Positions 1-64,000 of a stretch of 64,000 nucleotides of DNA are shown here, one piece after another (position 1 is the first letter of the stretch; every line of letters starts with the position of its first letter). This DNA is from a virus (lineage: Duplodnaviria; Caudoviricetes), in the IMG/VR virus record IMGVR_UViG_3300044833_000060, positions 918 through 64,917 of that record; one strand, given 5' to 3'. The notes under the pieces were generated by a model, which saw nothing but the letters and a program-made list of their open reading frames with translations, was not told where the DNA came from and searched no databases. The translations under genes were made by a program, and so were the position numbers.

Positions 1-1
1 C

Positions 2-721
2 TTGCAAGGTTGCCAAATCAAATCCGCTCGGCGTTAACTGTGTGGCTTTGTCGAGCCAGTCTTCAGTGATCACGACGTAGGCTTCGTCCGCGAATTTAGT
101 GAACCACTCCCACGTCATTCCTTGCCGCTGGCCCCAGGTGATGCAATTGGTTCCTTCTGACCCGTAGCCGAAGTTTGGAATGCTGTGGCCGCCTTCGATG
201 GTGTTGTCTTCGTGTAGCGAGACGCTCCAAGGCTGGTGACCGGCGAACTGATCCATGGCCGATTTGGGTAATCGGACTCCGAGATTCACCGCACCGAACA
301 TCCAAATGGCTTGCTTAATGGTCTGCTGGCTTGGCCCAACCGAGGCCCAGCCGAGTATTTTATGGCCTGCAATTCCGTTCGATTGCCAGTAGGCCAGCAC
401 GTCTGTAATCGCCGCGCCGTTGTCGTTCGCGCCGCTTATTTGGTCGAAGCCGCTTACGGCACTGTAGGCATTGAGCACATCGAGGTTGGTCGGTACTACC
501 ATTGGCCCGGTATGCGATGTAACCAGCATCAGCATGTGAGCGATCGCGGCACAGGTGCAATCCCCGTACTCATCGTTATCAAACATGCCCCAGAGCGAAG
601 GTGGAACTTTGTATTCGCGCCAAACCTTCCTCGGCACATCACGGCGTACCATTTCCGTCGTATACTTCGCCATCATTAGCGTTTTCTGGTGCTGTTTCGG
701 TGCCAGTTTGCCGAACTTCAT
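2..721 (-). CDS. Papain-like (C1-type) cysteine peptidase-like protein, 3' end runs off the window
   Basis: Not in the ORF track. Manual translation from ATG 721: MKFGKLAPK...WGMFDNDEYGDCTCAAIAH...GGHSIPNFGYGSEGTNCITWG, with Cys (GDC), His (GGH) and TWG in papain order. Confidence 0.6.
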   Translation of the reverse strand, partial: MKFGKLAPKQHQKTLMMAKYTTEMVRRDVPRKVWREYKVPPSLWGMFDNDEYGDCTCAAIAHMLMLVTSHTGPMVVPTNLDVLNAYSAVSGFDQISGANDNGAAITDVLAYWQSNGIAGHKILGWASVGPSQQTIKQAIWMFGAVNLGVRLPKSAMDQFAGHQPWSVSLHEDNTIEGGHSIPNFGYGSEGTNCITWGQRQGMTWEWFTKFADEAYVVITEDWLDKATQLTPSGFDLATLQ

Positions 722-793
722 TTGATGATCTCCCGTTCGATACTGGCTGCAATCAGTACCGGACGCGAGGCCATCCCCGCGCGCTCTTTCTAC

Positions 794-1339
794 TTACCCT
801 CCGACCTTAACCAAATTCCCGCACGACGTATCCCCTAAGCACACATTCTTGAGCCATTGATCATGCAGTGCGCTCGGACTGGGTAGACTTGCTGCCGCTT
901 TTGCCATCCGGCTTTTCGTGGATGCTGCATTCACTTGGGGCCATGCCGCTGCCATAGCGCCGACAGTTGTCGTTACCAGATTCACCCATGCGGTCGTCTT
1001 TTGAACTACAGTCGGATCGGAGATGTGCGCCGCTGCTAGGTTTTGTGGCAGGTTGGTTTGAAGTGACTGACAGGCCGCCACGAGCTTTTGCAGATCGCTA
1101 GTTGAGCCCGACGCCTTCCATGTGTCGTAGTCTTTCTGGATGACGTTCAGTCCTGCTGTGGCTAGTCCGGTAATAACCTGCAGCGCAGCAGAGTCGGCTG
1201 GCGAGATTACCCCCAGAGCGGTTTCCAAACTTGCCGCTGTTTGCAGACATAAATTGATGTCCGCGAGCACCTGGTCTACTGTGCAAGCGAAGGTAAATAC
1301 CGTACAGATGAGCAGAACTGCTGTGAACTTATGCTTCAT
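794..1339 (-). CDS. Putative lipoprotein
   Basis: MKHKFTAVLLICTVFTFA|C lipobox-like N-terminus; AGGAG RBS upstream. Confidence 0.6.
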   Translation of the reverse strand: MKHKFTAVLLICTVFTFACTVDQVLADINLCLQTAASLETALGVISPADSAALQVITGLATAGLNVIQKDYDTWKASGSTSDLQKLVAACQSLQTNLPQNLAAAHISDPTVVQKTTAWVNLVTTTVGAMAAAWPQVNAASTKSRMAKAAASLPSPSALHDQWLKNVCLGDTSCGNLVKVGG

Positions 1340-1371
1340 TGATTGCTCCTTTTAGTTTTCTGAGTGCGAAT

Positions 1372-1791
1372 TCAAATTCTTGCCCTGCAATGTGATGGCT
1401 TCCAGTCGGAAGCCATGTATTCCGTAAATTCGCGTGAGCCTTGCGCTCGATTCGCGCCAACGTGGAGTAGAAGGCAGAGATTCTTGTCTGAATCGTCTCG
1501 CTTCCACCCGTTCATTCCGGTGCTCCTGATGTGTCCCAACTCAATCTCGCGATAGTCATCGAATGGTTCGCCGCACGCCGCGCACGCATTGCACTTTCTT
1601 AGCAGTTCGTCCTTCCTTCGGCGCTTCGCTGCTGGCGTTCTCTCAATATGCCCATCCGGATACTGCCGAACTCCCGCTCCCACGTATCGCCATCTTGGTT
1701 CTGACTTCTTTCCTCTTTCTGGCCTCTCTCCTCTACCGCAACAGGTAGTAGAGTTTTTGTGGCCCGGAATTGGGCAAGGGCGAGAATTCAT
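1372..1791 (-). CDS. HNH endonuclease-like protein
   Basis: CAACGE...IELGHIRSTGMNG...DKNLCLLLHVGANRAQGS. Confidence 0.55.
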   Translation of the reverse strand: MNSRPCPIPGHKNSTTCCGRGERPERGKKSEPRWRYVGAGVRQYPDGHIERTPAAKRRRKDELLRKCNACAACGEPFDDYREIELGHIRSTGMNGWKRDDSDKNLCLLLHVGANRAQGSREFTEYMASDWKPSHCRARI

Positions 1792-2123
1792 TTCTTATCC
1801 CTGATTGTGGTCCCGCACAGCAATATTCCGACGAGCACGAATCCCATGATGTAGTGATCGCGCCAAATCAGAAGTCCGCTAATCGTGCCGACTCCGAGCC
1901 ACACTAAGATGAAAGCCGTTAGATTCTTCATGCTTGACTCATTCCACTTTGAACGGTAAAGTACTTCGTATGAGCGTATTGGACCATATCGCGTATTCCA
2001 ACGAGCGGTACGTTCAATCCCCAGCGCCGATTTATCGTGCTCATTGCCACGACTTCCTCCCCATGCCTTCGTTCTCCCTCGATCCAGAAAATATTCCACT
2101 ACTGCGGGATGACGAAGTCGAAG

Positions 2124-2438
2124 TCATTTTCCTTTGCCGCTGCGGGGAAGTCGCGCCTTAATTAGTCGATAGAACTTATGCCCCTGTCCGCGATAGTCGG
2201 GCTTGCCCATCTTCCATTCTGGATGCATTTCGTTAATCACTTTCAACTGGCGCATGTATTCCTTGAGCGTGGCGGGGCGCACGACGCGCAGAGGAAACGG
2301 CGATGGGCATGCGAAACATTCCGTAAGCAATTGCCCCATAACATATGCGTTTAATTTGAGTCCGACGATGACATGCTTGCGTTTTTCGATGAGATCCGCT
2401 GTCAACTTCATAACTTCATCTGCATGGATTCTTTTCAC
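2124..2438 (-). CDS. Hypothetical phage protein
   Basis: ORF coupled by a 4-bp overlap to the upstream DUF1064 gene. Confidence 0.5.
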   Translation of the reverse strand: MKRIHADEVMKLTADLIEKRKHVIVGLKLNAYVMGQLLTECFACPSPFPLRVVRPATLKEYMRQLKVINEMHPEWKMGKPDYRGQGHKFYRLIKARLPRSGKGK

Positions 2439-2812
2439 AGTTCCTCAATCTCTATCCCGTAAACCGACTTCATCAGCTTGCGTTTCAGGATGTACGTCTT
2501 CGTCTTGGCGCCCTTCGCGTCCACTACATGCAACTTCCCGCCTACCTGCGCGTCTAAATAAGTGAAATCGGCGACATAGGCCAGTTGATTCTCGTTCCTG
2601 AGTGTCCCTTTCTGCGCTGGCACCAAAACAAATCTCACTTGCTTCTGTAGGTCGAAAATCTTTCCCCGCGATGCCAGGATGTCTAACCCTGCTCCTACAT
2701 TCGCCTCGCGCTTGGACGCGTACCCGTTGGTCGGCTCGTTCTTGTATTTCCGGCCGTAGAGAGCGCGATTTACTTCGGCCACCGTAGCCTTACTCATACC
2801 GAAGTCAGTCAT
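2435..2812 (-). CDS. DUF1064 family PD-(D/E)xK nuclease / resolvase-like protein
   Basis: KYKN...YASKREA...LQKQVRFVL...YVADFTY...VVDAKG.KT..YILKRKLM; GAGG RBS before ATG 2812. Confidence 0.8.
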   Translation of the reverse strand: MTDFGMSKATVAEVNRALYGRKYKNEPTNGYASKREANVGAGLDILASRGKIFDLQKQVRFVLVPAQKGTLRNENQLAYVADFTYLDAQVGGKLHVVDAKGAKTKTYILKRKLMKSVYGIEIEEL

Positions 2813-2951
2813 GCCGCTTTCCTCTGCCCACACTGGGCCACAAATTCTAAAATTAACTTCCACAATTCAGGACGCTCATTCCGAATTCGCCCTAATAACT
2901 GCAAAGCCTTCCAAGCTCTGAGCCTCATCGAAAATACGTCGTAGAGATCAG

Positions 2952-3314
2952 TCATCGACTCATTCCGCGAAAAAGTTTCGAGCGCCAGACCCGATGCAAA
3001 TTTCCCTTTTTCCCCGCTAACTTCGAGCGCTTCACATTCTCAGTAGCTTCCATGTAGCCCAAAGTCTTTGCGACTTCCTTCATGCGAGGCCCGAGGGCCG
3101 CCAAATTATGCGTAGCAACCTCTGACGAAACTTTCGCAAGCTCGGTGAGCACTTCATCGACCGTGAAATATTCAAGTCGTCGGGCCACGGCCAAAATGCA
3201 GCCATCGATATATCTGCGCCAAACCGGATCGGCATGCGCATCAGCAGCTTCCATTCCGATCTGAGCTTCGGGCGGAAGCTTCTGCTCAAAGTCGATTTGA
3301 AACTGGAGAGTCAT
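2952..3314 (-). CDS. Hypothetical phage protein (winged-helix-like)
   Basis: GMEAADAHADPVW...FTVDEV...ALGPRM...VWRSK, a recurrent phage accessory protein pattern. Confidence 0.55.
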   Translation of the reverse strand: MTLQFQIDFEQKLPPEAQIGMEAADAHADPVWRRYIDGCILAVARRLEYFTVDEVLTELAKVSSEVATHNLAALGPRMKEVAKTLGYMEATENVKRSKLAGKKGNLHRVWRSKLFRGMSR

Positions 3315-3523
3315 GCGACTTTCTTCCACGCCTGCTTCTTGATCCATTCCAGTCCCGAGAAACTCCAGCGCTCTATCACTGCTTCATTGACCTGCTGCCA
3401 GTCAGTCGGGTCGGACGAGCGGAGCGCCAGAGCATAGGTCACCGCAATATCCTTGCGGTGCATTTCTTTACTTGCGATCTCACGCAAGAGTGTTGCAGTC
3501 GTGTTTACGAGTTCGAATGTCAT
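3311..3523 (-). CDS. Hypothetical phage protein
   Basis: Coupled ORF with GGAG RBS; ERWSFSGLEWIKKQAW. Confidence 0.55.
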   Translation of the reverse strand: MTFELVNTTATLLREIASKEMHRKDIAVTYALALRSSDPTDWQQVNEAVIERWSFSGLEWIKKQAWKKVA

Positions 3524-3712
3524 TTACGCTCCTGCCAAACTTGCCAAGTAGTGATCCTGTTGCGCTGCTGAAAGTAAGTGAACGTTCCAACATGCCGAGC
3601 AGAGAATGTGACCTCGCCCACACTTCCCACACCAGCAATTCGCCGCCGGATGAGAGTTAAATAATTCTCGGCAGTCTTCGCAGATGTAAGTTTCTATTTC
3701 AGTAAGGGGCAT
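3524..3712 (-). CDS. Small Cys-rich Zn-finger protein
   Basis: CEDC, CWCGKC, CSAC; GGAGAG RBS. Confidence 0.5.
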   Translation of the reverse strand: MPLTEIETYICEDCRELFNSHPAANCWCGKCGRGHILCSACWNVHLLSAAQQDHYLASLAGA

Positions 3713-4229
3713 TTACTCTCCTGCTGCCTTAGCTTTCCTAACTACAAATCTTTTTTATCTACTACGCATCTTCGCTGTGAAGTCTCTACCGGGTCCCTGC
3801 CCTCCATCGACAGTGGACCCGGTTGAGAGTCAGTACCCCGAAGCCCTAGCCTTCAAGGCATTTGTCGCTCCAGGCACGCCCGCAACGTCTCCCCTGCAGC
3901 CGATCCGCGACATCAATCGCGCGATGTTGCTTTCGATGCTTTCGATGATTGGGTAGAGTTCCCACAGGCGACCATCCAAATGTGCGGACGGTACGGCCTC
4001 AGGAACGTCCTGCGCCTCTCCTTCTCCCACTACGTCGCTGCGAAGTAGGTCTGTGCGACGCTTGATATCTTTCAGGCGATTCCGAATCTCGCCCATTGCG
4101 TTCAAGATGTCCGTTCGCTCTCCCTTTTGCGCTTGCGTTTCCATACTCACCACCTTCTTCCCTGATTGAGGGCAGGGACCCCGAATACTTTCACCAACAA
4201 AACTGCTTAGTAGACTATGAGATTTATTT

Positions 4230-4433
4230 TCATTCACTCCCTACAGACTTCAATTTCCCATCTCTCAAAACTTTTACTTTTGATCTAACATCTCCCGAGC
4301 TCCATCTCCACCAACAGTTGCAACGAGTCACTGCTGTATTCCCATTTTCAGTTACTACTTTTTTCCATCCTGATCCGCTGCAGCTTTCACAACTTCTGTT
4401 TGGATACCAGCGAACTCGAATCGGGTCAGGCAT
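4230..4433 (-). CDS. Small Zn-ribbon protein
   Basis: CESCSGSGW...RCNC. Confidence 0.5.
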   Translation of the reverse strand: MPDPIRVRWYPNRSCESCSGSGWKKVVTENGNTAVTRCNCWWRWSSGDVRSKVKVLRDGKLKSVGSE

Positions 4434-4677
4434 TGGCGGCGCTCGTGAGTTTCTTCAGGAGTTCCTCGTCGTACTGTTTCGCGCAATCGAAGCAGAGCCA
4501 GCCGACGATTTTCTCGAAACTGCGCTCTTTCAGGTGAATCACCTTGCACTCTTGGCAGCGAATCCCACGACCCTCTGAATCTAAGAAATCTTTGAAACAT
4601 CGGCGGCACCAGCCATCCCGTGCGCCGTCATCCCTCAACAAGTCTTTGGCTGTCGTCGCTGTGTCACATTTCGCCAT
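4426..4677 (-). CDS. Small Cys-rich protein
   Basis: CRRC, CQEC, CFDC; coupled to neighbouring ORFs. Confidence 0.5.
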   Translation of the reverse strand: MAKCDTATTAKDLLRDDGARDGWCRRCFKDFLDSEGRGIRCQECKVIHLKERSFEKIVGWLCFDCAKQYDEELLKKLTSAANA

Positions 4678-4886
4678 AACTATTTCGCTCTCTGACGTTT
4701 CACAATCTCAACCATCTGACTCTGTAATAATTCCTTGCGCTCTCGGTAGTAAGAATTCGGCCAGGGTTCCAAAACTTTCGCTTGCGACAACTTTGCGAAC
4801 GCTTGCCGCAAATCAGCCGGAAGATTCGAGATTTCCACACTTTCCTTCCGACTGCTGTTAATAGATTCTTTTAAGTTCATAAGTAC

Positions 4887-5414
4887 CTAGTAGCCGTAGA
4901 AGGGGGCACTATCGTCTGTGGATTTAAGCGCCGCTGCCAACGCCTTCTGCTCCAAGCGGCTGCGAAATTCGGCGGCTGTTTGTGAACCCTTACTGGAGTT
5001 ACATGGTCTGCAAGACGGCACCAAATTATCAATTGAATTACTACCTCCCCTTGACAGCGGTTGAAGATGGTCCTTGGTGATATTCCGGCCGCTCAATTCC
5101 AACTCGCACCAGTAGCAGAGGTAGCGAGCAAGTACAAGTTTCATAAGCCATTCCCGTTTAGTGTGCGTCCCCGGAAATGCGTACAAGACAACTCGATTAG
5201 TCCTATCCTTAATCCACTCAAGTCTCCCATCCACCACCCGGTAGTACTGCTTTCTGCACTTAGCGGAGTGCCAAAGAACCCGCTTACTCCGCGTTATAAA
5301 CTGCACCCCACATGGGCATGTCAGGATCTTCGCGAGGGAGTCTTTCACGTTCCATCGCTTCATCAGGGCAACCGCCTCCGGAATGATCACGACCCTGTTA
5401 TTGTCTCTGTACAT
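4887..5414 (-). CDS. HNH endonuclease
   Basis: CYWC...TKDHLQPLSRGGSNSIDNLVPSCRPCNSSKG canonical HNH motif. Confidence 0.9.
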   Translation of the reverse strand: MYRDNNRVVIIPEAVALMKRWNVKDSLAKILTCPCGVQFITRSKRVLWHSAKCRKQYYRVVDGRLEWIKDRTNRVVLYAFPGTHTKREWLMKLVLARYLCYWCELELSGRNITKDHLQPLSRGGSNSIDNLVPSCRPCNSSKGSQTAAEFRSRLEQKALAAALKSTDDSAPFYGY

Positions 5415-5452
5415 AACCTGTTAATCCCCCTGCGGTTTCGGTGGCCAAAAAA

Positions 5453-5482
5453 CTTTCCACACAATTGACAACCTTTTCCACA
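5453..5482 (+). promoter_or_regulatory. DnaA-box-like pair (candidate replication origin)
   Basis: TTTTCCACA at 5474-5482 matches TTWTNCACA; CTTTCCACA at 5453-5461 has 1 mismatch; intergenic. Confidence 0.35.
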
Positions 5483-5864
5483 ACCTACCTTCGCATCCCA
5501 AAACTCAACGACCTAGCCGGAATTTCCATCACACACATAGCCGCTGTAGTTCCTAATGGTGACTCACTTCGTACTGTGTCACTCAAACAAGCTCGACATA
5601 AGCCCATGGTGAATTCTGGGTAAGGGCAGCCTGGAGTTACACACTTGACGCTGAGAATTACTGTTTCCATCGTTTTCCTCTCGGCAAATTCTTCCACCGT
5701 CCGACTAACCGCAGTTCCTCCCGGAGTACTTTAAAAAACCTCGTTCGCGGCGTCATGCTTCTAATAAGCCGTCGAAGTTGGCTTTCGTTAAACCGTAATT
5801 GCCTACCGTAAAGAGTCACTTTGGCTCGACTAACTCACCTTTGTTCCCGTAGGAACATTCATAC

Positions 5865-6113
5865 CTAAGCGATCCGCCATACTCGTATCCCGCCTGGTAT
5901 CCGCCGCATTGTGAATCTCCAACCCGTTTTGTAACTGGCATGTGCAATAGAGGCCGTCAGGCAATTGGACAATCTCCTCCACTCCTCATCGCTGCACGGC
6001 ACAAGAAAACTCATGCCAACCTGTTTCAATAACCGAAATGAATACTTGCGCTTGTAATCGCCCTTTTCTGGGATCGGGATGTTGTACTCGACCGGGAAGT
6101 CGTAGTGCCTCAT
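5865..6113 (-). CDS. Hypothetical phage protein (small DNA-binding-like)
   Basis: EYNIPIP...YSFRLL..VGMSFLVP...GIRVWRIA, a common phage family pattern. Confidence 0.6.
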   Translation of the reverse strand: MRHYDFPVEYNIPIPEKGDYKRKYSFRLLKQVGMSFLVPCSDEEWRRLSNCLTASIAHASYKTGWRFTMRRIPGGIRVWRIA

Positions 6114-6315
6114 GCTCGCTTCCCTTCGCGGTAGCTTTCCTCGCGCTCAGACCTCTGCTGTGCCCTCCTGGTAGCCTCTGCTGCGCATTCCCAAGCGATC
6201 TGCGCGGCGAATACGGCACAGTAGTCAATTCCTGCCACACCTAGAATCTGCTTCGCTATATGCCTTCGTGGATCGTTTATTGCGTCCCGAGCTCTAGTGA
6301 GACATTCTTCAAAAC

Positions 6316-6576
6316 TCATGAAGTCTTCGATAACCATGCTTGCGGTCGCCTCCCTTGTGGTCTTGGAATATTGAATTCATCCATGTGGCGGGAGATTGTG
6401 TTTCGGTGATGACCGAGACGCGCCGCCGCTTTGACTTGATTCCCGCCTTCTAACGCCAAAGCGGTAATGAGAATGCGTTTCTCTAACTGCCTGACAATTT
6501 CTTGCGGATCGGCTTTATTCTCTAAGGCATGATCGGCAAGGCGGTCGAGAGTGTCTTTCAATTCAATCGCTTTCAC
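6316..6576 (-). CDS. Fis-like HTH_8 DNA-binding protein
   Basis: LEKRILITALALEGGNQVKAAARLGHHRNTISRHM. Confidence 0.8.
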   Translation of the reverse strand: MKAIELKDTLDRLADHALENKADPQEIVRQLEKRILITALALEGGNQVKAAARLGHHRNTISRHMDEFNIPRPQGRRPQAWLSKTS

Positions 6577-6794
6577 TTCTTTTCGGCCTCCATCTGGTGC
6601 GGCGTGTGCGCGACTCGCTCACTCAATCGTTTGTAAAGCCCGGAGCCGCCAAAAAAGCTAGCCAGCAGGAATGCGGGGACGAACCACCAGCCAGAATGAC
6701 CTCTCCAGAAAACGATGTAACCGCATCCGGCAAAGATCGCTAGACTCACAAGCACATCTCCCACGAACCAAACGATGAGAACGATATCGCTCAA
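6573..6794 (-). CDS. Small membrane protein
   Basis: Two hydrophobic segments; GHSGWWF. Confidence 0.55.
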   Translation of the reverse strand: MSDIVLIVWFVGDVLVSLAIFAGCGYIVFWRGHSGWWFVPAFLLASFFGGSGLYKRLSERVAHTPHQMEAEKK

Positions 6795-7714
6795 GACTTT
6801 TCTCCTGCCTGGTGCGGCGTGTAGTTGAGGTTCCAGGAGTTCAAACGGTTGAGCAGTTCAATCATTTCTGTTAATGCGGGGCCGTTCCCCGCACGCAGCT
6901 CGATTCCACCGGTGTAATACCAGAGTGCGATCCAGAGCCTGTCGTAATCTTCCCGGCTCATGGTGAGGATCACCGAATCGCCCTTCTCTTCGTAGCTCAT
7001 AAGCGCAGCCCCGTCCATTTGCCCCTCTTCGGTTTCGCAGCGGGAAGCTGAAGCACGTCATTCCGGCTCGCGATAAAACGAAAGAGCGCTTGCCCGAGTG
7101 CCTTCTGCCTCGGCAGAAGGGATAAAGGTGTTTGAGTGAGACGATAGAGAAGAATTTCTGCCATCGGCTCTATTACTGCCTCGGTGAGGATCACTTGCCC
7201 GTCCACTTCGGAGTAGCTCATCAGACAAGTCCTTCCTTCGCTGCTTCCATCGCGCCCTGATGCAATTCCTGCGCTTGTTCGAGCGTCCATTCGTGCATCT
7301 CCATGCAGGCATCGTGCATTCGACTACCGATTATTGAGGCGATATCCCCCATCGGGATAGTTCCACCCAAGTCGGAGTGAATTTCCCGGAACAGCGGGAT
7401 GCATATCTTGCGTGCTTTTTCGTCAGCGTTCATGGTCTCAACTCTCCTCCTCCAGCCGAACAATCTTGACCCTTCCCATGAGTACCCGACCTTCTAATTC
7501 AGAAGCGATTCTTGCTAAAGCCTCTTCATTGACTAAGATGATTACTTTGCAGTCCGACTCATCCAATAGATAGAGAACTTCTCGCGCGAGAGCTGTCGGC
7601 GTGGTAAAATTCCTAGCTTCGAGTTGAAGTTCTTCGCGTTCCATAAAATGTTTAAGCCTCATTTCGGGATGCAAGCCCCAGAAAGCCTTGCATCCCGATT
7701 CCGCCCCGGCTCGG

Positions 7715-8395
7715 CTAGGACCGTATTTGTTGCGCCAGGGAAGCTCCAGCCAATTGCTCCAACGGGATAAAAATACTTCCCCGCAAACTGCGCACAATCT
7801 CATCTACTTCTGCGAGAAAGAACCCGATCTGCTGTTCCATTTTGGCGATCTGATCCTCGTTCCGATGGAATCGGCGGACGAACAATTGACACTCTTTCGG
7901 TAGGCGCGGATCGAAGCTCACAAAGTCGCACCACTGACGCCCGGTACATGCCATTTGCGCGAGCATTTGCGGCTTGTATTCGAGCGGAACTTCGCCTTCC
8001 AAGACGTAACTGATGTGAGTTGCCGTGGCGGGACACTTGACCTCCAGTAGCCCATCCTTGCCGATAAGCCCGTCTGGCGAAGCGCCGAATCGTTCAACTT
8101 TGTCGTGGATGACAAATCCGACCGCATCCACGGTTGTGTCGCAGATCAGTTCATAAGCTGCGCGGGCAAACTGTTCCGTCTCTGCCCGCCATTCCATCTC
8201 GCGGCCCAGGTATCTTGCGTCGGCAGGTCGGCCTGTCATGGTTTCCGCAACCAACTCTGCCCGATAGTTACGTCGTGGAGCGGCTTCGCCTTTCTTGATC
8301 TCCGCCGTGGCGTCTCCCACCCGAGAAGCTGTGACCTTCCCGCATCGTGCCTCGTACCACTCAGGGGTTCGTTGTTCGCAGTTAATGATGGTCAT
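7715..8395 (-). CDS. YqaJ / lambda-exonuclease family 5'-3' exonuclease
   Basis: EQRTPEWYEARCGKVTAS...GASPDGLIG...LEVKCP...QMLAQM...WCDFVSFDPRLP. Confidence 0.93.
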   Translation of the reverse strand: MTIINCEQRTPEWYEARCGKVTASRVGDATAEIKKGEAAPRRNYRAELVAETMTGRPADARYLGREMEWRAETEQFARAAYELICDTTVDAVGFVIHDKVERFGASPDGLIGKDGLLEVKCPATATHISYVLEGEVPLEYKPQMLAQMACTGRQWCDFVSFDPRLPKECQLFVRRFHRNEDQIAKMEQQIGFFLAEVDEIVRSLRGSIFIPLEQLAGASLAQQIRS

Positions 8396-9135
8396 CAGAG
8401 TTCCCGCTTTCTGCGGTCCTTCGCTTTAATTAGGCACTCTTGAGCGTTTCGGTCGTTGGCTTTACTAGCTTCCGCATAAGCCGCCTTGAAAAGCTTGTCG
8501 AGTTCAATGGGGGTGCTGGCACTGGCAAGCCATTCGCAGCGTTCTTGCAACCAGTCCGACGCCACAGATACCGTCTGAGCGTTGTTTCCGTTCTTGTTCA
8601 CGTGTGGCGCTCGTCCGTCCGTATCCGTGTTTGCGGCCGCTAACCCAGTAGCAGCTAGCAGGGTGTACCGCTCAAGGTAGGTCACCGTAGAACTGATAGC
8701 TTGAATCGCATTCTTACTACCTGAGTTATCAGGCGGACCGATGAGGGATGTTTCTTCGCAATGGCCTAGATCGTGCATCAGGATGCAGGTAATCTTCACC
8801 CAGCCATCGCCTTGCTCGGGCCTCCAGCGATGCGAAATGCCGTGCTGACTTAATCCCTCAATTACCGCACGGCATACCGCGTCGAGCGTGGCATGGTCGT
8901 ATTCCGTCTGCCCAAACTTGACGTGCTTATTCTTGATAATTTCCGGCGGGTTTTGTTTGAACGCGTTCATGGCTGCTACAAAGGCTTTACGTGCCTCATT
9001 CGCTTCCCATTCCCGCTGAAGCGCCATTAGCTTCTCCAGTTTGTCGATGTCGAAATTCTGCGACACCGCCATTCGGAGCAGATCCATTGGCGTTAATGCT
9101 TGTGACGGTTGTACTGCGAGTGCTTCTGTGTCCAC
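8395..9135 (-). CDS. erf: ERF-family single-strand annealing recombinase
   Basis: KLEKLMALQREW...YDHATLD...CILMHDLGHCEE...QAISSTVTYLERYTLLAATGLA..DTDG; adjacent to the exonuclease. Confidence 0.88.
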   Translation of the reverse strand: MDTEALAVQPSQALTPMDLLRMAVSQNFDIDKLEKLMALQREWEANEARKAFVAAMNAFKQNPPEIIKNKHVKFGQTEYDHATLDAVCRAVIEGLSQHGISHRWRPEQGDGWVKITCILMHDLGHCEETSLIGPPDNSGSKNAIQAISSTVTYLERYTLLAATGLAAANTDTDGRAPHVNKNGNNAQTVSVASDWLQERCEWLASASTPIELDKLFKAAYAEASKANDRNAQECLIKAKDRRKREL

Positions 9136-9360
9136 GGGGTTGGCCTCCTAGAGCCGATTTAAATTTGAGTTATGCTGCTTTTCTTTCCTCACACAGCACC
9201 CATTGATACAAAGTGCCGCGTCCTTCGCATTCCAGTTCCAAATTGCTATCTCTAGCTTCCGAAGCGGTTAATGCAAGGCAATCCAAAGTCTGCCCGCCCG
9301 GACCGATCAGAACGTAATCCCGGACTGTTTCGTATTCCATAAGCGCTTCCTTTCTTCGAT

Positions 9361-9651
9361 CTACCGACATGAGATAACCTTCGCCAGTGCCAGAGCTTGC
9401 ACGAGAACGTGAGGCTTTACTCGTTGCAAACTTTTGTATCCGCGTTCTGTGATCTGAATAGATCGTGAACAGTTATAGTCGTGGCCCAGCACACCTTTTC
9501 TGCGGAGATTCGTCACATGCTTGTGCACCGTTGAAACAGAGTTCAAGCCGACTCCCACTGCAATTTCCGTGAAGCTGGGTGCATAGCCATCTTCCTCAAT
9601 CCGGTGCGCGATCCACGCGAGAACTCCGAATTGACGCTTCGTTAAAGTCAT
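9361..9651 (-). CDS. LexA N-terminal DNA-binding domain protein, no peptidase domain
   Basis: LTKRQ..VL..I...IEEDGYAPSFTEIAVGVGLNSVSTVHKHVTNLRRKGVL....SRSI; only 96 aa. Confidence 0.85.
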   Translation of the reverse strand: MTLTKRQFGVLAWIAHRIEEDGYAPSFTEIAVGVGLNSVSTVHKHVTNLRRKGVLGHDYNCSRSIQITERGYKSLQRVKPHVLVQALALAKVISCR

Positions 9652-10178
9652 TTCAAAATCTCCACCAAGGAAATAACTGCTAAAGCGGCGACAACTAAAA
9701 CTGCTGACTCTCCGACGTAGTAGCGAAACCACCAGGAATTCATCGCGCTATCCTGATCACCAAGAGAATCACTCGATACCCCACTGCCGCCCAGAACACA
9801 GAGCAAGCAATTACAACTACTGCGAATGCTCGATTAATCTGGAGGTGCTCTTTGACTCGAACGTGTCCGCGATAGGGAACGTAGACCGTATCTTCGAAGC
9901 GGACACGAACGTTGATGGGAGTTACTTTGGTGTTCATATATCCCCTCCATTCATGATCGAGAATCCTTTCGATAATCGGCAGCCAATCGTGTATCTCGCT
10001 TGCTCAAACGCATCTCGCTGCGGATTCTGAGGTGAACTGCGCCGAGGGCCAGACGGCGTGACGAGATTGCAATGCGTTCCACAGTTACGCGACTTACAGA
10101 ACGGGCAGCGCATCTCAATTAACAGAGCGCCATCACGCTGCTCGTCTGTAAATGTGTGGTGGCAATCTCGGCAGTAGT

Positions 10179-10451
10179 TCATGCGAGTAAGTGTCCCTTC
10201 TGGTGGCTGACCAAGCAAAACGGGCAGTACGTATCCACGCAGCAGACCTTGGCGCAGGGCTTGCACAATTCCATACTGCAATCTCCGCAGAACGTAATCG
10301 CCTTGCGTGCCGAGAATTCCGTTTCACAATTCGCGCAATAAGTTCCCCAGGCGATGTTGGCTTTCATGGCCGCGCGGCGTTCCATGCGCTCCACAATTTC
10401 TAAAGCTGTTTCTGAGCGGTAGGAATCGAGGTGAAAGGTTTGAGTAGTCAT
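10179..10451 (-). CDS. Cys-rich Zn-finger protein
   Basis: CANC, CGDC, CKPC, CC...CPFC. Confidence 0.5.
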   Translation of the reverse strand: MTTQTFHLDSYRSETALEIVERMERRAAMKANIAWGTYCANCETEFSARKAITFCGDCSMELCKPCAKVCCVDTYCPFCLVSHQKGHLLA

Positions 10452-11131
10452 TCCGCCTCCGCCAACTTCTTCATATCTTCCAGTGCGGCTTCGTTGTCAT
10501 CAAAGAATCGGCATGGATTGATCTTGAAGTTCGGGTCGCTGGCGTCGTAAATCTTCATTGCGGCCAGCAAGGTATCGAATCGGGCTTCGAGTTTCTTCCC
10601 CTCTACTCCCGCCAAAGTTACGACCCATCCCGCACGGCAGTGCTTCTTCTCGCAGGTGTGCCATGTTTCCATTCGTAACGCCTCAGGCTGCGATGCGGCA
10701 GCGTAGACGGCTTTGTGGATGTCAGGGATTATCGGGACCGTAATCGGCTTGGCAATCCCAGCCACAGGTGCGGCATTTTCTAAATCGGAGCAACGGGAGC
10801 AACGGGAGCAACGGGAGCAACGGGAGCAACCGTAGCAATCGGAGCAACCGGAGCAACCGGAGCAATCGGAGCAATCGGAGCAATCGGAGCAACCGGAGCA
10901 ACCGGAGCAATCGGAGCAATCGGAGCAACGGGAGCAACGGGAGCAACCGGAGCAACGGGAGCAACCGGAGCAATCGGAGCAATCGGAGCAACCGGAGCAA
11001 TCGGAGCAATCGGAGCAATCGGAGCAACCGGAGCAACGGGAGCAACTATCAAGAGCCTTTTTTGCCGCCTCTTCCGAACCCCAGCGCTCAACTGAACAGC
11101 GATTACCGCGATCGTCTTTTATCCAAGTCAT
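10448..11131 (-). CDS. (Cys-Ser-X)29 repeat protein with C-terminal WHxC...HCRAGW domain
   Basis: GAGG RBS; central CSD/CSG/CSR repeats; C-terminal [16 protein letters not shown] motif. Confidence 0.75.
10784..11044. repeat. 9-bp tandem repeat, 29 units (ATCGGAGCA / ACCGGAGCA / ACGGGAGCA)
   Basis: Counted directly: 261 bp, with one ACCGTAGCA variant unit. Confidence 0.97.
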
Positions 11132-11546
11132 GCGATTTCCTCTTTCTTAACTTGCGGGGTGGATTGGCTCGGCTTCTTGGGGGAGTCGGGAGAGGGAATT
11201 AAGACAGGATTGTGCGAGGCTTCCACTCGCGTCCTCGGCGCGCCCGAGTTTGTCAGATCATCCACCCGCCTCTGAGCTGTGCGCGTTGGGCTGACCCGGT
11301 TACCATTCGTTTCTTCCCGTCGATCTTCTGACCGAGTTGCGTGCCCAAATCCGCCGAATGGCCTAAGCGACGGACCAATCGTGTCCGCCGCAGTGGGTAT
11401 GTCAATCTTCTTCGTCAGTCCATTTAGTTCCGCAATTGATGCAGTCGTGCTGTCCTTCATGATTTTGGCGCTTCTGACACTGCGCACCGCACGCGGGACA
11501 GTGACTTTCTCCGCAGAGCATCCTTCCGTCGTCCATACTTCCTCCT

Positions 11547-11810
11547 TTACTCGGCGTGAAGCGCCTGAATTACCGCTGAGTTGATTGTGTTCAGATCGGC
11601 CTCCGTCGCTTTGCGCAACGTCACCCACTGGCCGTCTGGGTGTTTGTATAGAATCCATCCCGCTAGGTAATGGCCCGAGTACACGAGCTTCATTCGGCGC
11701 TTCGACTTGTTGTCGTAGAAGTTCAGCCCCGCCGGATCGCTGTTCATCACTTCCAGTTCCGACGATGCTTTCATGCGCTTCTCCTGCGCTCGTCGTCGAA
11801 GCGTTCCCAC
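11547..11810 (-). CDS. Hypothetical phage protein (probable start MKASSE at 11774)
   Basis: GGAGA RBS; GWILYKHPDGQWVTLRKAT is protein-like; nested in a longer ORF in another frame. Confidence 0.5.
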   Translation of the reverse strand: MGTLRRRAQEKRMKASSELEVMNSDPAGLNFYDNKSKRRMKLVYSGHYLAGWILYKHPDGQWVTLRKATEADLNTINSAVIQALHAE

Positions 11811-12516
11811 TTCGCGTCGTTGGCTCCAGCCTTGTAGCCTTCGTCGTAGTCGAAGTCGGCGAAAGGCTTGATGTATTCAGGCTTGACTTCACAGAACGGC
11901 GCGCGCCCTGCGTTGCCATCGCGATATCCACGGCGATAGGCAACTGAGACACGTTCGAGTGTTTGGTTGCTGAGCATACTGCCTCCATTTCTGACGGTCT
12001 TAAATTGTCTCTTTCGTCATAGAAGCGCGAAGGAATTGGTTCAGGTGGACGAAGCTCACCATTGGGAAAGCAGAAGTTATTGAACAGCGTGCCGAATTTC
12101 AGCTTTTGGGTGTGAATGAGTTCGGCTTGCGCCTGAGCCGCCGTGATTTCCTTTTTCGTCTTAAGGAGCGGCGCGATGGCTGGCTTGCACTTTTGGCAGC
12201 GCCGCCGCGTGGCAGTGATGGGCAGTTCTTGGCAGCGGCTATCAAACTGGCTGAAGGTTATGGAATCATGGCCGCACTCCAGTTTTTCTTTCCAGATGCC
12301 TTTTTCAACCTGGGCACGCTCGACAACCAACCGCAACGGGGACTTTCCCAAGAGCCGCTCCATTAACTCGGAATGAAGCGATAGGGGGAAGCTCGGGGAT
12401 TGTACTAGACCGAACGGAGCGACCGGCGCGGCTTTACATAACACTTCTAATCGCTTGTTATCGGAAGCTGAGTCGGGTTTGGCGCGTAGATTCATGGAGT
12501 TATGCACTTTACGTAA

Positions 12517-12678
12517 TCAGGCGGCAACGCCTTCTTTTGTGGCCAAAGCGCGGAGACCGAGCCTGATGATCTGAGACTCGCCGACTCCGAGTTTCTTCAT
12601 TAAGCGGATAAGCAACTGCATATCGTCCTCGGTTGGCCTGAGTCCGACCAGCGTTTTACCCTGCTTAATTTTCTTCAT
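12517..12678 (-). CDS. Ribbon-helix-helix (Arc/CopG-like) regulator, first gene of the leftward operon
   Basis: VGLRPTEDDMQLLIRLMKKLGVGESQIIRLGLRAL; lies directly below a strong promoter. Confidence 0.65.
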   Translation of the reverse strand: MKKIKQGKTLVGLRPTEDDMQLLIRLMKKLGVGESQIIRLGLRALATKEGVAA

Positions 12679-12684
12679 GGCATG

Positions 12685-12713
12685 AATGTATAGCAGCGCT
12701 AAACAGGTGTCAA
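12685..12713 (-). promoter_or_regulatory. Sigma70-type leftward promoter, likely leaderless transcript
   Basis: TTGACA-17 bp-TACATT on the minus strand; ATG begins 6 nt after the -10 with no SD. Confidence 0.75.
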
Positions 12714-12842
12714 GATAATTCTTCAACTTTATTCGCTCTACAGTCAATCACTTAGCGGGAATGCCGGGAAAGGGAATTAACGGGACACGATATCCACAGA
12801 AACTTGCATCGGTGTGCTACACAGTGTTTACGGGGTGAGTGA

Positions 12843-13487
12843 ATGCAGAGATTGCTTTTGGTTCTGATGATCTGTGTCGCGGCGCGAGCGCAAGTATCGA
12901 CGTCGGGCGGGTGCGAGTTATCCGAGGGCGCCACTACATGTGGTAGTCATAAAATCTCCCCGGGCATAACACCGCTAGATATAGTTGACGTCGGGCGGCC
13001 TTCGGAACAGTCGGGCGGCACCGTCGAACTTCCTAACAGCCCCGGCTATGAGCGCCACTGCTACACCAACACTGAAGCGAAAACGATGATCGAGATTGCC
13101 TGCGATCAAGTTCCAAAGGTCAGCAAGGTGCGGGACTGGGCTCCAATCGTCGTCATTCCGCCAAAGCATACGTCGTTTTGGGAAGGGAGTAAGTATCCGG
13201 AAGCGATCCGGAGTAATCACGAAGTCTTTCACAGTAAGAGCTTCATTGCGCTGAATGTCGGCATATGGGCATCGGTCGGCGCGAATCTGGCGCGGAACTG
13301 GGGCAATTACAAACACGATCAGCCCCACGGTGGAGAACTCTTGCTGGACGACATGCTACCAGCGGCAGTGAACTCGGCAATGGTATGGGGGTCATACCGG
13401 TTCATTTGGGCTCCGATCGGCGTAGGGACGGCAGGGTACGGAATTTATCGAAACACCGAGTCCACAATCAGTGGCGTTTACTTCTAG
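12843..13487 (+). CDS. Exported/membrane protein with signal peptide
   Basis: MQRLLLVLMICVAARA|Q; hydrophobic C-terminal segments. Confidence 0.6.
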   Translation: MQRLLLVLMICVAARAQVSTSGGCELSEGATTCGSHKISPGITPLDIVDVGRPSEQSGGTVELPNSPGYERHCYTNTEAKTMIEIACDQVPKVSKVRDWAPIVVIPPKHTSFWEGSKYPEAIRSNHEVFHSKSFIALNVGIWASVGANLARNWGNYKHDQPHGGELLLDDMLPAAVNSAMVWGSYRFIWAPIGVGTAGYGIYRNTESTISGVYF

Positions 13488-13926
13488 ACCACAAGGAGTA
13501 AACACTCTAAACGTAAATACGTTGAATACCTGACTAAGTTGAGATACAGATTGTGGTGAGCATCCCCTCAGACACTTGCAGTTCGGTCAGCGGCCCGCAC
13601 AAAGCCTCACCAACCTCACAACTAGACGTGTCGAAAAACGATTTAGTTCCCACCTATTTTGACGGCGAAGATAGAAGCCGTCCCTCGTCCGAATTGAAGT
13701 CGCGTTCTGAAATAAAAGAGCGGCGGAAAGCCGGGCTCTTGCATGGCGGATATGTCTCGAATGGCGCGATATTCATCATTTTCCGCCCATTTTCCGCCAA
13801 GCCTGAAGCGGATCGCGAACGGCTGATAGCGTCAGGAAATATGTCAGATGCCTGGATTCAAATGCAGTCTGGATATGCAGGGCCGATGGTGTTGCAGATG
13901 CCTCCCCTTGAAATCCCTGCAATGCA

Positions 13927-14331
13927 ATGAGCGCGATTCGCCTACCTGATCTTTCTAAGCTCCATTGCAAACCAGTAGTACGGTGTGAATGCCATTTAGT
14001 TCAATTTGAAAATAGAGAAACGTGCCGCCGGTGCAAAATTCCGTTTGCCGTCGAAGAACCTGAGCCGACGGTAATTGTGAAAGAAGTGATTCCGTTTAAG
14101 CTCGTCAATATCACCTTGGATGGTCGGATAGCCCTGGCGTTGAAAATAGTGCGATGTGCTCAAGGTCTCTCTCAGAAGGATATGGCGCGGCGCATTGGCA
14201 AGTTTAGAACGCATATCTCAAAAGTAGAGCGCGGACTTAATCAGCCTAGACTTCGAGTGTTTGGGGAATATGCACGCGCCTTGGGTGTGACACCTTACGG
14301 ACTAATGCTGATTGCTGAGGCAATTGATTGA
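13927..14331 (+). CDS. Zn-ribbon plus XRE (HTH_3) transcriptional regulator
   Basis: CECH...CRRC; LKIVRCAQGLSQKDMARRIG..RTHISKVERG...P.L......ARALGV. Confidence 0.8.
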   Translation: MSAIRLPDLSKLHCKPVVRCECHLVQFENRETCRRCKIPFAVEEPEPTVIVKEVIPFKLVNITLDGRIALALKIVRCAQGLSQKDMARRIGKFRTHISKVERGLNQPRLRVFGEYARALGVTPYGLMLIAEAID

Positions 14332-14420
14332 CTTTGCGGATCAGCTAAACCGATCTGCAAGAGGGGCGTGTTGGAAAATGCAGCGAACATCGCTCGAACC
14401 CAAAGAGCCCCTCTTAAATA

Positions 14421-14909
14421 TTGGATATGGCAGAATTTAAGATCCGGTTCATCAACTCTCCTGGCTTCATTTCGGAAGCAATCGACCTGGTAACCAACTC
14501 GCTCTGGGACCATGCCGAGATTGAGACGGAAACCGGTACCTGGATCGGGGCGCACGCTTCTGGTGGCGTGGAAGAGAGGCCAGCTAATTACTGTACCCCG
14601 ACACGTGAGCGGCGTTACGCGATACCGTGCAGCGACAAGCAATTGGCTTCAATGATGACATACGCACGCTCGAAGATCGGGGTTACTGAATACGACTACG
14701 AAGACATTGGCGGGTTGCTGTTCCGCAACCGCAAACTGCACACTGATGGGCGCACTATCTGTAGTGCCTTTGTGCTGCTCACCGCGTCCACTGGCGGCAT
14801 CTGGATGCTCAACGTGGAACCGGGATGGGAATATCTGGTCACGCCCGAAACACTGCATTTAAGCCCATTGCTCCGTGGGCACTGCACCTATAAGTTTGAA
14901 AAGTCTTAA
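14421..14909 (+). CDS. Permuted papain-like amidase (YaeF/YiiX, permuted NlpC/P60)
   Basis: WDHAEI (His) precedes YDY...ICSAFV (Cys) and VTPETL. Confidence 0.75.
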   Translation: MDMAEFKIRFINSPGFISEAIDLVTNSLWDHAEIETETGTWIGAHASGGVEERPANYCTPTRERRYAIPCSDKQLASMMTYARSKIGVTEYDYEDIGGLLFRNRKLHTDGRTICSAFVLLTASTGGIWMLNVEPGWEYLVTPETLHLSPLLRGHCTYKFEKS

Positions 14910-15168
14910 ATGCCTACCTTCCTCTTGGTGCTAAGTATTATTGGCACGACGGTCGCCGCTACACAGAATGCGACCTACATAGTCAGCGCAATCAAGGCGG
15001 TTCACCACCACACGACTCACCCAATGTACAAGCATGTTTTAAAGCCAATCGGCAAGGCTGTCACCGCCTCTTGAGTCATGCAATACGTTTACTTTCTGCT
15101 CGCCTCGGCTGCAATTATCGCGGTCATTCTTCTCGCCAAACGCGAGAATCGAAAGGAGAAGGAACGCG

Positions 15169-15468
15169 ATGAACGAACTGATGAGCAAGATTTTGGGTGC
15201 TAGCTGGCGGACCACGCTGGCGGGAATTGCGGCGTTTCTTTCTGGCGTGCCGGGATTCATAACGGCTCTGAGTTCATGGGCCGCGCATCAGCCAGTGAAC
15301 TGGCGCGAAGTGGGAGTCTCGGCGGCGCTAGCAGCTCTCGGCGCCGGATTGGCCAATGCTAAAGATGCCCAGGTGCATTCCACTCTACTTCAGGTGGAGA
15401 CTTCAACAGTCAAAGCAGCGGACGCTAAGAATCCAGCAGGCAACGCTGTGGAGGTTACAAAATTATGA
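15169..15468 (+). CDS. Holin-like membrane protein
   Basis: SWRTTLAG...two TM segments...AKD; lysis-cluster position. Confidence 0.55.
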   Translation: MNELMSKILGASWRTTLAGIAAFLSGVPGFITALSSWAAHQPVNWREVGVSAALAALGAGLANAKDAQVHSTLLQVETSTVKAADAKNPAGNAVEVTKL

Positions 15469-15623
15469 TCTCTCTTATCCTGTTAGTTTTTGCATTCGTC
15501 TTGGCTTGCTTGGCCGCGCGCAACATTGGTGCTCCGAGTTGGTCGTTAGGATGGGCTGCGATGGCCTGTTACTTTCTCAGCCTGCTGCTAGGGAGTGCAG
15601 GGCTGGCTACTCACTGGCGCTAA
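15465..15623 (+). CDS. Small 2-TM protein (52 aa)
   Basis: Below the ORF-track cutoff; MISLILLVFAFVLACLAARNIGAPSWSLGWAAMACYFLSLLLGSAGLATHWR; GGAGG RBS. Confidence 0.55.
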   Translation: MISLILLVFAFVLACLAARNIGAPSWSLGWAAMACYFLSLLLGSAGLATHWR

Positions 15624-15627
15624 CGCG

Positions 15628-16023
15628 ATGGCTGACAAAATTTCGCCGATTGACCCGACCGCGAATGTTCTTAGCCTAGTAGCGGCGGCGATGAAGCGGC
15701 AGGATGATCTCAGGGAGCAGTCTGAGAAGTTTTACGAAAAGCTGATGGTGCAACGCGCCGATTTCGAACGGGAAGCGAAACGCGCGGAGGCTAGTCGCAT
15801 TGATGCTTTGTTAGCGGCGAATACAAACAATGTGGCGCTAGCCCTAGAGAAGCAGGGAACGCAAGCGGCAGCGCAAGACAAGAGAATCGCGGCCGTGGAA
15901 CAGAACCAATACCAAGGAGTGGGGGCGACCGGACAACGATCAGAGGGACGCCAGCAGTATCAATGGGCCATTGGCCTAATCGGCGGTTTGGCACTTGCAA
16001 TTGTGCTGCATTTTTGGAAGTGA
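15628..16023 (+). CDS. Coiled-coil protein with C-terminal TM anchor (lysis-associated)
   Basis: IDPTANVL..V.AA.KRQDDLR...; C-terminal WAIGLIGGLALAIVLHFWK. Confidence 0.55.
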   Translation: MADKISPIDPTANVLSLVAAAMKRQDDLREQSEKFYEKLMVQRADFEREAKRAEASRIDALLAANTNNVALALEKQGTQAAAQDKRIAAVEQNQYQGVGATGQRSEGRQQYQWAIGLIGGLALAIVLHFWK

Positions 16024-16505
16024 AATGACCAATGCAGCCAGACCGCCAGAAGTTAGAAGAGGAGATCAAGACGCTGCAGGAATACCGAGGGCAATGCGAT
16101 GAGGGTTTATGGCTGCAAAAAGTCATTGACGCATGGATTTCCGTACTGCAAGCACGGCTGACGAAAGATGGAATGTAGCGTGAATTGGATAACATGGAAT
16201 GGCTCCCTCTTTCATTTGGCGCACTATTTTCTCTTCTTTCTGGGTCTTTACTTTTTCTTCTTAAGCGTCGTTACATTCACGAAGATCGAGTTGAAGCGGC
16301 ACGCAACCTTAAAATTGAAGCAATCCGCGAAGGCCTCGAAGCCCATAAGCATCGCTCCGGCCTGCAAACCAATAACATCCAGTACCGCATGGGGATCATG
16401 GCGGCACAGATTCAGCGGGTTATCCCCGAAGTGGACATTCCAGACTGGCCAAGCGGCGGATGAGTTGGTCAGGCTGATTGCGATCAAGTCAATTCATGGC
16501 GACTG

Positions 16506-17060
16506 ATGAGAACCTACCGCCAGGCATCCGGGATTTTACAAGATTCCATAGGCAAGACCATCGGCGTTGGTTACTCAGGCCAGCCGCCTCACACCAACAA
16601 TCCTGCAGACGAGGGATTAGATGGCTTAGGGCCAATTCCTTGCGGCATCTGGAAAATGACATCTTTGGAATTGACGACTGAGAAACACGGCCCGGATGTA
16701 ATCGTGCTTGTGCCTGACTTTGTAACCCGCATAAGAATTATCGCTTCTGGCCGCGATCCGGATTCTTTTCGAATGCATGGCGAGCGCACAAAGCCGCCGG
16801 CCGGATTTGCCTCGGATGGCTGCATCATCATGCCGCGGCAAGTTCGAATGGAATGCTGGAACTCAAATGACCATGATTTGCAGGTAATACACCAACAGCC
16901 CCAACTGCCAGTTAATTTCGACTGGCCCACGCCGCCCGTTGATCAATGCGGGGTCGGGGCTGCACTGATCAATTTGTGGCAAGCTCAAATTGAATGGATT
17001 GGCAAAGTGGGGATCGGTCCGGTGCCCAACGTGCCTAAGCCGCCTACTGAAGAAGAATAG
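16506..17060 (+). CDS. Tlde1/DUF2778 L,D-transpeptidase-fold peptidoglycan enzyme (candidate endolysin)
   Basis: GYSG....NNP......GPIPCGIW...FRMHGE......ASDGCII. Confidence 0.8.
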   Translation: MRTYRQASGILQDSIGKTIGVGYSGQPPHTNNPADEGLDGLGPIPCGIWKMTSLELTTEKHGPDVIVLVPDFVTRIRIIASGRDPDSFRMHGERTKPPAGFASDGCIIMPRQVRMECWNSNDHDLQVIHQQPQLPVNFDWPTPPVDQCGVGAALINLWQAQIEWIGKVGIGPVPNVPKPPTEEE

Positions 17061-17075
17061 CAGTCTGGGGAGCAA

Positions 17076-17639
17076 GTGAGTTCGCCACTAAGCAGGAAAC
17101 AAAAACGCGCTCGATTTGTTGCGGAGTACCTAGTCGATGGAAACGCTACAAGAGCCGCGCAGGCAGCAGGTTACAGCAAAAAGACCGCTTACTCGGCTGG
17201 TGGCCGCCTGTTGAAAGATGTTGAAATTAAGCAATTACTTGTTGAAAAGAATGCTGCAATTAACAAGAAATTAGAAGTTTCTGTTGAGAGAGTTCGCGAT
17301 GAGTTAGCGCGGCTTGCCTTCTTTGACCCTCGCAAGTTCTTCAAAGAGGACGGTTCGCTTGTGCCAATCACGGAACTCGATTCCGATACTGCAATGTGCT
17401 TGGCGGGCATGGAAGTCAATGAATTGTATGAGGGGCGCGGCGAAGACAGAGAACTAATCGGCTATGCGAAGAAATTCAAACTAGCCGACAAGGGACAAAA
17501 TCTTGAGCGCCTCGGGCGATACCTGAAGATGTTTACGGATCGCGTGGAGGTTGTACCTGACGCCGACTCTACAGAGCGTCTTGCAAGCCTACTCACCCGA
17601 GCGGCTGGCAGGGCTAGTCAAGCATCTTCACCCCGATGA
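17076..17639 (+). CDS. terS: Terminase small subunit
   Basis: RFVAEYLVDGNATRAAQAAGYSKKTAYSAGGRLLK...LARLAFFDPRKFF...KFKLADK..NLERLGRYLKMF. Confidence 0.93.
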   Translation: MSSPLSRKQKRARFVAEYLVDGNATRAAQAAGYSKKTAYSAGGRLLKDVEIKQLLVEKNAAINKKLEVSVERVRDELARLAFFDPRKFFKEDGSLVPITELDSDTAMCLAGMEVNELYEGRGEDRELIGYAKKFKLADKGQNLERLGRYLKMFTDRVEVVPDADSTERLASLLTRAAGRASQASSPR

Positions 17640-18294
17640 ACAGCGTGAACTGGCGGACATTCTTGAGCAGGAAGAAAACCGCACGGTTTGGGATGACATT
17701 GGAATCAGGGAAGCATCTTGGGAACGCGGTCCATTACTGTGGCTGACACAGCATACCAAAACCGAAGATACCCACTGGATGGATACGGGAACGGAATTCC
17801 GCGTGCCGTTTCCCCGGAAGTCTTATTTGCGGGTAGTCATGCAGTATCTGTTGAGCGACAAAGTTGTCTTCCTGCAGAAGTCGCGCGAGATGCTCATGAG
17901 TTGGCTGGTATGCGGATTTATTACATGGGAATGTCAATGGTATCCGGTCTTCTGGCTGGCGCAAACCGGCAAAGAGGACAAGGTCGCGGAGTTGATTCAA
18001 TATGCCCGGACTTTATATCAGAACCAGCCGGAATGGATGCGCAAGCGGAATCCGTTAGTTGTAGACAACGAATTGGAATTAACTTGGCGCGCCGGCGGAC
18101 GTTTTCTGGGAGTGCCGAAGGGAATGGATCAGGCAAGAATTCACCATCCCAAAGGCTACTTCCAGGACGAATCGGCGTTTCTGCCGGAAGCTCAGCAAGC
18201 CTTTGACGCTGTACGGCCAGTCTGCCGGCAAGTGGTATGTGTGAGTACGGATGAGATTGGATGGTTTCACAATGAATGCAAATTGGAGGGTTAA
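17551..18294 (+). CDS. terL: Terminase large subunit, N-terminal ATPase domain only (split gene, part 1)
   Basis: PFP adenine-binding-like region, LQKSREMLMSW (Walker A-like), YFQDESAF (Walker B), VCVST (motif III), then stop. Confidence 0.8.
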   Translation: MYLTPTLQSVLQAYSPERLAGLVKHLHPDEQRELADILEQEENRTVWDDIGIREASWERGPLLWLTQHTKTEDTHWMDTGTEFRVPFPRKSYLRVVMQYLLSDKVVFLQKSREMLMSWLVCGFITWECQWYPVFWLAQTGKEDKVAELIQYARTLYQNQPEWMRKRNPLVVDNELELTWRAGGRFLGVPKGMDQARIHHPKGYFQDESAFLPEAQQAFDAVRPVCRQVVCVSTDEIGWFHNECKLEG

Positions 18295-18295
18295 G

Positions 18296-18898
18296 ATGCG
18301 AAGCAATCGACTGATTGGTTTTACGATAGCGCTGCTTGTATTTTCCGGCGTGGCGGCTTTGGCGCAGTGGGGCGCGGGCGGAGTTTGGACCGTCCCGTCT
18401 GGCGGACTCTATTTGAACTGTCCAGCAAATTCTTGCTCGGTCACAGGGCAGACATTGAACTTTCCCGGACTCAGCGCCAAAAGCCAACTGCTGGCGGATT
18501 CGGCTGGTTCTGCTACGACGGCGCTTGTGAATAGCGGCATTTCCTTCCCGCTAGCGGCTGGCGAAACAGGCACTCTCGATTGCGAGGTCTTATTCACCAA
18601 CGGCAGCGGTGGTGGTTTGACTTTGGCCATCAATGGTCCAGGAACGCCGACTCAGGTCAGTATTCATGGTTCGATTGTGTCGGCGGTCACGACTACAAAC
18701 CAATACTACTCACAAGGCGCGACCTGGGCCGTGGCTCTCGGTGCTGCCACGAGTACGGTAACCACAATTCAATCCGCTAGGATTACGGCGGGTATTGAGA
18801 ACGGCACTACGGCAGGAACGCTGGCTCTCCAGTTTTCCGATGTCAATACGACCGGATCAACGGTGATCAAGCGCGACTCTTGGTGCTCGTTCCCGTAG
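18296..18898 (+). CDS. Exported beta-rich protein with fibre-tip-like C-terminal domain
   Basis: Signal peptide MRSNRLIGFTIALLVFSGVAALA|Q; GISFPLAAG...GTLALQF...TVIKRDSW. Confidence 0.6.
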   Translation: MRSNRLIGFTIALLVFSGVAALAQWGAGGVWTVPSGGLYLNCPANSCSVTGQTLNFPGLSAKSQLLADSAGSATTALVNSGISFPLAAGETGTLDCEVLFTNGSGGGLTLAINGPGTPTQVSIHGSIVSAVTTTNQYYSQGATWAVALGAATSTVTTIQSARITAGIENGTTAGTLALQFSDVNTTGSTVIKRDSWCSFP

Positions 18899-18916
18899 AA
18901 AGGAACTGTTTTATAT

Positions 18917-19105
18917 ATGAAGGCAAAGATAAAGACAACACAGTACACAGGTTTCTCTATTGGCGACACTGTCCGCCTAAATAGTGGAAGTCCGACTCTC
19001 ACTGTCGTGGCTATCCATGACGGTGATCTGTCAGTCGGCTGGATCGATGTTAATGGGCTTCAGCGCCTAAGTTTGCCTGCTGCTTGCTTTAATAAGATTC
19101 TGTGA
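18917..19105 (+). CDS. YodC/DUF2158-like small protein
   Basis: FSIGDTVRLNSGSPTLTV....W. Confidence 0.7.
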   Translation: MKAKIKTTQYTGFSIGDTVRLNSGSPTLTVVAIHDGDLSVGWIDVNGLQRLSLPAACFNKIL

Positions 19106-19608
19106 TTGACCGCTGCCTCTTCACGCCGAACGGCGACAATCCTCCCTCTCCAGTTCCCTTGGATGATCTTTGCACTGTTCCAACAGAGGAAATGGCGCAC
19201 CTGTTAGCCGATCTAATCACGGCCAATATGCCATTGGATGTTCTGGAGATCGGGACAGGCTCTGGCTATCAAGCGGCGATTCTCGCGCAGCGCTGCAGAA
19301 GTCTTGTGTCCGTGGACGTAAAACTCCAACCTGGCGTAGCGGAGAAACTCCCAAGCAATGTGGCCATCGTGATTGCGGACGGCTACGAGTTCGACAGTGG
19401 CGAGCAATTCGACGCGGTGCTAGTGACGTTCGCCGCCAGCCGCTTGGCATCATCGTGGGTCCAGCAAACGAAGATTGGCGGCCGATTAGTAGTCCCCATG
19501 CAAATGGCTACAGGCTGTCGCATCTCAGTCTACGAGCGAACGGAAGTAGGCGTGAACCTGCTTGACGTGGCGGCCTATGCACCATTTACGCCGGGAGCGG
19601 AAGCGTGA
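19102..19608 (+). CDS. Protein-L-isoaspartate O-methyltransferase (PCMT)-like SAM methyltransferase
   Basis: VLEIGTGSGYQAAILAQ...DG....FDAVLVT.AA......QTKIGGRLVVP...FTP. Confidence 0.8.
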   Translation: MIDRCLFTPNGDNPPSPVPLDDLCTVPTEEMAHLLADLITANMPLDVLEIGTGSGYQAAILAQRCRSLVSVDVKLQPGVAEKLPSNVAIVIADGYEFDSGEQFDAVLVTFAASRLASSWVQQTKIGGRLVVPMQMATGCRISVYERTEVGVNLLDVAAYAPFTPGAEA

Positions 19609-20183
19609 GTTTCTCGCATCCGGCGCAACGCTCTCATAAGTTTGCAGGTATGGCCGCGGCGGCAAATTCACCCAACACTCCCGCACATCTTCGAGCACAT
19701 CTTCATAAGCGAGTCAAGGAGGCAGGTATGGCAGGACGCGTGGACAACCTTCGCAGACCATCAGGCAAGGTTCCAGTACAAACGACTCTAAAAACTACTG
19801 ACGCGGCTGATGAATCTTTGCAGACGGCAACCGATCCTTCCCCGTTTCGGGACACCAATAACTCGACCGCAATGCCGCGCATGGGAACTACCACGAAACA
19901 GCCCTCGCCTGCCGGCACCAGGCCGATGAGCGTTAGCGCCACAGTGAAGACTCCCAAAGCGCCAGGACTCGTGACGTCGCAGGGAGCGGTGCGCAATAGC
20001 CGCCCCGCCGCCAAAGGATTGAATCAGAGCCTGAACGTGGATCGTCGGCAGCCGCGCGCATCCGGTCTGAATGTCACGGTAAGTCCAGTGCTCAAGACTC
20101 ATAAAATGACCGCCGTTCCAGCGCAGTCGAATCGCAATGTGCGCAAAGGCAGCGCGAACCCAGCCTTCTACGGCGATTTCTAA
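19605..20183 (+). CDS. Basic low-complexity protein
   Basis: K/R/S/T/P-rich; 4-bp overlap with the previous gene; ends FYGDF. Confidence 0.5.
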   Translation: MSFSHPAQRSHKFAGMAAAANSPNTPAHLRAHLHKRVKEAGMAGRVDNLRRPSGKVPVQTTLKTTDAADESLQTATDPSPFRDTNNSTAMPRMGTTTKQPSPAGTRPMSVSATVKTPKAPGLVTSQGAVRNSRPAAKGLNQSLNVDRRQPRASGLNVTVSPVLKTHKMTAVPAQSNRNVRKGSANPAFYGDF

Positions 20184-20189
20184 CGTCTG

Positions 20190-20531
20190 ATGTTGTACCT
20201 GATTGCAGTCCTATTACTCGCATCTCTCTATCTCATCCTTAAGGGGAAATTCAATATGCAGGCAAAGTTCACTATCACATTTACGGATTCCGCTGCGCCT
20301 CCGCCTCCCATTCAGCTTGCAACCACGAGCTTCAATGGTGTGGTCGGGGTTCCGGAAAGCGGCAGCCTCGGGCCGAGCGGCGGCAATGGCGGACCATTCG
20401 TTGTCACGGTTGATCCGACTACCCCACTTCCGGATGGAGTGACGATTGACGCACAAGGGACTGTCGCGGGAACTCCAACGGTTGCCGGCAGCACTTCAGT
20501 GAATGTCATAGTGGCCGATTCGCAAGGCTAA
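20190..20531 (+). CDS. Ig-like (He_PIG-type) domain protein
   Basis: SGGNGGPF...PLPDGVTI...GTVAGTPTVAGS..VNVIVADS; hydrophobic N-terminus or alternative start at MQAKF. Confidence 0.65.
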   Translation: MLYLIAVLLLASLYLILKGKFNMQAKFTITFTDSAAPPPPIQLATTSFNGVVGVPESGSLGPSGGNGGPFVVTVDPTTPLPDGVTIDAQGTVAGTPTVAGSTSVNVIVADSQG

Positions 20532-21601
20532 TGTCTAGCAGTCCAATCACCGCTTGCGTTCCGACCTTCCCTCATCCGGGGATTCGTGTGCATACCAACC
20601 GGCACGGCAATACCGTGTTGCGGCTGCATTACGAAGCGGATGAGGACAAGGGACGCGGGGACAAACTATTAGTTCCTGAAATCAATCGTATGTTGTCGCC
20701 GTGGGCCTTTGGGCAGTTCGGGCAAATGACTGACCCTAACGCTTACCTTCGGGAATACGAGATTGAGGCTGAAGCCGCGCTTGGTCGCCTAATCTTCAAT
20801 TTAGACGAAGAGGCCACCTGCGAAGAATCTTTCCCGATTCCTCCAAAATGGACGCGGCGCATGGCGCTCGATCCCCATCCGAGCGTTCCCCACGCAATGC
20901 TATGGGCGGCAACCGACCCGTGGGGAGACCGATGGTATTACCGGGAACTATGGCCATCGCGCGCGTGTTATCGCTATGACGGAGGCCGTCTCTATGGAAT
21001 CCCCGGCGCCTGTCCTGACGATGAAGCGGTAATGCGCATCAAGGATTATGTCGAAACCATTCAATGGCTCGAATCGGCGAAGAACCCACAGAACGTGGAC
21101 AATACTGTGCCATTCGATGAAAAGATTTCTGCGCGCGTCATTGATTATGCGGCGAGAGCTTTCGGACAAGGCACCAACGACGACCCCGACCAGCCCAATT
21201 TTCAACGCAGATTTGAGCAGTACATGTGCTCCCCGGAATTGCGCGTATCCTGTCCGGTATTTCAGGACGCAAAAAAGGATCATGATGTGGGCTTTGAGAT
21301 GGTCAATGCTGGGCTCAAGGCACGAGAAGTACAAGGGCCTAGGGATACGAAGATCAGGCGCAGCCGCATTCATATCTTTCGCGATCAGTGCCCAGAACTG
21401 ATCTTCCAATTGAAAAACAACCGTCGCCAGCAATTGTCTCCAGCGCAAATGCTAACCAAAGATCCAACTGGTAAGCCAGTCGATGTGCGTCGGCACATGA
21501 CAGACAACCTTCGCTATTTGGAAATGGCAAACCCGGTCTACTTAAATCCCTCGGCCCCGAAGAGTACCTGGAAACCTTTGGCGGATGGAATCGCTTATTA
21601 A
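20531..21601 (+). CDS. terL: Terminase large subunit, C-terminal RNase H-like nuclease domain (split gene, part 2)
   Basis: VLRLHYEAD...LREYEIE...RRMALDPHP..PHAMLW...WYYRE...RVIDYAA...IHIFRDQC..LI..L...HMTDNLRYL; immediately upstream of the portal. Confidence 0.8.
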   Translation: MSSSPITACVPTFPHPGIRVHTNRHGNTVLRLHYEADEDKGRGDKLLVPEINRMLSPWAFGQFGQMTDPNAYLREYEIEAEAALGRLIFNLDEEATCEESFPIPPKWTRRMALDPHPSVPHAMLWAATDPWGDRWYYRELWPSRACYRYDGGRLYGIPGACPDDEAVMRIKDYVETIQWLESAKNPQNVDNTVPFDEKISARVIDYAARAFGQGTNDDPDQPNFQRRFEQYMCSPELRVSCPVFQDAKKDHDVGFEMVNAGLKAREVQGPRDTKIRRSRIHIFRDQCPELIFQLKNNRRQQLSPAQMLTKDPTGKPVDVRRHMTDNLRYLEMANPVYLNPSAPKSTWKPLADGIAY

Positions 21602-23833
21602 ATGCCTGAAGTAACCGATCAACAGTCAGCCTCGCGCGGGTCTGAGACTGGCGTGGTCTCTGACATCATCATGCGCCGCGATGAGTCCAAGAAATGGCTG
21701 CGTCTCAACTACTGGGATGAGTGGATTGACACCTGGCGGATGATTAAGTGCCGCACCAAACCTATTCATAAAGTCGATTCCGCCGGCAAGGACACCAATG
21801 AAGAGGATAAATCCCGCACGAATGTGGAAAGCGGTCTGGCGAACCTGATCTTCCGCAAGAACGTCGCGCGATTATCAGCTCAGCCATACACCCTGCGCGT
21901 GCGCGGCGGCAGTGATCCCACACGGGCAGCGCGCCTGAGTTCCTTACTAGGTCAGCAATACGACCAATCCCAAGAGCGCGCGGAAGATGTTCGGGTGCGC
22001 ATGGCCTCGGAATCGTTAGGTATCGGGATTTCCAAACTCTACTGGGACTTTGTTTCCCGAACGATGGTTTTTCGCAAGGCCGTCTTACATAACGGGAAAG
22101 TCGTATTTCGCGACCGTTCACAGTTCATGAAGTCTGCGGGCGCGAACGATACCGAGACCCAGCAGGCGGTCAAAGAATTAGGCCCCGATATGTCGGATGA
22201 TGAAGTCCAGGACTTCATGGGGAAAAGTGGGACAGAAATTACAGTTCCGCAGTCGGTCGAGAAGTATGAAGGCCCACGGGTTAAGGCCTGCTTCCCTGGG
22301 GATGTGTATTGGGAGCCGTTTGCGAGAACCTTACGCCAATCCAGCTTCGTTATTGAAGCCTACCGCGAAACCGATCTCTGGTTAAAGAAGATGCTGGGCT
22401 TGAAATATAAAGATCCGGAAACCGGGCAAATGCTGAAGGCGTTTGATGCCGAGGCCGTGGCTGGCCTCATGCGTCTCGACCCCGAGCCAGTTGTGATGAA
22501 AGGCGAATTCCAGGAGCTTAAGGATTTGTTCCGCACGGCGATTGGCAAGCAGGATCAGGTGCAATACCAATTCCCCCGCAACCTGCGCGTGCGCAAACTC
22601 TACGACATTTTAGAAGAGCACAAGCAGGATGACGAAGGTCGCATGTGGATTACATGGGTATCGGAAAACTACCGAGACAGGGTTCTGGGAAAGATGCCGT
22701 ATCCATTCGAGTTTTACGGAGACACGGCGTTTACCGACGAAGTACCGCTGCCTGACCTGAACGATGCAATTGGGGATTCGACACCGCGCCTTCTGCGATT
22801 CATGTTTCAGTTGTTCAATCTTCAGCACTGCCAGAACTTTGATTACATCACGCAACTAATTCGCAGGCATTTCTTCGCTCCCGCCGGCATGGAGTTCTCC
22901 GAAGAGACGATCGAGCGCGGGAATATGAGAATCACTCGCGTAGCCAATGGGCGTCCGGGTGACCTTCAGCCGGATCAGACTCCTCCGATTCCCGAGGGCG
23001 CGATGGAGCGAGGGGCTGCTCTCATGCAACTGATTGGCATGTTTGAGCCGTCCTTGAACACCACGACGGACGGAACGTCGTTCAATCCTCAAGCCTCAAA
23101 AACCGCAACCACTGCGGTATTGCAGGCGAAGGCCGCTGACGTATTACTGGCATTCAAGATTGATGGCCGTGATCTGTATCTCTATCAATTAGGCATGAAG
23201 AAAATCTGGATGAACCAGCAAATGGCCGATATGGATCGAGACTGGGAAATTCAATCGAAATATTTCGGCCCACAATTAAACGACGCACTAAAAGGACAAC
23301 CGCAAGGAGAGGAAAAGCCGCAGTGGATCACTACCGATCAGTCCGGTAAAATCGCCTCGGTGAAGTTAAGTCCTACGGAAATTCAGGAAGATTTTGAATG
23401 TGAACCCGAGTCCGGTTCCTACATGGCTGTCGATGATGACCTGCGCCGCCAGGCAGCGGTTGAATTGGATCAGGTAGCAATGCAATCCGGCGGGTTGCTC
23501 GATATGGCGAAGGTTCTGACCAATCATCTGAAAACGATAAAGGGCATAGATGATCCGGAATCGTTCTTCGCGCCGCCGAAGCCTCCAAGTCCGCCGCCGC
23601 CTAAAATTAACGTCTCGCTGACCGGAAAACTTGAAGACATGCCGGAAGTCACTGCTGTCCTTCTTCAGGAGATGGGAATTGTGCCCCCTCCTGCTCTCGC
23701 GCAAGAGTCGCAGTTAAATACGCTTGGCCGAGTCAGTCAAGCTGCCGACCATGCCTCGAATCTTTTAAGTCCCGCCGATCCGCACGCGGAAGGCGGACCC
23801 TTAGGAACGGCTGAAAGTGAAGTAGGTGCTTAG
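21602..23833 (+). CDS. Portal protein (P22-like size)
   Basis: 743 aa; between terminase and scaffold; GIGISKLYW, PGDVYWEP, KTATTA motifs. Confidence 0.8.
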   Translation: MPEVTDQQSASRGSETGVVSDIIMRRDESKKWLRLNYWDEWIDTWRMIKCRTKPIHKVDSAGKDTNEEDKSRTNVESGLANLIFRKNVARLSAQPYTLRVRGGSDPTRAARLSSLLGQQYDQSQERAEDVRVRMASESLGIGISKLYWDFVSRTMVFRKAVLHNGKVVFRDRSQFMKSAGANDTETQQAVKELGPDMSDDEVQDFMGKSGTEITVPQSVEKYEGPRVKACFPGDVYWEPFARTLRQSSFVIEAYRETDLWLKKMLGLKYKDPETGQMLKAFDAEAVAGLMRLDPEPVVMKGEFQELKDLFRTAIGKQDQVQYQFPRNLRVRKLYDILEEHKQDDEGRMWITWVSENYRDRVLGKMPYPFEFYGDTAFTDEVPLPDLNDAIGDSTPRLLRFMFQLFNLQHCQNFDYITQLIRRHFFAPAGMEFSEETIERGNMRITRVANGRPGDLQPDQTPPIPEGAMERGAALMQLIGMFEPSLNTTTDGTSFNPQASKTATTAVLQAKAADVLLAFKIDGRDLYLYQLGMKKIWMNQQMADMDRDWEIQSKYFGPQLNDALKGQPQGEEKPQWITTDQSGKIASVKLSPTEIQEDFECEPESGSYMAVDDDLRRQAAVELDQVAMQSGGLLDMAKVLTNHLKTIKGIDDPESFFAPPKPPSPPPPKINVSLTGKLEDMPEVTAVLLQEMGIVPPPALAQESQLNTLGRVSQAADHASNLLSPADPHAEGGPLGTAESEVGA

Positions 23834-24065
23834 AGAACTGAGTGACATTGAGCGCGGATCGTTGCGGGACTTGTTGGCTCATCCCACTCCGCTGCGTTCG
23901 GCAATCGAGAAATTTTCCAGCGCACGCAAGCAGGCAATGGACTCGAGTGCGGCGGAATGTTTACGCACACTTCCCCGGCAATTTGAGGAAGCAGCCGATT
24001 ATGCGGCGAAAGCGGAAGTGTACTTACAGTTCCTCAAGGATTTAGAGCGCTTCGCGGAGAAATAG
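23826..24065 (+). CDS. Small head-module protein
   Basis: Helical 79-aa ORF directly after the portal, a typical podophage position. Confidence 0.55.
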   Translation: MLRELSDIERGSLRDLLAHPTPLRSAIEKFSSARKQAMDSSAAECLRTLPRQFEEAADYAAKAEVYLQFLKDLERFAEK

Positions 24066-24074
24066 GAGACATTC

Positions 24075-24392
24075 ATGAAAACAGGACGCTTGGAACATAT
24101 CCACGTAAAGCCGGACACGGAAAAGGGTTCGCGCGGCGCATCCGTAACGTGGCGCAAGAAAGAAGGCGAAGGCAAGAATGCCGGCGCATGGCTGCGCACC
24201 GAAACGGAACAGCAGAAATCCCATACCAGCCCAGAGGAAACTGGGGCGCACGTAACCCAGTTACTTCATGAGCACTTTGGCGGTGGCGGAAACAAGAACG
24301 CGCCAACTCCTGGAGTCAAGGAAGGCAAGCCCGCCACAGCGAAGGAGTCGCATCCTTCAGACGATGATGGACCACAGGCGGAGTACGCCTAA
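24075..24392 (+). CDS. Hypothetical head-module protein
   Basis: AGGAGA RBS; operon position. Confidence 0.55.
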   Translation: MKTGRLEHIHVKPDTEKGSRGASVTWRKKEGEGKNAGAWLRTETEQQKSHTSPEETGAHVTQLLHEHFGGGGNKNAPTPGVKEGKPATAKESHPSDDDGPQAEYA

Positions 24393-24398
24393 AGTTTC

Positions 24399-24520
24399 GC
24401 CGGGAACCACCCCGGCATAGCAGTGAACTGAAAGGAAATCATGCCTCCAGAAATTGATAGCGCCCCAGTATCGGGAACCACCCCGGCATCTGCGGCACCG
24501 ACCGGAACCACCCCGTCGGC
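24399..24520 (+). repeat. Three GGAACCACCCCG hairpin-loop repeats flanking the scaffold start codon
   Basis: CGGGAACCACCCCGGCAT at 24401-24418 and 24472-24489; GGAACCACCCCG at 24504-24515. Confidence 0.8.
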
Positions 24521-25808
24521 GACTGAGTTTGGTTCGTTTCTTGGCGTTGAAGCCAGCGATCTACCTTCTCTCCGTCCCGCTCAGAACCCCGAACCATCGG
24601 GAACCGAAGCTACTGGGGAAGAGCCAGCAGTTGCGGCAGGAGAAGAGATAGGTACTGAAGAAACGCTCGAAGCGGCACCCGAAGGCGAAGAGCAACTCGA
24701 AGCAGAAGCCTCCCCGGAAGCGGACGACAACTGGCTCCCACAAGAGCAGGCGAAGGAGTTTCCAGAGGCCACACTTAAGGAGTATGCGGAGCGTCGGGGA
24801 TACAAATGGGACCCGCAAGACGAGAGCCAGATGCGGCTCTTGCGCGACAAGCTGAACACTGACATTTACGTTGAGCAGTTGCGTCAGGATCTGGATAACC
24901 AAGGCTTCGAGGAAACCACCGCCGCCGAAGCAGCGGAGCCAAGCACTGAAGCAGCAGTTTCGACAACGACTGATCCAAAGGCCCAGCACTACAGCCAAGT
25001 GGATGCAGTCGTCTCGCAGATCGACAAGCAGGCCACGGAAGAATTAGGCCGTAGCTTGCTTGGAGCCATGGGAGTGAACGCCGATGCTCAACACTTGCAA
25101 CAGCTACAAACTGCGCTGAGAAATCCACAAACGACGCCCGCACAACGGGCAGAGATCCAGCAGCATCTTGATCTGGTGCAAAATGCAGGGAAAATCGGCA
25201 GCACGTTGGCGCGCGGAGCGGTTGACGTGATTATGACGACCATCCCAAATCTGCTGCCTCAGATTCTTGAGTCAGTGGCTCCGGGCATGGTGAGCGCATA
25301 CAAAGGTGCGGTGCAGGTGCAGGAAGCGGGTGCGGCTTGGGAGCGGGTGGGAAAAGCCACCAATCAAACCGGTCAGCCCGTCTATCAAAACTTGCCTGTA
25401 TATCGCAGCAAGGAATATTTTGCGGCGGTAGCAAAAACCGAACGCGAACTGGGATTGAATGTCGGCAGCGGCATCGACAAGATGCAATTGTTTGACGATA
25501 AAGGTCAGCCATTATCTCCACAGGCGCAATATGAAGCCAAGATGCGAATGATTGCGCGCGTGGCCAGTGGACTGAATCCCCAGCCAGCAGCTCCAGCGAT
25601 CGAGCGAGCAGTAAATGCCGGCAGACAGCAGGAGAGAACGCAGAATCAGCGGCGCGCCGTGGGGCGTGCTTTGGGTGCGGGGGCAACCAGCCAGCGGTTT
25701 GAGCAAGAAGAGCCGAAGGATGAAGTGCGCGATGCGCTGAAAAAAGCGATTGCCGAGCAGAATTCGCAAGGCAATCCGTTTGCGGGCGCAGTCTCGCGCG
25801 GCGCTTAA
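24441..25808 (+). CDS. Capsid scaffolding protein
   Basis: Acidic E/A/P-rich N-terminus, helical; directly upstream of the MCP; AAAGGA RBS. Confidence 0.75.
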   Translation: MPPEIDSAPVSGTTPASAAPTGTTPSATEFGSFLGVEASDLPSLRPAQNPEPSGTEATGEEPAVAAGEEIGTEETLEAAPEGEEQLEAEASPEADDNWLPQEQAKEFPEATLKEYAERRGYKWDPQDESQMRLLRDKLNTDIYVEQLRQDLDNQGFEETTAAEAAEPSTEAAVSTTTDPKAQHYSQVDAVVSQIDKQATEELGRSLLGAMGVNADAQHLQQLQTALRNPQTTPAQRAEIQQHLDLVQNAGKIGSTLARGAVDVIMTTIPNLLPQILESVAPGMVSAYKGAVQVQEAGAAWERVGKATNQTGQPVYQNLPVYRSKEYFAAVAKTERELGLNVGSGIDKMQLFDDKGQPLSPQAQYEAKMRMIARVASGLNPQPAAPAIERAVNAGRQQERTQNQRRAVGRALGAGATSQRFEQEEPKDEVRDALKKAIAEQNSQGNPFAGAVSRGA

Positions 25809-25841
25809 TTCTCAGATCGGCCAGGCCGAGGACAACGATCA

Positions 25842-27086
25842 ATGGCAGAGCAGGCAATCCGAACATTTCAGGACTATCAGACGGAAGGCACTCTGGTACG
25901 AGATGTCAGCGTAGACATGCTGCTTCTTGAGCCAGATCGCACTCCGCTATATGTTCTCACCAATAATTCCAAACGCAAGAAGAGCGTTTATAACCCCATC
26001 TTCGAATGGCCGGAGGATCAGGATTTGCCGATGCTGGGAACGGTTTCTAACGGAACCACCGCCTTGTCTTCGGTAGCCACGGCCATTCCGGTGCAGGATG
26101 TCACCATCTTCGGCGTCAATGATATGGTGCAGGCTCCGACCACCGGCAGCATTGGCACTGGAATTGAAGAACTCATGCTTGTGACCGCCGTCACCTTGGG
26201 CGCGGGCACTCCCTCCACTACGGCTTACCAGATCGGCGCTGTGGCGGGGACCATCACGGTCACCCGAGGCTTCGCGGCGACCACCGCAGGCACAGTTGGG
26301 GCTACGCAAAGCCTTCGCATCCTGGCGACGGCCGCAACGGAAGGCGGGGCAATTCAACCGCCTCGGGCTCCTTACGTGACGCTGAAGACTTCGGCTTGCC
26401 AGATTTTTGAGCAACCGATTCAGATCACGCTAATGGCCGCAGCTAGCCGAACTTACTATGACCGCAACGAGCGCGCGAGATTGCAAATGCTTGCCATGCG
26501 GCGCGCCAAGCTGGAAATTGAGGATGCTGGAATCTTTGGCGTCTTTTCGCAATCGGTCAATGGAACCAGCACGCGCCTGACCTCTATGGGCTTGCGCTCC
26601 ATCATCTCGCCATTTGTCACTGACATGGGCGGGACGGCAACCTATCAGTCGTTCCTGCAGGCGAATGAGTTCACCTTTCGGTTCGGCTCTCCGCAGAAGT
26701 TGCTGATTGCCTCGCCGCTGGTGAAAACCGCTCTGGATTATTTCGCCGCCGCTAAACAGTTGGTGAAACCGGACATTGATTTGTTCGGAGTTAGCCTGAA
26801 GAAGTTCGTGACCTCTAACGGAACGTTCCTTCTGGCTAACAACTTCAATATGGGCGACTACAACGCATCGACCAACTACTCGTATGAGGCGTTGGCCATC
26901 GACCTTCCGTCACTCGAATTCTGTCCGCTTTCGGACAACGGAATTTCCTGCGATACCCAGTTGAAGACCAACTACGACACCACCAACCCGAAACTCATCA
27001 AGGATCTGGTGTACACGCAAGCCGGATGGAGAGTCCGTCATCCTGCCCGTCACGCCCGATTCACGAACTGGACGGCATTCCAGTAA
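25842..27086 (+). CDS. Major capsid protein (DUF5309/SU10-like)
   Basis: RDVS..M.LLEP.RTPL...FEWPED...ITVTRGF...CQIFEQPIQIT...KLEIE..GIFG...MGLRSII; followed by a terminator. Confidence 0.85.
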   Translation: MAEQAIRTFQDYQTEGTLVRDVSVDMLLLEPDRTPLYVLTNNSKRKKSVYNPIFEWPEDQDLPMLGTVSNGTTALSSVATAIPVQDVTIFGVNDMVQAPTTGSIGTGIEELMLVTAVTLGAGTPSTTAYQIGAVAGTITVTRGFAATTAGTVGATQSLRILATAATEGGAIQPPRAPYVTLKTSACQIFEQPIQITLMAAASRTYYDRNERARLQMLAMRRAKLEIEDAGIFGVFSQSVNGTSTRLTSMGLRSIISPFVTDMGGTATYQSFLQANEFTFRFGSPQKLLIASPLVKTALDYFAAAKQLVKPDIDLFGVSLKKFVTSNGTFLLANNFNMGDYNASTNYSYEALAIDLPSLEFCPLSDNGISCDTQLKTNYDTTNPKLIKDLVYTQAGWRVRHPARHARFTNWTAFQ

Positions 27087-27094
27087 CCCTATAA

Positions 27095-27134
27095 CCGTCA
27101 GCCGCGCTTCGCATGGGCGGCTGACGGACCTTTT
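27095..27134 (+). terminator. Intrinsic terminator after the major capsid gene
   Basis: CCGTCAGCCGC / GCGGCTGACGG 11-bp stem followed by ACCTTTT. Confidence 0.65.
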
Positions 27135-27145
27135 CAACCGAAGGA

Positions 27146-27658
27146 GTGCTTATGTACGTTGCAGCAGAAGACTGGAAAGCAAAGTGCCGAGTGTGCAAGG
27201 AAGATGTAACGTTTCCAAACTGGAAGTGCTCAAAGCTACCCGGACATCACAAAGTTAACGAGCAGACTTACTTCCATTTGGGAGGGAGTCATATCCAGAA
27301 TCCGCGAGAACGCCGGGGCTGGTCTCCGCAAATCATTCTTCGCGCCGGCTCGGAAGCAACCGACACGCGCACGGGAGAGAAATACTTAGTCCCGACGATT
27401 CGCGTTGTATTTGGTGGGCAGCAGGTCGCAACCGAAGACCCTGAGATCCAGTTCTATCTCGAAACCAAGAACGACAATTCCATCGCTTGGGGAACGGAAG
27501 GGATTAAGTCGTGGGATCGCATCTATCTCACATCCGAACAGCAGTCTGAGCTTGCCAAGCGCGAGCTCGACCGCATTCACAAGGAAATTGACGATGGCAA
27601 CGCCTTGCTGAAACAGACGCAAGCAAGGGTAGCTGGAAAAGTAGGGGCAAGCGCGTGA
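27146..27658 (+). CDS. Hypothetical protein
   Basis: AAGGA RBS with GTG start; CRVC...C...H. Confidence 0.55.
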   Translation: MLMYVAAEDWKAKCRVCKEDVTFPNWKCSKLPGHHKVNEQTYFHLGGSHIQNPRERRGWSPQIILRAGSEATDTRTGEKYLVPTIRVVFGGQQVATEDPEIQFYLETKNDNSIAWGTEGIKSWDRIYLTSEQQSELAKRELDRIHKEIDDGNALLKQTQARVAGKVGASA

Positions 27659-28047
27659 GTGTCTGCAGGGGATGCGGGGCAGAGGCATTGCGAACCTCTG
27701 CCCGTTATGTAGGAGTGGAACTGTTGAGTGAAGTGTGTCCATCCTGCGAGCCGGATCAGTTTCAAGGCGTAAAGGTAACCGACCCGACTGACCGGCGCAT
27801 CTGGGCTGGACATGAAGTCGAGCCAGAACGCTATTACTCCGCTGACGACCAAGGCGTGAAGCGCGCAAAAGATGAACTTCGTGCGGATACATGGGATCTG
27901 ATGAATGTGGACGAAGACGAACAACGGCGCGAGCAGAAGCGGCGTATGAGGCGGACGGAGCCAATGACGCAAAACGAGATTGCGGCAGCGGAGCATTACG
28001 GACGAACGGTTCTCCGTCCAGTCATTGAAGAGGCGAAGCGCGCATGA
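27655..28047 (+). CDS. Zn-ribbon hypothetical protein
   Basis: CRGC...CPSC; coupled. Confidence 0.55.
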   Translation: MSVCRGCGAEALRTSARYVGVELLSEVCPSCEPDQFQGVKVTDPTDRRIWAGHEVEPERYYSADDQGVKRAKDELRADTWDLMNVDEDEQRREQKRRMRRTEPMTQNEIAAAEHYGRTVLRPVIEEAKRA

Positions 28048-28161
28048 AGATAGGTCTAGTCTGGAGAGATTTTGGCACGGGCTTGTATCGCTGGGTCGCC
28101 TACTGGAAGCCGTTTTCGGAAACCATGTCAGCACATCATGGCCAATCCTTCGCAGGCGTGA

Positions 28162-29241
28162 TTGAAGCAATGCGCAAAACATATCAAAAACACTATGCGT
28201 CCTGACAACCTAGACATCCGGGACACTTCGCGATTACTGGATGATCTCAAGCGAGAAGGCGCACGCTCACGCGATATTAACCCTCTTGACCTGATCGACG
28301 CTGAGAAGAAACTGTCTCACATCCTGAAAACGGCAGAGGGAAAGGAAGCCTTTCGGCGAGTCACCGGATTGCGTGAGGCTGTGTTCGCTGGCGAAGTACA
28401 AGAGCGACAAGAGCCGTTACCGATCGTTGCCATCCTGATGCCAAGCTATAGATTGCCCGCTCCGCAAGCCTGGGAAGGCGTGAACCGGATGATGCGGGCA
28501 AGTCTGAATGTATGTCAGCCGTTCATGGAGCCAACAATTCGACAATCGGTGGTCCACTGGACGCGCAATTTCGCGCTTAGCTTATTGCTAAAGAGCATGA
28601 AGCCGTGGGATTACGTTCTCTTTATTGATGACGATATTGTCATGCCGGATGACGGGTTGGCGAAGATGCTGGCGCACAAAGTGGATCTAGTAGCGGCGGC
28701 TTGTACGGTTCGCGTCGATCCGCCGATGCCGAACTTCCGCGTCTACGATCCCGACACGCGACTGTTTATGACTTGCATGGACTGGAATCGGGAAGGATTG
28801 GTGGGAGGAAAGTATTTCGGGGTCGGCACTGGAGCCGCATTGTTCTCTCGTAAGTGTCTAGAACGAGTGGCCGAGTATCACATCAATTGCGAGTATGAAA
28901 AGAAATACTACGGGCTCTCGGGAGATGTGCTCGACACACTCCAGACCGGGCGTCAGAAGAAAGCGAAAGAGACATCGGATTTCTGGTGGTTTGAGTTCCT
29001 GAAGCAACCGGACGGCCAAGGGGAATTCGGCGAAGATATCTCCTTCTGCTTCAAGTGCATTGAGCTTGGAATTCCGGTCTATGTTGATACGACCGTAAGA
29101 CCAAAACACATGGGAGATTACGGATTTAACCTAGATGACTTTGTAGATATCCGCAACAGTCGCCGCGAGTTAATTGATCCGTATTCACAGCCGGTCAGCG
29201 ACCCATTAGTGGGTGCGCCGATGCAAGAGGTAACTGCATGA
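28162..29241 (+). CDS. Glycosyltransferase, GT2 / GT-A fold
   Basis: VAILMP...RN...YVLFIDDD...VGTGAALF.R...GEDISFC..C..LG..VYVDT.V...H.G. Confidence 0.85.
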   Translation: MKQCAKHIKNTMRPDNLDIRDTSRLLDDLKREGARSRDINPLDLIDAEKKLSHILKTAEGKEAFRRVTGLREAVFAGEVQERQEPLPIVAILMPSYRLPAPQAWEGVNRMMRASLNVCQPFMEPTIRQSVVHWTRNFALSLLLKSMKPWDYVLFIDDDIVMPDDGLAKMLAHKVDLVAAACTVRVDPPMPNFRVYDPDTRLFMTCMDWNREGLVGGKYFGVGTGAALFSRKCLERVAEYHINCEYEKKYYGLSGDVLDTLQTGRQKKAKETSDFWWFEFLKQPDGQGEFGEDISFCFKCIELGIPVYVDTTVRPKHMGDYGFNLDDFVDIRNSRRELIDPYSQPVSDPLVGAPMQEVTA

Positions 29242-30122
29242 AGCTAGCCGTCTTCTTTCCCGCATCTTTGTTCTCCGCATGGGCCTGTTCTTATGGGCTG
29301 GTCGATACGCTGCGGAGGATGGGGCATAAAGTAACCGCCTTGCCGGTTCATCCCGACAATCAGAATCCGCCGATAGGAGCTGTTGAAAGTGGACTTGGCG
29401 GGTACGATGGCATGATTATTTCCGGCCCTGAACACATCGCGAAAAGTGAGCGTTGCGTAGTTCTCGGGAAAAAACTGCCCACTGTCGCATGGCTGCACGA
29501 AACCGTTGAGCGTGAAGACTACGGCAAACTCGACGTGGAAGCCTTGAAGCGGAGCGCTGATATTATTTTCTGCCCCGGCATTCAGGATGAGAAGTACGGA
29601 TTCCGCTACCTTCCGTTCGGAGTAGACACGGAAATCTTCAAGCCAGCCAAGACTGAGAAGACCATCGACGCTAGCTTCATCGGCTTGCTGTATCCGAAGC
29701 GCCAAGCGTTCCTGAAAGAATTAAAGCAGCACGGAATAAGTATAACTACCGGCAATGTGCAAGTGTTGGAACTCGGTGGCGTGAATCCACGGAAGACCGC
29801 CGAACTCTATGCGGAGAATATCCGGAAGATCAAAGTGTTTGTGAATCTGCCGACGCTGTCGCAATTGGCGGTGACGAAGATTTATGAAGTAGCGGCATGC
29901 GGCACTCCCCTTCTAACGCCGGAAGTGGCGGACATGCGCAATCTGGAGTCTCTTCCAGTGTTGACCTATAAAGACGCGAAGGAATGTGCGGCAAAGATGG
30001 ACTGGGTGTTTAGCGGAAGTGCGTCCAAGGAGATGCACGATAACCATCGTCTCGAACTGCGCTGCGAAGTCTTGGTGAATGCCCTGAAAGAGATCGGCGT
30101 TCGGGAAAGCGTGTGCGCCTGA
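29238..30122 (+). CDS. Glycosyltransferase, GT-B (Glyco_trans_1_2/CgeB-like)
   Basis: YLPFGVDTEIFKP...FIG..Y.KR...KVFVN......KIYEVAACG.PLLT. Confidence 0.8.
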   Translation: MKLAVFFPASLFSAWACSYGLVDTLRRMGHKVTALPVHPDNQNPPIGAVESGLGGYDGMIISGPEHIAKSERCVVLGKKLPTVAWLHETVEREDYGKLDVEALKRSADIIFCPGIQDEKYGFRYLPFGVDTEIFKPAKTEKTIDASFIGLLYPKRQAFLKELKQHGISITTGNVQVLELGGVNPRKTAELYAENIRKIKVFVNLPTLSQLAVTKIYEVAACGTPLLTPEVADMRNLESLPVLTYKDAKECAAKMDWVFSGSASKEMHDNHRLELRCEVLVNALKEIGVRESVCA

Positions 30123-31003
30123 AAGCACTGGTTACAGGTTCAGCGGGATTCGTGGGGCGGCATCTCGTCCCGAAGTTGGAGGCGGCCGGTTACATAGTTA
30201 GTCGCAGCGATCTAACGCCAGATACCTCTCCACTTGCGCGATATGTAGAAGTTAGCGAAGCACGGTTCGGATGGGGCAATGAACTACTTAACGGCAAAGG
30301 CCAGCGAGTTCTAGCGGAGTTTGATCTCGTCGTCCACCTCGCCGCGAACATCGTCAACGTGGATGCCCGCATGAATGGCGGCATGGAGATGTACTCTGAC
30401 ATTGACATTGATCTCGCGATGTGCCGTTGGCTGGAAAAGAATCCACCAAAGCAGTGCGCCGTGCTGATGAGTTCCTGCGCTGTTGATTATCCATCCGATC
30501 CTTACTGCATTGTGAAGCGCAATCTGGAATCCTTCGCGCAGACCTTGCACAAGAAAGGCGTGCCAGTCGTCGTGTTACGCCCCTTCTCAGGCTATGGAGA
30601 AAATCAGAGCGAAGAGTATCCCTTCCGCGCAATTCTGGAGCGAGTCAAGCGCGGCGACAATCCGGTCACCGTGTGGGGCGGCTCTCAGGTGCGCGACTGG
30701 ATTCATATTGACGATCTGACAGACGCGATCCTGTTTGCAATTAAGGAACTGCCGCGCCGACCGGAGCCCGTAGAGGTTGGGACGCGGCGTGGAATCTCCT
30801 TGCGGGATGTCGCGAGCGCGATGCTGCGCACTGCGGGAAGCGATGCCGCGATTGTATGTGATGAAACCAAGCCTGCTTCGTCCGCACGGCGCGTGGCCGG
30901 GGAAAATGGCAACGCGATCTTACAGACATGGGGGTGGACTCCGAAGATTAGCCTGGAAGCTGCGATCTCCCGAGCACTGGAAGGAGTTTCATGCCGCCAG
31001 TAG
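30113..31003 (+). CDS. NAD-dependent nucleotide-sugar epimerase/dehydratase
   Basis: LVTGSAGFVG, VVHLAA, SS, YCIVK (YxxxK), RPFSGYG, RDWIHIDD, GWTPKISL. Confidence 0.9.
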   Translation: MRLKALVTGSAGFVGRHLVPKLEAAGYIVSRSDLTPDTSPLARYVEVSEARFGWGNELLNGKGQRVLAEFDLVVHLAANIVNVDARMNGGMEMYSDIDIDLAMCRWLEKNPPKQCAVLMSSCAVDYPSDPYCIVKRNLESFAQTLHKKGVPVVVLRPFSGYGENQSEEYPFRAILERVKRGDNPVTVWGGSQVRDWIHIDDLTDAILFAIKELPRRPEPVEVGTRRGISLRDVASAMLRTAGSDAAIVCDETKPASSARRVAGENGNAILQTWGWTPKISLEAAISRALEGVSCRQ

Positions 31004-31719
31004 GAGGGGGATTCAGTTGGGACCAGGTCATTCAATTCGCCAATCGCCGCACCGAACAACGCGGAACATCTCTTGATCTTGATGGTGAACTATTTACAGC
31101 CATACAGGAAGTATGTCTTGAGCAGCGCTGGTGGTGGCGTCGTCGCATTAGCCTCTTTAATTTAGTGGCGGGACAAGCGTTGTATGATCTCACCGCGACG
31201 TCGGCTGGAGCCATCAATGCGCCAGACCTCCAGCAGATCGCCAAGAATGGCTTCAAGATTTATACTCCTGGCACTTCCTGCTATGGATGTCCGGACCCGG
31301 TCTTTGACGTGGATCAGCAAGACAATATTTTGGCTACGCAATCGCTATATCCGCCAGCTATGCCGTGTCGCTTCTTTATTCTGGCTGGCCAAACCTCGAC
31401 TCTAATCGTTGACCCGGTTCCTGACCAGAATTACTCATGTGCGCTTGGTTACTGGGCGATCCCGAATTACACCGACGACGACCAAGATCTAAGCATTCCT
31501 TTACTCCCAGTCTGGATGCAGCCAGTCCTCATTAAAAAACTGGAAGCGCAGATTGAACGCTATTCCCAGAGCGAAGAAGGCCCGCAGAAATACGAAATGG
31601 TCATGAGTGAGTATCAGCGGCTTCTTGAGAAAGCCTCACTCTATCGGCAATTTGCTGATGGATTAGTGGAAGATCTCCGCGTTCGCTCGCATACCGACTC
31701 GGTACAAAGCACCAGCTAA
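30991..31719 (+). CDS. Head-tail adaptor (tail tubular A / gp4-like)
   Basis: RWWWRR....L.AGQ..YDL...P.P...Y pattern; position before the nozzle gene. Confidence 0.6.
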   Translation: MPPVGGGFSWDQVIQFANRRTEQRGTSLDLDGELFTAIQEVCLEQRWWWRRRISLFNLVAGQALYDLTATSAGAINAPDLQQIAKNGFKIYTPGTSCYGCPDPVFDVDQQDNILATQSLYPPAMPCRFFILAGQTSTLIVDPVPDQNYSCALGYWAIPNYTDDDQDLSIPLLPVWMQPVLIKKLEAQIERYSQSEEGPQKYEMVMSEYQRLLEKASLYRQFADGLVEDLRVRSHTDSVQSTS

Positions 31720-31727
31720 AACCTTTC

Positions 31728-34418
31728 ATGCCTCTCAAGCCAGCAGAAACTTATCCCGCAGGCGGCGTAGATTCGCGCTCGAATCCTATCGCCATGCCTC
31801 CGGATCGGTGTCTTATGGTGCATGACTTTTGGCCGCAGCAAGACGGCAGCTATCGGCTCCGAGATGGATACACACTGTATGCAACCGGTTTGCAAGCGGG
31901 CCTGCCAATTCATTCTGTAGTGAGCGTGACCGGCCCTGCTCCCTCATTCACTCCATTGGTAGTCTTCTGGCAGGGAAAGGTGCCTTACGTTATCGATCAG
32001 GCGATGAACGTGGTTACCACGCCCACGATTCGCGGCACGGCAATTCAATCAAGTTCGCGCTTTTCTTATTTTTATACCAACGGACACTTACACGCCTTCA
32101 ACGGCACAGATGCCAAATGGTTTGATGGGACGGCGTGGAGAGATATCGGCCTTCCATCCTTAACCTCAGCCCAAGCGGCGGCGGTAATAATGCAGCCTGG
32201 GCTCGAAGCCATTACCCCAACGCAGGCCACAGCCGTTGTGATGACCGCTGCCTCTGGCGGGGCGTGGATTGGCCCTGCCACGGTTAACTGCTGGCTAGCT
32301 TTTTTTGATACGGCTACCAACATCCTCGCCGCCTCTGCACTCAGCTTGGGATCTGGACCGCTCAGCATCGCCGCCGGACAGAAGATCAATCTGACTAATC
32401 TACCGTCGAGCGGAATCACTACGGCGGTGGCGTTACTTGCATTTCAGAACGGCGCGCCGGCCTTGGGTTTGCCGGGTGCCGTGTTTGCGGCGTCGGGTTT
32501 CAAAACCCTTGCCTCGGTGTCGGTAGACGGCGCGACCGTCACCCTAAAGATCGTTGCCCACGGTTGGAGTACCGGAGCGGTGATTGCTTTCAATAACAGC
32601 AATGGCCCAGCTGGTTTTAGCGATGGACCATTCGCCGTCACGGTGATTGATGCCGACCACGTTGCCTTCACCACACCGCGCGCGCAACTCTATACTGGAG
32701 TTCTAGCAGGGACGGCAATCTTCGCTTTAATTTCAGTGCCTAACGGGACCACGTCTGGATCTATTTCGCAGACGGTAGGAGCATCCGCTCAGGGAATCTC
32801 TTTCGATGTTAACGGCGGGAATATGTTTCCCTATGCTAACGATCCCACGCAAATTTCCGGCTTAGCAGCATCCTCGATTGGAGGATCGCAGCCGGGATAT
32901 CTGTTCTTTGGGTCGATTTACAATCTTGTGACTGGTCACGTGGGAAATAGAACGCAGTTAGGTTTGCGCTTAAACAATACCGCAACGCTTGCCTCCATTC
33001 TCCTCACTGGCCTGCCGACATTTACGGACAGCGAATGGGTCCTGCTCCTTGGAAGAACGGGAGACGGAGCGGAGATTCCGTATGCCATCATCGACAACAA
33101 TGCTAACTGGCAGTTTGCGCCAAACGACCAAACTACACTTACCCTTTTACCGTATGGGATTGATGGGAATTCAGAACTGCCGTCTCGCAACTACCCCCCT
33201 CCCGGAACGCTCGATTCTAACTATCAATATTCGCTTTTGCCGGGAGGCGCGGCGCAGAATCCTCCCATCATCGGAACCTTCGTCAATGTATGGGTAGAGA
33301 GTGATCATTGCTGCGGAACTTTGGCCGGAAGTCCAACCATTTACCGTTCCGGCTCCGCCTTAGACTTTAGGGAAGGCGTGTTTGTCGGACTCCCAGAGCA
33401 ATCTTGGGACCCAGGTGATATAGAGACGTTCCCCACAGGAAGTCCGGTGGTCGCGGGGCATAGTTACCAGCAAGAGTCCTGGTGTTTCACTCGCCAGGAT
33501 TGCGCGATTCTCATGGAACTGGCGGGGGAGACCTCGTGGCAAGGCCCTTACAACATCGGCGGCGCGGGACAACACGCATGGACAAGAGGCTGGCAAAACC
33601 TACCATTTTGGGTCACTGGAGAAAAGGAATTAGCCACAGTGTCGCTCGGTGGTTGGCAGCAATTAGCCGGTACCACGTCTTCGGCGAATGCCGGACCGGT
33701 CATTATTTCCAGCGAATACGAGGCTGCTTTACTGTCCAAAATCGGTGACGCTTATCTTAGTCAGACGGAAGTTTCGTACATCCGGCAGCCGCTAAAGATG
33801 GTCGAAGTGCTTCGCATCAAGTGCTTCGATGCCAACGGAAATCCTTTTACCATCATCCACGACTTCAATATGCGTGATGAGCGGTCCCCATACGGGCAAG
33901 CCTATCAGGAAACATTTCTGGGAGAGTTGGGGACGGCCTTTACTCAGGCCACAATTCGCGATCAGAACGAGAAATCGCAAGTGATTTGCGGCGGAGCCGA
34001 TGGCAACCTCTACCTGCTTTATTCTGGTGGGAATGATAACGGAGTGGAATTCCTAGCGCGAGCTCTACGCTTGGTAAACCTTGGCCCGCAACGAACAGCG
34101 GTTAAGTTTTTGGAATGGTATGGCGACGGCAAAGCGCACTGGTACATTAGCCGCAAATTAAACACTCCTTTCAATGTGGAGCAGATGACCGACCTCTGTC
34201 AGGAAGCTCCGCAGGAAGTACAGGGCGAGGAGGGGGACAACCGCTGGATCGTGGATATTCCTACTCCAGAGATGGTGCACGCTTATATTCTGTTGCAACT
34301 TACATCACACTCGACGGACGGAAGTTCGGATTTAAATTCCCCGCCTCACATGCCAGTAGAAAGCTACGGACGGGTCTGGTTGGTGGCGCCGCAACTCGGG
34401 GCAAGCCGCCCTCGGTAA
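31728..34418 (+). CDS. Tail nozzle / DNA stabilization protein (tail tubular B / P22 gp10-like)
   Basis: 896 aa, beta-rich; GGVDSR...DGSYRLRDG N-terminus typical of podophage nozzles; no signal peptide. Confidence 0.65.
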   Translation: MPLKPAETYPAGGVDSRSNPIAMPPDRCLMVHDFWPQQDGSYRLRDGYTLYATGLQAGLPIHSVVSVTGPAPSFTPLVVFWQGKVPYVIDQAMNVVTTPTIRGTAIQSSSRFSYFYTNGHLHAFNGTDAKWFDGTAWRDIGLPSLTSAQAAAVIMQPGLEAITPTQATAVVMTAASGGAWIGPATVNCWLAFFDTATNILAASALSLGSGPLSIAAGQKINLTNLPSSGITTAVALLAFQNGAPALGLPGAVFAASGFKTLASVSVDGATVTLKIVAHGWSTGAVIAFNNSNGPAGFSDGPFAVTVIDADHVAFTTPRAQLYTGVLAGTAIFALISVPNGTTSGSISQTVGASAQGISFDVNGGNMFPYANDPTQISGLAASSIGGSQPGYLFFGSIYNLVTGHVGNRTQLGLRLNNTATLASILLTGLPTFTDSEWVLLLGRTGDGAEIPYAIIDNNANWQFAPNDQTTLTLLPYGIDGNSELPSRNYPPPGTLDSNYQYSLLPGGAAQNPPIIGTFVNVWVESDHCCGTLAGSPTIYRSGSALDFREGVFVGLPEQSWDPGDIETFPTGSPVVAGHSYQQESWCFTRQDCAILMELAGETSWQGPYNIGGAGQHAWTRGWQNLPFWVTGEKELATVSLGGWQQLAGTTSSANAGPVIISSEYEAALLSKIGDAYLSQTEVSYIRQPLKMVEVLRIKCFDANGNPFTIIHDFNMRDERSPYGQAYQETFLGELGTAFTQATIRDQNEKSQVICGGADGNLYLLYSGGNDNGVEFLARALRLVNLGPQRTAVKFLEWYGDGKAHWYISRKLNTPFNVEQMTDLCQEAPQEVQGEEGDNRWIVDIPTPEMVHAYILLQLTSHSTDGSSDLNSPPHMPVESYGRVWLVAPQLGASRPR

Positions 34419-34422
34419 CTAT

Positions 34423-34923
34423 ATGGGGAAATCACTGGTGGCGACTTTAGCAGGCGGTAATTACCTTCAGCGAGCGATTGAAAAGCAGAACGTCACGAAT
34501 TTTCTGCGGGTACATGGAACGGCGGCCTCGCCCAGCGCGCCTAGGGATGTTCAGATCCAATCAGCGGCGGGCGGTGTTCTGGTCTCGTGGAAATTGCCGA
34601 CGCAGCACGATAGTGTGGCTGGCTGGCGTGTCTACGTGAATACCGAAACCAATTTAGCCGCACAGATACGCGACAAAGGAACTCGGCAACTCTTTATTCC
34701 ACTAAGTTCTGGCGCGAACCCAGCTTCGGTCAATGTCATGGTTTCCTCGTTCACCACTCTTGGCCGCGAATCGGCGAAGGTTGTTAAACAAGCAACTCCG
34801 GCTCCGCAAACGACAACCACGGTCGTTCCCACGGTTCCTCCTGGATATCAACAGGAGTCAGCCGGCGGCAGTAATCGGGGTTTGGTGCGTTTCAACGGGG
34901 AATCGCAATACGTTCATCCATGA
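34423..34923 (+). CDS. FN3-like virion protein
   Basis: PSAPRDV....VLVSW..P.....GWRVY....GRES. Confidence 0.55.
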   Translation: MGKSLVATLAGGNYLQRAIEKQNVTNFLRVHGTAASPSAPRDVQIQSAAGGVLVSWKLPTQHDSVAGWRVYVNTETNLAAQIRDKGTRQLFIPLSSGANPASVNVMVSSFTTLGRESAKVVKQATPAPQTTTTVVPTVPPGYQQESAGGSNRGLVRFNGESQYVHP

Positions 34924-35354
34924 GTCTTCGCGCAATCGCATTGGATTTTAACCGGGCTGGCGGATATGCCATGCCACAAGACCGGGAACTACATCGGATG
35001 GCAATTGAATTTGCTAAGAAGGACATGGCCGAGATTCCGGATTATTCCAGTTTCGCAAAGGTGTGGGTTGTGACGGAATGTGGGCCGGATGACAAGCCTG
35101 TCGAGATCCATGGGGCGCTAGGTTTTACGATGCGGCCGGACTTCACGTTAGTGCGTTTCAAAAGCAAGCAAGCTCTCATAACGGGATACAGTCGAGCCAA
35201 TGCATACCTTGCTGACAACGGATGCCGAGGCAGTGAATCGTTGGTATTTGTCGATTCCAAAGAGGGTCCAGAGCAAAGGTGTCCGCAGTGGGAAGAATCA
35301 CTCGCTGCCCTTAACGCCAAAGCAGCCGATCGCTGGCTGATCAAGATTCGATGA
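34920..35354 (+). CDS. Hypothetical protein (GNAT-like position before the ejection genes)
   Basis: Coupled ORF; synteny with podophage tail modules. Confidence 0.45.
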   Translation: MSLRAIALDFNRAGGYAMPQDRELHRMAIEFAKKDMAEIPDYSSFAKVWVVTECGPDDKPVEIHGALGFTMRPDFTLVRFKSKQALITGYSRANAYLADNGCRGSESLVFVDSKEGPEQRCPQWEESLAALNAKAADRWLIKIR

Positions 35355-35364
35355 GGAACAATAA

Positions 35365-35610
35365 ATGAGCTTTACGACTCTCGGAGATGTTTACGAAGTA
35401 GTCTTCCGCGTCAGCAAAAAAGTAGGCGGAGTGTGGGTAGCCGATCCACAGAATTCCGGCCAGCAAGGGAAGCATAACGTGGTTGCAGCCAGCGAAGCGA
35501 ATGCAGCCTCAATCGTTCAAGCGTACATGGGACACGACAATGTTGCGACGCGGGTCGAGTGCCACGGCGGAGTGCGCAAGATTATGACGAGCGTCATCAT
35601 CGCAGCGTAA
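35365..35610 (+). CDS. Hypothetical protein
   Basis: GAGGA RBS, in operon. Confidence 0.55.
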   Translation: MSFTTLGDVYEVVFRVSKKVGGVWVADPQNSGQQGKHNVVAASEANAASIVQAYMGHDNVATRVECHGGVRKIMTSVIIAA

Positions 35611-35611
35611 T

Positions 35612-36100
35612 CTAAATGACGTGTTTCCAGTCAATTCGTTTGACGATGCCTCTTATCGTGGCACGACACACACCGTATTTATTCGAGAGACTTCTATAAC
35701 CATGCCCACGAGAACCGGCAATATATTCGCTGCGAATCTGGCGAACGACGGAGGCAGTAAGAACAGCATCATGGTTTTGTTCTCCAGAATGTGCGCCACG
35801 CTGTCGATTCTTTCGTATCTTATCCTCCATGTTGTCTTGGCGCGTCCCTTCGAACAAATGACGCGGGTTAAAGCATGGCGGATTATCGCATCGGTGGAGC
35901 GCACATGGGGTGGGGTAATGGCCGTAAGTCAGTTGGAACGCCAGCCTATGCACGGCAGTGGTTATGCCGTGAACGTTCACAATGCCGTAACCTCCAACAT
36001 CGCGGCAATACGGCCAAATGAGGCATTCATTAGAGGCGTGGGATTCGAGAACTTCCTTGACCCACTCAAGAAGAGTTTTATTGCTAAACTTAGACGGCAT
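35612..36100 (-). CDS. HNH homing endonuclease (HNH_3), antisense insertion
   Basis: ECLIW....GYG....VHRLAF....LHRCDNPPCFNPRHLFEGTRQDNMED; GAGGAG RBS; upstream hairpin at 36128-36161. Confidence 0.9.
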   Translation of the reverse strand: MPSKFSNKTLLEWVKEVLESHASNECLIWPYCRDVGGYGIVNVHGITTAVHRLAFQLTYGHYPTPCALHRCDNPPCFNPRHLFEGTRQDNMEDKIRKNRQRGAHSGEQNHDAVLTASVVRQIRSEYIAGSRGHGYRSLSNKYGVCRATIRGIVKRIDWKHVI

Positions 36101-36195
36101 CGTTGCTCCTCAAAAGCATCGGTGTTAGGGCGTTCGTCACTCCGCAAGAGTGCGAGCGCCCATCTCATCTTAGCATCGACCCAATTGGTAACGAT

Positions 36196-36831
36196 ATGAA
36201 AATCACTACCAAGGCTGTCTTTGATATCGCGACCAGTGACCTCATTGAGTGGCATGGATACGAATATGAAGGACCACTGGAATTGGCCGGAGGAGGCCCG
36301 TCTAGCAGTCAGCAAGCTGCGCAGCAACAAACATTGCAAAACTCGCAGCAAGAAGGCGCTCTGGCGAACCAGAGCGCACAAAAGTTCAACGCTCTCGGGA
36401 GCAGCGTCTCTCCTTTCTATCAGAATGAAATGACGAATGGACTTCCTTTTTATAATTCGCTTACCGATTTCACTTCGGGCACGACGGCGCAGGCATTCAA
36501 TCCCGCCAAGGCAGCATTCCTGCGCACGCAAGGAACTATGGGAGCGTTGCCGTCCGGCTCCAAAGCGGCGGGAATGAATGACATTAACGAGAATCAAGCG
36601 AAGACCTTCGACAGTGGATTAGTGAACAGCATGTTTGCGCAGCAGCAGGCTAAGCAACAGGGCGCGGCTGGCACTGCTGGACTCATGCAGGCCTATAACC
36701 CGGCAGCTTTTTACGGTGGCTCAAGTTCGGCTGGGAGTTCGGCCAGCCAGCCATTGCAGCCCGCCTATAACCCATGGATGGGGGTACTCGGCGGAGCTGT
36801 CCAAGGCGCAACATCAAAAATCCCGTTCTAG
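36196..36831 (+). CDS. Internal virion / DNA ejection protein
   Basis: MKITTK.V.DI.T......YEYEGPLELAGGG leader, then Q/A/G/S-rich; ends WMGVLGGAVQGA. Confidence 0.65.
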   Translation: MKITTKAVFDIATSDLIEWHGYEYEGPLELAGGGPSSSQQAAQQQTLQNSQQEGALANQSAQKFNALGSSVSPFYQNEMTNGLPFYNSLTDFTSGTTAQAFNPAKAAFLRTQGTMGALPSGSKAAGMNDINENQAKTFDSGLVNSMFAQQQAKQQGAAGTAGLMQAYNPAAFYGGSSSAGSSASQPLQPAYNPWMGVLGGAVQGATSKIPF

Positions 36832-36843
36832 GGGAAGAAGACT

Positions 36844-37140
36844 ATGGGTGGATCACTTGGCGGCATCTTCAGTAACGAGGGGCAGGGCGATGACTTTAAC
36901 AGCGCCACAGGCCAGTACGGCCCATCGACTATGCAAAAGCTCGTGCAAGGCATGGCCAAGGGTGCAGGGCAAGATGTCGGTAAAGCCATGCAGCAACCTG
37001 CGGGGCAGGGCGGCGGCGGCGCTGGCATACCGGGCGCTCCACCAGCCTCTCCGGTGGATGCCGGATACTTTGCCCCTTCGGCACTTCCACAGCGCCAAGC
37101 GATGCCTCCTGGATCTCCATCACCGTTCTACGGACAGTAA
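36844..37140 (+). CDS. Small Gly/Pro-rich ejection-region protein
   Basis: Low complexity; ends SPFYGQ. Confidence 0.5.
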   Translation: MGGSLGGIFSNEGQGDDFNSATGQYGPSTMQKLVQGMAKGAGQDVGKAMQQPAGQGGGGAGIPGAPPASPVDAGYFAPSALPQRQAMPPGSPSPFYGQ

Positions 37141-37682
37141 ATTATGGGTGATTTGCGGCTCAAGATCCGAGATTGTTCTGATCGCACGCCACTCCTTAGC
37201 ATTTCTTGATGAAGGCAACCACAACTTTTGGTACGACCGTGCCGCAGTTTCGAGCCGATAGCGATAACGGTGTTGCCGCACTCGCATTTGCACAACCAGA
37301 CCAACTCCTTATGGCGCGCACCGTAACCAGCAAACTCGATTACACGCAGCCGTCCGAACGCCTTCTTCTTCATCTCGTCTGGCGTTATCACGTTTCTCCG
37401 GTTGCGCATCTGAACTGTGCGAAGAACCCAGCGACAATTGCCGGGTTCATAATTGCCGTCATTATTCATTCGATCAATCATATGCAAAGCAGATGGACGG
37501 AGCCCCATATCGGCCAAGAAATTTTCAAAGAGATGCCATGTTTCACAAACGGCAATGCCGCGCCCGCCGTAATTTTTGAAGCTTTTGTTCTTTGGCTTTT
37601 CGCAGCGTTGCAACATATTATGCCATGCGGCGGATTCTGGACTTCGCAAACCTCCGACCCTGTGTCCATGCGTTGGTTTCAT
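37128..37682 (-). CDS. HNH-type homing endonuclease-like protein, antisense insertion
   Basis: WHNMLQRC...YGGRGIAVC..W..FENFLADMG.RP....IDR.NNDGNYEPGNCRW plus FGRLRV...WLCKCECGN...TKSCGC. Confidence 0.85.
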   Translation of the reverse strand: MKPTHGHRVGGLRSPESAAWHNMLQRCEKPKNKSFKNYGGRGIAVCETWHLFENFLADMGLRPSALHMIDRMNNDGNYEPGNCRWVLRTVQMRNRRNVITPDEMKKKAFGRLRVIEFAGYGARHKELVWLCKCECGNTVIAIGSKLRHGRTKSCGCLHQEMLRSGVRSEQSRILSRKSPIIYCP

Positions 37683-37711
37683 AGCCCAAATATATCGCAA
37701 ATTCCGCTTTT

Positions 37712-39397
37712 ATGGGAGGGAAATTGGGCAGCCTAACCAATCCCGGACTCGCATACGATCAAGGTCAAGGAACCGATCCCTCTTCCGGGATGCAGGTCCA
37801 ACTTCCGCCTATCGTCAAGTACTTCAAGAATGCTGCGCTTCGCGGACATCAGGCAGCGTTGGACGAAATGGCCACTGTCCAGCCGGGGACTTCAACCGTT
37901 AGCGGACCGAACGGCGGAGCGCCGCAAATTCCAAACCCCGGCGAGCCGGATCAGAACACGGCAACCGATAATGCCCCGCCCCGTAGTTCGATGCCGAAGA
38001 TATTCAAGCCGAGCTTCGCGCAAACCACTACAGACGCTCAAGGACTGCCAGCACCCATCAATCCCGCGCAAACCAAACTCGGGAAGTTACTTACGATATT
38101 GGGCGCAGCGGCGCACGGAGCGGCGGCAGGATGGGGAACAGGGAATCCGGCGGCGGGAGCAGACAGAGCGCGAGAGATTCCTCTCCAGATGGCGCAACAG
38201 AGACAGCAACTTGCTCAAGGTCAGGCGCAGACAGAACTTCTGAAGCAGCAAGCGACGATGGTCCAGACGCCTCTCGGCCCCATGACGGCTGCAATGGCGA
38301 AGGTCGTCTATCCATCACTTATTAGCGCTGGAGCGAAGACAAGCTCGGCGCAGATTGGAGCAACCAGCCGAGAGAACGTGCAAGGGATGAAGGGCGACAC
38401 TGCGGAAAATATACAAGGGCAAAAATCGCAGACGGCCACCGATGTGGCGGGAATTAATAAGCGCTTCATGGCAGTTCCGGGAGTCGGGCTGCTGGACACG
38501 CAAGATCCTTCCGGGAAACCATCGCTAATTCCAGGATCAGCGCAAGGCATAACCTTAACCCAACAGCATTTGAACGATTACGGGCTACCACAAGAATTTC
38601 TAGGCAAGACGATGACGCTACAGCAACTCGCACAACTGGAGCGCGTCCAAAATCAGCAAACTACCACGGTGCAAGGCGCGTCAGGTCCAGCTCTCGTAAA
38701 CAAGAAAACAGGAAAAACGACCGGGCTTGGCCTCGGCAACCCGGCGATGGGCAAGCCGCTACAGGTTGGCGATGTCAATAACCCCGGCAACACGACATTC
38801 GTTACCGGTCAGCAAGCCATTACTCAAGGGCTACCTGGAACGCAATCGGCCAGTGTGCAAGTTCCAAAAGCGGCCGCAAAATCAGAAGTGCCGACGAAGA
38901 TTGGCGACCAGAAAGTCGCGTTCAATACAGCGATCCAGCATGCCGATCTACTGCGAACTGCCGTGAAAGCATTGGGTAACGGGGACCAGCAGACTCTCAA
39001 TGGCCTAAAGAATCGTTTCGCCAATGAATTCGGAGCAACGGGACCGATCACCGCTCAAGTCATCGCCGACGCCTACGGAAGAGAAGTGACGGCGATGCTC
39101 TCAAAGGGTCACATGACCGACAGCGAGATTGCCACAGTCGGAAGTACAGTTAACCCGTTGAAACAGAACTTCAAGCAAATCGACAGCGTATTGAATGGCT
39201 ATCAGGCTCTCGCGAAGTCGAAGATGACGCAATTGAACGCGCAAAAACAGAGCGCTATTGCGCAATCACAGACGCAGGGAAAATCTGCTTCGAGTGCGGC
39301 ATTTCCTCAGGGTGCAACCCACATCGTTCCCGGCCCGGACGGACGTAATCACTATACGAATCAGGCTGGCACCATTGATCTTGGAATAGCTCCATAA
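37712..39397 (+). CDS. DNA ejection protein
   Basis: Q/A/G/T-rich helical 561 aa in the podophage ejection-gene position. Confidence 0.6.
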   Translation: MGGKLGSLTNPGLAYDQGQGTDPSSGMQVQLPPIVKYFKNAALRGHQAALDEMATVQPGTSTVSGPNGGAPQIPNPGEPDQNTATDNAPPRSSMPKIFKPSFAQTTTDAQGLPAPINPAQTKLGKLLTILGAAAHGAAAGWGTGNPAAGADRAREIPLQMAQQRQQLAQGQAQTELLKQQATMVQTPLGPMTAAMAKVVYPSLISAGAKTSSAQIGATSRENVQGMKGDTAENIQGQKSQTATDVAGINKRFMAVPGVGLLDTQDPSGKPSLIPGSAQGITLTQQHLNDYGLPQEFLGKTMTLQQLAQLERVQNQQTTTVQGASGPALVNKKTGKTTGLGLGNPAMGKPLQVGDVNNPGNTTFVTGQQAITQGLPGTQSASVQVPKAAAKSEVPTKIGDQKVAFNTAIQHADLLRTAVKALGNGDQQTLNGLKNRFANEFGATGPITAQVIADAYGREVTAMLSKGHMTDSEIATVGSTVNPLKQNFKQIDSVLNGYQALAKSKMTQLNAQKQSAIAQSQTQGKSASSAAFPQGATHIVPGPDGRNHYTNQAGTIDLGIAP

Positions 39398-41004
39398 TGA
39401 GCACTCAGCCACTTTTCGATATGTCGAAGGCCACGCCGATCCCCGGCGCAGCGCAGCCCTTATTTGACATGAGTAAGGCTATGCCGATTGATCAGTCGCT
39501 ACTCGCTGGTCAGGGCTCAGGCACGCCTGCAAAACAACCTTCCGTCTGGCAAACTCTCACGCAACCGACTGATAAGACTGACAAGGAATATCTCGGCTAC
39601 ACAGGACCAGCAGGCGTAGCAGGCGCAACCGTCCACGGCCTCAGTGATGTAGCGCGTAGCACGATTGGGACTGCAAAGGGCGCGGTGAAAATGTTCGATC
39701 CGCATACGCAGCCCGGAGAAAACGCTTTTACCAGTCTGCCAATTGTGCGCGCACTCCGTCCATTTGTAGATGCGGCGAAGCAGATTCCGGAAATTCCGCA
39801 AGCGATCCGCGACATCAATGCCTCACCAGATCCAACCGGAGCCTACCTTAACGCCGCACAAGATACCGCTTCGCAGGGAGCTGGGCAAGCATTGACGGCG
39901 ATTGGAGCAGAGGCACTTCCGAAGGCTCTACCGGGAGCGGCAGAGATTGTAAAACGAACTGTGCCGCCAGTAGTAAGAGGGGTGGCAAAAGGAGCGAACA
40001 CAGTTCTGGCGAAAGCGCCAGGTGGTATCGGCCTTGCAGCAGGCGGCGCACTCGGCCACCTTACTAAGATTCCTTACGCGCCTGAAATTGGCGCGACTAT
40101 TGGGTATGGATTAGGACAAGAGTTACTGCCGAAATTGAAGGTTCCCGGTGAGAACTTTGGCCTCCCGAAGCCGATCTACCGTGGTGCGCCATTGCCTGCA
40201 TCTCCACCGACTGGCGAATTCGTAGACTCGCCGCCACAAGCAACAAATCAGCCTCGGGTCGCACCGTCGCAGGTAGTCGAACCTAAACTGCTTCCGGCAA
40301 CGGCTTCAGGTGCGAGTCGGAGAGTACCGGGAGATATCGCACCAGAAGACGTGAGCACGCCCGACACATCTACACTGGCAGGGAAAAAAGGCATTCGCAT
40401 TGTCCTGCCGGGTACGCCGAAACAACTTCCAGCAGCGACAGCAGAGGCTACTGCGGAAACTCCAACTACCACTTCCGCAGCGCCTAAACCTGCAACGTCG
40501 TCATTGGTTAGCGACCTTCTCAATCGCGGACTAGGGAACGAGCCACCGCCCAAGCCGATTCCTGGAAAGCCTATCTACATGCGGCCTTCTCCTCTGAAAT
40601 CTCCCGCGCCTGAGGCATCGCCTGTTCCAGAAGGCATGACTCCGGTGCAATCTTCAGGGATGAGAGCCTACAGTTACGACGAACCAAGTAAGACGTTCGC
40701 GGCGCAATGGCCTGACGGCTCGATTCATAAATATGGGGAAGTGACACCGGAAGAAGTTCAAGACTTCGAAGCTTCCGACAGCAAAGGGAGGGCGCTGCTA
40801 AAACTTAAAAATAATCACGTTCACGTCGCGGCGAATTACGGGCATGGATGGGTAAACAAAGCTTCGGCGATTCGTTCGGCTACACCAGAGCTAGCGACTA
40901 GCGCACCAGTTCCGAACTCGCCAACATCGGATGATCTGACCGGACTCCTTCAGCAATCCTTGGAGGCGGCGAAGAGTGGGAAAGGGAAGACGGTACGGCC
41001 TTGA
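39397..41004 (+). CDS. DNA ejection protein with C-terminal KTSC domain
   Basis: Twice-repeated PLFDMSKA.PI N-terminus; MTPVQSSGMRAYSYDEPSKTFAAQWPDGSIHKY.EV..E....F..SDSKGR. Confidence 0.65.
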   Translation: MSTQPLFDMSKATPIPGAAQPLFDMSKAMPIDQSLLAGQGSGTPAKQPSVWQTLTQPTDKTDKEYLGYTGPAGVAGATVHGLSDVARSTIGTAKGAVKMFDPHTQPGENAFTSLPIVRALRPFVDAAKQIPEIPQAIRDINASPDPTGAYLNAAQDTASQGAGQALTAIGAEALPKALPGAAEIVKRTVPPVVRGVAKGANTVLAKAPGGIGLAAGGALGHLTKIPYAPEIGATIGYGLGQELLPKLKVPGENFGLPKPIYRGAPLPASPPTGEFVDSPPQATNQPRVAPSQVVEPKLLPATASGASRRVPGDIAPEDVSTPDTSTLAGKKGIRIVLPGTPKQLPAATAEATAETPTTTSAAPKPATSSLVSDLLNRGLGNEPPPKPIPGKPIYMRPSPLKSPAPEASPVPEGMTPVQSSGMRAYSYDEPSKTFAAQWPDGSIHKYGEVTPEEVQDFEASDSKGRALLKLKNNHVHVAANYGHGWVNKASAIRSATPELATSAPVPNSPTSDDLTGLLQQSLEAAKSGKGKTVRP

Positions 41005-41113
41005 GTTTGGTGGCTTGCTTGAGTAATCTGCGCTTCTTGAGCCATGGTGCGACGGCAACTTCCCAGATACCTACGAATACAGCAAGCAACATAACGGTTT
41101 GCATTTCTGTCAT
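40898..41113 (-). CDS. Small antisense membrane protein (superinfection-exclusion-like position)
   Basis: VMLLAVFVGIWEVAVAPW TM followed by KKRR; GAGG upstream. Confidence 0.4.
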   Translation of the reverse strand: MTEMQTVMLLAVFVGIWEVAVAPWLKKRRLLKQATKLKAVPSSLSHSSPPPRIAEGVRSDHPMLASSELVR

Positions 41114-41488
41114 ACGAACCTCATTCCACACTACAAGGCAAGCGTTTGGCATGTTCCTCTATTTCCCGATGTCTGACAAGTCACTTCCAAGCCAAGAGAC
41201 GAAAAGGCGAAAGGTAAGGGCTTAGCTCCGTGGGAGGTATTCCAGCTCGCAACTTTCCCTTCCCCTCAGCCATTGGGAACTCGCAGAACGTTTCACCCTT
41301 GGTTACTCCCCAAGCGCCTACACCGAATGGTTCGGGAATGAATGCGGCTCAAGCATCACCTGGAATTCCTTCGACTCCGAACGCGCCAACCATGCCAATT
41401 GCTTCACCAGTGCGAAATCCAATTAGTCCGGTGCGCATGCCGTCGCCTGTTTTCTACGGATAGATAAAACTCCGATCCCACAATTCTC

Positions 41489-42244
41489 ATGAAACTTAAA
41501 CGCATCCTTGCAGTCATTGCGCTGTCGTCCGTCTCCTTATGTTGGGCGGCTGGACCATCTCCATTACCTGCTGGTTTAGTTTCGCCATTTCCCCAGCCGC
41601 CAAATTCTACACTTTCAAATGGACTGATGATTGATTCCTCGGGGAACATCATCATTGCGGCGGCAGGCGGTACTCCTAACATCATTACCAGTCTCGGATT
41701 CCCGCTGGACTCGTCGGGCAGGTTGCTTGTTAACTGTGCGACCGGGTGCGGCGTTAGCTTCACTCCTCTTTATCCAGAAGGCTACCTTTCGTGGCAGCCG
41801 GGTACTCTGTACCCTCAGGCGCTTTCTGGAACGTGCGTGTTCGCAGCAGCGACGACTTGCACTATCGCCTACCCAACCACATTCGCATCAGTTCCCGTCG
41901 TCAACATCACGCCTGTCAATCCGGGCGCGGTGACCTTCACAGTCACAACGAGCAGCACGACCCAGATCGTAATTACAGGTAGCGGATCAAATTCGCTCAC
42001 GGTTAATTATTCAGCCACCCTGCCATCAGGAATCAACTGCTCCACAAATACCTTTACTCTGACCGGCGCTCGACAGAATCTCGACTTTGTGACCCCGCTG
42101 TGGCCGTCCGCGCTTCCCGCAAATCTGTCTGCAATAATGCGTGCCTCTGCCAGCGACACTATCGAAGTTCGTCTATGTAATCCCACTGCGGCGACCATAA
42201 CTTTCAGCGCAGCACTGACCTTTGGAGCGAAATTATTCCGATGA
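41489..42244 (+). CDS. Exported fibre-like beta protein
   Basis: Signal peptide MKLKRILAVIALSSVSLCWA|A; T.TIAYP..F...PVV.ITP (H-lectin-like) and IEVRLCN.T motifs. Confidence 0.65.
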   Translation: MKLKRILAVIALSSVSLCWAAGPSPLPAGLVSPFPQPPNSTLSNGLMIDSSGNIIIAAAGGTPNIITSLGFPLDSSGRLLVNCATGCGVSFTPLYPEGYLSWQPGTLYPQALSGTCVFAAATTCTIAYPTTFASVPVVNITPVNPGAVTFTVTTSSTTQIVITGSGSNSLTVNYSATLPSGINCSTNTFTLTGARQNLDFVTPLWPSALPANLSAIMRASASDTIEVRLCNPTAATITFSAALTFGAKLFR

Positions 42245-43965
42245 GAAAATCCCTTATTGTATTCGCAACACTGTTGCTGTCAGGCGTGCTTCAGGCGCAG
42301 CTCCCGACCGCTGGATTAGTCGCACAGTACGACATGCTGACCGCTGTTAGTACGTCACTGACCGACCTTTCCGGAAACGGAAATAACGGAACCATTGTCG
42401 GCACGACGACTACGGCGCAAGGTCGCGTGTGTAACGGCTCGTCAGATTACGTTTCGATGCCGCTTTTAATTGCGAACTCTGATTTCACTGTTATTGTCGC
42501 GGCTACTGGCAACAACCCCAGCACCGGCGGCGCGACCTGGGGGGAGAGTAATGCATCGGCTAGCCAGTTCGTGCGCTTTGGAACGTCTGCGGGCACCTGG
42601 ACCGCATTAAAAGGGAACAGTGCGACCACGAATCTCACGGTCACGGTTCCAGATAAACGACCTGACTGGGATATGTTCTTCGCGTCCCGATCTCAAAGCC
42701 AAATAAGTGGGGGGATGCTGAGTCGAGCGAACGCTACCCAAACTGCCGTCAATGCGGTCCTCGGAACAGTTACGGTCAGCGGCGGCGGTGCGGCTATTTG
42801 CGCACTGAATGAAGGCGCGTCTCGCGTCAATTTCTGGGCAGGCACGATTGGTTATTTCGTGCTCTACAACCGGCACTTGAGCACAACCGAATTGCAGGCG
42901 GCTTATGTTGCCGTAGCAACCGCGGTTTATTCACGCAGCGTTTTCGTTCACCCCTGGCCGCCGAGCGTCCTTCCTGTATACACAAATCCGGTCTGGCAGA
43001 GACAGGGCGTCGTATTCAGTCTCGCAACCTCCGGCGCTGGTTTCACGACTGGAGAGCCATTGGCTCTCTATGACACCACTTGTCCGCAACTCTCGATATC
43101 TACCTGTTTCCGTCTGTGGTACTCAACGGCTGGCGAAACCACCATCGGGTACGCGGAATCACCGGACGGTTTCAAGTGGACCAATCATGGTGCGGCGGGA
43201 AGTTCGGTCTTGACTAGCTGCGTTGCAGCAAGCGTTTTAAAAGTGGCATCCACCTACCACATGTACTGTGGCCGAGCGCAAAACACCGGGCCGATTGACC
43301 ACTACACATCGCCCGATGGAATTACTTGGACCATCGCAGATTCTGGCGTAATCGCGCTCGGTTCAGCAGCGGCTTGGGACGACCTTGGCGTCGCCAATGC
43401 TTCGGTTCAGTACAGCCCCGATGGAAGCGGGACTTGGTACATGCTATACGGCGGCGACTCGGATGGGACGGGCATCTGGACTGGATTTGGAGGTTGGAGA
43501 ACCGGCGGCGCGACATCGCCTGATGGCCACACCTGGACCAAACTGGCGGCGAACCCCACGATTGGACAAGCCGACGTGTTCTATCCATCCCATGCAGGAT
43601 TCGCTTGTTGCGGCAATCCCAACTTCTTTTACATCAATGGCGGGTGGTGGGATTGGGATGGCTCTTACGGAATCGTGCGCTTTGCCTCGCCAGTCTTCAA
43701 CGGACTGTGGATCTGGAGCCAGCCCCATGCCTCTCTGCTGGAGGCTTCTGCCGATGAGTCGAACCAGTTGGCAGACCCCTCTCTCCTGCAAGCCGCGTGC
43801 CCCAGTGCGATCAACTCCGTTACGGGATCGCAATGCACGTTCATGTTTTATACGAGCTACTCGACTAACAGCGTGGGGACATCCGTCATTAAGCTCGCTA
43901 TCGCCAACATGCCGATGTCTCAGCTAGTGACCACGGCGGAAGGGGCAACGACGGACTGGCCATGA
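42241..43965 (+). CDS. Exported LamG-like plus five-bladed beta-propeller glycoside hydrolase-like (GH43/32/130 clan) protein
   Basis: Signal peptide ...GVLQA|Q; LTDLSGNGNNGT...LYNRHLSTTE; repeated (IGYAE/HYT/GGAT)SPDG..WT Asp-box-like motifs; WDD..VANASV. Confidence 0.75.
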   Translation: MRKSLIVFATLLLSGVLQAQLPTAGLVAQYDMLTAVSTSLTDLSGNGNNGTIVGTTTTAQGRVCNGSSDYVSMPLLIANSDFTVIVAATGNNPSTGGATWGESNASASQFVRFGTSAGTWTALKGNSATTNLTVTVPDKRPDWDMFFASRSQSQISGGMLSRANATQTAVNAVLGTVTVSGGGAAICALNEGASRVNFWAGTIGYFVLYNRHLSTTELQAAYVAVATAVYSRSVFVHPWPPSVLPVYTNPVWQRQGVVFSLATSGAGFTTGEPLALYDTTCPQLSISTCFRLWYSTAGETTIGYAESPDGFKWTNHGAAGSSVLTSCVAASVLKVASTYHMYCGRAQNTGPIDHYTSPDGITWTIADSGVIALGSAAAWDDLGVANASVQYSPDGSGTWYMLYGGDSDGTGIWTGFGGWRTGGATSPDGHTWTKLAANPTIGQADVFYPSHAGFACCGNPNFFYINGGWWDWDGSYGIVRFASPVFNGLWIWSQPHASLLEASADESNQLADPSLLQAACPSAINSVTGSQCTFMFYTSYSTNSVGTSVIKLAIANMPMSQLVTTAEGATTDWP

Positions 43966-44058
43966 CACTCATGCCGGAAGAAAATCGCCGCGCTGTACAC
44001 AACGGCACTCGCGGTGTCTCGTTTGACGAGAAACTCTCCACACTTCGCGCAGTGGACT

Positions 44059-45153
44059 TTAAAGGTCCCGTCGCGCTGTTTGTAGACGTTGTAGTTGTTC
44101 TCGGTGCCCATCATGGCCTGAAAGTATAACACGCTGGCCCATGACCCAATCTCGCACCCATCGGCTCGGAGTTTCGATCAGGTACCACGACAACAAGGCG
44201 CACGCAAAAGCGGCTATCAGTGCGGGGATTACCCTGTGCGTTGATTCGGACAGGAAAGGTTGCTGCCAGAGATACAGACTGTAAGAAATCGTTCCCAGAT
44301 AGGCGATGGGCTTCCAGTTTAAAACCCGCCCCGCCGAACAGTCTGGATTGCGAATTACGTAGAACATGATGTAAGCGATGGCGAAGTTTTCAAGCGACAA
44401 GCCGAGCGGTAAGGAATACCAGCCGCGAAAGCGCAGCGCGATCGCAGGGGAAAGCAGAAACAGGAATGCAACGCAACCAAAAGCAGTCCAGCCACTCTCG
44501 GCTTTTCGCCAGAATGCTTGGAACGATTGCTTCGGTTGCAGAAGCGCCAACAATGAACCCGTCATCAATCCGTCCACGCGAAAGTGAAACATGTAGTTGT
44601 CGAACGGGCCGTGATTCCAAACGCCATGGCTGATCGTGCGGATTACTGGAATGCTGGCGATGAGTACTATTGCTACCTTCAACCCTTTGTGTCGTCCTAG
44701 CATCGCGAGTGCAAATGGCCACAGCAAATAAAACTGTTCCTCAATCGAGAGCGACCAACTGTGTCCAGTGGCCCAATCCCATGGAACCGGCGCATAGTCA
44801 CGAACAAACAATAACGAAGCCAGCCACGGTCCCCAATGCGAAGTCAGCCAGCCGAGGTGCGACACCAGAAGAACGACGAACAAGTACACATAAAACGGCG
44901 GGACGATACGAAACAACCGGCGCACATAGAAATCACGAAGGCTTATATGTCCGGACTTGTCTTCTTCGCGGAGAAGCAGACTTGTGATTAAGAACCCGCT
45001 AATGACAAAGAAAATGGAAACACCGAGATCACCCCGTCCGACGAAATTCCAAAGATGTGTTTTGGTGATCGGCACTCCAGCCATCGCATGCGAGAACACC
45101 ACAAGGGCAATTGACGCTGCTCGAAGGCCATCTAGCGATGGGATACGCATCAT
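44059..45153 (-). CDS. Acyltransferase-3 (OafA-like) O-acetyltransferase, antisense moron
   Basis: RIPSLDGLRA..IALVVFSH...GVSIFFVISGFLIT...FYVRRLFRI.P...HSWSLSIEEQFYLLWP...LGTISYSLYLWQ. Confidence 0.93.
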   Translation of the reverse strand: MMRIPSLDGLRAASIALVVFSHAMAGVPITKTHLWNFVGRGDLGVSIFFVISGFLITSLLLREEDKSGHISLRDFYVRRLFRIVPPFYVYLFVVLLVSHLGWLTSHWGPWLASLLFVRDYAPVPWDWATGHSWSLSIEEQFYLLWPFALAMLGRHKGLKVAIVLIASIPVIRTISHGVWNHGPFDNYMFHFRVDGLMTGSLLALLQPKQSFQAFWRKAESGWTAFGCVAFLFLLSPAIALRFRGWYSLPLGLSLENFAIAYIMFYVIRNPDCSAGRVLNWKPIAYLGTISYSLYLWQQPFLSESTHRVIPALIAAFACALLSWYLIETPSRWVRDWVMGQRVILSGHDGHREQLQRLQTARRDL

Positions 45154-45161
45154 GGCGGAAA

Positions 45162-45170
45162 AGTATAGCA
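45162..45170 (-). promoter_or_regulatory. Extended -10 promoter of the acyltransferase moron
   Basis: TG-C-TATACT lying 8 nt upstream of ATG 45153. Confidence 0.5.
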
Positions 45171-45203
45171 CTCCTCAGTTCTCCTAAACCAATTCCACAT
45201 TCC

Positions 45204-47819
45204 ATGCGAAAACTCTTTAGCATCTTCCTGCTCTTGTGGGCCGCTTCAGCCTGCGCGCAAACAGTCCCCGTCACGGCCAAATTGACGGATGGCAGCGGCA
45301 ATCCAGTACCGGGAGCTTATCTTCATTTTGAACTCTACAACTGCGGAAATAACTACCCCTCCGTTCGCAGTGCTGGATTAGTGGTAGTCCAGAGATCGTT
45401 CGACCTACAGCCGAACTCCGCTGGAATAGTTTCGGGTGTCATCACACCCAATGATCTGATCCTATGCGGAAATGTGACTTCCACTTTGTGGACCGTAACG
45501 CTCATGAAGAGTGGGGCCATTCCTCTAAATGCAGCGCAGCGCTACAACATCTGCTCGTCTACCGAAAGCGGTCCGCCTTGCGCGCAATCTAGTCGCGGCG
45601 CGGCTTTTGACCCTTCTTCGGCTCAGCCGGCGCAGGTCGTTTCTGGACTTGTAAATTACATTCCTCAGCCCCCCGGCTACATCCTGCTGTTCGCTAATCC
45701 AAATAACAATCAAACGTGGCAGCAGCCTCTTGGCACAACTGGATACTTCAAGGGGATGTTTGATTTCTCGGGAGCCACAGTAACCGGATTGCCGAGTGGC
45801 GGTGGCGGTGGTGGTGGAAGTTCTACCCCGAATCCTTATGTCTCTTTCACCAATGCTCTAAGCGTTAATCTAGCAACTGGCCTGAATACTCCAGCGCTGA
45901 TTCCGGCTTGCTGGGATTCCAATAACAACTGGTTCTTTCCCGCCAGCGCTCATCAGAACCCATCGACCTCGGTAGTTACCTTCACCTTCGCTACCAATCA
46001 AAGCGGGATCTGTGGAGTGAATGGGACAGGCGGCGGTAGCGGTGGGGGAGGAAGTGGGCCACTTTTAAACGGCACGCAATATGTCGGACTCGGGACTAAC
46101 AGCAATATTGCCACGACCGTCGTAAATGCTGGGACGAACAACGACATTGTAATTCCAGCGAATTATTTAGGAACTGACAGTTTCCCTTATGTCAATACCT
46201 TCAATGCGCCGATCCGGGACAATCGTTTCGGCGTAGCCTCAAATCCTGCTAATCACCTCAGTTACGCGAACAATAGCGAATTCTTCCAGTTGTTCGATGC
46301 TTCTCCGGTCAGCAATGACAACTGCTGCGGATGGGGCGGGCCTCCGGGAGTGGGGAATGCGGCTCCAATGGTCCACTACCATCTGACGGAATCAGGCGCT
46401 GCGAACGCAATGCCTTTAATGGTGGAGAGTGAGTGGGCTTCAGGTGCAACTGGGTTTCAGATTGGTTTTGACTTCGCAACAATTGCTGACAGCGGCTCTC
46501 TTCCTCAGCAATTTTCAAATGTTTTCGTGTTGGCTGACAACTCGGGCTGGACGATTAACTCCTGCACGCTCGTGACTGGAGTCGATACCTGTTCGCTATT
46601 GGGCGCGACCCTTACGGCTGGGCAGCAGGCTGCTCTCGCGGGTAACGGCGTATATGTTTCCGGAAATTCAGCGGCGAACACGGGCGGGGTAACAGGCGTG
46701 ATTACGGGAACGACTGGCACGACTATTACCTTTACAAATGCAAATCAAGTGGGATCTGGCGGCCCCGTGTCTGGCGGAACTATCGCGCCCAATCACTTAG
46801 CCTGGGGAACGGAATGGAATATCTTCAACAACAATCACGATCCTGGGGCAACCACGCCCACCAGCGCACAGAACGTTTTCCCCTTCCATGGATTGACGGT
46901 TACTCCGAGTGGCACTTTTCCGCTGTCAGAAGCTTTTTACGGCGGCGGCGGTGCTTACGCGACCTTCCGCAGCGACAACGCTATTACGGCGGACTTTATG
47001 GCTGGCACGCCAGTCGTAGGTGGGCCGCTGCTTTCAATCGTCGGTTTTGAAGCTCGGCCGCGGCAAGTAGCGACCGCAGGGAACAATTACCCTAGCAAAG
47101 CTATTGCGCTCGACATGAGCGGGTGGAACGGATCTAGTTACTCAGAATCACAGAACCTAATCAAGCGCACTCCGCAGTCGAGCGCGACCAATTCAGCCGG
47201 ACAGTTGTCCTTTATTACTCCACTTACCACCGTCAATCTATTAGACAGCGGCCAATGGCTACCTCCGAATCAGACAGTAGCCGCTCCCGCCTATTCGTTT
47301 GCCGGGAACCCAACTTCAGGATTTGGCATTGATGTCGGAGCCCAGCCGGAAGTATCAGTGAATGGTGTGGAAGTTGCGAGTTTCTCTGGGGTTGGTATGA
47401 ACGCACTGTCCATTTCCACTGGCAGCGGGGCGGGCGGAACAGTCAACCTCGGCTACCTCCTAATGAACGGCTCGGCCCCGACCTGCACATTTACCTCGGG
47501 TGGCGGAACTTCTCCTACCTGCACGCTTGATACGGGATCGGCAAACGGTGCAGGGATCATCATCGCAACGACCGGTACGGGTTCGCCGGCAGCTACCGGC
47601 ACAATCACGCTGTTCTTCAACGGCACCATGGGCAACCACAATCCGGTCTGTCAGTACGAAGCGAGCGACAACGTAGGCGCATGGCAAGCCCTAGCTGTGT
47701 TCAAGGACAAGGGACCGAGTACATCAAGCGACCTTTTCACTTGGACGAATGGTGTGACTCCCACCGCTCTGACTGCTTCTACCGCCTACTGGATCAATTA
47801 TCAATGCGTAGCCAAATAA
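45204..47819 (+). CDS. Exported tail-fibre/spike-like protein
   Basis: Signal peptide MRKLFSIFLLLWAASACA|Q; VTAKLTDGSG.P...FEL...G.ITPND.I....T.W fibre N-terminal-like domain; poly-Gly linkers; APAYSFAG..TSG. Confidence 0.65.
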   Translation: MRKLFSIFLLLWAASACAQTVPVTAKLTDGSGNPVPGAYLHFELYNCGNNYPSVRSAGLVVVQRSFDLQPNSAGIVSGVITPNDLILCGNVTSTLWTVTLMKSGAIPLNAAQRYNICSSTESGPPCAQSSRGAAFDPSSAQPAQVVSGLVNYIPQPPGYILLFANPNNNQTWQQPLGTTGYFKGMFDFSGATVTGLPSGGGGGGGSSTPNPYVSFTNALSVNLATGLNTPALIPACWDSNNNWFFPASAHQNPSTSVVTFTFATNQSGICGVNGTGGGSGGGGSGPLLNGTQYVGLGTNSNIATTVVNAGTNNDIVIPANYLGTDSFPYVNTFNAPIRDNRFGVASNPANHLSYANNSEFFQLFDASPVSNDNCCGWGGPPGVGNAAPMVHYHLTESGAANAMPLMVESEWASGATGFQIGFDFATIADSGSLPQQFSNVFVLADNSGWTINSCTLVTGVDTCSLLGATLTAGQQAALAGNGVYVSGNSAANTGGVTGVITGTTGTTITFTNANQVGSGGPVSGGTIAPNHLAWGTEWNIFNNNHDPGATTPTSAQNVFPFHGLTVTPSGTFPLSEAFYGGGGAYATFRSDNAITADFMAGTPVVGGPLLSIVGFEARPRQVATAGNNYPSKAIALDMSGWNGSSYSESQNLIKRTPQSSATNSAGQLSFITPLTTVNLLDSGQWLPPNQTVAAPAYSFAGNPTSGFGIDVGAQPEVSVNGVEVASFSGVGMNALSISTGSGAGGTVNLGYLLMNGSAPTCTFTSGGGTSPTCTLDTGSANGAGIIIATTGTGSPAATGTITLFFNGTMGNHNPVCQYEASDNVGAWQALAVFKDKGPSTSSDLFTWTNGVTPTALTASTAYWINYQCVAK

Positions 47820-49348
47820 TCCTCATCATCGCGAGTCTCGTCTTAGTAGGCTCAGCTTTCGGGCAGCACACGAACAACAATACCTCGTCGTGCGCAGATT
47901 CGACTTCGCCCTGTAATGGAGTGGGCGTACAGCCATTCCTGAGTAACCCCGCTGATACCGGAGACGAAACCCCAACCGTTAACCCATTAGCGAGCTTCGT
48001 TTCTACCCTTCCAATTAAGTCCTTGCTCTACCCGAGCGCAACTACTCGGGTTGCTTGCGAAGACCAGCCGTGGTTCTTGAACACTGGCGGCTTTAACGGC
48101 CACAAAAACATAGGCATGGACGAAAGCAACCTCGCGCAGAGATTAGAGCAAGCAACAGCCATGAAGACGGCTGGCTGCGACTTGATGATCGAAGATTATT
48201 ACGGTTGCGCAGGCTCCTGTGGCCAGCCTCCCGCGCACAACTTTGAACTCTCGGCGACGACGGGATTCGTTGCTGGCATCGCCGCCAATCCCACTACTAC
48301 CCCGAAGTTTGCCATCATGATCGACGGAGGAGCGATCAGCGGCTCTGGCACTGGTCAGTGTCCAAGTTCCAGTTCGCCTTCGGAAACCTGCATAGAAGCC
48401 GCGCTTAACGCACAGCTTGACTACATGTGCGTGAACTGGCTCTATCAACCCTACTACGAGACGAATGTGAACAATGGTCATCCCATTGTTCTTTACTTCC
48501 TAAGTCAGTCGGCAACCTGGTCAGGCACGAACTTCAATACCGTCTTTGGAGTAGTAGCGGCACACGCCACTGCCGGAAACTCTTGCGGCTCTGGCCACAC
48601 TTACACCGCGACCGTAGATTTCCTCGACGAGAATTCAGGAGCATTTAGCGAGACTGGCATCGCTGGCGGGTATGCTTGGCCCCAGCCGAATACCTACTCG
48701 ATCACGAATCAGTTTCACTGGCAAGGGCCGGGGTCGTTCGATTACCTCGCTGACTTTTATTCTCATGCCCGGTCGAATCCAACAAAGATCGCGATGGGCG
48801 TTCTCTATAAAGGATTCAATGACCACGGGGCGAGTTGGGGATCGAATCGGACAATTGCCCAACAGTGCGGCGGGGTTCTCGGCCTAACTGCGGCCAAGAT
48901 TGGCGCTTCGGGCTATAACTCATCCAGTCAGTTGCAATACGTTCAAGTGGCCACATGGAACGACTACGAAGAGGGAACGGAAATAGAAACCGGACTCGAC
49001 AACTGCATAACCATCGGAACGCCAACTATTGCTGGTGGAACGATATCGTGGCCGCTTATCAAAAGCGACACGACCTACGCATCGACCTCAACCATCAGCA
49101 GCTTTCAAATCTGGACCGGAACGACAATCCCGACCACTCTCTTCGCTTCGGGAATCTCTCCGTCAGTTACCTCAATCACCTCCCCTACCTTGTCCACTGG
49201 ACAAAGTGCATGGGTCTATGCGGTCGGCGGACCATTGATCCAGAACCGGTTATCGCTCCCATCGGCAGCACCAAGCGGAGTTTGTAAAGGCGTCACCTTT
49301 ACCGGGGGAATCACTACTACCGGCGGAATCATAATCCCATGCATGTAA
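47804..49348 (+). CDS. Exported GH71/GH99-like glycoside hydrolase
   Basis: Signal peptide MRSQIILIIASLVLVGSAFG|Q; KFAIMID...YKGFND..ASW..NR...VQVATWNDYEEGTEIE. Confidence 0.75.
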   Translation: MRSQIILIIASLVLVGSAFGQHTNNNTSSCADSTSPCNGVGVQPFLSNPADTGDETPTVNPLASFVSTLPIKSLLYPSATTRVACEDQPWFLNTGGFNGHKNIGMDESNLAQRLEQATAMKTAGCDLMIEDYYGCAGSCGQPPAHNFELSATTGFVAGIAANPTTTPKFAIMIDGGAISGSGTGQCPSSSSPSETCIEAALNAQLDYMCVNWLYQPYYETNVNNGHPIVLYFLSQSATWSGTNFNTVFGVVAAHATAGNSCGSGHTYTATVDFLDENSGAFSETGIAGGYAWPQPNTYSITNQFHWQGPGSFDYLADFYSHARSNPTKIAMGVLYKGFNDHGASWGSNRTIAQQCGGVLGLTAAKIGASGYNSSSQLQYVQVATWNDYEEGTEIETGLDNCITIGTPTIAGGTISWPLIKSDTTYASTSTISSFQIWTGTTIPTTLFASGISPSVTSITSPTLSTGQSAWVYAVGGPLIQNRLSLPSAAPSGVCKGVTFTGGITTTGGIIIPCM

Positions 49349-51018
49349 TGAAAGCTATCTTCGCGGGTCTCTTATTTGTGTCGATTGCTTCGGCGCAGAT
49401 GATTTTCAATGGTGCGCCCGGATTCTCCGTGCCCAACGATCCCACGGTTGGCACCACGTTAAATGGCACAGCAATCATCGGTTCGACTGGGGCCATCGGA
49501 GCGACCACGACCGCAGCCCAACAAATCTACATCGTGGTAGACAATGCTGGAACGACTGGCAGTGCAACCTTAGCTTATTCCGGGATCGCTAAATGTACCT
49601 TCGACACCTCAGTTCCTAATGCAGCGAACTACTTCGTCATTGAATCTCCTTCGTTCAATGGTCAGTGTCATGCGCAACCAACCGCTCCCACCAGTGGATG
49701 GGTTATCGGTTTCCTTTACGATTCCTTAACGACCATCGGACAGACTTCGCGCGTCATCGTCTCCCCATTCCCGATCAGCGGTGTTGGTTCTATCCCTGTG
49801 CCTCTTATGGTGGGCGGCACATCGTTCATCGGGTTCACGGAAGATCCGTTTTGCGCCATCAATTCTCCCTTAGATATTCTCTGCGACCTGAATGTCGGAG
49901 GAGGAAATTCAGAACTTGTTTTCAATGCGAACGGCGCGAATCAAATCCTCGCCTATACCAACGTTCCCCAAGGCTTTACCGCATTACAAACATTCATCGC
50001 CGGCCTTACCGCAACTGGGCCGATAAATGCGAACGGTGGATTGAGTACAACGACACTGAGTGCGACTGGACCCGTCACCGCTAGCGCAGGGATCACCACA
50101 ACGACACTCGGAACTACGGGGCCAGGGGCTGGCGGAAATGCTGAAACGCAGGGAGCAGTTCCGAATTTGGCCGCGTCCCCGAACAGCATCATCGTTAACG
50201 GTGCCCCGAACTCTGTCACTTCGCCTTACTTTCAATATTGGCCGGGTGCGCCGGGGACGGGATTGTTTCTCGGTACAGCCTCAGCCGCGGCTACTTTCGG
50301 AACTTGCGTGTTTAGTGCTGGTGCAGTTACTTCGTGTCCCGTCAGTTCTGGTGGCACCTATGGCGAGACGCCTGGATGCTGGTTAACTGGCGGCGGCGGT
50401 ACTGGGGCTCTCTGCACGTTCACGATGTCCGGTACTGCAATCGCTACAGTGGTGATATCTCCCGGCGGCGTTGCATACACTTCGGCTCCAACGGTGAACG
50501 CGACCAAGGAAGTCGCAGTCTCTCAAGTTCCCTTGCCAATTAGCGGCGCGGTCACGGCGGCGGATGTAACCTGCGGCACTGGCGGAACGATTTCTTCCTG
50601 CGCGTCGGCCACAACAATTCCGGGACTGAGTTTCACCCTGCCCTTACTGGCTACGAACTGGACGATGGACTGTGATTTAGTCGTAGGTCAGGCCACGGCG
50701 GCAACGGCAAATCAGTGGCTCATTCAAACCGCAACCAACGGCGTAACTAATACCACTGCCTCCTACACAATGGCCACCGCAGCTACGGCAGCTATGGCGG
50801 TTGGCGCGGTCACCGATCAAGCCTCGACTACCACAGCCTTTCAAATCTCGCCATCGTGGACGCTGGGCGGCACTGCGACCAAGATGCCGGTGCACATCCA
50901 CGCGCTACTTGAAGGGGTTTCGGTATCTGGAACCGTGGTCAATCTGCAGGTGCTCGCGCCGACCGTGGCCGACCTGCTCACCATTTACCGAGGGGCTTCG
51001 TGCTCACTGCATCAGTGA
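49348..51018 (+). CDS. Exported fibre-like protein
   Basis: Signal peptide MKAIFAGLLFVSIASA|Q; SSGGTY..TP....GGGGTGA and GG..YTSAPTV motifs; GLSFTL...LTIYRGASC tip; TAATG coupling. Confidence 0.65.
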   Translation: MKAIFAGLLFVSIASAQMIFNGAPGFSVPNDPTVGTTLNGTAIIGSTGAIGATTTAAQQIYIVVDNAGTTGSATLAYSGIAKCTFDTSVPNAANYFVIESPSFNGQCHAQPTAPTSGWVIGFLYDSLTTIGQTSRVIVSPFPISGVGSIPVPLMVGGTSFIGFTEDPFCAINSPLDILCDLNVGGGNSELVFNANGANQILAYTNVPQGFTALQTFIAGLTATGPINANGGLSTTTLSATGPVTASAGITTTTLGTTGPGAGGNAETQGAVPNLAASPNSIIVNGAPNSVTSPYFQYWPGAPGTGLFLGTASAAATFGTCVFSAGAVTSCPVSSGGTYGETPGCWLTGGGGTGALCTFTMSGTAIATVVISPGGVAYTSAPTVNATKEVAVSQVPLPISGAVTAADVTCGTGGTISSCASATTIPGLSFTLPLLATNWTMDCDLVVGQATAATANQWLIQTATNGVTNTTASYTMATAATAAMAVGAVTDQASTTTAFQISPSWTLGGTATKMPVHIHALLEGVSVSGTVVNLQVLAPTVADLLTIYRGASCSLHQ

Positions 51019-52874
51019 TGACTTACGTAAGACAGATTCTCGTAGCCGTGCTGCTCTGTGGCCTGAGTTACGCCCAGATCGGCCTCAACACTCCCGTGCA
51101 GATGAATGTGTGGGCCGTCCCCTATACGACATCCACTTATAGTCCAGATGGCCTCAACGTAGCCTGCCCGAACGGTGGAGGGGCGGTCGATACCTTTTTA
51201 GCGGCCAATGCTAGAGCAACCATCCTTCCGGGAACGGCGCGATGTGTCGATCAGACTCCTTCCGCAGGACCGTACTCAAGTCCGACCTACTCGTGGACCG
51301 GCTTCGACGCGATGGCGTTGAACTATCTGAATTCTTCGACCGGGCTTGCGGGAACCAGCGCCAATGCGACCGGACATCTTGCATTCGTGGTTCAGCATCA
51401 GGCGAATCCATCGCTCTCGCCTCCCGGCTACACCCCGCCCTACATCGTTACCCAAGGCTGGGCCGATGCCGCAATCTGCGGAACGGTGAATTCTCCCATC
51501 GGCTTTCTGTGGGCGGCAAATCAGATTTATCAAGCAGGCTGGCAAACCTGTTTCAAGATCAGCGGCACGAATTACTACTTTCAGACCACCAATGCTATTT
51601 CCTGCCTAACCGGATCGTCCACGCCCGCATTTACCATCGGCGGCACCAATATTTCGGATGGGGGATGCGTCTGGAACTACGTTGGGATCCATGCTCTACC
51701 TCAGGATGTAGTGACCAATGGGTGCTCCTCGACTGGCACTTACGGATTTGTGGCGCCGTGGCAAGCCGGTCAGCCTTATTCTCTCGGAAATCAGGTTACA
51801 GCCGCAACGCTGGTCACGGGAGGAGTTTGCTACAAAGTCACAACCGCTGGCACCAGTGGCGGCAGTCAGCCGGCTTGTATCACTACGAACACCTGCGGCG
51901 CGACCGTTACCGACAATACGGTGACTTGGACCAAGGAAACCTCCAACGTCGTTCTCAATGCCACCACTGAGACGGGAGCGCCGGATTCTACTTGCACGGG
52001 ATGCGGAACGGCCGGGTCGGCGAGCGTCTTAGCGCAAAGTTTCTTAGTGCCATTTGAGCAACCGTACATGGTGTGGGTGGCGCGGCTCAATCGCGATGTC
52101 ATGATCCATACCTTAGCGGCGAACTATGGCCAGTATGTGGACTACGAGCGCTTTGGCTGGTCTCTGGGCGGAGAACATTCCCCCGAACTGATGACCATTG
52201 TCGAAACCGTTCTGCCTGTCGCCTTTCAAGATGACGAATCCCTGGAAGCGGAATGGGTGGGTGGGGCGGAAGTCATGATGCGATTGAATTCGGCCTGGTG
52301 GGTGAATCATTGCCAAGGGACCGGCGGCTGCAATTTCAAAATGGTGGCGGCGGTGAATTGTGGTGCGGGACTTCCGAATACTCCCGGCGGGGTGGATTGT
52401 ACTTGGGCTGCGGACGAAGCTCTCTATGCCGCCAGTTTGCCGGGTTACATCGTCGGATCGAATGGGGTAGCAGGGTTTCAATGCAATGGCTGCACTCAGC
52501 CTGGCGACCTTACGGCCAACGCCTCAGGCGCGCCAACCTCAAACGGAAATAGCCTCTGGCATCCGCTTCTCTACGGCAAAACCACAATCATTGAGCAGAT
52601 GGCGAATTGCTCGACTCCGGTCTCGACCTGCCCACAAGCCTCATCCGGAACGGCGGTCGGGGATCTACGAGTGATCTTGCCGTTCGCTACTCAGTCTGGA
52701 GTAAACATTTTGGAGATTTACGAGAAAGACTGGAAATGTGCGTTTCTCGGCACCAGTTGTTCAACGCAAGCCAGTTACTTACAAGCCTTCATCAATGCTT
52801 CGCAGGGAATCCCTACAGCCACCGGACAGACGGTTGGATCGGGAAATAGTGTTGGCGCGGGGACCATGCAATGA
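51018..52874 (+). CDS. Exported glycan-active protein with CBM5/12-like inserts
   Basis: Signal peptide MTYVRQILVAVLLCGLSYA|Q; YSWTGFD; WAANQIY...DGGCVW and WQAGQPYSLGNQV...AGTSGGSQP...DNTVTW; LEIYEKDW. Confidence 0.65.
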   Translation: MTYVRQILVAVLLCGLSYAQIGLNTPVQMNVWAVPYTTSTYSPDGLNVACPNGGGAVDTFLAANARATILPGTARCVDQTPSAGPYSSPTYSWTGFDAMALNYLNSSTGLAGTSANATGHLAFVVQHQANPSLSPPGYTPPYIVTQGWADAAICGTVNSPIGFLWAANQIYQAGWQTCFKISGTNYYFQTTNAISCLTGSSTPAFTIGGTNISDGGCVWNYVGIHALPQDVVTNGCSSTGTYGFVAPWQAGQPYSLGNQVTAATLVTGGVCYKVTTAGTSGGSQPACITTNTCGATVTDNTVTWTKETSNVVLNATTETGAPDSTCTGCGTAGSASVLAQSFLVPFEQPYMVWVARLNRDVMIHTLAANYGQYVDYERFGWSLGGEHSPELMTIVETVLPVAFQDDESLEAEWVGGAEVMMRLNSAWWVNHCQGTGGCNFKMVAAVNCGAGLPNTPGGVDCTWAADEALYAASLPGYIVGSNGVAGFQCNGCTQPGDLTANASGAPTSNGNSLWHPLLYGKTTIIEQMANCSTPVSTCPQASSGTAVGDLRVILPFATQSGVNILEIYEKDWKCAFLGTSCSTQASYLQAFINASQGIPTATGQTVGSGNSVGAGTMQ

Positions 52875-55183
52875 AAAAACTCTTACTGATCTTCCTTTCG
52901 ATAGCCGGCCTCGCTGCGGCGCAGACCCAAATCAATTCGACTCCTAATCCGGTGACCGCCTTAGTGCTACCCGCTCTCACCGTGCCCCTGAGCGCCGTTC
53001 CTGTGACCATGCAATGCCTGACCGTACTGACGGATGGTACACAGAGCACCCCAGCGCTCTTGGCCGTATGGTCCAGTTCCAATCCTGCAGTAGCCACCAT
53101 CGTCTCTGGGCTGAATGGAGTGGCAACCATTGGCCTAGTTGCAGCGGGTACTACCACGATTTCCTGCTTCATGAGCGGGAAGACCGGATCAAATACTCTG
53201 ACGGTTACTGCCACCCCGACTATCACCGCTCCGAGCTGTGGAACGCCGCCCTGCGCTTTGCCGGGTGGAAGCAATGGCGCGGCATATACCAGTTCACTGG
53301 CTGCGACGGGTGGCGTGTTGCCTTATACCTGGACTTGCCCGACCACATGCAGTAAGCCAGCATGGTTAAGCATCAATGCTTCCACGGGCGCTTTGACCGG
53401 CACAGCAGCTACCGGCAGCACGACTTTTACCATTCAGGTGTGCGATAGCACCAGCCCTACTCCATCCTGCAATACGCTTTCGGTCACTCTTGCGGTGACT
53501 AGCAGTTGTGGACCTCCGACATACAGTTGCTCACGAACCGACACTTCACCCCTATCTTATGCCGCTTCCCTTGTTCCTCCTCAAATGGGAGCGAATTCCT
53601 GTAGCGCGGGAAGTTTGGCAGCCTGCGGAAACCTGGTCGGAGCTGGAACCTTAGTCAACGACCCGTTCTTGTCGAATCCGGTCATGCGCCTTACCGATAA
53701 CACTACGAGTCGGGCGGACCAGCCGAACGTCACCAACGTTGCCGATATCAGCGGATCGGGCGATGAGATGCATTTCAGTTGCGACTCGTCCATGGTTACC
53801 GTGGGAAGTATTAATAGTTGGGCCTTCCCCATGAATTTCACCTGGGGTTCGGCACCCACGAAGATGTACGCCACCTCGTTCGGAAATGGCGGACTCTACT
53901 TCTCGGGTGCGAATGGCGGCATGGCATGGGGCCACGTATGTCCGAGCAATGCCAACGTTCTATACATCCTGAATGGCACCGTGTTGGGGCATTATAACCT
54001 TGCGGGAAATTGCCCGACGTGTACCGCGCCATCCGTGGTTACCGACTTTGACTTCGCCAGTTCCGCGAATTGCTTGGGAACCTATACGTCCACTTGGGCG
54101 GATTTTGGTGGAGGCGATCAGTTTGATACGGACTATGCTGTTGGCTTTTCAAAAACCGGTGGACAGGGTACAGGAACGAAATTAGCGGTCTGGCGCAAAG
54201 GCTTTGGCTGTCGCGTACTCGATACTTCCACGGATACCGTGACTGGCGATTGGGGTCCGACCGGCGTCATTCCCGGCACGCCCTGCACCGGAACCATTCA
54301 CAACGACAAGATTGCCAAGGTTGGCGGGAGCGCCGGATCTGTTCTCTGGGCAATCACGGGCGCATCGGCGGGATGTGGAACGTCAGCGGCAACCCAACCG
54401 TGGCAGTGGAATTATGCCAGCTCTACCTTGACCGGAAGCATTTCTTCGGCCTGCACCGGAGTTCATTGTTCTGGCCATTGGACCGAGGGATTATCCACCT
54501 TCGCGAACAATCCTGGCGATGTTGCTCCGAATGCACTGACGGTCAGACCTTTAACCACTCCCGGAACAGGAACTGGCATCACTCCGGTTTATCCCGTGGT
54601 TGCGCCAACGGACTCCCATTTCGGCTGGAACCAACTCATCGACTCGCAACCATTCTTAGGAACCTTTTCGCGCTTTACCGGCTTACCTCCCGTGGCCGCA
54701 TGGGAAAACGAGGTAGTCGGCTTCCAGCCCATTTCGAGCGGCAAGCAGTATCGCTTCGCCTCCACCTATAACACTGGAGTGAGTCCCTATTTCTCTACCC
54801 AATACGCGATCGGCAGCGTTTCCCAGGACGGCAAGTATTTCATATTCTCTTCCGACTGGATGAACACACTGGGCTCCATCAGCGGCGGAAGTACCTGCGT
54901 TCCTCACGGCCCGAATTGGGCAGCTTCCACTGTCTACGCGGCTACGCCCTACTTGTCGAGTTTCCCTGCCAATGGCGGGGTCATCAAGCCGACTTCAGGA
55001 AATGCTGGTGGATATTCCTACAAAGCCTCCACTGCCGGTACGAGTGGATTAGCGCCTCCTACGTGGCCACAGACAGTTGGTGGAACCGTTGCCGATGGCA
55101 GCACCTTGGTCTGGACAAACGTTGACGCCGAAGGGACAACGAAAGCCTGTCGCGGTGATGTATTTGTCGTCCTCTTGCAGTAA
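52871..55183 (+). CDS. Exported Big_2 plus He_PIG Ig-like plus beta-propeller/CBM protein
   Basis: Signal peptide MKKLLLIFLSIAGLAAA|Q; WSSSNPAVATI; LAATGG..PYTW...P.WLSINASTGALTGT; SVSQDGKYFIFSSDW; RGDVFVV. Confidence 0.75.
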   Translation: MKKLLLIFLSIAGLAAAQTQINSTPNPVTALVLPALTVPLSAVPVTMQCLTVLTDGTQSTPALLAVWSSSNPAVATIVSGLNGVATIGLVAAGTTTISCFMSGKTGSNTLTVTATPTITAPSCGTPPCALPGGSNGAAYTSSLAATGGVLPYTWTCPTTCSKPAWLSINASTGALTGTAATGSTTFTIQVCDSTSPTPSCNTLSVTLAVTSSCGPPTYSCSRTDTSPLSYAASLVPPQMGANSCSAGSLAACGNLVGAGTLVNDPFLSNPVMRLTDNTTSRADQPNVTNVADISGSGDEMHFSCDSSMVTVGSINSWAFPMNFTWGSAPTKMYATSFGNGGLYFSGANGGMAWGHVCPSNANVLYILNGTVLGHYNLAGNCPTCTAPSVVTDFDFASSANCLGTYTSTWADFGGGDQFDTDYAVGFSKTGGQGTGTKLAVWRKGFGCRVLDTSTDTVTGDWGPTGVIPGTPCTGTIHNDKIAKVGGSAGSVLWAITGASAGCGTSAATQPWQWNYASSTLTGSISSACTGVHCSGHWTEGLSTFANNPGDVAPNALTVRPLTTPGTGTGITPVYPVVAPTDSHFGWNQLIDSQPFLGTFSRFTGLPPVAAWENEVVGFQPISSGKQYRFASTYNTGVSPYFSTQYAIGSVSQDGKYFIFSSDWMNTLGSISGGSTCVPHGPNWAASTVYAATPYLSSFPANGGVIKPTSGNAGGYSYKASTAGTSGLAPPTWPQTVGGTVADGSTLVWTNVDAEGTTKACRGDVFVVLLQ

Positions 55184-55205
55184 TTGAAAAGAAGGAGTTT
55201 CTCAA

Positions 55206-55565
55206 ATGAAAACTGTACACACACTGATCATCGCAGGGGCAATCATTATAGCCGGAGCGCTGGCTGGACTCGCGCAAAGCTATGGCGGATTCACCTTCGG
55301 CCCGATTGCCCCAGCCGTGGCGAATTGCCCCATTGGTCAGGCAAATTACGCCACATTGTGCTCCGTGGGAACGTCACCAACGAGCTACGCGACCTACGTC
55401 AGTTACAACTTGGGAGCATACCAACCCCTGATCCCGCCTCCTGCTCCAGTAGGCGTGACTTCCTTCAATAAGCGCACTGGAGACATTCAATTGACGGATC
55501 TGGACGTGCAACAGGCTGGCGTAAAAGTCTCTACGACCGTGACGGCAGTTTCTACCGTTCAGTAA
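55206..55565 (+). CDS. Small exported protein with phage-tail-repeat-like motif
   Basis: AAGGAG RBS; signal peptide ...GALAGLA|Q; GVTSFNKRTGDIQLT.LDV. Confidence 0.65.
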   Translation: MKTVHTLIIAGAIIIAGALAGLAQSYGGFTFGPIAPAVANCPIGQANYATLCSVGTSPTSYATYVSYNLGAYQPLIPPPAPVGVTSFNKRTGDIQLTDLDVQQAGVKVSTTVTAVSTVQ

Positions 55566-55684
55566 GAGCGTGGTGGTCTAGTTGGTCCTGAGGTTTGTGG
55601 CACCAGAATTTAGGCGGCGTTTGTTCATCATGCTCTAGGATTCGAGTCGGATCGGCGCACGTGGTTACCTCTTCGTTCTCCAAT

Positions 55685-56047
55685 TTACCCAAGCAATTGC
55701 ATTCGGTATGGGGATCGCCAATTTCTCCAGAACACGTCATTGCGTAAGCGCATCTCCGTCTTGCGGGTCACCTTGACGGCTGGCACGTCGGGCGGCTCGG
55801 GCGCGTCGCATGACGGAATTTTTGGCACAATACCTACTTGCTGAAGGCTGCCTGTATAGCAAGCTACTGACTCCACTTTTTCACCGCATTCGTCTGGGAA
55901 GATGTCTTTGATAGCCTTCGTGGATTTCCCGAAGGTGATTGTTTTGTCACAACTATCGGTTGTCGTCGGCAGAATGGTATGGTTTTCGGTTGTTTGCCCT
56001 ACTGCTGTACCCACCAAAACCAGCAATGCTAAAAAGTAAGGTCTCAT
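55685..56047 (-). CDS. Small exported Cys-containing protein (possibly frameshifted)
   Basis: MRPYFLALLVLVGTAVG|Q signal peptide. Confidence 0.55.
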   Translation of the reverse strand: MRPYFLALLVLVGTAVGQTTENHTILPTTTDSCDKTITFGKSTKAIKDIFPDECGEKVESVACYTGSLQQVGIVPKIPSCDAPEPPDVPAVKVTRKTEMRLRNDVFWRNWRSPYRMQLLG

Positions 56048-56367
56048 CGTCCAACCTCGTCTTTCCTTGGCAGCCGACATGATGGCTTGTGTTTATGATC
56101 TTCAGAGCCGCCCGAGATTTCCCCATTCTTCGACGCGCCCATGACACCGCCGTCAGGTAAGACTTGCACATATCCTACCGGGCATTGCCAAAATCCTGGC
56201 ATTGCATATTTATCCCAGTACGGGTGGGCAATCCACAATGGGTCTGGGTTTTCTCCAGTCGCGTGCGGCACAGGATAAGTCCCGTGAGTCTGGGTACGCT
56301 GCGTCTGACTTTCGCATCGTGCCAGTCCCAAGCAAAGTACCAGTAGTGCCAAAAAGTAAGTTTTCAT
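56044..56367 (-). CDS. Small exported Cys-containing protein
   Basis: MKTYFLALLVLCLGLARCES|Q; GGAGAG RBS. Confidence 0.55.
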   Translation of the reverse strand: MKTYFLALLVLCLGLARCESQTQRTQTHGTYPVPHATGENPDPLWIAHPYWDKYAMPGFWQCPVGYVQVLPDGGVMGASKNGEISGGSEDHKHKPSCRLPRKDEVGR

Positions 56368-57107
56368 TTCTCCTCCAATACTTTCTTTACAGCGGGATCG
56401 CCTCCTCTTTCAAATACAGCATTTTCCGCAGTGATTTGAGGGGTCTGGACAGTGGCACTCACAAGCGCATAAGTGCGGCCACATGATCTCAATTCCTGAG
56501 TAGGTGCGACTGCGCCGAATCGTCAACCTTGGCAAATAGCGCCAAAACTTCCAAAGTTTCAGTCTCAGTTTCATTTCCCTTTTTCCCTTTCGTCGCACCT
56601 GTTTCAATCCTTCGTAGATTCTTTACTTGGGAGAGCCGGGCTTTCACCTCGAAAGATGCTGAATTGCCTGTAATATCTGGTCGAGCATCAAACACAATCC
56701 AACGGAGGTTACGCAAAGCACCGCAAATATCCCCAGTAGTAATTTCTCGTTCATATCGGAGCGTTCCTCTTCCTGCGTTGCCATTCACTTCTCCTCTTTC
56801 TTCCTTGTTTGATCTCGGAAGTTCAGCCGCGTGGTAACCTCTCCCTCTCGATACGCGGCCTATGAGCGGAGTCAATCAGTTCAAAACGGCCAACGGTAGT
56901 AAGCGCAAATTATCCAGAGCAGCCCAAGGACGATAAGGAGGAAGCCTGGGAACATGTCGGAATTTATAAAATTAAACATTGGAATCAGGAGTACTAAACG
57001 TTTAATAATGTTCAACAGTCTCTGGAAGTTTGTCAATTTTCACTTCCTGTTCTGCTCGTTCTTCTGAGCGATTGGCGTTGATCCGCAGACTTCACGGTGT
57101 TTGATTT

Positions 57108-57847
57108 CTACTCGAAATCTGCTCGATCAATATTTGGCCATCTGGCGTGAAAGGCTTTCCAGCGCTCCTCCACGGTTAACGGACGTGTGCGCCAATGACC
57201 GCCAAAGATCAATGCCGCTGGCACCGTGAAGGGACCACCTGCGGAAAACACTACTGACGCCATAAGAACGTCGTGGGTTGGGGCGCGATACGTAAAACCG
57301 CCCAATAACATGCCGTAATTGAAGTAGCTGCATATGAGCCAAATTGCCGCAAGCCTGAACCAATTAATTCTTTTCATACTTCTCCTTTGTTTGATCTGGG
57401 ACGGGAGGGGCTGGGAGTTCGCGCTCGGCACGCTGGCGATCCACAATCCTGTCGGATTTATACATAACAAATAGACACAGCAAACCTATTGCCGCTATCA
57501 TCTCTTCGAATTGTCCGCTATACATCAAAACACCCACCACAAAAAGTAAAGCCATGGGTGCGATCAGACCAAAAAGTAAGGTGATGCCCTCTACGATATT
57601 CCGCAGTCGTCTCATGGTCTCAACTCTCTTTCTCTTTCGTTTCTTCTGATGAGGGGACGGACGCGGCCACTTTTACGTCTTTCCGCAAATCTTCATCCAT
57701 CCACTCAGCTAGGTGCCAGAACACTACGCCAAGAGGGCATAGACCATATACAAATTGCAGTATTGAAATGCTAGGGTCTTTTACGCCTCCCAAAAGCATA
57801 GCTACGGCTGCTATCCGCATAATCATAGGAGGTATTTTCAACATCAT
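57108..57847 (-). other. Cluster of three small membrane-protein ORFs (57108-57470, 57364-57615, 57620-57847)
   Basis: Each ORF has two hydrophobic segments. Confidence 0.5.
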
Positions 57848-58521
57848 GTCGATTCCTTTCGTGTTGGCGTTGAGGGGAGAGCCGCCACACCCGCCAACGG
57901 GGGAAGAGGTATTGAACGTTGCCCCGCTTCGTAGGCTTCTGCCAAACCTACCGCGAGTAATGGGATTGCGTCCTCTGGAGCCCAGCCAATTTCCACGCCG
58001 CCCATATTGACGAGCGCTGCGGCCTCATGGACCTGATCGTGAAGCTCACCTGCTAACCTAGTGAACTTCTTGACTGTTTCGTCGCGCACTGTAATTAAAT
58101 CAGACTTTTCAGGTCGGGGAGCCACTACGACGGATCGGGCTCCAGCGTCGGCACGGGGCCATCTGAAGAATGTCCAGCACATTGAGGTTTGTTTGGACAT
58201 GTAGCAGCCTAATTCATCCCGCTGAAGTTTGAGCTCAAACATTCGCGCCGGACCATTCTCGAATACTAGGCGAAGTTCTTCGTCAGGCATCAGCGTTTCT
58301 TCTCTTGCTGGTGAGGGCGCGTCAGTAACGAAGTGTTTCAATTTTAAGACGGCATCTTTCTGCGCTTCGTTCAGGTCGATCCAAATAGATGCATGATGTT
58401 CGTTCTTGGTGGGGCTGCTTTCTTCGAAGCCAATAGCGGCGCACGCGACCACGGCCAGATGCAATCTTTCCAGTGAACGATACAGCGATATTGACATTCT
58501 TTCTTCGGCGTTCATTTCCAT
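57844..58521 (-). CDS. Hypothetical mosaic phage protein
   Basis: GGAAGGG RBS; coupled to the downstream gene. Confidence 0.5.
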   Translation of the reverse strand: MEMNAEERMSISLYRSLERLHLAVVACAAIGFEESSPTKNEHHASIWIDLNEAQKDAVLKLKHFVTDAPSPAREETLMPDEELRLVFENGPARMFELKLQRDELGCYMSKQTSMCWTFFRWPRADAGARSVVVAPRPEKSDLITVRDETVKKFTRLAGELHDQVHEAAALVNMGGVEIGWAPEDAIPLLAVGLAEAYEAGQRSIPLPPLAGVAALPSTPTRKEST

Positions 58522-58572
58522 TCCCTTCCTGTCTCTTTTACTACCGCACCCTTGTGGACGCGCATTCTCCCG

Positions 58573-59373
58573 CTAATCTCGAAAAACCGCAGACTCCATA
58601 TATCGCAGGTATGCCTGTGTCATTTGATACGTTTGTTGCTGTTCAGTTAAAAGTCCCCACCAATCTAAAGCGAGTTGTTCATTCGTGGTTGCTGGTGAGG
58701 GCGTAGCCTCCGCGCCGATCAATGGTTGCCAGTGTGTGACGTGTAATGGTTCGTCGGGGCCGAAGCTCGAATAGAAACCCTCTTCGCCGGGATTAGCGTC
58801 CCAATAGTGCGCTACGTCTTGCCAAAGCGACTGCCGCTTGCCTCCGCACTCTCCGAAACCAATCTTGTTGTCAAAGTTTGCGACGATGATGTGCTCACCC
58901 GTTTTCGGCGCACTCTCAATCGGCATCCACCCTGAATGTGTCGTCGCAGCTTCCTTAGAGTAAGCCGCAACCCGCGATTGGCGTAAGTAGTCAGTCAATA
59001 CGATATCGTCGTCATCCGCGTTTGCTGGGATTGAGCAGCGCGCTTTGTCGGGCTTGTTGAAGTGTGAGTTGATGAGCCGCCGCGCCGCTTCAAGCGCACG
59101 CTCTACCGATACCTTTCTCGCAAATAATCCCTTATGCGGTTCCGGCGTGTTCCCGGCTGTCTCAGGTTTCGTCAACGTCATCTCCGTCTCCGCAATGAAT
59201 CGCTTGGTTTCGTCGTCGCACCATTGAGACTCAAGGAGCATAACTTTTCCCTTAATTGCGACTAGGCGGCGATGTACGTAAACTGTACCGTTATCGAAGA
59301 TTGGTTCGCCGCAGTGAATGCAAATCGCATTTGACGGCGTGTTCCCGGCTGTAGAGACTGGCTCGGATTTCAT
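58573..59373 (-). CDS. Mosaic phage protein with DUF551-like domain
   Basis: GWMPIESAPK.G..I...VTHWQPL; internal TAGNTP repeat. Confidence 0.65.
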   Translation of the reverse strand: MKSEPVSTAGNTPSNAICIHCGEPIFDNGTVYVHRRLVAIKGKVMLLESQWCDDETKRFIAETEMTLTKPETAGNTPEPHKGLFARKVSVERALEAARRLINSHFNKPDKARCSIPANADDDDIVLTDYLRQSRVAAYSKEAATTHSGWMPIESAPKTGEHIIVANFDNKIGFGECGGKRQSLWQDVAHYWDANPGEEGFYSSFGPDEPLHVTHWQPLIGAEATPSPATTNEQLALDWWGLLTEQQQTYQMTQAYLRYMESAVFRD

Positions 59374-59383
59374 AAATCCCCCC

Positions 59384-59554
59384 TTACTGAACTGCATGTT
59401 TGTGTTGATAGAACCATTGCATGATCTTTCGCCGCTCGTCGGCTGTTGAAGGATTCACGCCACAGGTGCAATTGATGGGTAGCGAGTCATCCCACACCCG
59501 GAGCAGCCAGTACCGATACTTGCGATCATCTGACAGGTAGGCGTCACTTCTCAT
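59384..59554 (-). pseudogene. Truncated DUF1643-like gene
   Basis: AYLSDDRKYRYWLLRVWD......GVNPSTAD matches the DUF1643 N-terminus, then ends after ~56 aa. Confidence 0.6.
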
Positions 59555-59600
59555 TATTTCCTCCAAGAACGCGACCGCTAGCTTCGGACAGGCTCGGATT

Positions 59601-59909
59601 TCATGATTGTTCTCCCATCACTTTGCGGATGGCGGATTCCGCAGAATCAATCAGGCCACCCGCAACCATGATCCATGTCTGCCCCGGCTCATTGCCGTTG
59701 TGGGCGGAAGTCACAAGCGCCTCTAACGCTTCTAGTAGTTCTGGCGCGGCGGCGATTAACCGAGCATTGGCGGCATTCTCTGGAGTGCGTGTGGCCTTAT
59801 TGTTGGCCGTGTCGCAGATATACACTCCAAAACCTTCTCTCGGCTTCGACATGACGCGATATCCCCACGACACTACTTCCCACGGCCCCGGAGTATGCTT
59901 TGTTGTCAT
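59601..59909 (-). CDS. Conserved phage protein (HTPGPW / ANARLIAAAPELLEAL family)
   Basis: KHTPGPW...ANARLIAAAPELLEALE. Confidence 0.8.
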   Translation of the reverse strand: MTTKHTPGPWEVVSWGYRVMSKPREGFGVYICDTANNKATRTPENAANARLIAAAPELLEALEALVTSAHNGNEPGQTWIMVAGGLIDSAESAIRKVMGEQS

Positions 59910-59967
59910 GGCTGTCCCTTCTTCAACTCAGACTCAACCTGTTCCAGCGTATCGCTTCCCTTATCGG

Positions 59968-60447
59968 TCATCGCGGTCCCTTTTCTGGTGCTGGTCTCCA
60001 AATAAAATCACCTTTGTTCTCGCTGACGATTGGCTCCGTTGCCTTGCAAGCGCACTCCTCGCCGATTAGCGGCTCTGCGACGGTCCGCCAGAAGTTGCGC
60101 ACCATGCCGTAAGGGACGTGGTTATCTTCCTCTGCTCCGAATAGGCCGAATTGTTCGAGCACCCACTTGGCTTCGTTCGAGTCGCAGCGCCGAGGCCCCA
60201 TGGACATAGTTTGCTTCGAGATGCTCAGGTGATATTCCGGCCCCTTGTTTTCGTCGGCCATTACCTCAACGGCGCTGAGCACGGCAAGGCTCGATTCATT
60301 ATGGAAGAACGCGCGGATCGGATAGCCCATTGAAGGAGTGCGGCTCGTAGGGATTTCGCGCCAACCTGCGCGGTTAGGAATCAGCACCTTCACGATGCTC
60401 AAAGTGCCATCCGAAAACGTATCCGGCGTTCCCTTATCGTTGGGCAT
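59968..60447 (-). CDS. Conserved hypothetical phage protein
   Basis: EYHLSISK....RRC......AEEDNHVP..VRNFWR. Confidence 0.6.
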   Translation of the reverse strand: MPNDKGTPDTFSDGTLSIVKVLIPNRAGWREIPTSRTPSMGYPIRAFFHNESSLAVLSAVEVMADENKGPEYHLSISKQTMSMGPRRCDSNEAKWVLEQFGLFGAEEDNHVPYGMVRNFWRTVAEPLIGEECACKATEPIVSENKGDFIWRPAPEKGPR

Positions 60448-60883
60448 TGGTTAGCTCCCCTACCACACAACCTAGATGATCCTTTGCGTATTGCTTTGAA
60501 ACGGTCTGCTTGCGAGTTTTGGAGAATGTTGCGGGTCCGCCGTGACATCTTCCGCACAAAATGGCGCTTGGCTCTGGCATTGCACAAGTGTGGGCGCGTC
60601 CCGGTTCTATGAATTTTGATTGATTGCAGGCCGTTCGCGCGATCATGCGAGGCTTATCCAAGCGGACGAGGCGCTCTCCTCCATCCACAGGCGCCCACCA
60701 ATGAAGTTCCACGCTCGCAATCTTGTGCATCAAGAGACCCATCTTGTTCGCCGAGTAAACATGCGTTGGAAATCCCTTCGCCTCCGTGATTCCGAACCTC
60801 TTCCAACCGGGAAAGTCTGGCCGACCATCTGTATAAATCGACTCATCGCACGGCCTTCCTGCTTTGCTGGGTTCACTCGGCAT
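60434..60883 (-). CDS. Hypothetical protein
   Basis: AAGGAG RBS; CGRC. Confidence 0.55.
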   Translation of the reverse strand: MPSEPSKAGRPCDESIYTDGRPDFPGWKRFGITEAKGFPTHVYSANKMGLLMHKIASVELHWWAPVDGGERLVRLDKPRMIARTACNQSKFIEPGRAHTCAMPEPSAILCGRCHGGPATFSKTRKQTVSKQYAKDHLGCVVGELTNAQR

Positions 60884-60993
60884 CTAATAAACTCCTTTTC
60901 ATCTACGTGTCCCCTCTTCTTGGTAAGGGGCTTCCGGGTAACCTACCCACCGTCATGCTTGCTCGTGGCTAGATTCACCGACTGCCAACAGTT

Positions 60994-61413
60994 TCAACTT
61001 CTTATAGCCAGTTGTTTTGAAATCGTTCGCGCGTAAGTCACGCCAGCGCCAAGGTTCGTATATTGCACCGTACTGAATCGCTTGAGCCACGGACTCATCG
61101 GGTGCGGAGCCACGACGATTACGGATTTGTGCAACATCTCGAATGCGTGGTAGATTTCCATGCTGGTCCCGCAACTCGGCTTTGGACAGTTTGCGAAGAT
61201 TACGTCGGACGCATAGATGTCCTGCATGTCATTGCCAACGATTTCTTCCGCCACTCCAGGTTCCAGTTCGCGGCCTCGGTAGTCGTGGCGCATTGGATCG
61301 AGGAATTCGTATATGTCGGACAATCGTTCGCGCACTTCCGCCCGCCAATCATTTGCTTCGGAATCACTGCAAGCGTTGATCGGTCCCGCTAAATAGATCG
61401 TCGGTTTCGCCAA
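60994..61413 (-). CDS. Nucleoside 2-deoxyribosyltransferase-like protein
   Basis: IYLAGPI....WR.......LDPMR...D.QDI..SDV......PS.GTSMEI..A. Confidence 0.8.
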   Translation of the reverse strand: MAKPTIYLAGPINACSDSEANDWRAEVRERLSDIYEFLDPMRHDYRGRELEPGVAEEIVGNDMQDIYASDVIFANCPKPSCGTSMEIYHAFEMLHKSVIVVAPHPMSPWLKRFSTVQYTNLGAGVTYARTISKQLAIRS

Positions 61414-62146
61414 AAAATTCCTCCTGTATCGGCCCGCCTATCCAAGACGGGGATGAATTGTGAGACTCGATGCGATGAGTCAAGATGGCTGCTCTCATCG
61501 CCTTATTCTGCGGTTTGTAGGTTCCTGTCCAGCGGTTGTCTAGTCCAACGTTTCGCGCTACATTGGTGCTGTCGGCGCTCGACAGTGGCAGATGCCGATA
61601 GACTTCGACGTTCAGCATTCGCAGCCCATGAAGCCTAGCCATCGGCCTACCCTGAATCGTGCAAGCCTCCATCGCTCGCGCCATTCGCTGCCACCATGAA
61701 TCGTTGCCCACCGTGGCCCATGCTCCACTGCTGCCAAGAGCTACTCGCGGCCATTCTGTGCAAAGTCTGGTTAGCCGCTCAAGCGATTCGTGGAGATGCC
61801 ATACCGGAACTCCCGCAACGTCGCCAAACGGCCATTCCTTCAACATCGCGTCATTGACAGATTCATCTCCGTCGATCACGTCTGGGATCACGGCCCAATC
61901 GAAGCCGGGATGACAAAGCCACTCGTCAACAAAGGCGTAATAATCGGCCCATTTCGCTTCCGTCTTAGCCTTCCACATCGAAAACGCGCCATTGTCCAGC
62001 ATGAATGATTGACAGACTTCCGCAGCGATTGGAAGTTGATCTGGAGCGGCAAACGAGATGCACGCATGGCGACCCTGCCAGCAGGCTAAGGCTGCTTCTT
62101 GTGGCGTAATCGGCCCTCCGTGGTAGTGGATCAAATCTCTCACCAT
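61364..62146 (-). CDS. TGT/transglycosylase-like TIM-barrel phage protein
   Basis: HYHG.PITP...FMLDNGAFS.W...VIPDVIDG...VPVWH...RVALGSSG...LHGLRM...SADSTN; GAGGAG RBS at ATG 62146. Confidence 0.6.
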   Translation of the reverse strand: MVRDLIHYHGGPITPQEAALACWQGRHACISFAAPDQLPIAAEVCQSFMLDNGAFSMWKAKTEAKWADYYAFVDEWLCHPGFDWAVIPDVIDGDESVNDAMLKEWPFGDVAGVPVWHLHESLERLTRLCTEWPRVALGSSGAWATVGNDSWWQRMARAMEACTIQGRPMARLHGLRMLNVEVYRHLPLSSADSTNVARNVGLDNRWTGTYKPQNKAMRAAILTHRIESHNSSPSWIGGPIQEEFFGETDDLFSGTDQRLQ

Positions 62147-62214
62147 CTCCTCAAAACGCCAGTAACAACCCACACTAAAAGGGCTATTCCGATGCCTATA
62201 GCTAAACACCACAT

Positions 62215-62445
62215 CTCACCATCTCCTCTCAGTTTGTAGGCAGGTACCTATCCCACTGAACTATTTATTTCCACTGCTTAGTAGACTCGTAAGACTCAAA
62301 GCGCTTGCTCCTGGTCAGTCTCAGCGATTCATCTACGAAGCACGTCTCCGAACTTTGACCCGAAGTTTTGTGCTGCCTCATCCCGCGAAGCAGCACACTC
62401 AGGTTTTATGGCACGGTGCAAGCTGAAGCCGTGCTGTCGGGTGCT
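62215..62445. repeat. 231-bp direct repeat, copy 1
   Basis: Identical by eye to 63770-64000. Confidence 0.95.
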
Positions 62446-62521
62446 CGCACCGCTTTCCTGCTTTGCTGGGTTCACTCGGTTTCTCATTTGCCATTCAATA
62501 AACTCCTCATCGTCTACGAAA

Positions 62522-62878
62522 CTACTTCTCTATAAGGGGCTGCCGAGTCAGGTCAGACTTGCTTCGAGTTCGTCGCCGTGCCGTTTTCGGGTGATCCGCA
62601 AATGCCTCCACAAATCGCCAAGAGAGCTTGCTGCAAAATTGCCCGATACCTGAGTGAATGTTCATAACGACGATCCCTTGCGGCATGATCGCCATGTACC
62701 AGTCACAGCCGGAACTCCATGCGGCGGAACACTTTGCGCGATGGAAAGCCTCGCCTATCACAGAAATTCCGACTTCTTCTATGTCTTGGTCGTTGATCGG
62801 AATGTCGCTCAATTGATGCTCCGCCCCAAAGACTGGAAAGCTACCGTTGCCATCAGCGATGAAAAATTCCACTTTCAA
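62522..62878 (-). CDS. Hypothetical protein
   Basis: AAGGAG RBS; lies between the repeat copies. Confidence 0.5.
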   Translation of the reverse strand: MKVEFFIADGNGSFPVFGAEHQLSDIPINDQDIEEVGISVIGEAFHRAKCSAAWSSGCDWYMAIMPQGIVVMNIHSGIGQFCSKLSWRFVEAFADHPKTARRRTRSKSDLTRQPLIEK

Positions 62879-62910
62879 CTCCTTTGTGCTTCGGGGTAAC
62901 CTACCCTCCG

Positions 62911-63777
62911 TCAGGCTTGCTGTTGGTTAGCTTCACCGAAAGCCATCACTCCCTGGGTTCGTAGTTCTTGATTCATCCACAACACTTCCGTCCTGTCGAG
63001 CGCTCCGTCCGCGAGTGCTGCTCTTTCGACGCGATGCCAGTCCGGGAATAACTGTTCGTCGTAGAGCTGGCACGCATAGCCGGAAATAATTACCACGCCT
63101 TTCAGTTCGCGTAGCACTTCTGCCATCTCGCAATGTTGCTCATCCGTCATCTCGAAGTTGTATCCATGATGGCCGTGAACTTTCGAGCTGCGCGTGTCGT
63201 GAACGTAGGGCGGATCGCAATAGTGCAGCGTCCCATGCCCGTCGTGTCGCAAACACACCTCCATTGCATCGCGATTTTCGATCACCACTGCGCGTAGCCG
63301 CTGAATGATGGCTTGCAGGGCATCAGGGAAGTTTGCCCAATCGTGGGCTGGCCTTGTCCCGCTTCGGTTCGAGTTCGATCGAAACCCGCTCTGGATGTTG
63401 CGGCATAAGGCATTGGAACCGAACCCCATGAAAGACCTGATCGCGGTTCGGCGTGCCTGCTCTAAGGGGTCGTCGCATACCTCGAAACTTTCGCGGTATT
63501 CAGTCCGCGCAAATGGTGTCGTCTCTAAGGCCTTCGTGAGTTCCGGCCCTCGTTCGCGCACCACTCGAAACAGGTTCACTAACTCCCCGTCAAGATCGTT
63601 GTAGATTTCCGCATAACTGCGCTCCTTCTGCATCAATACACTCCCCGCGCCGCCATACGGTTCAACATAGACACGATGGGCAGGGAAATGGCCGATAATC
63701 CACGGTGCAAGCTTCCACTTTCCTCCGTGATATCGAAGAATCGGCCGTTCCGGTGTTGAATTCAAAATGCTCACCAT
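62911..63777 (-). CDS. dam: DNA adenine methyltransferase (D12/Dam class)
   Basis: LRYHGGKWKLA...YVEPYGGAGSV...EIYNDLD...IENRDA...LHYCDPPY. Confidence 0.93.
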   Translation of the reverse strand: MVSILNSTPERPILRYHGGKWKLAPWIIGHFPAHRVYVEPYGGAGSVLMQKERSYAEIYNDLDGELVNLFRVVRERGPELTKALETTPFARTEYRESFEVCDDPLEQARRTAIRSFMGFGSNALCRNIQSGFRSNSNRSGTRPAHDWANFPDALQAIIQRLRAVVIENRDAMEVCLRHDGHGTLHYCDPPYVHDTRSSKVHGHHGYNFEMTDEQHCEMAEVLRELKGVVIISGYACQLYDEQLFPDWHRVERAALADGALDRTEVLWMNQELRTQGVMAFGEANQQQA

Positions 63778-64000
63778 CTCCTCTCAGTTTGTAGGCAGGT
63801 ACCTATCCCACTGAACTATTTATTTCCACTGCTTAGTAGACTCGTAAGACTCAAAGCGCTTGCTCCTGGTCAGTCTCAGCGATTCATCTACGAAGCACGT
63901 CTCCGAACTTTGACCCGAAGTTTTGTGCTGCCTCATCCCGCGAAGCAGCACACTCAGGTTTTATGGCACGGTGCAAGCTGAAGCCGTGCTGTCGGGTGCT
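63770..64000. repeat. 231-bp direct repeat, copy 2 (may continue past the window edge)
   Basis: Identical by eye to 62215-62445. Confidence 0.95.

What the first reader, a model, noticed from the sequence alone, without database searches (positions are those of the whole stretch)
17551..21601. Large terminase naturally split into separate ATPase and nuclease genes, 2.2 kb apart
Seen: the ORF overlapping terS has Walker A-like KSREMLMSW, Walker B YFQDESAF and motif III VCVST, and stops about 13 residues later at 18294. A separate ORF (20531-21601) abutting the portal has the RLHYxAD linker region, LREYEIE, the ALDPH catalytic Asp and HMTDNLRY of the RNase H-like nuclease. Five intact co-oriented genes lie between the halves, and no intein or intron-encoded nuclease is evident. 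Established: TerL is normally a single ATPase-nuclease polypeptide. Inference: a two-chain packaging motor whose domain boundary became an insertion hotspot.
Basis: partly seen in the sequence, partly recalled or inferred. Interest (0 to 1): 0.82.

Follow-up and report, generated by a model that had tools for sequence, protein, structure and literature searches.

The report
Two-gene phage terminase with cargo between
This soil phage, like its relatives, encodes its DNA-packaging enzyme as two separate genes cut inside the ATPase engine, with changeable accessory genes between them, so the motor is probably built from two protein chains.

Summary
ORF 17551-18294 folds as a terminase-type ATPase core (T4 gp17, Z 19.7). 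ORF 20531-21601 carries a TerL RNase H-like nuclease (D6E, Z 16.7) after an 84-residue head. Five co-oriented genes lie between them. The record is a complete 64.9-kb phage genome with terminal repeats and has no second terL. None of 25 related viral loci has the halves fused. 18 hold both halves, 1.2-5.6 kb apart, with differing cargo. An Acidobacteriota prophage has the same layout. One-chain relatives exist and are colinear with N+C. Another lineage has the two genes adjacent with overlapping stop/start. I found no intron (Rfam), no room for an intein, no flanking repeats and no homing endonuclease.

It lies about 14 residues after motif III. The second chain supplies the strand beside the Walker-A strand, plus a lid-like segment and the nuclease. 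A complex model supports this (0.84 against 0.01 for controls), though it may reflect memory of one-chain structures.

Split and fused forms are interspersed on the family tree. No RNA or protein data exist. This scan has noted the same kind before on other DNA, including this family. My literature searches found only intron- or intein-split terL.

The parts
17076..17639 (+). Small terminase (terS); its 3' end overlaps the TerL-N gene by 89 nt
   Evidence: Pfam Terminase_2 1.2e-30 and phrog_51 1.2e-29
17551..18294 (+). TerL-N, 247 aa: terminase-type ASCE ATPase core. Deviant Walker A K110-S-R112-E-M-x-x-S117-W, Walker B D206-E207, motif III S232. Ends 14 residues after motif III.
   Evidence: AF2 pLDDT 81.5. 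Foldseek: T4 gp17 2e-8. VIA: Z 19.7, rmsd 2.9, 195 aligned, model 38-247 = gp17 101-305. Profile A1 against PDB: gp17 E 0.0078. Invariant columns in 15 sequences.
18285..18298 (+). Junction 1: GGAGGG (18285-18290), TAA stop of TerL-N (18292-18294), ATG of g1 (18296-18298)
   Evidence: Read directly from the sequence
18296..18898 (+). Cargo g1: 200-aa protein with an N-terminal signal-peptide-like segment; no family match
   Evidence: ORF; no Pfam, PHROG or NCBIfam hit; relatives in L001 and L031 only
18917..19105 (+). Cargo g2: 62-aa DUF2158-like small protein
   Evidence: Pfam DUF2158 8e-4 (below cut-off); phrog_3261 2e-6
19102..19608 (+). Cargo g3: PCMT-like SAM methyltransferase, far below the equivalog cut-offs
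   Evidence: Pfam PCMT 4e-16. NCBIfam NF001453 68 bits against a cut-off of 188. Relatives in the gap of 8 of 25 loci and in L031.
19605..20183 (+). Cargo g4: basic Pro/Thr-rich disordered protein with a conserved N-terminal ~40 aa and a conserved aromatic C-terminus. It is the one gap gene kept across the clade.
   Evidence: tblastn hits in 22 of 25 loci; sequences compared; Atlas model pLDDT 0.30; no family hit
20190..20531 (+). Cargo g5: 113-aa protein with a hydrophobic N-terminus and a weak Ig-like hit
   Evidence: Pfam Ig_SIBA-E_2nd 0.014, below cut-off
20529..20533 (+). Junction 2: TAATG, where the stop of g5 overlaps the start of TerL-C (translational coupling)
   Evidence: Read directly from the sequence
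20531..20782 (+). TerL-C residues 1-84: variable head, conserved strand T28-L32 followed by HYxAD, and a lid-like helical segment. This is the remainder of the ATPase domain.
   Evidence: Interface residues 9-40 and 62-84 in the complex model, with parallel pairing of C28-33 to N106-111. Colinear with the junction of one-chain relative P0001. pLDDT only 39-76 when modelled alone.
20783..21601 (+). TerL-C residues 85-356: RNase H-like terminase nuclease. Invariant acidic residues D114 (end of the first strand), D205 and D325.
   Evidence: VIA: D6E Z 16.7 (rmsd 4.2, 177 aligned), P22 4dkw Z 14.8, HK97 13.2, SPP1 12.8, T4 12.4. Foldseek: 5e-5 to 1e-3. Invariant columns in 19 sequences.
21602..23833 (+). 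Portal protein gene, starting directly after TerL-C
   Evidence: Weak SU10_portal 8e-5 and phrog_1216 2e-5. Conserved next to TerL-C in all related loci that extend far enough.

Best explanation
The large terminase of this temperate, probably Acidobacteriota-infecting phage is made as two polypeptides from two cistrons of one late operon. TerL-N (28 kDa) holds strands 1-4 of the ASCE ATPase core, with a deviant P-loop, Walker B and motif III. TerL-C (40 kDa) supplies the next parallel strand, which docks beside the Walker-A strand. It also supplies a lid-like helical segment and the RNase H-like nuclease. The two chains assemble by strand complementation into a heterodimer equivalent to one canonical TerL protomer, which then forms the packaging ring on the portal. 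The fission happened in a variable loop about 14 residues after motif III. Once two cistrons existed, their junction became a tolerated landing site for accessory genes, which are expressed with the late genes. Shown: fold identity of both halves, colinearity with one-chain relatives, clade-wide conservation with changing cargo, and no detectable splicing elements. Inferred: physical assembly, activity, and the order 'fission first, cargo later'.
For: 1. Both halves have terminase folds, and the catalytic motifs are invariant in 15 and 19 sequences.
2. One-chain relatives P0001 (540 aa) and P0002 match N (38% and 36% identity) and then C (32% and 33%) in order. The loop between the conserved WF and the strand before HY is about the same length as N-tail plus C-head.
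3. The C ORF is fused to an N half in 0 of 25 related viral loci. 18 of the 25 hold both halves, with gaps of 1193-5553 bp and 15 different gap lengths. The same layout sits in a 934-kb Acidobacteriota MAG contig.
4. An independent lineage (L032) has a 3.8-kb gap with different cargo. In another lineage, 8 of 11 loci have the two ORFs adjacent, five of them with overlapping stop/start and GGAG upstream.
5. dN is 0.11-0.31 while synonymous sites are saturated, for both halves.
6. Complex model: ipSAE 0.84, best of 3 controls 0.01. That mark was reached by 58 of 80 solved complexes and 2 of 110 mismatched pairs. The runs agree in at least 94% of contacts and the partner's pLDDT is at least 75. 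My own alignments were used, so the calibration counts hold only roughly.
7. There is no second terL or N/C copy in the complete genome.
8. No Rfam family matched in 17000-22000 at E<=1, and no intron family matched in 11 related loci. There are no flanking repeats.
Against: There are no RNA or protein data: no RNA run holds the stretch, so splicing is excluded only by the absence of known elements and of non-coding room. The complex pass may come from the model's memory of one-chain TerL structures, so it shows likeness rather than binding. The classical GK[ST] P-loop is absent; only a deviant K-S-R-E-x-x-x-S is present. C residues 1-84 are poorly modelled alone (pLDDT 39-76). There is no cultured relative (tblastn against GenBank phages found no match). 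Sequence-only hits of the two window ORFs to terminase families are weak (phrog_5989 0.035, phrog_2 0.004).
Confidence: 0.8

Rival explanations
1. The two proteins are made separately and act separately: a stand-alone packaging ATPase (as in phi29 gp16) and a free nuclease, with no stable heterodimer.
For: phi29 gp16 N-domain (5hd9) is among the N-half's Foldseek hits at 6e-5. The halves can lie 5.6 kb apart, so tight 1:1 coupling is not enforced by gene order.
Against: The N chain stops before the ATPase domain ends. The conserved strand and HYxAD motif that follow in one-chain relatives are on the C chain. The complex model puts that strand beside the Walker-A strand (0.84 against 0.01 for controls). 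Adjacent-gene relatives have overlapping stop/start, which suits equimolar synthesis.
Confidence: 0.09
2. The gap is an intron, group I, group II or unknown, and the mRNA is spliced into one terL message, as in Jug jumbo phages and Bastillevirinae.
For: terL is a known intron target, with splicing proven by RNA reads (PMC12880540, passages; PMC11878797, passages). No RNA data exist for this phage.
Against: Rfam gave 0 matches at E<=1 in 17000-22000 and no intron family in 11 related loci. The gap is filled by five coupled ORFs, leaving only 1, 18 and 6 nt of non-coding sequence. There is no homing endonuclease. The cargo differs between relatives while the junction is kept. Related phages have the two ORFs adjacent with nothing between them. 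C has its own coupled start and N its own stop in every locus.
Confidence: 0.04
3. The halves carry a split intein and are ligated after translation, as in the 'fractured gene' arrangement described for a gp17-like terminase locus.
For: A terminase locus with a split intein and a free-standing endonuclease gene between the halves has been published (PMC2677866, passages).
Against: There is no Hint or intein Pfam hit on either half. Only 14 residues follow motif III in N, and about 27 precede the conserved strand in C. Together they equal the loop of the one-chain relative, which leaves no room for intein halves; the paper reports N parts of 88-105 residues and C parts of 33-54, or 122. The residues at the ends are not conserved Cys/Ser or His-Asn. 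No endonuclease gene lies in the gap.
Confidence: 0.02
4. The terL gene is broken (a decaying element) or the layout is an assembly artefact.
For: The record is a metagenome assembly with no isolate. Family hits of each half alone are weak.
Against: The genome is complete with direct terminal repeats. The same layout occurs in 18 viral loci and one MAG from other samples. Catalytic residues are invariant. dN is low while dS is saturated. An independent Logan contig covers the whole stretch with no joints.
Confidence: 0.02
5. The cargo is cut out of the DNA during lytic growth, rejoining terL, like developmentally excised elements.
For: None beyond the analogy. The phage is probably temperate, given the prophage copy L031.
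Against: There is no recombinase in the gap and there are no direct repeats at 18294/20531. The cargo is present both in the terminal-repeat genome form and in the integrated copy. No joints appear in the DNA contigs.
Confidence: 0.01

Closest known systems
Canonical one-chain large terminase (T4 gp17; also D6E, P22, HK97, SPP1 and P74-26 TerL)
   Same: Same folds in the same order: ASCE ATPase with Walker A, Walker B and motif III, then an RNase H-like nuclease. Same gene neighbourhood, terS upstream and portal downstream. One-chain members of this very family exist and match phrog_2; one matches Pfam Terminase_6C.
   Different: Here there are two cistrons with their own stop and start, 2.2 kb apart. 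The break lies inside the ATPase domain. The P-loop lacks GK[ST].
terL genes interrupted by group I introns (Jug jumbo phages, PMC12880540; Bastillevirinae, PMC11878797; passages read)
   Same: terL appears as two or more ORF fragments with foreign genes between them.
   Different: Those gaps hold ribozyme cores and homing endonucleases (mean intron length 802 nt in Bastillevirinae), and RNA reads show rejoining. Here no ribozyme was detected, there is no endonuclease and no non-coding room, five ordinary accessory genes fill the gap, and relatives exist with zero gap.
'Fractured' terminase gene with a split intein (Dassa et al. 2009, PMC2677866; passages read)
   Same: Two separately translated terminase halves with another gene between them.
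   Different: That locus carries intein halves and a free-standing endonuclease, and the protein is presumed to be ligated. Here there is no intein sequence and no room for one.
Herpesvirus pUL15 terminase, encoded by two exons with other genes in the intron
   Same: The terminase ATPase-nuclease coding sequence is interrupted by a block of other genes. The pUL15 nuclease is a structural match of the C half (4iox, Z 11.1).
   Different: The herpesvirus halves are joined by host mRNA splicing into one chain. That machinery is not available in bacteria.
phi29 gp16 packaging ATPase
   Same: A stand-alone packaging ATPase chain without a nuclease (5hd9, Foldseek 6e-5).
   Different: phi29 has no terminase nuclease at all, and gp16 holds a complete ATPase domain. 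Here the nuclease exists and carries the missing end of the ATPase domain.

Membership tests
Large terminase, ATPase domain (terminase-type ASCE ATPase) | ASCE/Rossmann-like fold most similar to solved TerL ATPase domains | tested here: met
   Foldseek: T4 gp17 2e-8, TM 0.60. VIA: Z 19.7, rmsd 2.9, 195 aligned. T7, PhiV-1, HK97 and P74-26 TerL follow at Z 14.8-17.4, above helicases at Z 12.5 or less.
Large terminase, ATPase domain (terminase-type ASCE ATPase) | P-loop (Walker A, classical or deviant) directly after strand 1 | tested here: inconclusive
   Classical GxxxxGK[ST] is absent. K110, R112, E113, M114, S117 and W118 are invariant in 15 of 15 sequences. The profile aligns S-R-E-M-x-x-S with gp17's S-R-Q-L-G-K-T. 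The Lys sits 7 residues before the Ser, as I recall for lambda gpA (recalled, not tested). Nucleotide binding was not tested.
Large terminase, ATPase domain (terminase-type ASCE ATPase) | Walker B hhhhDE and motif III (coupling motif) | tested here: met
   D206, E207 and S232 are invariant. D-E aligns with gp17's D-E in the profile match.
Large terminase, ATPase domain (terminase-type ASCE ATPase) | Complete ATPase domain (core plus lid) on one chain | tested here: not met
   The N chain ends at the equivalent of gp17 ~305, P74-26 ~197 and D6E ~190. The following strand and lid-like part are on the C chain. This is the finding itself; the complete domain is predicted only for N+C.
Large terminase, nuclease domain (RNase H-like) | RNase H-like fold most similar to solved TerL nucleases | tested here: met
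   VIA: D6E Z 16.7 (177 aligned), P22 14.8, HK97 13.2, SPP1 12.8, T4/RB49 12.4, G20c 12.3. RuvC-type resolvases score 8.2 or less.
Large terminase, nuclease domain (RNase H-like) | Conserved acidic metal-binding residues, the first at the end of strand 1 | tested here: met
   D114 ends the first nuclease strand (DSSP 108-114). D114, D205 and D325 are invariant in 19 of 19 sequences. Assigning D205 and D325 to catalytic positions is inferred; they were not superposed.
Group I/II intron-split terL | Ribozyme core in the intervening sequence | tested here: not met
   0 Rfam matches at E<=1 in 17000-22000. Only two tRNAs reached gathering score in 11 related loci, 146.8 kb. An undescribed ribozyme cannot be excluded.
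Group I/II intron-split terL | Joined mRNA | not testable with these tools
   No RNA run holds the stretch.
Split-intein 'fractured gene' | Hint/intein blocks at the end of the N half and the start of the C half, with an endonuclease gene between | tested here: not met
   No intein Pfam hit. The tail and head lengths equal the loop of one-chain relative P0001. The gap genes are a methyltransferase and unknowns.

The most novel reading that the evidence does not exclude
Fission of TerL inside the ATPase core is a selected, repeatedly evolved state and not a neutral accident. Separating the Walker-A/B core from the lid-nuclease chain would let the phage control motor assembly, or switch the nuclease on and off by chain exchange. 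It might also hide the one-chain TerL surface that bacterial Avs-type sensors read. In addition, it creates a highly expressed late-operon slot where accessory genes are swapped. The one gap gene kept across the clade (g4, disordered, with conserved ends) would then be a third motor-associated component rather than cargo.
Probability: 0.15. Interest if true: 0.88.

Novelty: new variant of a known kind. Interest (0 to 1): 0.7.

Why it matters
TerL is treated as a universal one-chain hallmark of tailed phages. It is used as such for phylogeny, for virus detection, and as the target of Avs immune sensors.

- **Motor mechanism.** A family in which the enzyme is naturally cut between strand 4 and strand 5 of the ATPase core, and still conserved, gives a ready-made system to ask which contacts between the core and the lid-nuclease carry force generation and nuclease control. 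Fused, adjacent-split and cargo-split natural variants are available for comparison.
- **Annotation.** All named relatives are labelled 'hypothetical protein', and neither half reaches any Pfam terminase model. Such phages therefore look as if they lack TerL.
- **Genome evolution.** The family shows how a gene fission can seed a hotspot for accessory-gene insertion in the packaging operon.

Tried and rejected
- **Sequence-only identification.** It was nearly blind. Pfam gave no terminase family for either half. PHROGs gave only 0.035 and 0.004. Profile A2 against PDB sequences gave nothing meaningful. NCBIfam gave nothing.
- **Cultured relatives.** tblastn of the C half against 50,697 GenBank phage records found no match.
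- **RNA evidence.** No RNA holder was listed among 6 soil-metagenome runs, so expression and splicing could not be examined. Runs X2-X4 cover only parts of the stretch with short contigs.
- **The look-up of encoding contigs.** The genomic context of P0001, P0002 and most 'split' representatives could therefore not be inspected, and their class rests on gene calls.
- **P0055.** It gave no viral locus.
- **g4.** The Atlas search returned only a disordered model and no usable relatives.
- **Promoter and terminator scan.** Results were not above shuffles.
- **Recombination sites.** The repeat search found no flanking repeats at the cargo boundaries.
- **dN/dS.** A ratio could not be computed because dS is saturated.
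- **Papers that matched search words but were irrelevant to a two-gene terL.** PMC7911831, PMC5679792 and PMC6669507. PMC10580990 (split DNA polymerase) and 10.1101/672428 (split RNA polymerase). PMC7824862 states that TerL is universal as ATPase plus nuclease. PMC13601566 concerns Avs2/Upx sensing. PMC7156551 describes TerL with two inteins. I read passages only in all of these. PMC13729910 I saw only in a listing.
- **Searches behind 'not in print'.**. They cover open-access PMC and bioRxiv only. Supplementary files were not consulted, and subscription journals are not covered.

Full report
**What is in the window**

terS (17076-17639) is a clear Terminase_2 / phrog_51 protein (1e-30). It is overlapped by a 247-aa ORF (17551-18294, TTG start) carrying KSREMLMSW, YFQDESAF and VCVST, which stops 14 residues after that last motif.

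Five co-oriented ORFs follow:
- g1 (18296-18898): signal-peptide-like N-terminus.
- g2 (18917-19105): DUF2158-like.
- g3 (19102-19608): PCMT-like methyltransferase. Pfam 4e-16, but only 68 bits against an NCBIfam cut-off of 188.
- g4 (19605-20183): basic and disordered.
- g5 (20190-20531).

Then comes a 356-aa ORF (20531-21601) with RLHYEAD, LREYEIE, ALDPH and HMTDNLRY. It is directly followed by the portal gene (21602-23833).

The junctions are those of ordinary coupled cistrons. At the first, GGAGGG sits at 18285-18290, the TAA of the N ORF at 18292-18294, and the ATG of g1 at 18296. At the second, TAATG at 20529-20533 lets the stop of g5 overlap the start of the C ORF. Non-coding sequence in the gap amounts to 1, 18 and 6 nt.

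**Are the two ORFs really terminase halves?**

Sequence models alone barely see them (phrog_5989 0.035; phrog_2 0.004; no Pfam terminase family). I therefore aligned 15 N-type and 19 C-type proteins from related loci (A1 and A2).

*N half*
- Profile A1 finds T4 gp17 in the PDB (E 0.0078). It aligns S-R-E-M-x-x-S with gp17's S-R-Q-L-G-K-T, and D-E-S-A-F with gp17's D-E-C-A-F.
- The AlphaFold2 model (pLDDT 81.5) matches the gp17 ATPase domain: Foldseek 2e-8 and VIA Z 19.7, rmsd 2.9, 195 aligned.
- T7, PhiV-1, HK97 and P74-26 TerL follow at Z 14.8-17.4, ahead of generic helicases at 12.5 or less.

*C half*
- The model (pLDDT 69.5) matches TerL nucleases over residues 84-340: D6E Z 16.7, P22 14.8, HK97 13.2, SPP1 12.8, T4 12.4, HSV pUL15 11.1. 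RuvC-like resolvases score 8.2 or less.
- Foldseek gives 5e-5 to 1e-3.

*Conserved residues*
- Invariant: K110, R112, E113, M114, S117, W118, D206, E207 and S232 in N; D114, D205 and D325 in C.
- D114 ends the first nuclease strand.
- The classical GK[ST] is missing. The Lys lies 7 residues before the conserved Ser, which I recall resembles lambda gpA's deviant P-loop. That is a lead, not tested here.

**Where the break lies**

The N model aligns to gp17 101-305, P74-26 up to ~197, D6E up to ~190 and HK97 up to ~206. From memory, the gp17 ATPase domain runs to about residue 360 and P74-26's to about 256. The nuclease fold of the C chain starts only at residue ~84-88. So about 84 residues at the head of the C chain belong to the ATPase domain.

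One-chain relatives confirm this. P0001 (540 aa) and P0002 (775 aa, with a terS domain in front) match the N half (38% and 36% identity) and then the C half (32% and 33% over ~330 residues) in the same chain. In P0001 the loop between the conserved W-F after motif III and the strand before H-Y is about as long as N-tail plus C-head. Nothing was lost or added at the break.

The complex model of A1 + A2 scored ipSAE 0.84, with 0.01 as the best of 3 controls:
- That mark was reached by 58 of 80 solved complexes and 2 of 110 mismatched pairs.
- The runs agree in at least 94% of contacts, and the partner's pLDDT is at least 75.
- My own alignments were used, so the calibration counts hold only roughly.
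- The lowest-error contacts pair N106-111 with C28-33 in parallel register. The C chain's T-V-L-R-L strand therefore lies beside the strand that leads into the P-loop.
- In the ASCE order 5-1-4-3-2 (recalled), that is the place of strand 5.

Because one-chain TerL structures are solved, this pass may be memory of the fold. It shows that the two chains can be threaded as one TerL, not that they bind.

**Is it real, and is it selected?**

- *The genome.* It is a complete 64,917-bp virus record with direct terminal repeats, and it holds one copy of each half. Searches with phrog_2, PF03354 and PF03237 found no other terminase. A six-frame scan with the A1 and A2 HMMs found only the two halves. 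None of ten other large ORFs hits a terminase PHROG.
- *Related viral loci.* 25 IMG/VR loci encode C-half relatives at 46-85% identity. In all 25 the C frame is closed by a stop no more than about 120 nt upstream of its start. 18 of them also hold the N half upstream on the same strand, 1193-5553 bp away, with 15 different gap lengths. The other 7 contigs hold too little upstream sequence or no N half within 0.2-4.1 kb. Several loci are near-duplicates, so the number of independent genomes is smaller than 18.
- *Prophage copy.* A 934-kb contig of an uncultured Acidobacteriota MAG carries the same layout, N - g1 - g3 - g4 - C - portal, at 70-82% identity. A Terriglobales MAG fragment carries C and portal. 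The phage is therefore probably temperate on Acidobacteriota.
- *Selection.* Against five relatives, dN is 0.11-0.31 while synonymous sites are saturated, for both halves.
- *Assembly.* An independent Logan contig covers 17400-21800 with 0 differences and no joints, though it may come from the source sample. A contig of another study bridges the g5/C junction.

**The gap as a cargo site**

ORF clustering of the gaps gave 58 clusters, few of them shared.
- g4 relatives lie in the gap in 22 of 25 loci. They are missing in L025 and in two loci that hold almost no upstream sequence.
- The methyltransferase occurs in 8 of 25 loci.
- Elsewhere the gap holds an NAD-dependent sugar epimerase (L003).
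- In the separate lineage L032, whose C half is 86% identical to P0023 and whose gap is 3.8 kb, it holds DUF6625, an RmlD-like enzyme and a GT2 glycosyltransferase.

**The wider family**

Profile A2 finds 607 proteins at E<=1e-3 in 1.84 billion representatives. The 12 best are all 322-351 aa and begin with the C-half head. I classified the 176 stored proteins with the A1 and A2 HMMs:

| Class | Count | Definition |
|---|---|---|
| Split | 50 | Complete stand-alone C halves, starting with M, with no N-type region |
| Fused | 24 | One-chain, A1 then A2 |
| Fragments | 93 | |
| Other | 9 | |

I then built a quick IQ-TREE tree of 55 rows:
- The rows were the window plus 33 split and 21 fused representatives.
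- I left out the fragments, 6 'other' rows and the 24 extra cluster members.
- The window falls in a clade of 9 split rows (SH-aLRT 99).
- Split and fused rows are interspersed: 12 changes by parsimony, at least 8 forced by well-supported branches, and 3 of 500 label shuffles as low.

I checked genomic context for three split lineages:
- the window clade;
- L032;
- the P0102 lineage. In 8 of its 11 loci the two ORFs are adjacent, five of them with ATGA, GTGA or TAATG stop/start overlap and GGAG upstream. Two contigs hold only C, one gave no HMM hit, and none is fused.

I also checked one fused locus (L033, 550 aa).

Fused members match phrog_2 at 1e-12 to 3e-28, and one matches Pfam Terminase_6C at 1e-8. 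This is therefore a divergent branch of the T4/P22-type terminases. The series fused, then adjacent-split, then split with cargo suggests fission first and cargo later, but the direction is not shown because the tree is unrooted.

**Rivals**

- *Intron.* Rfam finds nothing at E<=1 in 17000-22000 and only two tRNAs in 146.8 kb of 11 related loci. There is no non-coding room and no homing endonuclease, and zero-gap relatives exist.
- *Split intein.* No Hint hit, no room for one, and no conserved nucleophile or His-Asn at the ends.
- *DNA excision.* No recombinase and no flanking repeats. The cargo is present in both the terminal-repeat form and the prophage form.
- *Decay or artefact.* Excluded by conservation across samples.
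- *Independent action of the two proteins.* This remains the main rival (about 0.09). It is disfavoured because the ATPase domain is incomplete on the N chain.

**Comparison with what is known**

Published cases of terL in pieces that I could find are intron-split genes with proven splicing (PMC12880540 and PMC11878797, passages read) and one split-intein 'fractured' terminase locus (PMC2677866, passages read). Herpesvirus pUL15, with two exons, is recalled only. Five full-text searches found no description of an intron-less, intein-less two-gene TerL. These searches cover open-access papers and preprints only.

Earlier notes of this scan record the same kind of split on other DNA:
- e1-3482486 describes a soil Acidobacteria-phage case 'cut inside the ATPase engine'.
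- e1-6276546, e1-6204875 and e1-6178650 are three first-reader notes on sequence relatives.
- Other notes describe T7-type and archaeal-virus cases.

These are unchecked AI notes and are not used as evidence here, although they agree with what I found independently.

**Verdict**

It is wrong about the place of the cut, which is inside the ATPase core and not at the domain boundary. I class it as a new variant of a known kind of enzyme. Interest is 0.7, limited by the lack of any RNA, protein or activity data.

Noticed in passing
window 19605-20183; L001-L024 gaps (e.g. L007 5237-5830, L011 7023-7640): g4 is the only gap gene kept across the clade (22 of 25 loci). It is a basic, Pro/Thr-rich, disordered protein. 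Its first ~40 residues and its aromatic C-terminus are conserved, while the middle is free to vary and holds repeated P-P-R/K-K-T-x-V-G units in some relatives. It may be tied to packaging rather than being cargo.
   Followed up: partly
window 19102-19608 with 19605-20183: The PCMT-like methyltransferase overlaps the start of g4 here, and also directly precedes g4 in L001, L007 and L031. Its next-best NCBIfam hits, after the PCMT models, are peptide-maturation methyltransferases (FxLD and ATP-grasp systems). It might therefore modify a protein such as g4.
   Followed up: no
P0002 (775 aa): A relative encodes terS (PF03592), the ATPase part and the nuclease part in one open frame. The family therefore ranges from a three-in-one chain to two TerL chains plus terS. 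A sequencing frameshift is not excluded.
   Followed up: no
L030 888-1709; L009 4773-5314; L002 1308-1590; L031 9068-9344: The spacer between TerL-C and the portal gene also varies, from 0 nt in the window to 0.3-0.8 kb in relatives. This hints at a second insertion site in the packaging operon.
   Followed up: no
L031 (CAVQVP010000002.1, 567765-584832) and L030: A close relative is integrated in a 934-kb contig of an uncultured Acidobacteriota MAG, and another lies in a Terriglobales MAG. This gives a likely host phylum for an otherwise uncultured phage clade that has no GenBank phage relative.
   Followed up: partly
window 17551-18294 residues 110-118, and all of A1: The whole family, fused members included, has K-S-R-E-M-x-x-S-W in place of a GK[ST] P-loop. 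R196, ten residues before Walker B, is nearly invariant and sits where I recall the trans-acting arginine finger of P74-26 TerL to be.
   Followed up: partly
L007 11823-11896; L025 6048-6109: tRNA genes lie downstream of the portal region in two relatives (Rfam 68 and 44 bits).
   Followed up: no
window 18889-18906: A terminator-like hairpin with a T-run sits between g1 and g2. The scan as a whole was not above shuffled expectation.
   Followed up: no

Follow-up and report, generated by a model that had tools for sequence, protein, structure and literature searches.

A late module of eight proteins with predicted signal peptides, combining fibre-like and enzyme-like members, in an SU10-like podophage

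Introduction

To our knowledge, the assembly of tailed phages is wholly cytoplasmic, and their fibres and spikes carry no export signals. Podovirus fibres and tailspikes such as T7 gp17, P22 gp9 and SU10 gp12, gp13 and gp16 are encoded by large late genes and consist of an N-terminal domain, a variable middle and a knob. Glycan-cutting domains are common among them. The P22 tailspike is described as folding in the cytoplasm and having no signal peptide (bioRxiv 10.64898/2026.09.13.751334), and in SU10 the fibre genes are reported to lie between those of the adaptor and the nozzle (PMC9509320).

Inoviruses are assembled at the membrane and extruded without lysis, unlike the phage described here with its cytoplasmic HK97-type particle. 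Their host-recognition protein G3p is disulfide-bonded outside the cytoplasm. In M13/fd, G3p is described as being made with a Sec signal sequence (PMC8310372). Signal peptides also occur on single secreted cargo genes of phages: 3,261 of 64,678 prophage-encoded CAZymes (5%) are reported to carry one (PMC13507307), and five signal-peptide genes of Porphyromonas gingivalis phages are reported to obey the Gln+1 rule (PMC10367356). This "Q-rule" of signal peptidase I substrates has been described as Bacteroidetes-specific (PMC5837995).

The module described here resembles podovirus fibres in the size, late position and architecture of its genes; it differs from them in that all of its products have predicted cleavable leaders, and these products have even numbers of cysteines. 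With G3p it shares a predicted Sec signal on putative host-recognition proteins. Our literature search found no paper describing such exported fibre modules for tailed phages.

Results

The analysed stretch of DNA (hereafter the window; 64,000 nucleotides, positions 918 to 64,917 of IMG/VR record IMGVR_UViG_3300044833_000060) covers nearly the whole of a complete SU10-like podophage genome, whose 64,917 bp include a terminal repeat of 127 bp. Its ORFs match the Pfam families SU10_MCP (1.7e-26; 93.9 bits against a cut-off of 24.1) and SU10_adaptor (3.1e-8; 34.7 bits against a cut-off of 27), while SU10_portal reaches only 21.7 bits, under its cut-off of 30. The capsid of this phage is of the HK97 type and is assembled in the cytoplasm, as are its portal, adaptor and nozzle. 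Pfam also finds TerS, ERF, YqaJ and a LexA-type repressor; with the last three the phage looks temperate. It most likely infects soil Acidobacteriota (Terriglobales).

The adaptor gene (30991-31719) is directly followed by an 896-aa gene at the nozzle position (31728-34418), and no fibre genes are found between the two in the window, where SU10 has them. Apart from two ejection-type genes, the window contains no signal-less ORF of more than 250 aa downstream of the nozzle. A preliminary description of this DNA had placed a module of exported proteins where podophages usually encode their fibres and spikes. The module does follow the ejection-type genes, and the order differs from the adaptor-fibres-nozzle arrangement of SU10.

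All eight plus-strand ORFs of that description are present at the starts it named (41489..55565). The first, g41489, starts 25 nt past the last late gene. Five junctions within the module overlap (by 4, 16, 1, 1 and 4 nt), in agreement with the proposed translational coupling of most of its genes, and the gaps measure 25 and 22 nt. The single break of 1,238 nt holds a minus-strand gene (44059..45171) for an Acyl_transf_3 membrane protein of the O-acetylase type (Pfam 1.3e-31; PHROG O-acetyltransferase 7.1e-42 and O-antigen acetylase 9.1e-39). For g45204 and g47804 the longest ORF begins further upstream than the start used here; the public gene call for g45204 has the same start as the preliminary description (871 aa), and in the g47804 homologues the alignment begins at the signal peptide of each protein. 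No Shine-Dalgarno motif is recognisable at any start in the module operon, and internal and annotated starts are therefore not rankable. Two small exported proteins are encoded just downstream of the module on the minus strand.

Signal peptides were called with a crude rule of our own, on which all pass and fail counts given here rest: a net positive n-region, then 8-18 hydrophobic residues without charge, and small residues at -3 and -1 relative to a cut 15-30 residues into the protein. All eight module genes pass, compared with 7 of the 84 other window ORFs of at least 60 aa (Fisher p = 7e-8), and none of these seven falls within the head-nozzle-ejection block (20531-41463). By this rule, two earlier claims hold: that every module gene begins with a signal peptide, and that the core head, nozzle and ejection genes have none. 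Reading the eight leaders revealed no twin-arginine motif or lipobox.

In seven of the eight proteins, g41489 being the exception, the predicted cut is directly followed by Gln. Among exported ORFs in related viral loci, 33 of 39 have [AGSC]-Gln at the cut, against 286 of 2,433 control windows (11.8%). The genomes that carry homologues of the module belong to Acidobacteriota and not to Bacteroidetes, the clade to which the Q-rule has been assigned; a Glu_cyclase_2 gene was found in two of five Acidobacteriota MAGs. The Gln at +1 in the module leaders fits the host clade.

The preliminary description suggested checking whether homologues keep the signal peptides, and they do so in three families. 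The rule is passed by 87 of 107 Met-started homologues of g47804 and by 103 of 140 of g49348 (105 of the 150 best matches, the query itself included), where many of the failures are fragments or leaders that the rule rejects. In the g45204 family four of six pass the strict rule, and A18 and Q19 are invariant in all six aligned sequences (alignment A5). In a further test of leader conservation (alignment A2), Q17 is kept in at least 90% of 54 sequences. Every carrier of the g49348 knob that was examined, across 14 viral loci, either starts with a leader or contains a membrane segment further in.

The mature chains contain 6, 10, 14, 14, 12, 22, 24 and 2 cysteines in gene order from g41489 to g55206. 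The count is thus even in eight of eight module proteins, as against 11 of 30 window ORFs without a signal; among relatives it is even in 35 of 42 exported proteins (p = 7.5e-6) versus 53 of 109. The Cys-richness noted earlier was confirmed: cysteine makes up 1.7-3.7% of the module proteins, compared with 0-1.0% of the MCP, portal, nozzle, both ejection-type proteins and three small ORFs of the tail, and with 2.1% of the adaptor and of g34920. Because the leaders are conserved, Gln+1 fits the host clade and the mature cysteines are even in number, Sec export of all eight products via predicted signal peptidase I leaders is well supported at the level of sequence. Given export signals and even, presumably paired, cysteines on all eight, these proteins for host recognition and sugar cutting very probably reach their folded state beyond the cytoplasm in which the particle is assembled.

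Two members look like ordinary secreted enzymes of the Acidobacteriota type, and a fibre-like N-terminal domain was found in neither. g47804 (47804..49348; 514 aa) is an exported homologue of GH71/GH99-like glycoside hydrolases. It has 816 homologues at E<=1e-3, many of them bearing PF03659/PF16317 (E about 1e-35 to many), and these confirm the GH71/99-like domain of the preliminary description; g47804 itself has no Pfam match even at E<=5, the two models matching its more distant homologues. A protein from Terriglobales aligns with it over 425 residues at 32% identity (E 3e-50), and both contain the motif TWNDYEEGTEIETG. The block N386 D387 Y388 E389 E390 E395, a putative counterpart of the GH99 catalytic motif, is invariant in alignment A1. 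Homologues occur at 590 genomic loci, and the best 80 are almost all from Acidobacteriota. In one genome (G002) the homologue lies about 9.5 kb past an endolysin-like ORF, away from virion genes, a placement that fits a free enzyme.

The other, g42241 (42241..43965; 574 aa), has a signal peptide ending in VLQA before Q, a LamG-like lectin domain and a putative five-bladed GH43/32/130-like beta-propeller. The assignment of both domains, already made in the preliminary description, stands as a lead from the ESM Atlas, where g42241 is linked to Laminin_G_3 and BNR/GH43/GH32 clusters (feature score 0.94, 170 shared features) and residues ~234-570 resemble GH43/32/130 clusters in structure (TM by row 0.75); Pfam gives no match at E<=5.

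Two other members, g45204 and g49348, are supported as domain-shuffled modular fibre proteins. g45204 (45204..47819), with a signal peptide ending in SACA before Q, is a mosaic of an N-terminal beta-sandwich (residues 19-~150), Gly-rich linkers, a central part (288-761) and a C-terminal part (750-871), and its three parts are each common to different partner proteins. The N-terminal domain (19-150; a weak model, mean pLDDT 57) is most similar to that of the cyanophage A-1(L) neck fibre (PDB 8keg, 8ke9 for the neck and short tail fibres) at Z 8.0, a value still common for models without a true match, generic folds scoring Z<=5.9. The N-terminal domains of the Ur-lambda tail tip (Z 7.7), Bxb1 tail tip (6.9) and XM1 neck (6.7) follow, so that each of the top four VIA matches is the N-terminal domain of a virion protein from the neck, tail tip or side fibre. 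Foldseek finds no match at E<=1e-3. The fibre N-terminal-like domain proposed earlier is thus weakly favoured by best matches that are virion-docking domains, and the low pLDDT and the empty Foldseek search speak against it. A protein of locus L029 shares this domain and matches a PHROG tail fiber family at 9.6e-10; more widely, relatives that share the fibre domains of the module match PHROG tail fiber and tail spike families.

g49348 (49348..51018; 556 aa) comprises an N-terminal domain (~17-150), an unmodelled middle and a C-terminal TNF/C1q-like knob (392-556; pLDDT 86-96). Among its 373 homologues the N- and C-terminal domains recombine independently. The knob resembles the TNF-like lectin PLTL (Z 11.1), Pgp3 (9.8) and the CBD of the A-1(L) short tail fibre (9.4), and has 313 BFVD matches at E<=1e-3. 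As modelled, it has the distal receptor-binding-type jelly roll of a trimeric fold.

The remaining four are less readily placed. g41489 (41489..42244; 251 aa), whose signal peptide by the crude rule is MKLKRILAVIALSSVSLCWA, cut before AG, has no Pfam or PHROG match. g51018 (51018..52874; 618 aa; LSYA before Q) is a Cys-rich orphan, again with no Pfam or PHROG match, for which 5.8 billion proteins yielded only two weak partial matches. In g52871 (52871..55183; 770 aa) the Ig domain of the preliminary description is found as Pfam He_PIG (8.8e-10, residues 126-206). Its large C-terminal regions recur in giant exported proteins that other phages encode; stretches of g52871 find matches in exported proteins at four loci (L002, L005, L024, L030) and in a chromosomal 2042-aa protein at another (L032). 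g55206 (55206..55565; 119 aa) is small and exported or signal-anchored, with a long hydrophobic leader ending in AGLA before Q. Its sole homologue, 44% identical, directly follows a g52871-like C-terminus in L030. The "GVTSFNKRTGDIQL tail-repeat motif" ascribed to it was not upheld: the protein has no Pfam match at E<=5, the homologue lacks the motif, and the motif was found nowhere else in the data examined. g41489 and g52871 may belong with the phage-type fibre proteins too, and g55206 may assist g52871 in the periplasm.

Similar layouts are found in other phages. In a complete 69-kb podophage (G003) the ejection-type genes are followed by genes for four exported proteins, and two further genomes (G001, G004) have exported proteins in the same place. 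The cultured Acidobacteria podophage Tunturi 2 (Tunturiibacter; PP885685) shares the layout: gp12-gp17 are large proteins with 10-34 Cys each, and those named "tail fiber", "pectin lyase" and "virion structural", product names which are predictions and not proteomics, have leaders such as those ending in AAAS before AQ or FAGA before Q. Its genome shows no similarity to the window ORFs at E<=1e-3 (tblastn), and term searches of its paper (PMC11924767) returned no mention of signal peptides or virion mass spectrometry. In Tunturi 3, another cultured Acidobacteria podophage, 0 of 28 annotated CDS pass the rule and the fibres are signal-less and Cys-poor; export is therefore not something that the host imposes on the fibres of its phages. 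Judged by leaders, export at the fibre position is predicted in several phages that are unrelated in sequence and share a host phylum.

Discussion

We propose that the eight genes form the end of the late operon of this SU10-like podophage. Each product would be exported via Sec, its leader cleaved and its disulfides formed in the periplasm, a step that is well supported. The set, as the domain evidence supports, would combine host-derived secreted glycan enzymes and lectins with phage-type, domain-shuffled fibre proteins. All eight might then act on host surface polysaccharide, which the embedded O-acetylase-type gene fits. The fibre-like members might wait in the periplasm and dock onto cytoplasm-built particles after holin opening or at lysis, and the enzyme-like members might be freed to clear slime or receptors around the burst. 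Where the preliminary description offered exported appendages or a secreted glycan arsenal as alternatives, export stands and the evidence singles out neither: a mixed module with at least two fibre proteins (g45204, g49348) and two host-type secreted enzymes (g47804, g42241) is supported.

As a whole, an exported, periplasm-folded mixed module whose fibre-like members dock after holin opening seems to us moderately probable. Without the exported module the window has no other fibre candidate. On the other side stand the lack of a fibre-like N-terminal domain in g47804 and g42241 and the weak model of that of g45204. Sec export reaches only the periplasm, and docking after lysis would compete with dilution. 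A broader generalisation is more tentative, and we hold it at somewhat less than an even chance: that Acidobacteria tailed phages have two-compartment particles, with head, portal, adaptor and nozzle made in the cytoplasm, and fibres or spikes exported, processed to a leading Gln, disulfide-bonded and docked only post-holin.

A different possibility, which we find doubtful but deserving of weight, is that none of the eight exported proteins joins the particle. They would be soluble late lectins and glycanases released at lysis that strip or mask slime and receptors, so that progeny escape without re-adsorbing to debris, and adsorption would fall to the nozzle or to small signal-less proteins. 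g47804 and g42241 fit this kind of secreted phage CAZyme or signal-peptide "moron" protein: they resemble secreted Acidobacteriota enzymes over their whole length without a docking domain, the G002 homologue of g47804 lies apart from virion genes, no N-terminal domain is common to all eight proteins, and secreted prophage CAZymes are known (5% with signal peptides; PMC13507307). However, "moron" cargo consists of single genes, whereas the module strings together eight late genes without a break, fibre-type proteins among their products, and takes up the one site available for the phage's fibre genes. g45204 and g49348 are built like receptor-binding fibres, with a conserved N-terminal domain, a variable middle and a TNF/C1q-like knob; the best structural matches of the g45204 N-terminal domain, albeit from a weak model, are virion-docking domains; and neither the window, G003 nor Tunturi 2 has another fibre or spike candidate.

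It is improbable that each gene yields two isoforms, a leader form that is exported and a shorter internal-start form that stays in the cytoplasm and enters the particle, or that the N-termini are not export signals. Every module gene has an in-frame ATG, GTG or TTG within ~40 codons past the cut (for example Met18 of g49348, directly after Ala-Gln), and starts in this operon cannot be ranked by Shine-Dalgarno motifs; yet these internal starts lie at non-conserved places without an upstream motif, the leader and Ala-Gln site are conserved across distant homologues, and the even cysteines of all eight mature chains and of 35 of 42 relatives imply an oxidised functional form. About as improbable is lysogenic conversion, in which a prophage would express the genes for surface remodelling or phage exclusion independently of the late operon: the temperate look (LexA-type repressor, ERF, YqaJ), the O-acetylase-type gene within the module and the two small exported proteins downstream on the minus strand would suit it, but the eight genes lie on the late strand 25 nt past the last late gene with five overlapping junctions typical of a single late transcript, the acyltransferase, the gene typical of conversion, is encoded on the other strand, and 14 kb of giant mosaic proteins are, in our judgement, unlike known exclusion genes.

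Every protein at the fibre position, in this phage and in several phages that share its host phylum but are unrelated to it, appears built for export and disulfides. If the fibre-like members of our proposed module reach the particle, assembly gains a previously unknown extracytoplasmic last step, new for Caudoviricetes. Fibres could then draw on extracellular folds that disulfides stabilise and that come from secreted proteins of the host, host-range proteins could be recruited directly from host secreted glycan enzymes and lectins, and in soil viromes a signal peptide would no longer be safe grounds for ruling a gene out as a virion or receptor-binding protein. If the fibre-like members stay off the particle, abundant soil phages would free large glycan-degrading kits at lysis, with consequences for the way carbon-cycling studies count viral "auxiliary" carbohydrate enzymes. 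Tunturi 2 shares the feature and is in culture, and so offers a direct way to test the question.

A ninth exported protein is encoded outside the module (18296..18898, plus strand; 200 aa from an internal Met). Its signal peptide is MRSNRLIGFTIALLVFSGVAALA, followed by Q, and it has a fibre-type C-terminal domain: over residues 111-212 the ORF shares 31% identity with the C-terminal end of a fibre-like protein that is exported in G001.

Results

The window covers bases 918-64917 of a record that is a single sequence of 64,917 bp with 127 bp repeated at both ends, which indicates that the genome is complete. Pfam recognises an SU10-type major capsid protein (25842-27086, 1.7e-26) and adaptor (30991-31719, 3.1e-8), and matches the SU10-type portal weakly (21602-23833; 21.7 bits, under the cut-off of 30). 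Together with the ERF and YqaJ recombination genes, the LexA-type repressor and a small terminase subunit (17076-17639) found in the window, these matches mark the phage as an SU10-like podophage that is probably temperate. An 896-aa nozzle-position gene (31728-34418) directly follows the adaptor; small ORFs come next, then two low-complexity ejection-type proteins (37712-41004) and the module of interest. The second ejection-position protein (39397-41004) carries a KTSC domain according to Pfam, and no viral relatives were found for it. No large terminase subunit is recognisable in 17551-21601, between the small subunit and the portal, by Pfam or PHROG terminase matches. This interval holds ORFs at 17551-18294, 19605-20183 and 20531-21601, a PCMT-type methyltransferase and, at 18296-18898, a ninth exported protein outside the module, whose C-terminal 100 residues are similar to those that close an exported, fibre-like protein of another phage genome (G001). 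A tblastn search of 50,697 cultured-phage records recovered no match to the major capsid protein or to the module genes g45204, g49348, g42241, g52871 and g47804.

The module (41489-55565) consists of eight plus-strand ORFs, named here by their start coordinates (g41489, g42241, g45204, g47804, g49348, g51018, g52871 and g55206), all present where the preliminary description had placed them. Their junctions of -4, -16, -1, -1 and -4 nt, with gaps of 25 and 22 nt, agree with the proposed translational coupling. The sole break is a minus-strand Acyl_transf_3 gene inside the module (Pfam 1.3e-31; PHROG O-acetyltransferase 7.1e-42). A promoter and terminator scan gave fewer sites than shuffled sequences and was uninformative.

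We searched for signal peptides with a self-written rule, crude and not a trained predictor, that looks for a net positive n-region, an uncharged hydrophobic stretch and small residues at -3 and -1. It selects all eight module genes, as against 7 of the 84 other ORFs of at least 60 aa (Fisher p = 7e-8), and none of these seven is a head, nozzle or ejection gene. The observation that the module products carry signal peptides which the core structural genes lack is thus confirmed. Seven of the eight have glutamine right after the predicted cut (QA/Q, CA/Q, FG/Q, SA/Q, YA/Q, AA/Q and LA/Q, the slash marking the cut), and in related viral loci the same residue stands at the cut in 33 of 39 exported ORFs, compared with 286 of 2,433 control windows. 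With the leader removed, the cysteine count of every mature chain is even (6, 10, 14, 14, 12, 22, 24 and 2), as it is in only 11 of 30 signal-less ORFs of the window; among relatives the count is even in 35/42 (p = 7.5e-6) versus 53/109. In disulfide-bonded periplasmic or extracellular proteins the cysteines are completely paired. The glutamine after the cut and the even cysteine count of every mature chain argue that export is real.

Glutamine at +1 also occurs in leader-bearing homologues of g47804 (53/87) and g49348 (92/103), and two of the five Acidobacteriota MAGs searched contain a glutaminyl cyclase gene (Glu_cyclase_2). This Q-rule is common in Acidobacteriota-type secreted proteins, though the abstract of PMC5837995 describes it as Bacteroidetes-specific. 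PMC10367356 reports five signal-peptide genes following the rule in P. gingivalis phages.

Pfam and PHROGs recover nearly nothing from the module proteins; the only clear match is He_PIG in g52871, which bears out the Ig domain attributed to the module. Searches of PDB sequences with alignments A3, A1 (g47804) and A5 (g45204) and with g52871 yielded nothing meaningful. The description of g47804 as GH71/99-like gains support from its 816 homologues (E<=1e-3), many of which are matched by the Pfam models for GH71 and GH99. A Terriglobales protein is 32% identical to it over 425 residues and shares the block TWNDYEEGTEIETG. The rule finds a leader in 87 of 107 Met-started homologues. A genome scan with g47804 returned 590 loci, and 79 of the best 80 titles name Acidobacteriota lineages; the Candidatus genera among these 80 we take to be Acidobacteriota. 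Three loci examined throughout are chromosomal and not phage-like, and the best 80 of the 590 contain no other phage gene of the window except HNH, one small ORF and, in one locus (L032), the g52871 C-terminus. In a complete phage of 97.8 kb (G002; L002, 9147-14282), the g47804 homologue makes up the N-terminal portion of an exported protein of 1289 aa, with two small lipoprotein-like genes alongside and about 9.5 kb beyond the endolysin. These flanks and this distance give it the look of cargo and not of a virion gene. Our guess, based on an endolysin motif recognised by eye with no alignment, is that this phage is like Tunturi 3, a cultured Tunturiibacter podophage.

For g42241, language-model features (0.94 to LamG plus BNR/GH43/GH32 proteins) and an Atlas model resembling GH43/32/130 propellers (TM by row 0.75, residues ~234-570) give a lead towards the suggested LamG domain and GH43-like propeller, stopping short of establishing family membership.

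The g49348 protein has 373 homologues, in which the N-domain (1-150) and the C-domain (400-555) recombine independently of each other. The rule finds a leader in 105 of the best 150 rows, the query's own row counted, and in an alignment of 54 sequences at least 90% keep the glutamine that follows the cut. The AF2 model is confident only at residues 392-556 (pLDDT 86-96); residues 20-390 stay below pLDDT 50, which leaves a possible likeness of the N-domain to a capsid cement protein (Atlas TM by row 0.82/0.75) as a lead. Residues 392-556 form a TNF/C1q-like jelly roll, the knob, which in structural comparison matches the TNF-like lectin PLTL (Z 11.1), chlamydial Pgp3 (9.8), the A-1(L) short tail fibre CBD (9.4), a cyanophage A4 tail chain (9.1) and many C1q/TNF members. 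Such knobs are trimeric in solved examples. In a viral model library 313 models match it at E<=1e-3, and most of the best-ranked ones are collagen-repeat, C1q or tail-fibre proteins from Caudovirales and giant viruses. A search of 185,579 species genomes with the knob alignment (A4) recovered no relative; as only two strict patterns were used, this speaks only weakly for absence.

Fourteen viral contigs encode the knob, and every carrier examined shows either a leader or an internal membrane segment. The idea that three apparently signal-less carriers (L021 5664-8096, L027 4476-8468 and L026 5736-8468) represent a cytoplasmic version was dropped after inspection: the first two have a Cys-rich N-terminal part of ~85 residues, followed by a membrane segment whose last residues are Ala-Gln, and the third has a classic leader at an internal Met. 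The N-terminal part of the first two is zinc-ribbon-like and the protein is otherwise fibre-like with the same knob, pointing to a fibre that is anchored in the membrane and has a cytoplasmic domain.

Just six homologues of g45204 were found, each with a different part: the N-domain (19-~270), the centre (288-761) or the C-terminus (750-871). All six start with a leader, and Ala18 and Gln19 are invariant in the alignment. In one locus (L029) a g45204-type N-domain is joined to a segment matching PHROG tail fiber families at 9.6e-10. AF2 models residues 1-290 poorly as a whole (pLDDT 57) but reaches 64-79 over residues 20-140, and Foldseek found no PDB match to the N-domain at E<=1e-3. In a VIA search the four top-ranked matches are all N-terminal domains, taken from fibre or neck chains of virions: the cyanophage A-1(L) neck fibre (Z 8.0, rmsd 2.9, 99 aligned), the Ur-lambda tail tip (7.7), the Bxb1 tail tip (6.9) and the XM1 neck (6.7), although by the tool's own warning a best Z of 7-8 is commonly seen. 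Generic transthyretin-like and pilin folds score at most 5.9. These matches are suggestive only of the fibre N-terminal-like domain proposed for this protein.

Among the remaining genes, g51018 is an orphan and parts of g52871 are found again within giant exported proteins of other phages. In L030 a 44%-identical g55206 homologue directly follows a g52871-type C-terminus, so the two proteins may work together. The tail-repeat motif ascribed to g55206 did not hold up: Pfam does not recognise it, and the L030 homologue lacks it.

Exported proteins recur in other phages. A true relative of the window (L018), with identities of 37% in the major capsid protein, 41% in the portal and 28% in the adaptor, encodes between its portal and scaffold genes an exported protein that is tailspike-like (PHROG tail spike 1.3e-7). 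The complete 69-kb record G003 has a window-like gene order of portal, capsid, a 239-aa adaptor-position, a 948-aa nozzle-position and ejection-type genes, ending in four exported proteins (862, 258, 1219 and 1498 aa). G001 encodes at least four exported fibre-like proteins with one N-domain common to them, and the long-tailed provirus G004 (L014/L015, 15760-24684) encodes three exported proteins (645, 1695 and 629 aa); the latter genes lie between head-tail connector and tail-tube genes, which is not the usual fibre position. The window capsid protein has no match in G001, G002, G003 or G004, which marks them as different lineages. In Tunturi 2, another cultured Tunturiibacter podophage, the rule selects gp12, gp14 and gp17, and gp13 ('tail fiber') and gp16 have leaders obvious by eye (20, 21, 34, 10 and 2 cysteines, respectively). 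In Tunturi 3 it selects none of 28 annotated structural-region CDS, and the fibres are Cys-poor. By this contrast, the trait is a choice of some phage lineages and not a host necessity. A term search of the main text of the Tunturi paper (PMC11924767) found neither 'signal peptide' nor 'mass spectrometry'.

Discussion

The module joins enzyme-type and fibre-type members that have leaders, glutamine at +1, paired cysteines and leaders conserved among homologues. We infer that its proteins would be exported by Sec, cleaved by signal peptidase I and folded with disulfides in the periplasm. The fibre-type members might then meet the cytoplasm-built particles once the holin has breached the inner membrane; the enzyme-type members would be set free. 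P22 tailspikes and T4 fibres, once purified, attach to fibreless particles in vitro, so that such late docking is physically plausible; for this phage it is a proposal only. If true, it would be a categorically new assembly route.

The main rival, that none of the eight proteins joins the particle, we consider less likely. Between the leader and the enzyme-like domain of g47804 and g42241 there is nothing; the modelled N-domain of g45204 bears a suggestive resemblance to virion domains at fibre and neck docking positions. The first interpretation is supported in part: export holds, and the destination may be virion appendage or secreted arsenal.

The G3p of filamentous phage is a Sec-exported receptor-binding protein according to the abstract of PMC8310372. 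Signal peptides are present on 5% of prophage CAZymes in PMC13507307, and a 2026 preprint (bioRxiv 10.64898/2026.09.13.751334) remarks that the P22 tailspike lacks a signal peptide because it does not have to be exported. A literature search, with subscription journals mostly outside its scope, found no paper on Sec signal peptides of tailed-phage fibres or spikes.

Several further genes of the window deserve mention. Two small overlapping minus-strand genes (55685-56080 and 56044-56367), convergent with the module, encode short products with similar signal peptides (MRPYFLALLVLVGTA... and MKTYFLALLVLCLGLA...) and could serve in conversion or exclusion. Between the capsid and adaptor genes (28162-31003), two glycosyltransferase-like genes and a NAD-dependent sugar epimerase may glycosylate virion proteins or change the host polysaccharide; L018 has similar-sized ORFs in the same position (8657-10674), one with a glycine-rich N-terminus like the window epimerase, by eye only. 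Upstream of the small terminase subunit, near small membrane proteins, a Tlde1-domain protein (16506-17060; PHROG 24118, 2.3e-26) is probably a cell-wall hydrolase, and its G003 homologue (15974-16330) directly follows the exported fibre genes.
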